Source: an uncultured archaeon
GTDB lineage: Archaea; Iainarchaeota; Iainarchaeia; Iainarchaeales; Iainarchaeaceae
Direction: 5' to 3'
Assembly: GCA_964577555.1 (NCBI GenBank)
Contig: CAZNZM010000008.1
Location: 1-32,000 of the forward strand
Length of the DNA: 32,000 bases
The notes beneath the pieces were generated by a model, which saw only the letters and a list, made by a program, of their open reading frames with translations, had not been told where the DNA came from and ran no database searches. The position numbers were made by a program, and so were the translations under genes. The first letter of the stretch is position 1, and each line of letters starts with the position of its first letter. Below are positions 1 to 32,000 of the stretch, in pieces.

Positions 1-1350
1 TGGGGTGTAGGTGTAGTTGTGGCAGTTGGTTTGTTCGTATTGTACGTATACTTTGAATGCCCATTCTAGTAGGTCGTAGAATCCGTGTCCTTTTGCGAGG
101 CTTTCTTGAGTTTGTGTGTTGTTGTAGTTGAATTGTGGTGGTTCTGCTTCTTTTGGGTTGTATACTTCTAGTTTGTAGTGTGTGTATTCTGAGTTTTTTA
201 TTATGTCTGTTGCGTTTTGAAGGTTTTGGGTGTCGCAGTATGTGTTGTTGTTTGGGTCTTGTACGCCATTGTTTTGGCATGTTATTGTTCTGTTTGTTAT
301 TATTTCGAATTGTTGGGTTGGTTTACTGTCGTCGCAGTTGGTCCAATCTGATGCGTCATTGCAGCTGTTGATGTTTATTTCTGTTATATATGTTGGTATT
401 TGGTTGTTTGTGTTGTCTGTTTTGTAGAGGCTTAGTGTGTTGCTTGTTTCTATTTTGCTTCCTACTGTTGGGGTTTGGCAGGTTCCTAGTTGTTTGTCGC
501 ATATTTTGTATGTTGCGTTGCTTCCGCATATGTTGGATTTGGCTGTTGTTATGTATTCCCAGTTTGTTTGGTCGTTTGAGCCGTATATGAGTGCGATTGG
601 GTGTAGTGTTTTGTTTGTTATTGTTGGGTTGTTGTTTGGGTTTAGTGATCCTATTCCTATTTCTTCTTGTTGTGAAATTTCTGTGTATGGTTTGTTTGAT
701 GTTGCGTATATTTCTGTGGATTGAAAGTCTTGGTATGCCCAACCGTTTTTTATTCCTGTGTTGTCTTTTTCTATTTCTGCGGTTGTTGCCACTCTTTTGG
801 TTCCTTGTACGGCTCCTCCTATTGTGGATGCTGCGCCTATTATTTTTAGGTGGTCGCTTATTTCTCTGAAGGTGCCGTTATTGCTGCATACTATGGATGA
901 TTCTGAGTTCATGTTGTAGAATGATTTTTCTTCGTATACTGCCATTACGAATGCGTTTTCGAATCCTGTTCCTGCTGCGTATTTTGCTTTGTATATTGTT
1001 GGGCCTACGTTTTTTGAGTAGACGTGTCTTGGTCCTCCGTCTGGGTGTCTTTGTGGTATTGTGTAGTTTGTGTATGTTTCTTGGTGTTCTATAAATTGGT
1101 GTTCGCTGTTTATTATTTTGTTTGTTCCTTTTTCGTCGTATGATATTGTCATTCCTGTTGTTGGGTTTGAGTTTTTTGTTGCGTTTGGGTAGGTTGGTGG
1201 GCATCCTGAGTAGTATGCTCCGTCTGTGTAGTTGTCGCTTATTGATATGCTTGTTGCTGTTGTTTGGTTTGTTATGAGTGTGAGTTGTATTAGTAGTAGT
1301 GTGGTTAGTATGGTTGTTGTGGTTTTGTTTTTTTTTGTTTGGTTTTGCAT
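1..1350 (-). CDS. Secreted/surface Thr-Asn-Gln-rich, Cys-containing protein, 3'-partial (runs off the window start); absent from the supplied ORF track
   Basis: Hand check: the + strand triplets 1-3, 4-6 ... 1348-1350 contain no TTA/CTA/TCA. The minus strand is therefore open for 450 codons from ATG 1350-1348 to the window edge. The N-terminus MQNQTKKNKTTTTILTTLLLIQLTLITNQTTATSISISD has a basic n-region and a hydrophobic core, like a signal peptide or anchor. It has 10 Cys and 14 N-x-S/T sequons by my count. The sense strand is almost only A and C: 13 of 442 non-Met/Trp codons end in G or T. No protein family recognised. Confidence 0.75.
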   Translation of the reverse strand, partial: MQNQTKKNKTTTTILTTLLLIQLTLITNQTTATSISISDNYTDGAYYSGCPPTYPNATKNSNPTTGMTISYDEKGTNKIINSEHQFIEHQETYTNYTIPQRHPDGGPRHVYSKNVGPTIYKAKYAAGTGFENAFVMAVYEEKSFYNMNSESSIVCSNNGTFREISDHLKIIGAASTIGGAVQGTKRVATTAEIEKDNTGIKNGWAYQDFQSTEIYATSNKPYTEISQQEEIGIGSLNPNNNPTITNKTLHPIALIYGSNDQTNWEYITTAKSNICGSNATYKICDKQLGTCQTPTVGSKIETSNTLSLYKTDNTNNQIPTYITEININSCNDASDWTNCDDSKPTQQFEIITNRTITCQNNGVQDPNNNTYCDTQNLQNATDIIKNSEYTHYKLEVYNPKEAEPPQFNYNNTQTQESLAKGHGFYDLLEWAFKVYVQYEQTNCHNYTYTP

Positions 1351-1403
1351 TTTAGAGCCTTTTGTTTTTGTGTTTTTTTTTGTTTAAGAGTTTAACGTTT
1401 TTC

Positions 1404-1416
1404 ATATTTTTATACT
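1404..1416 (-). promoter_or_regulatory. Candidate TATA box for the 1-1350 gene
   Basis: Minus-strand GTATAAAAATAT lies about 55-65 nt upstream of ATG 1350, implying a ~30-nt leader that is itself A/C-rich. Position only; no experimental support. Confidence 0.3.
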
Positions 1417-1644
1417 TTTTTAATTCTTTGGTTTTGGTCAAATCCTTATAGCTAGGTATGTTGTTTTATATAGTGTTAAATTCAAAAGATGGCAGTCCTG
1501 CACAAAAACGATAAAATTTAAAAACTTTGAAACTATTCTTTAATCATGTTTGGAAGTAGTTTATTTGATGAGTGTGTATATCTAATTGATAAGTGGTATC
1601 CCTAAACAAAGACATAAAAATGAATTAAAATATGAGATGACTTA

Positions 1645-1941
1645 ATGGATTTTCTTCAAGAAAACTTAAATCGTGCAAATAACTTTTTTTTTAGAAACGT
1701 TTTAATTAAAAAGGAAGATTCAAGAGGATTATGCGATATTGCCGTTGGGAATAGAGCAGTTGGAATAGAATTAAAAAAAGATTTAAATTCAAAGTCCCAG
1801 ATAAACAGACTTCAAGGACAAATTGATGATTATAAAGAAGATTATCAAGAAGGAGTAATTGTTGTTTTGGTTGGAAAAGTAGATAAATATGTTGAAAATG
1901 ATTTGAGACACAAATTAACAAAGAAATTGATTAGATTATAA
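1645..1941 (+). CDS. Small hypothetical protein (98 aa) with a PD-(D/E)xK plus QxxxY nuclease-like motif pattern
   Basis: ORF track. The sequence ...GLCDIAVGNRAVGIELKKD...LQGQIDDY... gives D-x11-E-L-K followed by Q-x3-Y, the order seen in RecB/Cas4-like restriction-endonuclease-fold proteins. It is very short for that fold and I did not recognise a specific family. Confidence 0.5.
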   Translation: MDFLQENLNRANNFFFRNVLIKKEDSRGLCDIAVGNRAVGIELKKDLNSKSQINRLQGQIDDYKEDYQEGVIVVLVGKVDKYVENDLRHKLTKKLIRL

Positions 1942-2222
1942 TAATTTTAGATTAAACCAATTTAGAATTAAGTTAATCAATAAGGGCGAAATCAATTTAT
2001 CCAGTTCAAAATCAAACCTTCCAGATCCTTTTGGGTTTAATTTTAAAAGTCTTTTCTAAAGTGGTACTATTTTTTGCAACTTATAAAATAAAAATAATGC
2101 ATATTAAAACTTATCAAACGCTTCTAATATTTTGCTTTCAGGTTATGCAGATTACAGAATTTAGATTTTAAAAGCATTAAATTTATTAAAATATTGTATT
2201 TAAATTTTAAAGTGTGATATAG

Positions 2223-2462
2223 GTGTTAAGCCGTAGAAAAACAAAAAAGCCCGTACCTAAAGTAGTTGGTCCTACAGGTTCAGACTATCAAATAAGAAAA
2301 ATAAGAAACGTGGAAGACTTAGTAAACGTGGAAGACTTAGTGGCAGAATTACGCGCCGAAGAGGTAAAGGCAGGTCCAAACCCTTCACGAAGACCTGTGA
2401 AAAGGATTGCTGAGTTGAAAAGGTTAATAAGACGTTTAAAAGGAGAAGGCAATTTTGATTAA
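2223..2462 (+). CDS. Small basic hypothetical protein (79 aa, GTG start)
   Basis: ORF track. It has no internal Met, so a GTG start at 2223 is required. G+C is higher than in the flanking spacer. It is convergent with the 2479-4479 gene, with a 16-bp gap. It contains in-frame tandem duplications. The C-terminal half AELRAEEVKAGPNPSRRPVKRIAELKRLIRRLKGE looks like a two-helix hairpin. Confidence 0.45.
   Translation: MLSRRKTKKPVPKVVGPTGSDYQIRKIRNVEDLVNVEDLVAELRAEEVKAGPNPSRRPVKRIAELKRLIRRLKGEGNFD
2307..2342 (+). repeat. In-frame 18-bp tandem duplication (NVEDLV x2)
   Basis: aacgtggaagacttagta (2307-2324) is directly followed by aacgtggaagacttagtg (2325-2342), 17/18 identical. It is preceded by a 9-bp tandem ataagaaaa/ataagaaac (2292-2309). 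Confidence 0.9.
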
Positions 2463-2478
2463 GCCAAAACGTTTTTAA

Positions 2479-4479
2479 TTACAAATTTCTTTTTGCCCAA
2501 ATAAGCGCTATTGCAACAATTCCGATTAGCAGTAAGATCCAAAAAATGTTTTGTGCCGAGCCAAGCCCTGAAAGCCCAATGGATAACCATGAATTTATTC
2601 CGGTAGGCTCTGCGTTTACTGTTTTTGTCTCTTCAGAAGTTTTCACTACTTGGCTTTGAGTATTTTTGTCCAAATCAATTATTTCGTTTTTTTCTTGTGT
2701 TTTGATTATTCTTGAGTATTTTTCGGTTAAAATTGTTTCCTCAATTTTTGTTTGGAAATATACTATTGCCCCTTTTTCAGACAAGCCGTTTAATGCGATT
2801 GTTCTTTTCCCTGAGGAATTTGCTTGTATTAAAAATTCCGAATTTTGCACTTTTACACCGTTTCCATTAACTATTATTTTGGCTTCTTTTGGCGTGGAAT
2901 TAGAAAATTCAAAAGTCAAAAAACCTGAGTCTTTTTTGAATTCAACAATTGCAGGAACATTAATGTTTATTTTTTCATCTTCCTTTTTCTCTTCCACTAC
3001 TTTGACAATGAATTGGCCTGAATTTATTGTACAATTCAAACCAGAATTAAAGTGTCCTCTAATCAAAAAATAAGCAGTCACTTCTTCAGCTTCGGAGTTT
3101 TTTGGTGACATTGCCTTGACTTTTATTGCGCCTTCTTGTTCAGAAAAAATTGTTTTTGAATCTTTTGAAACTTCTATTGCGACACCTTGGCTGTAATTGA
3201 TTGTCTCAATTTTGTCAATTTTAAAGTCTTCAGAACTATGGTTTTTGAAAGTGAAATAAATTGTTTTTTCGTTTCCCTTGGCAACGTTGAAGTTTTGTTT
3301 TACGATTGAAAGCCCATTGCAATTATTAGCTATCGGCTGGGTTTCCCCGTAATAAGTTTTTGTTGTTTCAAGATTGTTTGCAAAAAAAGCGGTTTCTGCT
3401 TCAGGTTTTGCATTTCCTGATTCTTTTTTGTCAACACTATTCTGATTATTGTTATTATTTGAAATAACTTTTTTTTCATTTTCAGCTGCTTGATTTTCGA
3501 TTGCTTTGGTTTCGTAATATTTGTTTTGCACGAAATAAGCCGTGCTTCCGTTTAAAATTTTTGAATTATAATTTCTGTTTTGATTGTTGTTTTCATTCAG
3601 ATAATATTTGGGGTTTTCATAAACCACTACACCAAATTCAGTTTTTGTTTCCCCAGAACCGCAATAAGTTCCATCTTTGAAAGTTCCGTTTACCGAAATT
3701 TCGGCAGGCGCAACTCCGGAAGAAAGATTGTCGGAAGCATCAACTTCAAATTCCACTACTCCGTAATTTCCCGCAGTAATGTATTTGTCAAATTTCAAAT
3801 TTGATGCGTTGACATAATTATTGCCAACATAGATTTGCACGTTATGGACTTCTAAGTCCATTGGCGAGTTGTTGCTCAAAAACAAAAAAGCCTTGGATTT
3901 TTCCCCAGAATAAACTTGGGGATTTTCCCCGGTTATTGCAAGCATGCTGCAATCAGCAATTTTTTGTGGGTGATAAGTTTGTCCTGTTAACGAAGCCGGC
4001 ATTTCCAAGATTGGATAATAATAAGCGCCATAATAAACAGGCCCGTAAACATAAACCCAATCAGGGTAATATATCCATGAAGCATTGTAATAATAGTATG
4101 TTGAAGGATAATAAGCATAGCTAAGGTAATAATTCGGGTAGATTTGATAATAATCATAATAAAGTATGTCTGGTGTTATTGAAGTAGTTGTTACAATAAC
4201 ATCAGGCGCTATTGTAGGACCAATGTCAAAAGAATACCAGCCAGGTTCAAAGTAATAATATTGGCTGTATGAGTAAATTCGGAAAGGGTAATGTATATAG
4301 TAATAAGGTGAAGAACCAACATAAGTTATGTAGCTGTATGGTGTTGCGGTTTTAACATATGTGCCGCCTGTATAAATTTCAAACGCCAAATCGCTATTTG
4401 CAAAAGAAAAATAAACACCATTCGTAATTGTTGCCATCAAAACAGTCACAATCAAGACAAATAATATTTTGATTTTCAT
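2479..4479 (-). CDS. Surface protein (666 aa): signal peptide, Tyr-rich module, three beta-sandwich-like repeats, Asn-rich linkers and a C-terminal TM anchor
   Basis: N-terminus MKIKILFVLIVTVLMATITNG is signal-peptide-like. C-terminus NIFWILLLIGIVAIALIWAKRNL is a TM helix with a basic tail. Three roughly 100-aa segments have alternating beta-strand-like patterns, each opened by a Cys (CSMLAITGENPQVYSGEKSKAFLFLSN..., CNGLSIVKQNFNVAKGNEKTIYFTFKN..., NINVPAIVEFKKDSGFLTFEFSN...). No precise family assigned. Confidence 0.85.
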   Translation of the reverse strand: MKIKILFVLIVTVLMATITNGVYFSFANSDLAFEIYTGGTYVKTATPYSYITYVGSSPYYYIHYPFRIYSYSQYYYFEPGWYSFDIGPTIAPDVIVTTTSITPDILYYDYYQIYPNYYLSYAYYPSTYYYYNASWIYYPDWVYVYGPVYYGAYYYPILEMPASLTGQTYHPQKIADCSMLAITGENPQVYSGEKSKAFLFLSNNSPMDLEVHNVQIYVGNNYVNASNLKFDKYITAGNYGVVEFEVDASDNLSSGVAPAEISVNGTFKDGTYCGSGETKTEFGVVVYENPKYYLNENNNQNRNYNSKILNGSTAYFVQNKYYETKAIENQAAENEKKVISNNNNNQNSVDKKESGNAKPEAETAFFANNLETTKTYYGETQPIANNCNGLSIVKQNFNVAKGNEKTIYFTFKNHSSEDFKIDKIETINYSQGVAIEVSKDSKTIFSEQEGAIKVKAMSPKNSEAEEVTAYFLIRGHFNSGLNCTINSGQFIVKVVEEKKEDEKININVPAIVEFKKDSGFLTFEFSNSTPKEAKIIVNGNGVKVQNSEFLIQANSSGKRTIALNGLSEKGAIVYFQTKIEETILTEKYSRIIKTQEKNEIIDLDKNTQSQVVKTSEETKTVNAEPTGINSWLSIGLSGLGSAQNIFWILLLIGIVAIALIWAKRNL

Positions 4480-4826
4480 TCGTTCACCTTAATATATAGG
4501 CGCTTCCAACCTTAATAAATTTATCCTTTTTTAACTATAATAAGTTAATATATTTGGTTTTTTTGTTTAAAAATTAACTTTTATTAAACATAAAACGCCA
4601 TAATTGTCTGATTTATCCAAAAAAATGGTTTTTTTTGAGGTGCTTTTTGTCTTTTTTTTGCTTGCAAAAATAGTATTTTGCTTTTATAATGTCGATTAGT
4701 TGTTTTGTCATTGAGTCGTTTTTAAAGACAAATTTTTTATATTATTTGAAGTTTTTAGCCAATTACTTAAAAATTGTTAATAGTCAAAAAACCTGTTTAA
4801 TTCATTTTTTTTAATTAGCTATAGAA

Positions 4827-5150
4827 TTATCTTCCGTCGTCTTTTATGTCAATTTTTAAATGTACATTTTCAGGAATTTCAACCCTCATGACCCTTCTTA
4901 AAGTACCGTCGTCGCCGTTTGTGTGTATGTCAATCATTCTTTTATGAACCCGCATTTGCCATTTTTCGTAAGTTTCTGTACCACCGCCACAAGGCCCTTT
5001 TCTTGTAGGAATAACCAGTTTTTTTGTTGGCAATGGAATTATGCCTGAATGCTTTGCACCAGCTTTTTCCGCCACATCAATTATTTTTTTGCAAATCTCT
5101 TCAAGTTTTGCATAATCAGTTGATGAGAGCCTTATCCTTGCAGTTTGCAT
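4827..5150 (-). CDS. rps10: 30S ribosomal protein S10 (uS10)
   Basis: ARIRLSSTDYAKLEEICKKIIDVAEKAGAKHSGIIPLPTKKLVIPTRKGPCGGGTETYEKWQMRVHKRMIDI is a typical uS10, and it lies directly downstream of aEF-1alpha. The track start at 5165 is a TTG; I prefer ATG 5150 (MQTARIRL). Confidence 0.95.
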   Translation of the reverse strand: MQTARIRLSSTDYAKLEEICKKIIDVAEKAGAKHSGIIPLPTKKLVIPTRKGPCGGGTETYEKWQMRVHKRMIDIHTNGDDGTLRRVMRVEIPENVHLKIDIKDDGR

Positions 5151-5226
5151 AAATACCAATTCCAACCCAAATTTTTAAAAAATCAAATTATCTAAAAACA
5201 AAAAAATTATTGCCAAGGAATTTTTT

Positions 5227-6507
5227 TTACCTTGGCGTTATCTTTAAAATTATTCCCGCAGCGACTGTTTCACCCATGTCCCTTATTGCGAATCTTCCAA
5301 GCTGTGGAAATTTGTTATATTCTTCGCAAGCCAACGGCTTTAAAGGAGTTATTTTGACAATTGCCGCGTCCCCAGTTTTAAGGAATTTGGGGTTTTCTTC
5401 AATTGTTGCACCTGTTTTAGGATCAATTTTTTTGAGTATTTGTGTAAAAGTACAACTTACTTGTGCAGTGTGTATGTGGAACACAGGCGTATAACCAACA
5501 GGAATTGCAGTAGGGTGTTTGAGCACAACAATTTGCGCTTCAAATTCTTTTGCAACTGTTGGCGGATTATTTACATGCCCTATAACATCGCCTCTTGAAA
5601 TGTCTTTTTTTTCAAGTCCTCTGACGTTGATGCCTATATTGTTTCCAGGAATTGCTTCAGGTATTTGCATATGATGTTCTTCAATAGACTTTACTTCGCC
5701 TGTTTTTCCCGAAGGCATTATTATGATTTTATCGTTCGGCTTCAAAACACCTGTTTCAACCCTTCCAACAGGCACCAATCCAACCCCTTTCGGATTATAA
5801 ACATCTTGTATTGGCAATCTAAGCGGCTTGTCTGTTGGCGGAACCGGTGCTTTAAGTTCGTCCAAAGCTTGAACCAAAGTAGGTCCTTTATACCAAGGCA
5901 TTTTGCCTTGCGATTTTGCAACGTTTTCGCCTTCCCAAGCCGAATAAGGTATGAATTTCAATTGGTCTTCCTTATACCCAATGCTTTTAAGCATCTTGAG
6001 CATTTCAGCGTGTACTTCCTTATACTTTGCTTCACTGTATTGGACTTCATCCATTTTGTTAAGTCCTACAATAAGTTGATTGACACCCATTACTTTTGCA
6101 AGAAACGCATGTTCCTTGACTTGTGGCTGCTCTTGCAATATGTTAGCTCCTGCTTTTGAAGCAACAACCAGCACAGCAGCATCAGCTTGCGATGTTCCAG
6201 TAATCATGTTTTTGATAAAGTCTCTGTGTCCTGGAGCATCAATAATCGTAAAATTGTTTTTTTGTCCAGTAAACTTTCTGTAAGCAACATCAATTGTTAC
6301 GCCCCTGTCTCTTTCTTCTTTAAGGTTGTCCATGACATAAGCAAACGCAAACGTGCCTTTTCCCTTTGCCTCTGCTTCTTCTTTTATTTTTCTATACTCT
6401 TGTTCAGGCAAAGCCCCAGTATCGTACAACAACCTTCCGATAGTTGTGGACTTGCCATTGTCAACATGGCCTATGAATACCAAATTAATATGTGGCTTTT
6501 CTGCCAT
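5227..6507 (-). CDS. tuf: Translation elongation factor aEF-1alpha
   Basis: [17 protein letters not shown] and NKMD GTPase motifs, with full-length similarity to archaeal EF-1alpha. ATG 6507 is preceded by GGAGG (6516-6520) at 8-nt spacing. The track start at 6522 is a TTG inside that SD region. Confidence 0.97.
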
Positions 6508-6772
6508 TTTATATCCCTCCAAAAACCTGATAAAACCTCAAAAGAAAGCCAAAGCTCCCCAATTTTAGCTACAAAGTAGTCCCTAAAAAGGTTTAAAAAG
6601 TCATGCCCAAAATGCCAACCAATTTTTTTAAGCTATTTTTATGTTTCATAAAAAAATAAAAAATAAATCAATTTTTTTTGTCTTAGCTCTCGGCTTGTTT
6701 TTTTTAAGACTCTCAAACCAATTTTTTTGCAAAAAATCGTTTTAAAACCATTCTTTACTTTTCGTTTTTTTT

Positions 6773-7360
6773 CTAACCTGCCAATAGTTTTTCCCTAGTT
6801 TTTTTGCGTGATAAAATAAAAATAACTCCAAAAGGTATTAACAGAACCAACAAAGGGTCAATTTCAGGCACAGGGGTTTTTTTCTCTTTAACCATTATAA
6901 CGACAGATTTAGCATTGTCAACTTTTACAGTTTCTGTATCAAGAGTGCACGGGGTACTGCCCGACAGTTTGCAACTTTCAAATTTTATAGTAAATATATA
7001 AATTCCTTTTTCAAAAGTTGGAGGCAAGGCACCACTACTAACAACATTATAAATCAGTATATCGTTTAACTCGTTTCCTCCAAGTGAAGTAGTAATAGTA
7101 ATAGTATAAATCGAATCTTCAGGATTTGTTTTTCCCAATTTTTTTAGTTCTATTTTTATTGTTACTGGATTAATTTGTGGATCAAATTTTTCTATTTTAT
7201 ACCATAGATTTATTTTATCTGGCGTGGGACTTTGATTTAAATAAAAAACATTTCTGCCGTTTGTATTCAAATCCAATTTAATCACGTTTTTTTCCTCTGC
7301 AAAAGATATTTGCGGCAAAAAAAATGACAGGATAATCAAGGCTAAAAAAGCTTTAATCAT
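6773..7360 (-). CDS. Small secreted, membrane-anchored protein (195 aa)
   Basis: N-terminal signal-like MIKAFLALIILSFFLPQISFAEE. The middle is beta-rich. The C-terminal PLLVLLIPFGVIFILSRKKTREK is a TM helix with a basic tail. It sits between aEF-2 and aEF-1alpha. No family recognised. Confidence 0.8.
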   Translation of the reverse strand: MIKAFLALIILSFFLPQISFAEEKNVIKLDLNTNGRNVFYLNQSPTPDKINLWYKIEKFDPQINPVTIKIELKKLGKTNPEDSIYTITITTSLGGNELNDILIYNVVSSGALPPTFEKGIYIFTIKFESCKLSGSTPCTLDTETVKVDNAKSVVIMVKEKKTPVPEIDPLLVLLIPFGVIFILSRKKTREKLLAG

Positions 7361-7374
7361 GGCATAATTATGGC

Positions 7375-7389
7375 TTTTTAATATTTTAA
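7375..7389 (-). promoter_or_regulatory. Candidate TATA box; near-leaderless start of the 6773-7360 gene
   Basis: Minus-strand TTAAAATATTAAAAA is centred about 23 nt upstream of ATG 7360. Confidence 0.4.
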
Positions 7390-7690
7390 CTTTTGTTTTT
7401 CGTTTTAATAGGCGTTGGCTTGGCGTTGTTTGCCAAACAGTGTTTGTTTTTTGCTATTTTAATTCAAAGTTTAACTATTTTTTTTAGCAGGGTATTTTTG
7501 GCGGAATTTTTGTCATTTTTTAATTGTTTTTTTTGTTTAAAATATAAATTGTTTCTTTTGTCTTTGGCTTGTTTTTTTTTAGACAATTTATTTTTTTAGT
7601 TTTGTTTTTCGTTTTTTTTTGCTTTGGCTTGCTGTTTTTTTGAGCTTTTTTTTGGCAACTTTATTTTTTTGTAATTTTTTTTAGCCTGTT

Positions 7691-7864
7691 TTTTGTTTTT
7701 TTTAGCCGAATTTTTTTTATTTTAAACTTTTTTTGTTTTTTTGCCAAGTTGTTTTTCAAACGGGTTTTTGTTTGATTTTTTTTATTTTTTAATTTAAAAT
7801 TCAAATTATCTGTTTTTTTTCTTTGAGGTTTTATTTTTTTTGTCATTGTTTTTTTTTGCGAGCC
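7691..7864 (+). repeat. Dispersed repeat, copy A (interrupted by about 65 bp at 7751-7814)
   Basis: 7691-7750 (ttttgttttttttagccgaattttttttattttaaactttttttgtttttttgccaagtt) and 7817-7864 (ttttctttgaggttttattttttttgtcattgtttttttttgcgagcc) align with 20031-20141. Confidence 0.8.
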
Positions 7865-8082
7865 GTTTTTTTTTGTTTGTCTTTTTGAGCCGATTTTTAT
7901 TTTTTTTCATTTTTTTTGCAAGTAGTTTTTTTGATGTTTTTTTTGCGAGCTGTTTTTTTTAGCCAAATTTATTTTTTTTATTGGTAAATTGATTTTTTCT
8001 TTCACTTTTGTTTTGAAGCTGTTTTTTTTTATTGCATTTTTTTGCTTGTTTTTACCACTTATTTTTTTAATTTGTTTTTTTT

Positions 8083-8143
8083 GCCAAGTTTTTTCTTTGA
8101 GGTTTTATTTTTTTTGTTTTTGTCATTGTTTTTTTTGCGAGCC
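8083..8143 (+). repeat. Dispersed repeat, copy B
   Basis: gccaagttttttctttgaggttttattttttttgtttttgtcattgttttttttgcgagcc matches 20082-20141 at about 56 of 61 positions by eye. Confidence 0.85.
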
Positions 8144-8190
8144 AAATTTTTATTTTTTTTTAATTTGTTTTTTTTGCCGTCTGTTGTTTT

Positions 8191-10386
8191 TTATTCAAGG
8201 AAGTAGCTTGCCGGTTTGATTTCAGCATCCATGCCTTTTCTTTTTCTTATTTCAGCAATAGTGTTTTTTTGCAATTCTCTTGGTAGGACTTCATAGCCTG
8301 CGTATTCTGCAGTCCATAGAACCCTGCCTTGGGTTGCACCCCTGATGCTTGCTGAAAAACCTATCAGTTCTTTTACCGGCGCTTTTCCGATTATTACGCT
8401 GCTATCCCCTTCTTGTCTCATTTCAATGATTTGGGTTCTTCTTGCTCCAAGTTCTTTTGAAACCGCTCCAAGGAAGTTTTCAGGCGCGGTTATTGTCAAT
8501 AATTGCTTTGGTTCAAGGAGTACAGGGTCTGCTGAAAGCATGCATGCATAAATTCCTTTTGTTACTGTTGGCAACATTTGTGCAGGACCCCGGTGTATTG
8601 CATCTTCGTGCAAAAGAGCATCTTCAAGTATAACCATTACCCCTTGGCATTTCTCTTTTGCAAGAGGTCCTTGGTCCATTGCATCCATGAATCCTTGTAT
8701 TACCAACTCCCTTATTTCAAATAACGCTTCAATTCCTCTTGTAGCATCTACCAACACGTTGTTGTTATGCACTGCCCAAATTCTTTTTGATAGTTCGTTG
8801 TCAAAACCACATTCTTGGAACATTGCCCATTTTTCTTTGTCTTTCGGTTTTACTTTTCCATCAAAATGCGTTTTTACCAGTTTTTCAAAAATTTCTTTTT
8901 TGATTGGTTCGACTCTCATTTGAAGTTTGTTGTGTTTATTAGGGCTTTTGGATTCAAGTGTTGGCGAAGCTTTGTTTATTGTTTCATGATATACTACTAT
9001 TGGTGGCGAGACTGTAACAGGTATGTTGTGCCCTTTTTCAATTCTGTATTGGTTGATTTCAAGGTGAAGTTCTCCCATTCCTGAAAGCAGGTGTTCTCCG
9101 GTTTCTTGGTTTATTGTTGCTTTCAAATTTGGGTCTTCTTTTGAAAGTTGCCTAAGCGTTTCAATGAGCCTTGGCAGGTCTTTAGTGTTTTTTGCTTCAA
9201 TTGAAACTGTTATTACTGGTTCAACTTCAGTCATGAAGCTTTCAAACGGTTTCATTTCAGGATCTGAAGAAATCGTTTCTCCAGCATAAACTTCTTTTAA
9301 TCCGACTATTGCGGCGATGTTTCCAGCAGGTATTTCGCTTACTTCTACAAAGTCCGGACCCATGAAAAGCCCTGCTTTTTGTATTTGTGCATCTTTTTGC
9401 AAACCTATGAGCCTTACTTTCATTCCCTTTGTTACTTTGCCAGAATAAACCCTGCCTGTTGCAATGTCCCCCGAGTGTTTGTCAACGCTTACATCAGTAA
9501 CCATCATTGAAAATACTCCATTTTCGGATGCTCCCACCATTGCCTTGCCGATTTCGCTTTCCATGTCGCCTTTCCATATTATTGGCATTCTGTATTGTTG
9601 AGCTTGCAATGGATTTGGAAGATGGTTTATAACCATTTCGAAAATGGCGTCAGACAACTTAGTTTTTTTTGAAAGTTCTTTTTGTTTGTCTTCTTTTAAG
9701 TATTTGAAAACATCGGCAAAAGTGATTCCATTCACATCCATTCTTGGCTTGGATATTGCCCATTTATTATATGCGCTTCCAAAGGTTACTGAACCATTTT
9801 GTACTTTCACTGTCCATTCGTCGGCAAATTTTTCAGGAGCATTTTTCTTTATGAGTGAATTGACTTGGATTATGACTTTGATAAACCTTTCCTGCATTTG
9901 CTTTTCGTCAAGTTGAAGTTCGTTGATTAGCCTGTCAACTTTGTTTATGAAAAGCACGGGCTTTACATACTCTCTCAGAGCTTGCCTGATCACGGTTTCA
10001 GTTTGCGGCATTACTCCTTCAACAGCATCTACAACAAGAATGACTCCGTCAACAGCTCTCATTGCCCTAATGACTTCCCCGCCAAAGTCAACATGGCCCG
10101 GAGTGTCAATCAGATTTACCAAATAGTCTTCGTTTTTGTAATTATGCAAAAGCGAAATATTTGCTGCGTTTATTGTTATTCCTCTTGCCTGCTCTTGGTC
10201 TTCAAAATCCATTACTCTTTGTTGTCCAGCCAATTCTTCGCTCATCAGCCCTGAAGCCGCTATAAGCGAATCCGCAAGAGTTGATTTTCCGTGATCAATG
10301 TGTGCCACTATTCCCATGTTTCTGATGTTTTTTCTGTTATTCATTAGGTTTGCGGCAAGTTTTACAATGTCCTCTTTTTTAGCCAT
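8191..10386 (-). CDS. fusA: Translation elongation factor aEF-2
   Basis: AHIDHGKST, DTPGHVDF and NKVD GTPase motifs, with full-length EF-2 architecture (731 aa). It lies downstream of rps7. Confidence 0.97.
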   Translation of the reverse strand: MAKKEDIVKLAANLMNNRKNIRNMGIVAHIDHGKSTLADSLIAASGLMSEELAGQQRVMDFEDQEQARGITINAANISLLHNYKNEDYLVNLIDTPGHVDFGGEVIRAMRAVDGVILVVDAVEGVMPQTETVIRQALREYVKPVLFINKVDRLINELQLDEKQMQERFIKVIIQVNSLIKKNAPEKFADEWTVKVQNGSVTFGSAYNKWAISKPRMDVNGITFADVFKYLKEDKQKELSKKTKLSDAIFEMVINHLPNPLQAQQYRMPIIWKGDMESEIGKAMVGASENGVFSMMVTDVSVDKHSGDIATGRVYSGKVTKGMKVRLIGLQKDAQIQKAGLFMGPDFVEVSEIPAGNIAAIVGLKEVYAGETISSDPEMKPFESFMTEVEPVITVSIEAKNTKDLPRLIETLRQLSKEDPNLKATINQETGEHLLSGMGELHLEINQYRIEKGHNIPVTVSPPIVVYHETINKASPTLESKSPNKHNKLQMRVEPIKKEIFEKLVKTHFDGKVKPKDKEKWAMFQECGFDNELSKRIWAVHNNNVLVDATRGIEALFEIRELVIQGFMDAMDQGPLAKEKCQGVMVILEDALLHEDAIHRGPAQMLPTVTKGIYACMLSADPVLLEPKQLLTITAPENFLGAVSKELGARRTQIIEMRQEGDSSVIIGKAPVKELIGFSASIRGATQGRVLWTAEYAGYEVLPRELQKNTIAEIRKRKGMDAEIKPASYFLE

Positions 10387-10403
10387 ATAAAATCACAATT
10401 TTT

Positions 10404-11024
10404 TTATCTTGAAGCTTTGGCAATTCTTTCAACTTCGTCGCGTCTCCTCACGCTGTAGCTTGTATTGTCCTCTACTGAAGCCGCAATAAGCTCTTTTGCA
10501 AGCGCTTCCGCAGCCGAAGTTTTGTTGTTGAACGAGCCTTGGAATGCTGCAAGTGCTATGTTTTTTAGAGCTTCATCAACTTTCTTTAATGGTGCTACAT
10601 CCACAGAAACAGTATAATATACTCCGCCTCTTTGTATTCTTGTAGTGTCTTCCCTTGGCCCAGCATTTTGAATTGCATCAATCAAAACCTGAATAGGGTT
10701 TTTTCCAGTTCTTTTTTCCACAAGGTCAAAGGCTTCTTCCACAATATGCATTGCTTGGATTTTTTTTCCGCATGAACCCCTGCCTCTTATAAATTTTCCA
10801 GACAATTTTCTTTTTCCTTGGCCAGTTCTCATTATTTTGTTGATGAGCCTCTCAACTACGCTCAATTTTCCTTTTTCAAACCTTTTTCTTGTTTTTTTTC
10901 CAAAAGTATGCGGTATTTTTTTGCTTTCAACGCTTACGTATTTTTGAAGACTTGAATCTTTTATCACCACTTCGGCGGGATCCCATTTTCCAAAAACTAA
11001 TGCAGTGGTTGGTTTTTCAGACAT
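10404..11024 (-). CDS. rps7: 30S ribosomal protein S7 (uS7)
   Basis: Typical uS7 core (...VERLINKIMRTGQGKRKLSGKF...QVLIDAIQNAGPREDTTRIQRGG...). ATG 11024 (MSEKPTT...) is preferred: GAGGT (11031-11035) lies 6 nt upstream, and the longer track ORF would overlap rps12. Confidence 0.95.
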   Translation of the reverse strand: MSEKPTTALVFGKWDPAEVVIKDSSLQKYVSVESKKIPHTFGKKTRKRFEKGKLSVVERLINKIMRTGQGKRKLSGKFIRGRGSCGKKIQAMHIVEEAFDLVEKRTGKNPIQVLIDAIQNAGPREDTTRIQRGGVYYTVSVDVAPLKKVDEALKNIALAAFQGSFNNKTSAAEALAKELIAASVEDNTSYSVRRRDEVERIAKASR

Positions 11025-11028
11025 TTGA

Positions 11029-11460
11029 TTACCTCTTGACTTTCTCTTTCTTTCCAGTGCGGAGCTGTTGCAAGGCAACTCCATTAACATGCGTTACCCT
11101 GTATTTTACCCCCCAAAGATCTCCTTTAGGGCCTCCTTGTGCTCCGCCTATTCCTTCAACAATTACTTCGTCGTGTTCTTCAATGAAAGTGATTGCCTTG
11201 TCTTTAGGAGCCAATGCAGTTAATTGTCTTCCGTTTTTTATGAGTTGAACCCTTACACATTTTCTTATTCCGGAATTAGGTTGTTTTGCTTCAACCCCGC
11301 GTTTTTCAATAACAATGCCTCTTGCCTGTGGCGCGCCTTCAATAAGTTCCTTCTTATATTTACCCATGCGCTTCTTCATTTTTTTGACATACCTTTCGTC
11401 TTTTTTATTCCATTTTTTTCTTTTCTTTTCAAGACTTCTTGCAGAAAATTCTCCTGCCAT
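11029..11460 (-). CDS. rps12: 30S ribosomal protein S12 (uS12)
   Basis: [27 protein letters not shown]... is a hallmark uS12 sequence. GGTGA (11465-11469) lies 4 nt upstream of the ATG. Confidence 0.97.
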
Positions 11461-11464
11461 TCTT

Positions 11465-11866
11465 TCACCTTATTCTAACTTCATCAATCCCGTAATTTCT
11501 TTTTGCCAATTCCTTAACTTTTTTCAATCTATTAAAATTCCTAAGTATGATTTTTTTTCCTTCGGCATCCGTTTTCACGAATGCTACTTTTTTTTCATTT
11601 ATTTTTTTTATTTCCACTTTTTCAATTTTTGACCTGAAAAACGCTTTTTTAAGGAAATCCTCCGGTTTTTCAACATATTCAAAAAGCTCAACTTTTTTAT
11701 TTATTTTTTTGATGTGTTTTTCTACAGTCGATCCGTTTTTTCCTATTGCTTTCTTCATGTATTTTTCAGGTATGAGAAAAACAACGCCATCTTTGCTTAT
11801 GACGCAGTCTTTCGCAGTAACTCTTGCAATATTGTCAAGAGTATTAATCATTTGTATTTGTTCCAT
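11465..11866 (-). CDS. nusA: Archaeal NusA-like protein (two KH domains)
   Basis: It has a GKNGSTV (GxxG) KH signature, a size of about 133 aa, and the conserved position between rpl30e and rps12. The track start at 11878 is a GTG; ATG 11866 (MEQIQM) is preferred. Confidence 0.9.
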
Positions 11867-11882
11867 CCCGAGTTCCACGAAA

Positions 11883-12188
11883 TCACTTCTTTATTGAGTC
11901 AAGAACTTTTGAATTTCCTTGGTCCTCAATCACCATTGCATTTATTGTAAAAGGTTTTCCGCAGACATTGCCAAGTTCTATTGCCGTGCCTGAAAATGGC
12001 AATACTGGCGTATTGGCTGTTTCCGCAAACAAAACCAGCTTTTCTTTTGCCAGTTTCGGGATGTTACCTGCAATTATCAATAACTTTGCATTACCTTTTT
12101 TAAGACTTTTCTCTGAGCCTTTTGTTCCGAAAACCACTTTGCCAGTATCAACTGCGCGCCTTATTTCCTTTGTTATATCAATTGCCAT
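11883..12188 (-). CDS. rpl30e: 50S ribosomal protein L30e (eL30)
   Basis: VVFGTKGSEKSLKKGNAKLLIIAGNIP...ELGNVCGKPF is typical of the L30e/L7Ae fold, and the gene sits in the conserved position after rpoA''. Confidence 0.93.
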   Translation of the reverse strand: MAIDITKEIRRAVDTGKVVFGTKGSEKSLKKGNAKLLIIAGNIPKLAKEKLVLFAETANTPVLPFSGTAIELGNVCGKPFTINAMVIEDQGNSKVLDSIKK

Positions 12189-12202
12189 AAAAACGCCCTT
12201 TT

Positions 12203-13399
12203 TTATTTTTTCATTACCAGGTTTACCCTTCCGGTTCCTACTTTTATTGGTTGTCCAACAATTATGTTTTCAACAACACCTTCAAGGTTTTCAAGTTCTC
12301 CTTTAAAGCTTGCGTCAAGCAAGTGTTTTACTGTTTCTTCAAACGCCGCTCTTGCAAATGGGCTTGACTTTTCTCTTGCAATTCCAGTTCTTACGATTCC
12401 TCTTATTTCACCATCCCAAGTCATGAGATCAGCCAAAAGCATTATGTGTCTTATGTCAACTGCTATGTTGTTTTCTTTTAAGACGTTGTGCAATTCGTTT
12501 ACAATTGCAATTCTGCCTGCTTCTATGCCAAGTACTTTGCTTATTTCCTTGATGTCGTTTGTGATTGTGCGCGAACCGTCAACCTCTGGAAGTTTGATGA
12601 TATTTTTGAGGTTGGTGCCTCTTGTTTTTATTACCGGCTCGTTTCCTTCTTTTGAAACAATTACCTTTTCTATTCCTCTTATTCCTTGTATCCTAAGGTT
12701 TTTCATTTTATTTATTGTTCTCCTTATTTTGAGCAATGGCTCGTTTTTGAAAGTGTATTCATAAATATTTTTGTCTTTTTTCTTTCCTTCCTTTTTCATT
12801 TGTTTGTTTATTTTGTCAAGCAGTTCTTCAGTATTTACGTTTCTTGATTCTATCGCTTCCTCGTCAAATATTACTGTTACTTTTTGCACTTCAAGGTTTT
12901 CTTTTACTTTAATTACGTCGTCAATTCTTACATCAATCAATGTTTTTGCAAACAAATCAAGTTTTTTCGGGTCTTTTTTCAATGTTTCATCTGCAATATA
13001 AATAGTCATTGTAGGGTATTTTGCCTTGCTTCTGCCGTCAACAATTTCTTCAACTCTTTGTATTCCAGAACCAACCGAAACTTCTGCAGCTCCAGCATAG
13101 TGCTTTGTTCTCAAAGTTAATTGGGTTCCTGGTTCGCCAAGGCTTTGTGCGGTGATTATTCCGACAGCTTCTCCGGGTTCCACTAAAATGTTTTCATAGT
13201 TTTTTATTATTTGTTCAATCAACTCTTTTTTTTCTTTCTCTTTAAGTTTCAATTCTTCTGAAGTGCTTTCAACTTCTTCAAGTATTTTTTTCGGGATGCT
13301 TTCTTCTTCAAAAAGCTCCCCTTCAGCGTAAATTCTCTTTATTTCTTCCTGTTTTTCTTCGGTTTTTTGCTGTTGTTTTTTTTCCTTTTTTTCCGCCAT
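12203..13399 (-). CDS. rpoA2: DNA-directed RNA polymerase subunit A''
   Basis: [33 protein letters not shown] and a C-terminal ...[13 protein letters not shown]... correspond to the conserved Rpb1 C-terminal third. The track start at 13408 is a TTG; ATG 13399 (MAEKKEKK) is preferred. Confidence 0.95.
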
Positions 13400-13412
13400 A
13401 AAAACCAATTCC

Positions 13413-16025
13413 TCATTTGCTTTTCAATTTTTCAATTTCCCTTTTGATTGAAATTCCTTTTCCTTTGAAAGTTTTTTCTGGGAATATTCCGTCTTCCCCG
13501 TATTTGAATTGCACTATGTTTTTGTTGGCTGTTCTAACAGTGCCATCATTGTTAACCACCAAATCTTTTAGGGAGTTTGCAAGCCTTCTGTAAAGATACC
13601 CTGAAACTTTTGTTGAAACGCCGGTGTCAACTTCTCCTTGCCTTCCACCCATTGCATGATAAAAGTGTTCGTAACTTGTCATTCCTTCCATAAAGTTATG
13701 TCCTATGAATCCGCCTGCATCAATTCCGACGTCTCCTCTTTTATTAAGTGCAATAAGCCTTTTCTTGAACCCTCTTTTTGGCCTTCCTTCCCTTACCGAT
13801 GCCTGGCCCCACATTCCGGAGAGGTTAGTAAGGTTTACAGTGCTTCCTCTTGAACCTGACAATATCATGATGCTTGAATTCAATTCAGGTTCTTCCGAAG
13901 CAACATTTTCTATAATTTCTTTAAGAATATGTTTTTGCACTTTGTCTTTTGCAGATGCGGCTAATCTCATCATTCCTATTTCAAAGCTTTCTTCAAGAGT
14001 CCTGCCTGGAATTATTTCAAGGTTGCCTTTTTGCATTTTTTTCACAAGCTCTTTTGCATTTTCTTTCATTTCACTAACCGCTTTTTCCCTTATACTAATA
14101 GTTTTAGGGCTAGGAGTGTATTCTTCAAGGCTGACGGTCATGCCTTTTATTGTTATTAGAGTTGTCACCACTTTTGAAACCCTGTCATAAAAATTTGTTA
14201 TTACTTCAAGCGGATAATCACGTACAAGCGCGTCAATCAGTTTTCCCTTTCCCTCGCCAAGGCTCATTGAATCAATGACTCCGCTTTTAAGCACACCGTT
14301 TTCAATTTTGACTATTAAATCGTTTTTATACGGTTCTTTTAGCAAAGGGTGGTTTTCATCAAGGTTTTCTATGTGAGAGTACATTCTTGTTTTGTATTCC
14401 ATGTTCAAGTCTTTTGGCAAAAGTTGTGAGAAAATAAGTTTTCCTGTGTATCTTCCTTTTGGCGCGTCCGGTTCAGGCGGATCTGTTATTCCTAAAACTT
14501 GGAAAAACCTGAAAGCTTCTTCCCTGTCAAAAGTGGTTTGTTTCATTGTAAGTATAAAGCAACCTGACACTCCATCTTCATCAAATATTATGACTGGCGC
14601 TCCGTGTCTTGGGGAAATTATTTGTTTATTGATCAGCATTAGTTCCGATGCTTCGGCTATTCCTTCAGGAGTTTGAGGAACATGCATGTTCATTTCGTCT
14701 CCGTCAAAGTCTGCATTGTATGGCTTGCACACAATAGGATTCATCCTGAATGTTTTGCCTTTCATCACTTTGACTTTGTGAGCCATCATTGACAATCTGT
14801 GCAAGCTTGGCTGTCTGTTGAAAAGCACGATGTCTCCGTCTTTCAGTTTTCTTTCAACTTTCCAACCAGGCGCAAGTTCTGAAATAATCGATTCCATGTT
14901 TATATCCACTACTTTTTTTCTCATTCCATCAGGCCTGACAACGTATATTGCCTTGCCCTTTTTTACGAGTGCTTTGAGTTCTTCAATATTTTGTGCAGTA
15001 ACAATTTCAGGCACTGTCATGTTTTCTGCAACTTCTTCTGGCACACCAAGTTCTGTAATTGAAATGTTCGGGTCTGGCGTTATTATTGACCTTGCCGCAA
15101 AATTGACTCTTTTTCCTGTCAGGTTATACCTGAATCTTCCTTTTTTTCCTTGCAACCTTTGTACAAGCGTTCTCAAAGCCCTACCGCTTCTGTGTTTTGC
15201 CGGAGGAACCCCCGCAGTGTTGTTGTTGAAATAGGTTGTTACATGGTATTGCAACAAATCCCAAAGATCTTCAATTATTAATTGCGGCGCCCCCGCGTCA
15301 ATGTTGTCTTTTAACCTTAAATTAATCCTAATGATATCCACGAGTTTGTGTGTCAAATCGTCTTCGCTTTTTATTCCTGATTCAAGCGTAATGCTTGGCC
15401 TTATGTTGATTGGAGGAACTTGCAAAACCGTCAGCACAAACCATTCAGGCCTTAACTTGCCTTTTTCATACCCAAAAAATTCAAGGTCCTTGTCCGGAAT
15501 TTTTTCCACCCACTCCCTGATTTGAGTAGGATAAATTCTGTCTTTGTCAATGTAAAAATTGGTCGGCTTGTCAAGAGTAACCAGTTTTCTTTCTTTACCG
15601 CAATGCGGACACTTTTTTTGTTTTTTTGTCCTCAACAAAATCTTTTTTTCAATGTCAATTGAAGTATCGCCAATAAAAGGTGCTAATTGTTCGAGTTTGT
15701 CGTCAGGCATTGCTATTCTGCCGCATGATTCGCACGTAGCCTGCATCAATATCTCAAGTTTTTTTCCGAATTCCGAATGACATACAGGCCTTACAAGTTC
15801 AATGTGTCCGAAATGTCCGGGGCATTTTTTCATAGTGTTGCCGCAGGTTTTGCACCTCAATCCGGGGTTTATTACTCCCAAATGATTGTCCATTAAACCG
15901 CCTTCCATTGGAAAGCCATCCTTGTCATAAGTTTCCGGGCTTTTGATTTCAATGGCTGACATTTTTCTAATCATTTCAGGAGAAAGTATTCTGAATTCAA
16001 TTGCCTTTATTCTTTTTGTCAACAT
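13413..16025 (-). CDS. rpoA1: DNA-directed RNA polymerase subunit A'
   Basis: It has the zinc motifs ([17 protein letters not shown]), the catalytic [10 protein letters not shown] loop, and a length of 870 aa. GGTG (16032-16035) lies 6 nt upstream of the ATG. Confidence 0.97.
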
Positions 16026-16028
16026 TTT

Positions 16029-17861
16029 TTACACCTTGTCCGACAGTATAAGCTTTGGATAAACGCCGAGAGCTTTAAGTTCATCAAGCAACAATTTAAA
16101 CCCATAACTCATTTCAACAGGATAAATCTTTGAATCGTTTGCTTCAAGTACCCTTTTTGTCTTTCTTATTTGATCTTCAAACCCTATTACTCCTGCTGTT
16201 TCCGAAACCCACATTATAACCTTGTCAGAATCATCAATGAATTTCTCTTGCAACAGCATTGCGGCTCCGTGTCCAACAAGTGTTTCGCCTTCCATTTCAC
16301 CAAACCTCAATCCGCCTTCTTTTTCCTTTCCTTCGGTTGGTTGCCTTGTAAGTATTTGCACAGGCCCTCTTGACCTTGATTGTATTTTGTGAGCAGTCAT
16401 GTGGAAGAGCCTTCTGTAAGCAACAATCCCAGTAAAAATTTCCCCTTCAATTCTCTTTCCTGTTGTGCCATCATAAAAAACCTCGCGGCCGTTTTTCTTC
16501 AACCCCGCATCCAAAAGAATTTTTTCAATTTGTTCTTTTGGCGTTCCATTGAATGGCGTGCCGTCTATTTGCATCGCCTTCATTGCAGCAGCTTTACCAC
16601 CAAGCATTTCAAGCAAGTGACCAATTGTCATTCTTGAAGGCACCGAGTGAGGATTAAGTATCAAATCTGGTTTTATGCCATCAGCAGTAAAAGGCATGTC
16701 TTCTTCAGGCACAATCAACCCAACTACCCCTTTTTGTCCATGCTCAGAACTGAACTTATCGCCAAGTTGCGGAATTCTCTCGCTTCTTATTTTTACTTTC
16801 ACCATTCTGTTTCCTGATTCGGCTTCGGTGACAAATACTTTATCCACAAAACCTTCCTTTCCCTTTCTTATAGTGACACTTGCTTCCCTTCTTTTCTCCT
16901 GAACCACGCCAAACTCGTTTATTTCTTCCAAAAATCTTGGAGGGCTTGTCTTGCCTATAATAACATTGTTCTCGCCAACCCAAGATTCAAGGTGTATAAG
17001 ACCATCCTCGCCAAGGTTCTTGTATGCATCTTCACCCAAATGCCCGACAGTATCAATTGGCGGTATTTCAAATCTGTCTATTTGCCCGCCAGGATACCTG
17101 TTTTCCGAGCTTTCATAAGTCCTAAAATAACTGCTTCTTCCAAGCCCCCTGTCAACAGCACCCTTGTTCAACACCACAGCATCCAAAATATTGTAACCAT
17201 AATAAGGCATTATAGCGACTACAAAATTTTGATTTATCGGCCTTTTATTCAAACCAAGCAAATCCATTGTCTTGGTTTTAACAAGGGATTTTTGTGGATA
17301 ATAAAGCAAAAAACCTTCAGTGTCTGTTCTCAAATTGAAATTTGCCGCTCCAAATCCTTGGGCCTGCTTGAACATTTTGGCTCCATGCAATGATTTTCCA
17401 GCCATGTTATGTTCCACATAAGGTATCATTGAAGTTATGATGCTCAATATTGCCGCGCCGTTTATTTCACAATGAGTATGCTCTTTGGTTATATCAGCAG
17501 GAGTAGCAGCTATTAATGCATTTTCCTCTTCTTCAGCGTCAAGATATTCTATAAACCCGTTTTCAACAAGGTTCTGCCAAGTCATTTTGCCTTCTTTTAC
17601 TTTATTTATTTCCTCTTGAGTAATCTTTAGTTTTCCGTTTTCAACAACAAGCAACGGCCTTTGCACTCTGCCTGCATCAGTGTTAATGTAAACTTCATTA
17701 GTGTCATCATGATAAGCTACATTAATTTGTTGTGAAAGCTTGTTCTCCCTCCTCCTTTCAATAATCGCTTTTACGAGTTTAAGAGGGTCATGATGAAAAC
17801 CTATAAGCCTTCCATTTATGTAAACTTTTGCGCTTTTTGCTTCAGAAACCATTGTCATCAC
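16029..17861 (-). CDS. rpoB1: DNA-directed RNA polymerase subunit B' (C-terminal half of split RpoB)
   Basis: The conserved Rpb2 C-terminal motifs are present (GDKFSSEHGQKG, RFGEMEGETLVGHGAA). Confidence 0.97.
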   Translation of the reverse strand: MMTMVSEAKSAKVYINGRLIGFHHDPLKLVKAIIERRRENKLSQQINVAYHDDTNEVYINTDAGRVQRPLLVVENGKLKITQEEINKVKEGKMTWQNLVENGFIEYLDAEEEENALIAATPADITKEHTHCEINGAAILSIITSMIPYVEHNMAGKSLHGAKMFKQAQGFGAANFNLRTDTEGFLLYYPQKSLVKTKTMDLLGLNKRPINQNFVVAIMPYYGYNILDAVVLNKGAVDRGLGRSSYFRTYESSENRYPGGQIDRFEIPPIDTVGHLGEDAYKNLGEDGLIHLESWVGENNVIIGKTSPPRFLEEINEFGVVQEKRREASVTIRKGKEGFVDKVFVTEAESGNRMVKVKIRSERIPQLGDKFSSEHGQKGVVGLIVPEEDMPFTADGIKPDLILNPHSVPSRMTIGHLLEMLGGKAAAMKAMQIDGTPFNGTPKEQIEKILLDAGLKKNGREVFYDGTTGKRIEGEIFTGIVAYRRLFHMTAHKIQSRSRGPVQILTRQPTEGKEKEGGLRFGEMEGETLVGHGAAMLLQEKFIDDSDKVIMWVSETAGVIGFEDQIRKTKRVLEANDSKIYPVEMSYGFKLLLDELKALGVYPKLILSDKV

Positions 17862-17873
17862 TTTTCAATCCAA

Positions 17874-19337
17874 TCATTTCAACTTTACTCCCATTTCTTT
17901 CAAAAATTTTTCAACAGGTTCCTCTTCAACTTCAGTTGTGACTTCAGCAAGCATTGCAAGATTCTTGACCAAACCGCATTGAGGACCGTCAGGAGTTTCA
18001 ATAGGACAAAGCCTTCCCCAATGAGTGCCATGAACATCACGCGCTTCATAAAGCTCCCTGTTTTTATCCAACGGGCTTTTTACTTTTCTTAGATCAGTAA
18101 GCGGCGAAATATAATTGACTCTATCCATGAACTTTGAAACACCAGTGGCTCTGCCAATCCAATTGCCAGTGCTCATTGCAAATTTGATTCTTTCAGAAAC
18201 AGCGCCGGGCCTTACAATCGTTGAAATATTGAGTTTTCTTCTTCTTGTCACAGTTCTGTCAATTTGGAACTTCAAATCCTTGATAAAATACTTAAAACTA
18301 TACCTGAAAAGATGCTCCATCAATTTGCCTGAAAGTTCAAGCCTTTTATTTGCATAATGATCCTTGTCATCTTCGCCCCTCAATTTATACGCCCTTTCAA
18401 TCGCCTTTGTAGCCATCATTACAAGATAATAAGCTTTTGCAAGCCTTTGTTTGGAATCTTGCCCTATATGCGGCAATAAGAATGCATCAATTACTTCTTG
18501 GGCTCTTCTGAGCCTATACTCTTCTACTTGTCCAGGCGCAACGAATTTTCCTATTTTGTCAAGAGCTTCCTTTTCACTCTTCACCATCAAATTTTCAAGG
18601 TTTATAAGCACATCATTCTGTATTTCTTTTTGGTCAATAAACGCCTCTCTAATGCTTTGGCTGGATTTCAAACCCAACGCTTTCAACAAAACAAAAAGCT
18701 TCAATTTTCTTGGCGATGAAGGAAAAGTTACAGTCAATATTCCGTCAGGCGCCCTCATTATTCTCACTCTTCCCTTGAAAGCACCTCTCGTACTAATAAC
18801 TTCCGCCACAGTCTTATCAGTTTGCTCCGAAACTATGACTCTGTCAGACGCAAGGACCTCTTGAGTCATGAGAGCTTTTTCCGAGCCATTGATGATAAAG
18901 TACCCGCCAAAATCCATTGGGTCTTCGCCCATCTCAATAAGCTCTTCATCAGTCTTGCCGTCAAGCCAGCACAACTTTGACTTTAACATTACGGGCAATT
19001 CGCCTACATAAGTTTCTTTTCTGTCCTGCTCAACATCTCTTCTCAAAAGCTTCATAGTGAGATAAATAGGCGCGGAATAAGTTCTGTTTCTCATTCTTGC
19101 CTCCATTGGCAAAAACTTGTTTCTTGGGCTTCCATCAGCTTCCACAATTCTTGGCTTTTGTGTTACAATCTTTTCAAACTCAATCCTGACTTCCTCTATT
19201 TTTGGAGTAACCTCGTTGTTTTCATGAATAATTTCAGGCAATTTCTTTTCAACAAATTGGTTAAAAGAATCTATTTCCATTTGGCTAATTTTTCTATCCC
19301 TAAAATAAGCATCAATCAAACCCCAACCATCTATCAT
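17874..19337 (-). CDS. rpoB2: DNA-directed RNA polymerase subunit B'' (N-terminal half of split RpoB)
   Basis: It has Rpb2 N-terminal homology (...YFIINGSEKALMTQE..., ...HWGRLCPIETPDGPQCGLVKNLA...) and ends 12 nt before rpoB'. Its ATG overlaps the rpoH stop (ATGA at 19334-19337). Confidence 0.97.
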   Translation of the reverse strand: MIDGWGLIDAYFRDRKISQMEIDSFNQFVEKKLPEIIHENNEVTPKIEEVRIEFEKIVTQKPRIVEADGSPRNKFLPMEARMRNRTYSAPIYLTMKLLRRDVEQDRKETYVGELPVMLKSKLCWLDGKTDEELIEMGEDPMDFGGYFIINGSEKALMTQEVLASDRVIVSEQTDKTVAEVISTRGAFKGRVRIMRAPDGILTVTFPSSPRKLKLFVLLKALGLKSSQSIREAFIDQKEIQNDVLINLENLMVKSEKEALDKIGKFVAPGQVEEYRLRRAQEVIDAFLLPHIGQDSKQRLAKAYYLVMMATKAIERAYKLRGEDDKDHYANKRLELSGKLMEHLFRYSFKYFIKDLKFQIDRTVTRRRKLNISTIVRPGAVSERIKFAMSTGNWIGRATGVSKFMDRVNYISPLTDLRKVKSPLDKNRELYEARDVHGTHWGRLCPIETPDGPQCGLVKNLAMLAEVTTEVEEEPVEKFLKEMGVKLK

Positions 19338-19591
19338 TCAACCACCCTGAAATAGACAGATTTGCCGGCAGTAGGGCTGTTTCTCGTGATTTTAATAATG
19401 TCCCCTTTTTTGGCTCCTATTTCAACTATTGCAGGATCATCTTTCAAAATTCGCGGCAACTTTTCAATATTAGAACCATATTTAGCAAGCACTTCGCCAA
19501 CCTTATTCTCTGGCACAATCTCATGCTTAGGAACCAGAAAATGCTGTGAAACCTTTTCCAATCCCAAGCCAACCAACCCCAAAAAAACCAA
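19334..19591 (-). CDS. rpoH: DNA-directed RNA polymerase subunit H (Rpb5-like)
   Basis: HFLVPKHEIVPENKVGEVLAKYGSNIEKLPRILKDDPAIVEIGAKKGDIIKITRNSPTAGKSVYFRVV is typical RpoH. The start is uncertain between ATG 19591 and TTG 19561. TTG 19561 would give MEKVSQHFLVPKHE, matching the usual short RpoH N-terminus. Confidence 0.9.
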   Translation of the reverse strand: MVFLGLVGLGLEKVSQHFLVPKHEIVPENKVGEVLAKYGSNIEKLPRILKDDPAIVEIGAKKGDIIKITRNSPTAGKSVYFRVVE

Positions 19592-19782
19592 CCCTTAAAC
19601 CCAAATTTCTGGCTGCAAAATGCGGTTTAGGTGAAAAAACCCAAAAACCAAATGTAACAACCAGAAAGCGTGAATCCAAAACTACTATTAAATTAATAGA
19701 AAGGAATTTAAAGGTAACACAAAAAGCCAAATTTAATAATTTTGATTGTCTTAAATTTGTAGAAATGACTTTTTGCTATTAA

Positions 19783-20320
19783 TTGCACAAAAGATTTGTT
19801 GGTTTTTTACCAGCTTTTTTTGTTTTGCAAGTCAAACGGTTTTTATTGTTTTTTTTTAGTTTTTTTGGAAAGTATTTTATTTTCTTAGCTGTTTTTTTTG
19901 TGTTTTTTTTTGTCAATTTTTTTTTGTTTTTTTTTTTTGGCGGGTTGTTTTTTTTGTGGTCTTTTTTTTTGTTATTTTTTTTTGAGCCGTTTTTTTTGTC
20001 TTTTTTTTTGTGTTTTTTTTTGTCAATTTTTTTTGTTTTTTCGAACCAAATTTTTTTGTTTTAAACTTTTTTGTTTTTTTTACCAAGTTTTTTCTTTGAG
20101 GTTTTATTTTTTTGTTTTTGACATTGTTTTTTTTGGCGAGCGTTTTTTTGTCAATTTTTTTGATTTATTTTATTTTTTGTTTTTGTTGGCTTGGTTTTTT
20201 TTGTTGAGCCAATGTTGTTTTTTTTGGAAATTGTTTTTTTCTTTTTGGTTTGGATTGTCTTTTTTGCGAGCCGTTTTTTTTAGTCGGTTTATTTTCTTGG
20301 TGCTTTGATTTTTTAGCTGT
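19783..20320 (+). repeat. Second strand-asymmetric oligo-T array (about 0.5 kb, non-coding)
   Basis: It has the same architecture and the same strand polarity as 7393-8190. It contains an internal duplicate ttttttttgtgtttttttttgtcaatttttttt (about 19889-19925 and 20003-20035) and a ttttgcgagccgtttttttt word (about 20266-20285) that also occurs at about 7853-7874. Confidence 0.85.
20031..20141 (+). repeat. Dispersed repeat, copy C (uninterrupted form)
   Basis: It aligns over its whole length with copy A (7691-7750 plus 7817-7864), and its right 60 bp align with copy B (8083-8143). Confidence 0.85.
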
Positions 20321-20322
20321 TT

Positions 20323-20349
20323 GCGGCAACATTTTCAATTTGTTTCCGC
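20323..20349. promoter_or_regulatory. Imperfect inverted repeat GCGGCAAC-N11-GTTTCCGC; candidate operator upstream of rbkR
   Basis: The arms match at 7 of 8 positions. This is the only G/C-rich dyad in an otherwise T-rich leader, about 60-90 nt upstream of ATG 20411. A TATA-like ttttttaagta lies near 20385-20395. Confidence 0.3.
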
Positions 20350-20410
20350 CACAAGATACTTTTTTTTGTTATGCTACTCTTTTTTAAGTAGTTCGCTTGT
20401 GTTTTTTTTT

Positions 20411-21061
20411 ATGAAAGAAGAGAATATAAGCTTGACAATATTGTTGGCGAAAAAAGCCGGCTTTGGAAAGAAATTCATGTTTTCCACTTCAAGCCTTGCC
20501 GAGATTACGGGGTATTCCCAGCAATCAATTTCAAGAAAATTAAGGGAAATGGAAGCAGATGGAATCATTTCAAGAAAGCCCTCGCCTTCGGGAATTGAAA
20601 TCCTGTTTACCGAAAAAGGCAGAAAGGAATTGGAATCGTTGTATTTAGAGCTTTCCGATTTGTTTTCAATAAAAAAGAAAAAAGAGTTGCAAGGAAAGGT
20701 GATTGACGGACTTGGCGAAGGAAAATATTACACTCAAATACCTCAATATAAATCTCAATTCAAAGAACTTTTCGGTATTGACTTGTATCCAGGTACTTTG
20801 AATCTTTCAGTAGACCCTGACGAAAGATCTGCATTCCTATCAACTACTCCATTAAAAGTGAATGGTTTTCAGGATAAAGACCGGACATTTGGCGGAATAG
20901 ATTGCTGGCAAGTAAAACTCAATGGTTCGGAATATGCAGTCGCAATAATACCTCACAGAACAAATCACCCAAAAAATGTGATTGAAGTGGTTTCAAGCTT
21001 CAACCTCAGAAAAAAATTGAATTTGAAAAACAATTCTGTTGTAAAAATGGTGATGGCATGA
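20411..21061 (+). CDS. rbkR: RbkR-type bifunctional protein: N-terminal winged-HTH fused to a CTP-dependent (archaeal) riboflavin kinase
   Basis: The C-terminal domain GKVIDGLGEGKYYTQIPQYKSQFKELFGIDLYPGTLNLSV... matches MJ0056-type riboflavin kinase. The N-terminal 85 aa (...SLAEITGYSQQSISRKLREMEADGIISRK...) is wHTH-like. ATG 20411 (MKEENIS) is preferred over the track start at 20321, which lies in the T-rich leader. Confidence 0.85.
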   Translation: MKEENISLTILLAKKAGFGKKFMFSTSSLAEITGYSQQSISRKLREMEADGIISRKPSPSGIEILFTEKGRKELESLYLELSDLFSIKKKKELQGKVIDGLGEGKYYTQIPQYKSQFKELFGIDLYPGTLNLSVDPDERSAFLSTTPLKVNGFQDKDRTFGGIDCWQVKLNGSEYAVAIIPHRTNHPKNVIEVVSSFNLRKKLNLKNNSVVKMVMA

Positions 21062-21564
21062 AAAACAAAAAAAACTCAAAACCAATAAAAATAGCTGTTG
21101 TGGACACAATGTTCAGTCGAGGCGACATGGCGCCAGTTGCAATAAACACGATGGAGGCAATGGCCAAAGAAAACAATTGGAAAATAGAAATTGTCAGAAA
21201 AACTGTGCCAGGCGTGAAAGATATTCCTGTGGCAATGCTCAATTTGCTTGAAAAAGGATGCGACGCAGGAATATGTTTCGGCATGCCAGGGAGCGAACCA
21301 ATAGACAAAACATGTTCCCACGAAGCATCGTTAGGCATACAACAAGTTCAATTAATGACAAGAAAAACGGTTCTTGAAGTATTTGTGCATGAAGATGAAG
21401 CAAGCAACGGCGAAGAACTCGGCAGGCTGATGTACAACCGCTCCGAAAAGCATGCAAAAAATCTCATGTGGATGATTTTCAAGCCAGAAGAACTTTTAAA
21501 AAGAGCCGGTACTGGAGAAAGGCAAGGAAGAGAAAACGCTTGGACAGTAGATGTCAAACCATGA
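21058..21564 (+). CDS. ribC: Archaeal-type riboflavin synthase
   Basis: IAVVDTMFSRGDMA...IVRKTVPGVKDIPVA...FGMPGSEPIDKTCSHEASLG...EVFVHEDEA...IFKPEELLKRAG closely parallels MJ1184-type riboflavin synthase. Its start overlaps the rbkR stop (ATGA). Confidence 0.9.
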   Translation: MKNKKNSKPIKIAVVDTMFSRGDMAPVAINTMEAMAKENNWKIEIVRKTVPGVKDIPVAMLNLLEKGCDAGICFGMPGSEPIDKTCSHEASLGIQQVQLMTRKTVLEVFVHEDEASNGEELGRLMYNRSEKHAKNLMWMIFKPEELLKRAGTGERQGRENAWTVDVKP

Positions 21565-21582
21565 TTTACCCAGGTGCCAAAA

Positions 21583-21987
21583 ATGAAAGTCATGAAAATA
21601 GGAATTGTTATTGCGGATTTTTATCCAGAAATAGCCAGTGAAATGCTTTCCGAAGCACAAAACGCAGCCAAAGAAAAAGGCATAAAAGTAGTTGCAGTTT
21701 CAAAAGTGGTTGGCGCATTTGACATTCCTATTGCGCTAAAAAGAATTCTTGAACGGAGAGATGTAAATGCAGCAGTAGTTCTGGGAGCGGTTGTGCAGGG
21801 CGAAACATCACATGACGAAGTAGTCGCATATACTTCTGCTGAAAAAATATTGTCTCTATCGCTTCAATACAACAAACCAGTTGGCTACGGCGTTTCAGGT
21901 CCAAGAATGACGATTGCACAAGCAAAAGCAAGAGCCAAAGAGTTTGCAAGAAGAGCCGTTGAAGCAATTTTTATCAGGCAATCCTAA
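21583..21987 (+). CDS. ribH: 6,7-dimethyl-8-ribityllumazine synthase
   Basis: GAFDIPIALKRILERRDVNAAVVLGAVVQGETSHDEVV...YNKPVGYGVSGPRMT is a typical archaeal RibH. The track start at 21574 is a GTG; ATG 21583 is preferred. Confidence 0.9.
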   Translation: MKVMKIGIVIADFYPEIASEMLSEAQNAAKEKGIKVVAVSKVVGAFDIPIALKRILERRDVNAAVVLGAVVQGETSHDEVVAYTSAEKILSLSLQYNKPVGYGVSGPRMTIAQAKARAKEFARRAVEAIFIRQS

Positions 21988-21989
21988 AA

Positions 21990-22466
21990 CTATTTGCTTT
22001 TTCTTGGCTTAACTTTATATCTATTTTCTTTAAAGTCATACTCTAAAGTCGGCAAATCCCAAAAATAAAGCCCGTTTTCAGGATCAAAAACCCTTCTTTC
22101 AACTATTAGCACTTCATTTTCATTTTCTTTAAAGTAGCAAGTCTCCCTTAATATCAATTCCATAACCTTATTTCTTATTTTGATTTTTTGAATAGACCAG
22201 ACTTCTTGAGTAAAAACTTTGCCAGCAAATCTCTTTTCAGGCATGACAAAAGCATAATGCGGGTCAAGAGGACTTGCCAGTGATGGATCTTTTTCTTTCC
22301 ACCAACCCATACTTTGCATGGTTGCAGGCGCCGATTCGGATTTCAAAATTTTAAGAATTCTATTCGGTACTTTTTCTCCTGGAAAAGCAATTAATCTTCT
22401 TAAAAAAACAACAACTCTGTGCTTGGCCGTTTTAATAAAAGATTTGAATTTTGGAAATGGCCTCAT
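21990..22466 (-). CDS. Hypothetical protein (158 aa from Met-72 of the track ORF)
   Basis: The track ORF 21990..22679 overlaps the well-supported ogg gene by about 170 nt on the opposite strand. The internal ATG 22466 removes the overlap. No family recognised. Confidence 0.5.
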   Translation of the reverse strand: MRPFPKFKSFIKTAKHRVVVFLRRLIAFPGEKVPNRILKILKSESAPATMQSMGWWKEKDPSLASPLDPHYAFVMPEKRFAGKVFTQEVWSIQKIKIRNKVMELILRETCYFKENENEVLIVERRVFDPENGLYFWDLPTLEYDFKENRYKVKPRKSK

Positions 22467-22506
22467 AATTAAATAATCTTTTACACTAAACTTGTTTTTA
22501 GTATTT

Positions 22507-23139
22507 ATGTCGCAAAATTTGTTGTCAAAAATTTCAGAAATTAAAAAAAGTCCGGTGTCAATTGAAATAATGGAAAGATACCGCCAATTCAAATCTTTTT
22601 CCTCAAAAAATGAAGAGGATTGGTTTTCCGAACTTTGTTTTTGCATTACCACTGCAAATTCCAGCGCAGAAACAGGCATAAAAATACAAAATGCCTTGGG
22701 CTTTGAAGGATTTTATTATTTGCCACAACAAGACTTGGCTAAAAAATTGAAATTATTAGGATACCGGTTTTACAACAAGCGAGCACAATACATTTGTGAA
22801 GCCAGAAAACATTTCGGAATCAAGAAAAAACTTTCAAATTTCAAATCAGACAGGGAAAAAAGATTTTATCTTGTTGAAAATGTAAAAGGTTTTTCATTCA
22901 AAGAAGCATCGCATTTCCTTCGCAACACAGGACATGACAATTGCGCAATCCTTGACAGGCACATACTCCGCATAATGTACGAAAACGGTTTTATTCTGGA
23001 AGTGCCTAAATATTTGCCGCCAAAAAAATACTTGGAATATGAAAAAATACTTGACTCTTTTTCAGAAATGGCTGGCCTGAATCATTCCTTGCTGGACCTT
23101 TACCTTTGGTTCATGCGCACTGGAAAAATATTAAAATAA
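22507..23139 (+). CDS. ogg: 8-oxoguanine DNA glycosylase/AP lyase, archaeal Ogg2 type (HhH-GPD)
   Basis: EEDWFSELCFCITTANSSAE...FYNKRAQYI...KEASHFLRNTGHDNCAILDRHILR...LDLYLWFMRTGKILK closely parallels the Methanocaldococcus-type Ogg. The track start at 22492 is a TTG; ATG 22507 is preferred. Confidence 0.87.
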   Translation: MSQNLLSKISEIKKSPVSIEIMERYRQFKSFSSKNEEDWFSELCFCITTANSSAETGIKIQNALGFEGFYYLPQQDLAKKLKLLGYRFYNKRAQYICEARKHFGIKKKLSNFKSDREKRFYLVENVKGFSFKEASHFLRNTGHDNCAILDRHILRIMYENGFILEVPKYLPPKKYLEYEKILDSFSEMAGLNHSLLDLYLWFMRTGKILK

Positions 23140-23171
23140 TCCAAAGAGAATTTGAATACATCTAATAATAT

Positions 23172-23879
23172 TCAAAGACCTTTCATTTTACGCATTTTCA
23201 AGAAATGATTCCAAGCCGCTTCCAAATCACTTTCAACCACGTCCGGCCAATATTTTTTTATGTGATAATATTCAGAGTATGCGCTTTGCCACAAAAGAAA
23301 ACCGCTTTTTGCTTCTCTTTCAGCTTCTTCTTCGCCAGTCCTTATTATCAAATCACAACTGGATTGCACTCCCAAGTGCCTTATGACATCTTTTTCAGTC
23401 AATCCGAAAAACAAATTTTTTATTCTGTTCATCGGCGAACTGACGCTTCTAAGTATTTCCGATTGTCCAGTATAACCTATTAGTATGTTCAATACTTTGT
23501 TTCCGTAATATTTTGTTTCGGTTTTGAGTTGTTTGCAAACTTCGATTATGTTTGACGGAATTTTGTCTTCCCGTGTTGAAACAACATTTACTTTAACTTT
23601 ATTGTCGTGCAATTCTTTTGATTTCAAGAGTTTTTGAAGTTTTATATAATAAATTTCATAAAGGTTTGAAAGTTCCCTTTCGTTTCTTTTGAAGTTTTCC
23701 TCGCTCAAAGCATAAATGCTGCATTCCCCTATTTCCTTTTTTTCCATTGCCCAATCCACTAGTTTTTCAATTGTTTCCGCGCCTTTTTTATGCCCTTCCA
23801 TAGGATCCAAACCGTGTTCCAATGCCCATCTCCTGTTGCCGTCAGGAATTATGCCAACATGATACAAGCCATTGTACAT
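23172..23879 (-). CDS. uppS: cis-prenyltransferase (undecaprenyl/dolichyl-type diphosphate synthase)
   Basis: It has the HVGIIPDGNRRWA signature and the downstream ...LIIRTGEE...SGFLLWQSAYSEYY motif. Start Met-7 (ATG 23879) fits a TATA box 25 nt upstream. Confidence 0.92.
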   Translation of the reverse strand: MYNGLYHVGIIPDGNRRWALEHGLDPMEGHKKGAETIEKLVDWAMEKKEIGECSIYALSEENFKRNERELSNLYEIYYIKLQKLLKSKELHDNKVKVNVVSTREDKIPSNIIEVCKQLKTETKYYGNKVLNILIGYTGQSEILRSVSSPMNRIKNLFFGLTEKDVIRHLGVQSSCDLIIRTGEEEAEREAKSGFLLWQSAYSEYYHIKKYWPDVVESDLEAAWNHFLKMRKMKGL

Positions 23880-23898
23880 ATCTAAAAAACACTTCATA

Positions 23899-23909
23899 AT
23901 AATATATAA
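23899..23909 (-). promoter_or_regulatory. Candidate TATA box for uppS (leaderless geometry)
   Basis: Minus-strand TTTATATATTA is centred about 25 nt upstream of ATG 23879. It would lie only 2-12 nt from the alternative ATG 23897. Confidence 0.45.
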
Positions 23910-24002
23910 ATCAAATCTTTTTAGCAGTGTTGAAAATTTTTTGTTTGTTGTAAAATCGTGTTTTTTTTAGAAGTTCATCTGTTTTTTGTCCTTATAAATT
24001 CC

Positions 24003-25178
24003 TTACCAACCATAATGTTCTGCTTTGCTATAACCAAGAGATTTCATTGCGGCTATAAATCCTTTCAAGAATATTGTCGGCTTTTTTGAGAAAACTTTGA
24101 GCCCGAATTTCATTTTTTCAAAATAATTGAAGTTGTCAAATGTGTCAGGCAAAGAATTTCCTATTATATTTAATTCTTCATCTGTAAAACCATATAATGC
24201 GTTTTTTCCTTTTATTATTTTTGAATACTCGGGAAATTCAGCTTTCCAGAGTTTTTCGTATTTTGAAAAAGTTTCTTTTGAAAAATCGTTTTTGTCAATC
24301 GCTTCTTTTGCAACTTCCGCGGCAAATTGTCCGCTCTTCAAGCCCAAATGCGAACCACCTTCAAACAATGGCGAAGTAAAACCCGCAGCGTCTCCAACTA
24401 ACATCAAGCCTTCATCATAAGTGTTTTTAACAGGCCCAGAAGCAGGAATCAAGCCTCCAAAAACCTTGATTCTTTCCTTGTCTTTCCATCCTTTTTTTTC
24501 TATGAACACCTCGTTATATGCTTTTGCTTTGTTTTTGTCAGTAGTAACCAATCCAACATTTGCGCGCATATCTTTTTTTGGTATCATCCACAAATAGCCA
24601 TGAGGCGCCAATTTAGGCCAAATATAAAAATCTATGTAATTGTCTCTTTCAATTCCTTTAAGTTCATATTGTATGCCTATTACTGATTCAAACCTGTTAT
24701 TTAACCCTATTTTTCTTGAAACAACACTTGCAACCCCTGAAGCATCAACCACTATTTTTGCTTTGAAAATACCTTTGTTTGTTTCGACTTCCCAAATTCC
24801 TTTTTCTTTTTTTATATTATCCATTCTCGTCGAAAGCCTTAGTTCGGCTCCACTCTTTACTGCTTCTCCTGAAAGCCATTGTTCAAAAAGATGCTTTTCA
24901 AGAACAAAACCCTTTTCGTTGAGTATGGTGCCCTTTCCATTAGGCCAAATAATCCTTATGCCATCTACATGAGACGAGATAACTTCTTCAGGAATTTTTA
25001 TGTTTGTATTAGTAGTGGCAAGCAGTGAAAGACATTCACCACAATGCACTGGCTCGCCTACTTTGTCATGTTCTTCAATAATTATAACCTTCAAACCATT
25101 CCTTGCACAATGCAATGCAGCCGAGCCTCCAGCAGGACCAGCCCCTATTACTAAAACGTCATAAATTTTTTCTTCCAT
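24003..25178 (-). CDS. Geranylgeranyl-reductase-family FAD-dependent oxidoreductase
   Basis: It has the N-terminal dinucleotide fold YDVLVIGAGPAGGSAA, followed by ...LVGDAAGFTSPLFEGG..., and a size of about 391 aa. The track start at 25187 is a GTG; ATG 25178 is preferred. Confidence 0.88.
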   Translation of the reverse strand: MEEKIYDVLVIGAGPAGGSAALHCARNGLKVIIIEEHDKVGEPVHCGECLSLLATTNTNIKIPEEVISSHVDGIRIIWPNGKGTILNEKGFVLEKHLFEQWLSGEAVKSGAELRLSTRMDNIKKEKGIWEVETNKGIFKAKIVVDASGVASVVSRKIGLNNRFESVIGIQYELKGIERDNYIDFYIWPKLAPHGYLWMIPKKDMRANVGLVTTDKNKAKAYNEVFIEKKGWKDKERIKVFGGLIPASGPVKNTYDEGLMLVGDAAGFTSPLFEGGSHLGLKSGQFAAEVAKEAIDKNDFSKETFSKYEKLWKAEFPEYSKIIKGKNALYGFTDEELNIIGNSLPDTFDNFNYFEKMKFGLKVFSKKPTIFLKGFIAAMKSLGYSKAEHYGW

Positions 25179-25193
25179 ATAAAACACTTTTTG

Positions 25194-25208
25194 TATTTTT
25201 ATTTAAAA
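25194..25208 (-). promoter_or_regulatory. Candidate TATA box for the reductase gene (leaderless geometry)
   Basis: Minus-strand TTTTAAATAAAAATA is centred about 25 nt upstream of ATG 25178. Confidence 0.4.
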
Positions 25209-25360
25209 CCAATTAATAGTGGTTATAAATTTAAATGTCATGTTAATTTAGTTGCTGTTTGCGAATAAACTGTTAAAAATTTTTGTTGCATTTGTCAATA
25301 CTTTTTCCAATTTTTTTAGTTCGGATATTTAAACAGTAACTCAATTATTTTATTTGATTT

Positions 25361-26278
25361 ATGAGAATAAGATTTCCAAGGTTCAGGGACATAAGGTCAA
25401 AACTTTATTCTGCAAAACTTTTAGGCAACGTCGTAAAAAACTCTTTAATGTTCAAGATTAGACGTGGCACAATGCCAAGATTCAGGTCAAAAGAATTTGA
25501 CACTTTAATAGTTGATATGGACGGAACCCTTTACAGAACCGACGCCAACCTTGAAGCATTGGTTTTAGCATATCCAGAAAAGCTTGAAACAGGCAAGACT
25601 GCAGGAGAAGAAATTTTTGATTCCATAATTTCAAAGATAGCATCAGGAGAATACAGCATTGAAAAAGCAATTCTGGAAGGCAACAAATTTCTCATGGCTC
25701 GAAAAATAAAAAAACAAGACTTTCATAAGATTGTTGATATAATAAAGCCAACGCTGAGAAAATCTCTTATAAAAGCGCTTGGAGACATTAAAGCAGAAGG
25801 CAAAACCATAATACTTGCAACGCTTTCGTCAAAAGACTTCGGCGAAATGGTAAATTCTTACCTAAAACTCAAGTACAATTTTGAGTTTGACATTGTTGTA
25901 GGAACAGAATTAAGATTTGAAGAAGACGGCTCTATATCAGGAATAAAATCTATTGTCGGCACGAAAGATTTCACATTTGAAGGAATACCAGTAAAATCAA
26001 AACTTTCAGCAGTTAAAGAAGCCATTTCCATTGCAGGAAAGCAATTTAATCCTAAAAGAACTGTCCTGATTACAGACGGCTATGGCGACATTGATATAGC
26101 CAAATCATTAGTAACCATATTGATAAAACAGCATAATCCAAGCACTGCACAGAAAATATCTTATCGCTTGGGACTTGCAGATTACATTCTTCCAGACAAT
26201 CGCGACCTAATAATTAATCTAAAATCAATAGTGCTAGGCGCAGAACTAAAAGAACCGGAAGCCAACCAAAACACTTGA
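25361..26278 (+). CDS. HAD-superfamily hydrolase (SerB-like / HAD-IB type)
   Basis: It has motif I DMDGTLY (DxDxT) and a C-terminal ITDGYGDIDIA (GDxxxD). The start is uncertain between ATG 25361 and ATG 25472 (MPRFRSKEFDTLIVDMDG). Confidence 0.75.
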   Translation: MRIRFPRFRDIRSKLYSAKLLGNVVKNSLMFKIRRGTMPRFRSKEFDTLIVDMDGTLYRTDANLEALVLAYPEKLETGKTAGEEIFDSIISKIASGEYSIEKAILEGNKFLMARKIKKQDFHKIVDIIKPTLRKSLIKALGDIKAEGKTIILATLSSKDFGEMVNSYLKLKYNFEFDIVVGTELRFEEDGSISGIKSIVGTKDFTFEGIPVKSKLSAVKEAISIAGKQFNPKRTVLITDGYGDIDIAKSLVTILIKQHNPSTAQKISYRLGLADYILPDNRDLIINLKSIVLGAELKEPEANQNT

Positions 26279-26292
26279 TGCCATGCTTTGCA

Positions 26293-26299
26293 TTTTTTT
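26293..26299 (+). terminator. Oligo-T run downstream of the HAD gene
   Basis: A T7 run lies 15 nt after the stop at 26278, followed by several more T-runs up to 26440. Archaeal RNAP is known to terminate at oligo-T. Confidence 0.4.
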
Positions 26300-26439
26300 G
26301 TTTTAGAAATTCAATTTTTTATTTTTTTTAATTTGAATTGTTATTTTTTGCCATTTTCAAAATCATTTTTTTTATATTAAATTCCGTTTTTAAATTTTTT
26401 AAAACTTTGATTATTTTCCGATTTTATTTTTTCAAATTT

Positions 26440-27441
26440 TCATATTTTAATTTTTTTGACTTCCACTTTTGCTTCTTCAAGCAATTCCAACGCCTCTTTT
26501 CCAAGCGGATAATCATAATTGTAAATAACACGCTTTATTCCGGCATTAATTATCATTTTACTGCAAGTTAAACAAGGGCTGTAAGTAGTATAAATGTCAG
26601 AGTCTTTTGTTGAAATCCCGTGATACGCTGCTTGAACTATTGCGTTTTCCTCTGCATGAGAGCATCTGCATTCATCAAGTTTCGTGCCTTCTTTTGCAAA
26701 TGAATTACACCTTAAACACCCGCCTTCGTTGCAATTTCTTACTCTTCGAGGAGTTCCATTATAACCTGTTGAAATAATCCTTTTTTCCCTCACTATAACA
26801 GCCCCAATTTTTCTCTTTATGCAATTACTCCTTGTTGCTATCTCTTTTGCAATATTCATAAAATACTCGTCCCAATCAGGCCTTTTAAAATCAACAGGCG
26901 TTTGAAGCAATACAGAATCAATTTTTTGGAATAATTCGGCAAGCGAACCATTGTTTTCAATTGTATGTCCAGCCATTGCAGCACAAACATCCAATTGCTG
27001 ACTACTGCTTTCCCCAGAAGAACTTTCAAATCTTTCCATTTTTCTAAATTCCTCAATGGTTTTAGGGTCACCTTCCCTATTTCTTTTCAATATTCTTTCA
27101 AACCTTGTTTTTTCATCAGAAATAATATTCCAAAGGTGAAAATTTCCGATTTTTTGCAATTCTTTTATTTCCTCTGGGTTGCGCAAAGAATCAATTACAT
27201 AATTTTTGTCTTTGGACATTTTGCCTACAATTCTTTTTGACAGATACCCGTTGCCATATTTTTTTCTCAATTCATTGCCTTTAGAAATCAAATTTTCCCT
27301 TGTAACAGGCAATTTTTCTTCAGCAAGAATTTCCCTGAGTTCATCAGAAAGAGAAAGATACCCAAAACTCTTTGATTTAAGGTATTCGCAAGCAGTTGTC
27401 TTGCCGGCACAATATTTTCCAGTAACTCCAATAACTATCAT
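26440..27441 (-). CDS. Fusion protein: N-terminal P-loop nucleotide/nucleoside kinase-like domain plus C-terminal dCMP deaminase (ComEB type)
   Basis: The N-terminus has the Walker A motif GVTGKYCAGKTT, followed by a roughly 180-aa kinase-like region. The C-terminus has WDEYFMNIAKEIATRSNC...GAVIV...GYNGTP...CSHAEENAI...PCLTCSKMIINAGIKRVIY, the zinc-binding HAE/PCxxC pattern of dCMP deaminases. Met-25 (ATG 27441) is preferred because the Walker A motif then lies close to the N-terminus. Confidence 0.85.
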   Translation of the reverse strand: MIVIGVTGKYCAGKTTACEYLKSKSFGYLSLSDELREILAEEKLPVTRENLISKGNELRKKYGNGYLSKRIVGKMSKDKNYVIDSLRNPEEIKELQKIGNFHLWNIISDEKTRFERILKRNREGDPKTIEEFRKMERFESSSGESSSQQLDVCAAMAGHTIENNGSLAELFQKIDSVLLQTPVDFKRPDWDEYFMNIAKEIATRSNCIKRKIGAVIVREKRIISTGYNGTPRRVRNCNEGGCLRCNSFAKEGTKLDECRCSHAEENAIVQAAYHGISTKDSDIYTTYSPCLTCSKMIINAGIKRVIYNYDYPLGKEALELLEEAKVEVKKIKI

Positions 27442-27468
27442 TGTTGAAAAAAATTCTTCGGACAAGGG

Positions 27469-27478
27469 TTTATAAAAT
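27469..27478 (-). promoter_or_regulatory. Candidate TATA box for the kinase::deaminase gene
   Basis: Minus-strand ATTTTATAAA is centred about 32 nt upstream of ATG 27441, implying a very short leader. Confidence 0.35.
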
Positions 27479-27533
27479 GTAGCAAAAAAAAATTCTATTT
27501 CAAACCAATCCAACTAAAATAAAATTCCTAAAG

Positions 27534-29504
27534 TTATTCGAACCCTAAAGATTTTTTTCCTGTCACCGCAACAAGCCAAATTAACCCTATAATTGAAAGC
27601 AAAAAACCTATTTTTTCAATATCAGTTTCTTCGTATCTTAATTCTATTTCTCCCTTTCCATAAACAATCATAAAGTTCGGCGAAGCCTTGTATATTGGTG
27701 TTTCTATTCCATTTTGATATGCTTTCCATTTAGGAAAATAAGATATTTTAATATAAATCGGAACCCGCTTTTCAGATTCCACAAAAAATTTTATTCTATC
27801 CATGGTTGGAGATTTTTCCAAAATTCTTATAACTTCAGAACCAAAACCCGGTTGCATATTTTCTTTTCCATTTATGAAAATATTTCTTCGCATGTTTTTA
27901 TTGCCAAACCAATTAATGACTTCCAAATCCCAATCTTTGCCAAGATAATTTTTTGGCGCATAATCTAAAACTTGAATAAGAGAAGATTCGTTTGCTTTGT
28001 AAATATGGTAAGTATATTTCTCCATGAATTCTTTGTCAGGCTGCCAAAAGTAAAAAGAAACTATTTTCCCAAAATCTTTCCATTCTGGCAATATTTGGTT
28101 TTTGCTGACAACATAATTAATTCCAAGCAATTCCAATTCTTCCCTTATTATATTTTTGTCAAAGTCGTTGCTATCCCATTGTTGCTCTTCCATTACCCTT
28201 GCAATAATTGAATTTTTTGACGATTCTTGGAAAAGCCCTTTCACGCCATAAAGTTTATACTTTATAGGTATTGCATGTTGAAGCTCATGGTTACCGGCTT
28301 GCTCGGTTTCTTTTGCATAAATTAAAACCCTTCCACTTGTTTCCCCTTGAACTTTTTCCACAAAAGGCTTTCTTATATTGCCTTCAGGATAAAGCCCAGA
28401 CAAAGTCCCAACAACCAAAAGGAAAAACAAAATCGAAACTATTGGCAAAATAATACCCGGTTTTTTCCAAAATAAATTTTTGACCAAACCATACAAGACA
28501 ATAGGCAACATCAAAACTACAAACATTGTTAAACGATAGTAATGCATTGGATAATTGGCATAATTCCAGCCAACAAAACATAAAACAGCTACAATGAAAG
28601 CAAACAAGCTTGGCTCCAAATAATCATTTTTTTTTGAAAACCACAAATAAATTGTTGCCAAGCCAGAAACAATTAAAACAATCAAATCATAAGGCAAAGA
28701 ACCTGAAATAAAAAGATCAGTATAATCAATGTACGCAATTGCTGGAACCAACCAAAAAGCCGAAAGCAAAAAACCAAGCAACAATTGTTTTCCAGAAAAA
28801 AATAAACTATTTTTATTATAATGCACTATTGCAAAAGTAGATAAAAGCAAAATGGCTACAATTGAAGTAATTGTGTGTGTTAATATTATAAGAGCAAATA
28901 TGAAAGCGCTTTGCAAATAATTTCCTTGCGAAAAACCCTTTTTTAGGGAACCAAAGTAAAAGAAAAAAAGCGAAAAGCCAAGCGTATTTGCCACAAGCCC
29001 AACATTAAAAGTTGAAAACATGTCGCCACCCATAACCCCGTTTTCGAATATGAAAAGCACGGCGAACATGATTACCATAATCGAAGAGGCTTCGATTTTT
29101 CCAATATTTTCAAAAGACCTTGCAAAATAATAGAAAGAAACAGGCAACAAAAGAATTGAAAAAGCAACAATAGATTTGAACGCATATTCAAGAGGCATTA
29201 AAAATGATAATATTACAGTTGCAAAAGTGAATAATGGCTGATAAAAAAGATTTTGTGGAAATCCAAAAAAGAAATAAGGATTCCAACCTGAAATTTTTGG
29301 AAAAATATATTCTTTAGTGTACCAAGCTGAAAAATAATGCCCAGGTATGTCAGCAGTAAAAAGACTATTATGAATGAAAAAAGGCCAAATTAACCAAAAA
29401 ATAGAGTATGCATAAACGGCAAAAAACAATAGCAAATAAGCTTTTTCCGAAAAAAATTTTACTCCTAATTTAACAAAATCCTTTGTCTTTATCAAAATCG
29501 CCAT
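27534..29504 (-). CDS. Polytopic membrane protein (656 aa), GT-C-like / PTPS-related membrane protein family; putative glycosyltransferase
   Basis: About 12 hydrophobic helices fill the first ~390 aa, followed by a ~260-aa soluble C-terminal domain. The N-terminal loop ...TADIPGHYFSAWYTKEYIFPKISGWNPYFFFGFPQNLFYQPLF resembles the first extracytoplasmic loop of that family. No AglB WWDYG motif is present. The functional call is tentative. Confidence 0.8.
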   Translation of the reverse strand: MAILIKTKDFVKLGVKFFSEKAYLLLFFAVYAYSIFWLIWPFFIHNSLFTADIPGHYFSAWYTKEYIFPKISGWNPYFFFGFPQNLFYQPLFTFATVILSFLMPLEYAFKSIVAFSILLLPVSFYYFARSFENIGKIEASSIMVIMFAVLFIFENGVMGGDMFSTFNVGLVANTLGFSLFFFYFGSLKKGFSQGNYLQSAFIFALIILTHTITSIVAILLLSTFAIVHYNKNSLFFSGKQLLLGFLLSAFWLVPAIAYIDYTDLFISGSLPYDLIVLIVSGLATIYLWFSKKNDYLEPSLFAFIVAVLCFVGWNYANYPMHYYRLTMFVVLMLPIVLYGLVKNLFWKKPGIILPIVSILFFLLVVGTLSGLYPEGNIRKPFVEKVQGETSGRVLIYAKETEQAGNHELQHAIPIKYKLYGVKGLFQESSKNSIIARVMEEQQWDSNDFDKNIIREELELLGINYVVSKNQILPEWKDFGKIVSFYFWQPDKEFMEKYTYHIYKANESSLIQVLDYAPKNYLGKDWDLEVINWFGNKNMRRNIFINGKENMQPGFGSEVIRILEKSPTMDRIKFFVESEKRVPIYIKISYFPKWKAYQNGIETPIYKASPNFMIVYGKGEIELRYEETDIEKIGFLLSIIGLIWLVAVTGKKSLGFE

Positions 29505-29519
29505 TCAAAAAACCGCTTT

Positions 29520-29984
29520 TCAAATTTCAGAATTTTTACAACTTTGAGGAACAAGGAAATCACTTTCAGAAACATTTTTTGAATAATTTTTTATTGTAGA
29601 TCCTTCCTTACCTATACAATTAATTATTTCAAAAGGGTTGAAATAAGGCTCTTTCGCCTTTTCATGTTTTTTTATACATCCTTTTGAAGTGATATAATAT
29701 TGTTCGCTTTCCATAACGCTCTTGTCAAAAATTTCTAAGTACTCTACAATATTGCCATGATTCACATTTTCAATTTTTTTGTATTTTATCAAATATTTTT
29801 CAGGCGTATCAACATGCCAATAATGCATTAAAATATTTGGTGTTTCAGCCTCCCAATAAACTTTGAAAGGCAAAACTTCTTTGCATACTATCTTCCTGTT
29901 GTCATATTCCGACTTTGCCAATGTTGCAATTAAAAAAACAGTCAAAAACAGAAATATTGCTACAACAACGTATTGCAAATTCAT
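29520..29984 (-). CDS. Small N-terminally anchored or secreted protein (154 aa, 4 Cys)
   Basis: N-terminal MNLQYVVVAIFLFLTVFLIATLA is a TM helix or signal. The gene ends 15 nt upstream of the GT-C-like gene on the same strand. No family recognised. Confidence 0.7.
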   Translation of the reverse strand: MNLQYVVVAIFLFLTVFLIATLAKSEYDNRKIVCKEVLPFKVYWEAETPNILMHYWHVDTPEKYLIKYKKIENVNHGNIVEYLEIFDKSVMESEQYYITSKGCIKKHEKAKEPYFNPFEIINCIGKEGSTIKNYSKNVSESDFLVPQSCKNSEI

Positions 29985-30010
29985 AAATTAACATTCCACC
30001 ATTTTATTTA

Positions 30011-30019
30011 AAAAAAAAA
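30011..30019 (-). terminator. T9 run downstream of tRNA-Asp
   Basis: Nine A on the + strand (T9 on the tRNA strand) begin 11 nt after the tRNA 3' end. Confidence 0.5.
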
Positions 30020-30029
30020 GATTTATAAG

Positions 30030-30101
30030 CGCCCACACCGGGAGTTGAACCCGGCCCTCGACCGTGACAGGGTCGCATACTAACCGATATACTATGTGGG
30101 C
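30030..30101 (-). tRNA. tRNA-Asp (anticodon GUC), no intron, CCA not encoded
   Basis: Hand-folded cloverleaf of GCCCACATAGTATATCGGTTAGTATGCGACCCTGTCACGGTCGAGGGCCGGGTTCAACTCCCGGTGTGGGCG. The 7-bp acceptor stem is GCCCACA/TGTGGGC. The D arm is GTAT/GTAT (2 G-U pairs) with a GG loop. The anticodon stem is CGACC/GGTCG with loop CTGTCAC. The T arm is CCGGG/CCCGG with loop TTCAACT. The discriminator base is G. Confidence 0.93.
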
Positions 30102-30258
30102 TTTTTTAATCATAAAATCTATAATTTGAGAAGGCTTTTAATGTTTTCCAACAAATCGCAAAAAACAGAATAATTGTTTTTATTCGGCAATTTTTTGTTG
30201 TAATACATTATTTTTTTCCAGGACAAAAATTTAATAATTTGATAATTCTCGCTTTTTA

Positions 30259-31179
30259 TTATTTTTTAACCAATTTTGCCAAAAAAAACGCTTGCGAATT
30301 GTTGTCTTGCGGATAAATTCTTGCGCATTTTGACACTTCGGAATCGTATTTTTTACCATTCCACTGGCTTATTCCCTTTCTCGTCTTGAACCCATCAACT
30401 GCAATTTCTTCAACAAAAAAACCGCCATTCTTTAATGCAAAATCCACAATCTCTTCATCTTCTTCCGGAGAAAGGGAGCATGTGCTATAAACAATTGTTC
30501 CATTAGGCTTAAGCAATTCAATGCACTTTTTCACAAGTTTTTTTTGCAAACTTGATTTTATTTGAACAAGTTCGTTGCTCCAATTTTTAAGTGCATCAAA
30601 ATCTTTTCTTACCAAGCCTTCTGAACTGCATGGCGCATCTAAAAGTATCTTGTCAAACAAATTCTTTTTTTTTGCACCCAGCAAATCCATTCTCTTGGCT
30701 TCAACATTTCCCATTCCAAATTTTTTAATATTAAAACAAAGGCTTTTGTATCTTTCAAAATTTTTTTCTACGGCCACTATTTTTCCAAGTCCGTTCATTA
30801 AGCAAGAAAGCTGCAATGTCTTGTTACCAGGGGCTGCACAGGCATCAAGTACAATATTTTTTTGTTCAGGGTTCAAAGCTATTGCAGGCAACATTGAAGC
30901 CTTTTCCTGCAAATTGAATAACCCGTCCTTGAATTCTCGGGTTTGCCCAGGTTTTTCAATATTTTCCAATCCAAAAGCATTTTCATGAAAAAGCCTTTCA
31001 AGTTTCCAACCTTTTTTTACAAGAATTTTTTCAAGCAACCCAGGTTTTATTTTTAGAGAATTAACCCAAATGCTTTTAGGATATTTTGTTTTGCAGAAAC
31101 TGAAAAATTCTTCGCTTTCAATTCCAAGAATTTTTTCATATTTTTTCTTGAAATCCTCAGGAATAAAAGTTTTTTTCAT
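30259..31179 (-). CDS. RNA cytosine-C5 methyltransferase, NOL1/NOP2/Sun family
   Basis: It has the SAM-binding VLDACAAPGNKT motif and the catalytic motifs LLDAPCSSEG and YSTCSLSPEE. Confidence 0.9.
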   Translation of the reverse strand: MKKTFIPEDFKKKYEKILGIESEEFFSFCKTKYPKSIWVNSLKIKPGLLEKILVKKGWKLERLFHENAFGLENIEKPGQTREFKDGLFNLQEKASMLPAIALNPEQKNIVLDACAAPGNKTLQLSCLMNGLGKIVAVEKNFERYKSLCFNIKKFGMGNVEAKRMDLLGAKKKNLFDKILLDAPCSSEGLVRKDFDALKNWSNELVQIKSSLQKKLVKKCIELLKPNGTIVYSTCSLSPEEDEEIVDFALKNGGFFVEEIAVDGFKTRKGISQWNGKKYDSEVSKCARIYPQDNNSQAFFLAKLVKK

Positions 31180-31194
31180 AAACGCAATATTGAA

Positions 31195-31938
31195 TCAATT
31201 TATTTTCTTGTCCAGCACACATAACATTTCAACATGCATTGTCTGTGGAAACTGGTCAAAAGCTTTTATCGTTTTAATTTTATATTCTGGCAAAGCCTTT
31301 ATATCCTGATGCAATGATTCAGGGTTGCATGAAACGTATATTATCCTATTAGGAAAAATTTTTTTTATTCCATCAATAGCTTTTCTTTCAAGCCCTTTTC
31401 TTGGCGGGTCAACTATTATTGTATCAAACCATGCTTCGGTGTTTTTAAGCCATTTTTCAACATTGCTTGAAAAAAACTGAATATTTTTTATTCCATTTAG
31501 TTCAGCATTCATTTTTGCCGATTCTATGCTTTCTTCGTTTAATTCAACCCCGATAATTTTATTGCATTTGTCTGCAAAACATATTGCTATTGTTCCTACG
31601 CCGCAATAAAGATCAAGCACTATAGAATTTTTTTTTATGTATTTTTTTGCAATGGAAAAAATTCTTTCAGCGCTTTTTACATTCACTTGAAAAAAATTGT
31701 TTCCCCTTATAACAAACTTATTTCCAAGCAATTCCTCTATTATAAAATTTTTTCCGAATGTTTTAATTATTTTTCCTTGTGCCGAATCGCTCCATGTTTC
31801 GTTTTGCATTATATTTACTCCGACAACTTTTTGGTTAAGCAATTCTTTGCAAAGAATTTCAATTTTTGGGTTTACGCTTCCAAAAAAAAACCAAATTGCA
31901 AAGCATTTCCCCATTTCCGTTTCTTCGCAAAACCGCAT
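31195..31938 (-). CDS. RNA uracil-5 methyltransferase, RumA/TrmA family (catalytic domain only; N-terminal part missing or frameshifted)
   Basis: It has VLDLYCGVGTIAI (the SAM motif), IVDPPRKGL, YVSCNPESL and QFPQTMHVE. The 247-aa ORF lacks the usual N-terminal TRAM/Fe-S region. A different frame is open upstream to the window edge. Confidence 0.8.
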   Translation of the reverse strand: MRFCEETEMGKCFAIWFFFGSVNPKIEILCKELLNQKVVGVNIMQNETWSDSAQGKIIKTFGKNFIIEELLGNKFVIRGNNFFQVNVKSAERIFSIAKKYIKKNSIVLDLYCGVGTIAICFADKCNKIIGVELNEESIESAKMNAELNGIKNIQFFSSNVEKWLKNTEAWFDTIIVDPPRKGLERKAIDGIKKIFPNRIIYVSCNPESLHQDIKALPEYKIKTIKAFDQFPQTMHVEMLCVLDKKIN

Positions 31939-32000
31939 ACCTTAAACCGTGTCTTCTTTTCATTATTGTGGCGCTTTCAATTTCAAGTTCTTTCAGCTTT

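Follow-up and report, generated by a model that had tools for sequence, protein, structure and literature searches.

The left end of the window, by which we mean the whole 32,000-nt stretch of DNA analyzed here, carries a gene written almost entirely in A and C: its sense strand, as the codon counts support well, has lost G and T at every site where the protein can do without them. The minus strand is free of stop codons from an ATG at 1350 to base 1, and translating the reverse complement of 1..1350 gives the first 450 codons of an open reading frame (ORF) that extends beyond the window edge, as an earlier note on this DNA had described. Third bases in the 442 codons other than ATG and TGG are A 263 times, C 166 times, T 12 times and G once; that is, 429 of 442 end in A or C and 13 in G or T, the same count as in that note. 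Given a frequency of 0.53, the probability of at least 429 of 442 is ~1e-110, as it is for 475 of 488 once the ORF is extended as described below. Over all codons, third-position composition is A.58, C.37, G.02, and T.03, an A+C fraction of 0.95 vs. 0.37–0.67 in the 28 other ORFs of the window. Third-position T in those 28 ranges from 0.17 to 0.42, which bears out the earlier claim that other genes in the window use NNT codons freely.

The A+C content of first and second positions is shifted as well (0.61 and 0.69, respectively), and the most common codon is AAC (n = 48). G makes up 23% of first positions vs. 2% of third positions, which is a coding signature, and the probability of 450 open codons given the composition of the ORF is 2e-9. 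In 200-nt sliding windows, G+T on the plus strand is 0.65–0.80 over 1–1400 and ~0.45–0.59 just beyond; earlier hand counts for nt 1–60 (46/60) and 601–660 (50/60) were reproduced. Elsewhere in the window, strand skew is limited to two large A-rich non-coding tracts, which lie on the same strand and share the ranking A>>C>G,T. The list of ORFs compiled for the window contains only four entries within 1–1350, namely 356–742 (−), 437–724 (+), 591–869 (+), and 878–1204 (−); the 450-codon frame is missing from it because ORFs truncated at either end are excluded.

An independent JGI contig (L001, from two samples) covers the junction at 1350–1650 and the whole ORF at 100% identity with no mismatch. 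It ends 144 nt past the window edge, which adds 48 codons and lengthens the ORF (L001 positions 10375–11868) to at least 498 codons, or 1494 nt. Further leftward extension was attempted using the last 70 amino acids and the exact 25-mer at the end of L001, and neither had metagenome matches. The ORF adjoins a conserved cluster (rpoH-rpoB-rpoA-NusA-S12-S7-aEF2-aEF1alpha-S10), beside which it occupies a variable “surface-protein” slot that holds different genes in two other contigs (L004 and L005); a neighboring 666-aa secreted protein at the same locus is normally coded. It is well supported that the ORF is a true gene on the chromosome of an Iainarchaeum-like DPANN archaeon, a tiny, symbiotic-type organism.

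Codon choice within each amino acid family follows a rule that we regard as well supported, A wherever permitted and otherwise C, and the rule holds at third positions, at the first position of Leu codons, and visibly at replacement sites. Four-fold sites of the ORF comprise A 159, C 34, G 1, and T 3, compared to A.33, T.375, C.14, and G.155 in the other minus-strand genes of the window. Two-fold pyrimidine (NNY) codons end in C 145 times and in T 8 times, two-fold purine (NNR) codons end in A 94 times and never in G, and Ile is encoded by ATA (36), ATC (7), or ATT (1). For Leu, the ORF uses CTA 12 and CTC 5 times with no TTA or TTG, vs. TTA 104, TTG 258, and CTA 32 in the background, where half of Leu codons are TTR. 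Because T is avoided at this synonymous first position, the bias acts on nucleotides rather than on tRNA choice. Highly expressed genes in the window (aEF-1alpha, aEF-2, and ribosomal proteins) are near background in codon use, with a third-position A+C of 0.51 for aEF-1alpha. Pooled elongation factor and ribosomal protein genes stand only slightly apart from other genes (NNY ending in C, 0.51 vs. 0.39; four-fold A, 0.39 vs. 0.33), and their four-fold T is.33; the corresponding values for the ORF are 0.94 for NNY ending in C,.80 for four-fold A, and.02 for four-fold T. The Leu counts and the near-background aEF-1alpha agree with the earlier proposal of a constraint at the nucleic-acid level as opposed to ordinary codon bias.

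Searching related genomes for other NNA/NNC-only genes, as the earlier note had suggested, turned up a second case. In another Iainarchaeum/Diapherotrites metagenome-assembled genome (MAG), on contig L005, a gene for a secreted subtilase obeys the A/C rule over its first ~240 codons; third-position A+C is 0.87–1.0 at codons ~35–235 and 0.3–0.6 from codon ~245 of the same ORF. This segment is ~730 nt long and encodes a signal peptide, a CarboxypepD_reg-like domain, a Cys-rich motif, and a PKD domain; Pfam matches were PKD_4 (30.8 bits) and CarboxypepD_reg, both ordinary DPANN extracellular domains. Its four-fold sites are A 50, C 6, T 2, and G 0, its NNY codons end in C 55 times and in T 4 times, and its NNR codons end in A 56 times and never in G. 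G and T are not purged from the 5′ UTR or from codons 20–44. The earlier statement that the bias is gene-specific therefore stands within ~41 kb of the same genome but not beyond it, as the rule recurs in subtilase genes of the related MAG.

The A/C-coded part of the subtilase continues in frame into a host-type gene, with the joint falling between domains. The first 127 nt of L007, a contig from the same assembly, are exactly L005 740–866, and this identity stops where A/C coding stops; beyond it the two subtilases are only 32% identical. The codon-usage boundary in L005 is thus also an assembly-graph branch to a second subtilase. A further contig, L009, breaks within the module, and contigs repeatedly terminate inside A/C-coded segments. 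That the A/C rule marks a recombining, swappable 5′ module of subtilase genes in this MAG is well supported. No A/C-coded segments were found in the other subtilase-bearing contigs (archaeal L012 and L013; L014 and L015, with GC 0.25–0.55; bacterial-looking L008). A 438-aa secreted protein of L005 and the second gene of L007 are normally coded. We also considered a mirror class of “G/T-coded” genes and rejected it, as the second gene of L007 (third-position G+T 0.72) is the end of a continuum and far less extreme.

The skew reaches into the 5′ leader, as claimed earlier, but does not stop abruptly near 1380 and instead declines in a slope to ~1485. In the A/C-rich leader proper (1351..1395, minus strand), 30-nt windows give plus-strand G+T of 0.80–0.87; G+T stays at up to 0.87 to ~1395, is 0.63–0.77 to ~1480, and is 0.33 from 1485, upstream of which composition is ordinary. 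Two A9 runs are present on the minus strand, one in codons 5–8 (1328..1336), which may be a slippage tract, and one inside the leader (1373–1381). A putative promoter, judged by the archaeal TATA consensus, is the TATA-like box gtataaaaata (1405..1415, minus strand), ~55–65 nt upstream of the ATG, and a second motif, actatataaa (1464..1473, minus strand), may serve as an alternative. The transcript start predicted from these positions, near 1385, is where the strongest skew sets in. A search against Rfam matched only a tRNA-Asp, and no integrase, tRNA, or repeat boundary was seen at 1380–1650.

The N-terminal 450 residues (at least 498 with the extension) belong to what is, on well-supported grounds, an orphan protein that is secreted or anchored at the surface, is rich in Thr, Asn, and Gln, and contains Cys. 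A hydrophobic segment at codons 13–27 (TILTTLLLIQLTLIT; 1270..1314, minus strand), preceded by KKNK, resembles a signal peptide or N-terminal anchor and is the only strongly hydrophobic segment in the product, with the maximal Kyte-Doolittle 15-residue window (1.95) beginning at residue 13. This agrees with the signal-peptide-like start reported before and, as a sequence feature, points to secretion or surface anchoring. Single-sequence AlphaFold2 placed a helix at residues 3–27; the rest of the model was unusable (pLDDT 31.9). Thr, Asn, and Gln together make up 33% of the product, and Gln is enriched threefold. A recount returned the same 10 Cys and 14 N-X-S/T sequons as the earlier note, the counts behind its proposal of a disulfide-bonded, heavily N-glycosylatable surface protein. 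The sequon count should be read with the caveat that Asn and Thr are residues favored by A/C-only codons.

No homologue of the product was found among 5.8e9 proteins, nor by exhaustive phmmer against 1.84e9 representatives. Pfam (E ≤ 10), NCBIfam, and PDB sequences gave no match to it either, and tblastn and blastp against all collected loci and the ORF itself revealed no paralogue and no internal repeat. Together with PHROGs, these empty searches accord with the first impression that the protein has no recognizable family. However, when the L005 module was used as query in a word-index protein search, it failed to retrieve even its own partial copy, P0001. This shows such searches to be blind to A/C composition, and orphan status is weaker evidence than it seems.

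The explanation that we favor, with a probability of roughly 40%, is a mutational drive that is local and strand-specific, linked to recombining modules of surface-protein genes, and filtered by selection on the protein; we rate it somewhat above the possibilities raised before, namely foreign origin, an unstructured and terminator-free mRNA, and site avoidance. The antisense strand (the plus strand of the window) would be repeatedly single-stranded or re-synthesized from the sense strand. Lesions on it (C to U, A to hypoxanthine, G to 8-oxoG) would push it toward T and then G, and would be read on the sense strand as G→A, T→C, and C→A, with A as the sink and C retained at sites whose only synonymous choices are pyrimidines. 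The G and T left at first and second positions would be those that purifying selection on the protein preserves. The most plausible source of a single-stranded intermediate would be recombination or gene conversion among paralogous surface-protein modules, either through resection that leaves a 3′ tail or through copying of the 5′ end of the mRNA into cDNA; our reason is that composition changes at the very point where a recombination or assembly-graph junction lies. Cytosine deamination is ~100-fold faster in single-stranded DNA, and strand-coordinated change has precedents in the vertebrate mitochondrial H strand and in resection- or APOBEC-type clusters.

Compliance of 95–100% would be hard to achieve by selection at each site and easy by mutational drive, since synonymous selection is weak in this genome (0.51 for aEF-1alpha). 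A neighboring gene in the L005 MAG shows a mirror tendency on its sense strand (NNY ending in T, 92%; four-fold T, 69%; NNR ending in G, 47%), consistent with strong lesion-type strand asymmetry in the lineage. The A-rich non-coding tracts of the window, which are unconstrained and on the same strand, share the A>>C>G,T ranking, and we count this for a mutational drive.

Several observations weigh against mutational drive. No reverse transcriptase, nuclease, or dedicated DNA deaminase appears in the gene tables near the ORF or module loci, and the ORF is 100% identical in two assemblies, with no sign of ongoing hypervariation. Targeting would have to be very precise, because highly expressed genes a few kb away lack the bias at four-fold sites. 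A pure collapse by G→A and T→C predicts a four-fold A:C ratio of ~49:51, whereas 82:18 is observed (p = 8e-22), so a C→A change or long equilibration must be assumed, and transitions alone do not explain the threefold enrichment of Gln. The known transcription-associated asymmetry is an excess of G+T on the sense strand, and the polarity of the ORF is opposite to it. The two cases both occupy the 5′ portion of a gene for a secreted protein, a pattern that an mRNA-level explanation predicts likewise; we count this against drive as well.

Two known systems resemble what a mutational drive would produce. Genes of vertebrate mitochondrial DNA with L-strand sense have A/C-rich synonymous sites with nearly no G, and the amino acid composition of their products shifts accordingly; the opposite strand is single-stranded for part of the time and gains C→T and A→G changes. 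However, the mitochondrial bias is replicon-wide, graded by single-stranded time, and milder, with T still common at third positions, whereas in the ORF and module it is local and sharp-edged, includes 97% of codons, and leaves other chromosomal genes unaffected. APOBEC hypermutation of retroviral minus-strand cDNA and clusters at resected breaks are localized, of a single polarity, and linked to reverse transcription or recombination, and changes to the antisense strand there show up as G→A (and T→C) in the sense sequence. Such clusters differ in being somatic or limited to one generation and usually destructive; the state of the ORF is fixed and filtered by selection, its 498-codon frame is open, and no reverse transcriptase or deaminase was found near it.

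Among the alternatives, selection on the transcript fares best, though we consider it rather unlikely overall. It holds that the first 0.7–1.5 kb of secreted-protein mRNAs are kept free of G and U, and hence of folding and oligo-U, which would protect expression when ribosomes lag, e.g., during membrane targeting. In archaea, oligo-U signals termination, both intrinsic and by FttA/aCPSF1, and the ORF has no sense-strand runs of four or more T, vs. 3–27 per kb in most other genes. Its predicted mRNA folding energy is −0.074 kcal/mol/nt, compared to −0.14 to −0.21 in 21 other genes. The skew begins roughly at the expected transcript start; the ORF and the L005 module are both 5′-anchored in genes with signal-peptide-like starts; elongation factor and ribosomal protein genes lean slightly the same way; and A:C at free sites resembles the background preference, as if G and T were merely forbidden (Ile ATA:ATC vs. 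background, p = 0.67). A 2026 paper also offers a bacterial precedent, in which base bias can be selected as a guard against premature termination (PMC13323073). Selection of this kind would nonetheless have to be very strong at nearly all synonymous positions, although it is almost absent from aEF-1alpha of the same genome, and it would have to spare the normally coded secreted proteins of the same loci (the 666-aa neighbor, the 438-aa protein of L005, and the second gene of L007). Purged length is inconsistent (~730 nt in L005, >1494 nt in the ORF), the 5′ UTR and codons 20–44 of L005 are unpurged where structure matters most for initiation, and the module ends in L005 at a recombination junction with no obvious RNA feature. 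Among known RNAs, the (CAA)n core of the TMV omega leader is similarly A/C-rich with essentially no folding, but leaders of this type are non-coding and tens of nt long, compared to at least 1.5 kb of coding sequence here. Transcription-associated asymmetry (bacteria, mammals) and purine loading likewise follow transcription units and set in near the start site; the ORF differs in sign (A+C excess on the coding strand) and exceeds them in magnitude more than tenfold.

Quite unlikely, in our view, is a foreign module recently acquired from an unsampled donor, such as a virus, plasmid, or element with a long single-stranded phase, and not yet ameliorated; replication asymmetry in the donor would have given its entire coding strand the A/C composition. 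The composition of the ORF is atypical, and the compositional edges are abrupt. The position in the variable slot, the repeated contig ends within A/C segments, and the attachment of one identical module to two different gene bodies would also fit acquisition, as would the lack of homologues in both protein collections, an argument weakened by the insensitivity of those searches to A/C composition. However, searches of PHROGs, IMG/VR (with both proteins), and GenBank phages (blastn) gave no viral relative, leaving the viral or plasmid origin suggested earlier with no supporting match. The right-hand boundary, the only side covered, has neither a tRNA nor a repeat, and no integrase is seen there. 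The L005 module sits in frame at a domain boundary of a host-type gene and encodes ordinary DPANN extracellular domains. Our literature searches turned up no organism or element of such genome-wide composition, and we know of none.

Translational codon adaptation of a very highly expressed, S-layer-type gene, with NNC and NNA codons Watson-Crick-read by G34/U34 tRNAs, is very improbable. The direction matches the slight preference of elongation factor and ribosomal protein genes (C up in NNY, A up at four-fold sites) and the NNC-over-NNU usage of highly expressed genes at two-fold pyrimidine codons. Yet TTA, itself an NNA codon, is wholly avoided in favor of CTA and CTC, aEF-1alpha is unbiased, first and second positions are shifted too, and the L005 bias covers only part of one ORF, switching at ~codon 240. 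The Leu first-position result and this within-ORF switch contradict codon adaptation.

A diversity-generating retroelement (DGR) target or template, shaped by adenine-directed mutagenic retrohoming, has an equally slim chance of being correct. DGRs are common in DPANN, and those of DPANN and CPR target surface proteins and have abundant AAC codons; the ORF comes from the same host group, apparently encodes a surface protein, has AAC as its commonest codon, and lies among A/C segments at which assemblies break. However, 60-nt windows of the ORF, compared to the window and all loci at non-A positions with ≤2 mismatches, gave 0 matches on both strands in the ~150 kb searched, i.e., no second copy differing at A positions. 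No RVT family was present among the called genes of L001, L010, and L016 (the window plus 9 kb), so that reverse transcriptase is absent from these 41 kb, and neither a template nor a variable repeat was found in the searched DNA. The region is N-terminal and >1.4 kb, ten times longer than the ~100-nt C-terminal variable repeat of a DGR; such a repeat would show depletion rather than enrichment of A, and the ORF is identical between two assemblies.

Least credible is an assembly chimera or sequencing artifact: the ORF lies at the contig edge, L001 ends shortly past it, and Logan contig L002 ends at window position 1376, but that endpoint falls in a low-complexity, A-rich leader resembling other tracts, the chimeric contig end proposed earlier is contradicted by the L001 match across 1350–1650, and the intact frame with G and T kept at first and second positions could be produced only by selection.

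We found no description of A/C-only genes from archaea in the literature. A broader proposal, which we hold a little more tentatively than mutational drive itself, is that an undescribed, locus-targeted process in Iainarchaeota-type DPANN rewrites 5′ surface-protein modules into A/C code, whether by hypermutation or gene conversion via antisense single-stranded DNA or through a requirement for G/U-free mRNA. Either way, the oligo-A/C tracts flanking translation and transcription operons would be its non-coding product.

In practical terms, A/C-coded genes break assemblies, drop from ORF lists at contig ends, and elude homology searches through compositional filters, and for these reasons they are probably under-counted in metagenomes. 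If a localized process does push 97% of codons toward a pair of non-complementary bases and leaves the protein functional, the gene is a natural experiment on how far nucleotide-level forces can reshape a protein, here to one-third Thr, Asn, and Gln. The finding may alternatively reflect an unrecognized need for structure-free, U-tract-free mRNA in archaeal expression. It may otherwise point to an unknown mechanism by which surface-protein genes of archaea undergo targeted, strand-specific mutation or gene conversion, which, if true, would be relevant to how DPANN symbionts vary the proteins that contact their hosts.

The minus-strand frame at the left edge of the window is open for 450 uninterrupted codons from an ATG at 1350 (the reverse complement of 1..1350), and in L001, an overlapping JGI contig, it continues leftward to 498 codons, where that contig ends. 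A and C account for 75% of the sense strand of this gene, hereafter the A/C-coded ORF. Recounting bore out the figures of the earlier note: G+T makes up exactly 46/60 and 50/60 of the plus strand at nt 1–60 and 601–660, of the 442 codons for residues other than Met and Trp, 13 have G or T in third place (A 263, C 166, T 12, G 1), and the product carries 10 Cys and 14 sequons. Third-position A+C is 0.95, vs. 0.37–0.67 in 28 further ORFs across the window, in all of which NNT codons occur freely; measured against a background of 0.53, the skew is far outside chance (P about 1e-110). The gene is missing from the ORF list, which shows four short out-of-frame ORFs instead, because ORFs running off an end are left out. 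The probability that 450 codons would stay open by chance at the base composition of this ORF is 2e-9. G occupies 23% of first positions vs. 2% of third positions, and this contrast is a coding signature, left only by selection on a protein.

A chimeric contig end, one of the origins initially suggested, is effectively excluded: L001, which is independent and was seen in two samples, is identical across window 1–11724 except at its own tip. The overlapping Logan contig L002 ends at window position 1376, within the low-complexity A-rich leader of the ORF. At the tip of L001 (11783–11868, beyond the window's left edge) two copies of the 14-mer AAATCACATGGACA are separated by 72 nt (ITWT ... DKDGNPIPD ... 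ITWT); judging from this sequence, a tandem array of calcium-binding-like repeats, on which assemblies break, may begin where L001 ends. The skew does reach into the upstream leader, as first described, but rather than stopping abruptly it slopes away: up to about 1395 it is very strong, between there and about 1480 it is moderate, and farther upstream the composition is ordinary. Two A9 homopolymers lie on the minus strand, at 1373–1381 in the leader and at 1328–1336 in codons 5–8. In bacteria, slippage at homopolymers like these gives rise to phase variation of surface proteins.

The codon rule is simple: A where the amino acid permits, and otherwise C. Over the 498 codons, four-fold sites hold A 159, C 34, G 1, and T 3 (background A.33, C.14, G.155, T.375), two-fold pyrimidine (NNY) codons C 145 and T 8 (background C.39), two-fold purine (NNR) codons A 94 and G 0 (background A.73), and Ile ATA/ATC/ATT 36/7/1 (background 277/47/290). 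Leucine is encoded by CTA (12) and CTC (5), with no TTA or TTG, which supply half of background Leu codons; the avoidance of T therefore reaches a first position where the change is silent, and TTA is rejected even though it is an NNA codon, which excludes a wobble or tRNA explanation. Genes for translation factors and ribosomal proteins shift only slightly in the same direction (aEF-1alpha third-position A+C is 0.51), so synonymous selection in this genome is weak. With TTA/TTG avoided and aEF-1alpha unadapted, translational selection is effectively excluded as the cause. The shift extends to first and second positions (A+C 0.61 and 0.69), and the product is rich in Thr (15%), Asn (11%), and Gln (6%) and low in Val, Leu, Phe, and Arg.

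Two global protein searches, which are insensitive to such a composition, returned no homologue of this product, and there was no match in Pfam, NCBIfam, PHROG, or PDB; the ORF belongs to none of the families tested, and its structure model was unusable. It adjoins genes for S10, aEF-1alpha, aEF-2, S7, S12, NusA, and RNA polymerase subunits. The closest genomes are Candidatus Iainarchaeum/'Diapherotrites' MAGs (DPANN); one of their contigs, L006, shares about 71% nucleotide identity across the EF genes. A 666-aa Tyr-rich orphan (2479–4479, minus strand) with an N-terminal signal-like segment is conserved beside S10 in Iainarchaeum MAGs, with 37% identity to proteins in contigs L004 and L005. 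It matched no family in Pfam, NCBIfam, or PHROG, its L005 homologue has a C-terminal transmembrane anchor, and we take the orphan for a probable surface protein specific to the lineage. The slot past this gene varies among these MAGs and holds different large secreted proteins. Elsewhere in the window, amid riboflavin and isoprenoid genes, 26440–27513 (minus strand) encodes a 357-aa fusion of AAA_17/18 kinase-like and dCMP/cytidine deaminase (MafB19-deam) domains; its top NCBIfam model is an anti-phage dCTP deaminase, at 152 bits, far under the cut-off of 400.

The skew was originally taken to be gene-specific. That holds for the roughly 41 kb of this genome covered by the window and a further contig, L010, where no second A/C-coded gene occurs, but not for the lineage, since the pattern recurs in the MAG GCA_038895675.1. 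Its contig L005 encodes a secreted S8 subtilase of 1453 aa, lipobox-like at the N-terminus and A/C-coded from the start to codon ~240. Third-position A+C in this module is 0.87–1.0, save for a short normal patch at codons ~20–44, and past the module it falls to 0.3–0.6 within about 10 codons. The grammar is identical to that of the A/C-coded ORF (four-fold A 50, C 6, T 2, G 0; NNY C 55, T 4; NNR A 56, G 0; TTA/TTG 0). The module (L005 150–884, L007 1–127, L009 1–364) comprises a lipobox-like signal, CarboxypepD_reg, a Cys-rich motif, and PKD, and CarboxypepD_reg and PKD_4 (30.8 bits, cut-off 27) are genuine extracellular domains.

In contig L007 of that assembly, the opening 127 nt, and no more, are identical to L005 740–866. 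As 127 is a common maximum k-mer length, we read this as k-mer overlap left by the assembler, and take the shared stretch for a probable branch in the assembly graph. Identity stops where A/C coding ends, and L007 then runs into another S8 subtilase, only 32% identical. L009, which comes from a different MAG, matches L005 at 99.98% identity but breaks inside the module. The overlap, the divergent bodies, and the break show that the module behaves as a unit that is repeated or recombines, with its edge at the change in composition. A/C-coded segments were not found in other subtilase-bearing contigs (archaeal L012 and L013, and L014 and L015). L007 also encodes, at 3268–6156, a 963-codon secreted protein with three CarboxypepD_reg domains and SpaA, whose sense strand shows a mirror tendency (NNY T-ending 92%, four-fold T 69%, NNR G-ending 47%); its L004 orthologue (7605–10946) has ordinary codon usage.

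The minus strand of the window, which bears the A/C-coded ORF, also carries A-rich tracts at 7400–8190 and 19800–20330 (A.63–.65, C.14–.17, G.08–.09, T.11–.14), flanking the aEF-2/aEF-1alpha genes and the rpoH operon, with further examples at L010 1861–2310 and L004 4940–5300. These tracts are non-coding, with stops in all frames, and span 450–800 nt with 31–38 oligo-A(6–10) runs, one every ~12–20 nt, between which lie short conserved G/C motifs (cggctcgc, cttggc, ttgac, taaaacctcaaag). Rfam gave no match. Read on the plus strand they become dozens of T8–9 runs, which look like one-directional archaeal terminator-like signals. The ranking A>>C>G,T is common to the tracts and the free sites of the A/C-coded ORF, and the ORF leader resembles the tracts, which may be a non-coding outcome of whatever process shaped the ORF.

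As the cause of A/C coding we tentatively favor strand-specific mutational drive over selection on the transcript, with a probability of about 0.4. Near-total synonymous compliance is implausible by per-site selection where aEF-1alpha is unadapted; what is affected is not an mRNA stretch of constant length but a recombining module, sharply bounded in frame; the L005 5'UTR and codons 20–44 are spared; other secreted proteins of the same loci are normally coded; and the neighboring 963-codon gene leans the opposite way, which suggests that lesion-type strand asymmetry is strong in this lineage. From established DNA-damage chemistry, we infer that single-strand damage to the antisense strand (C to U, A to hypoxanthine, G to 8-oxoG) would in every case end at T; seen from the sense strand, this would yield the observed grammar, with A as the sink and C kept where only a pyrimidine is synonymous. 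A simple two-transition model fails, predicting four-fold A:C of about 49:51 vs. the observed 82:18 (p = 8e-22). The antisense strand could be exposed as a resected recombination tail or as cDNA of the 5' mRNA, either of which would fit the 5' anchoring and the identical paralogue modules; no RT or nuclease was seen.

Selection on the mRNA itself is less likely. The transcript is predicted to be almost structure-free (−0.074 kcal/mol/nt, vs. −0.14 to −0.21 in 21 other genes), short palindromes are roughly halved, and the sense strand has no runs of T≥4, vs. 3–27 per kb in most other genes. The onset of the skew near the predicted start site, the association with secreted proteins, and the background-like A:C ratio all speak for such selection, but avoidance of premature termination is weakened as its rationale by a 656-aa polytopic membrane orphan (27534–29504, minus strand) with a very T-rich sense strand (T3 0.42), whose 27 runs of T≥4 per kb show that many internal oligo-T tracts are tolerated in an expressed gene. 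Import from a skewed donor is less likely still on the sequence available, which covers only the right-hand flank of the gene. A replicon-wide skew is effectively excluded, as is a DGR (no partner repeat was found in the DNA scanned, no RT lies in the 41 kb, and the assemblies do not differ, giving no evidence of current hypervariation). Searches prompted by the viral origin once suggested gave no viral or phage relative.

Among known phenomena, A/C coding comes closest to strand asymmetry of the mitochondrial type and to strand-coordinated mutation of single-stranded DNA, which leave the same signature but differ in scale and targeting, and to G-poor unstructured leaders, which share the RNA property at another scale. 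No description of genes of this type was found in the literature searched. We classify A/C coding as an extreme, module-restricted strand-compositional asymmetry. It is confirmed, very unusual, and in this lineage both recurrent and module-level, and the chance that a new mechanism lies behind it is substantial.
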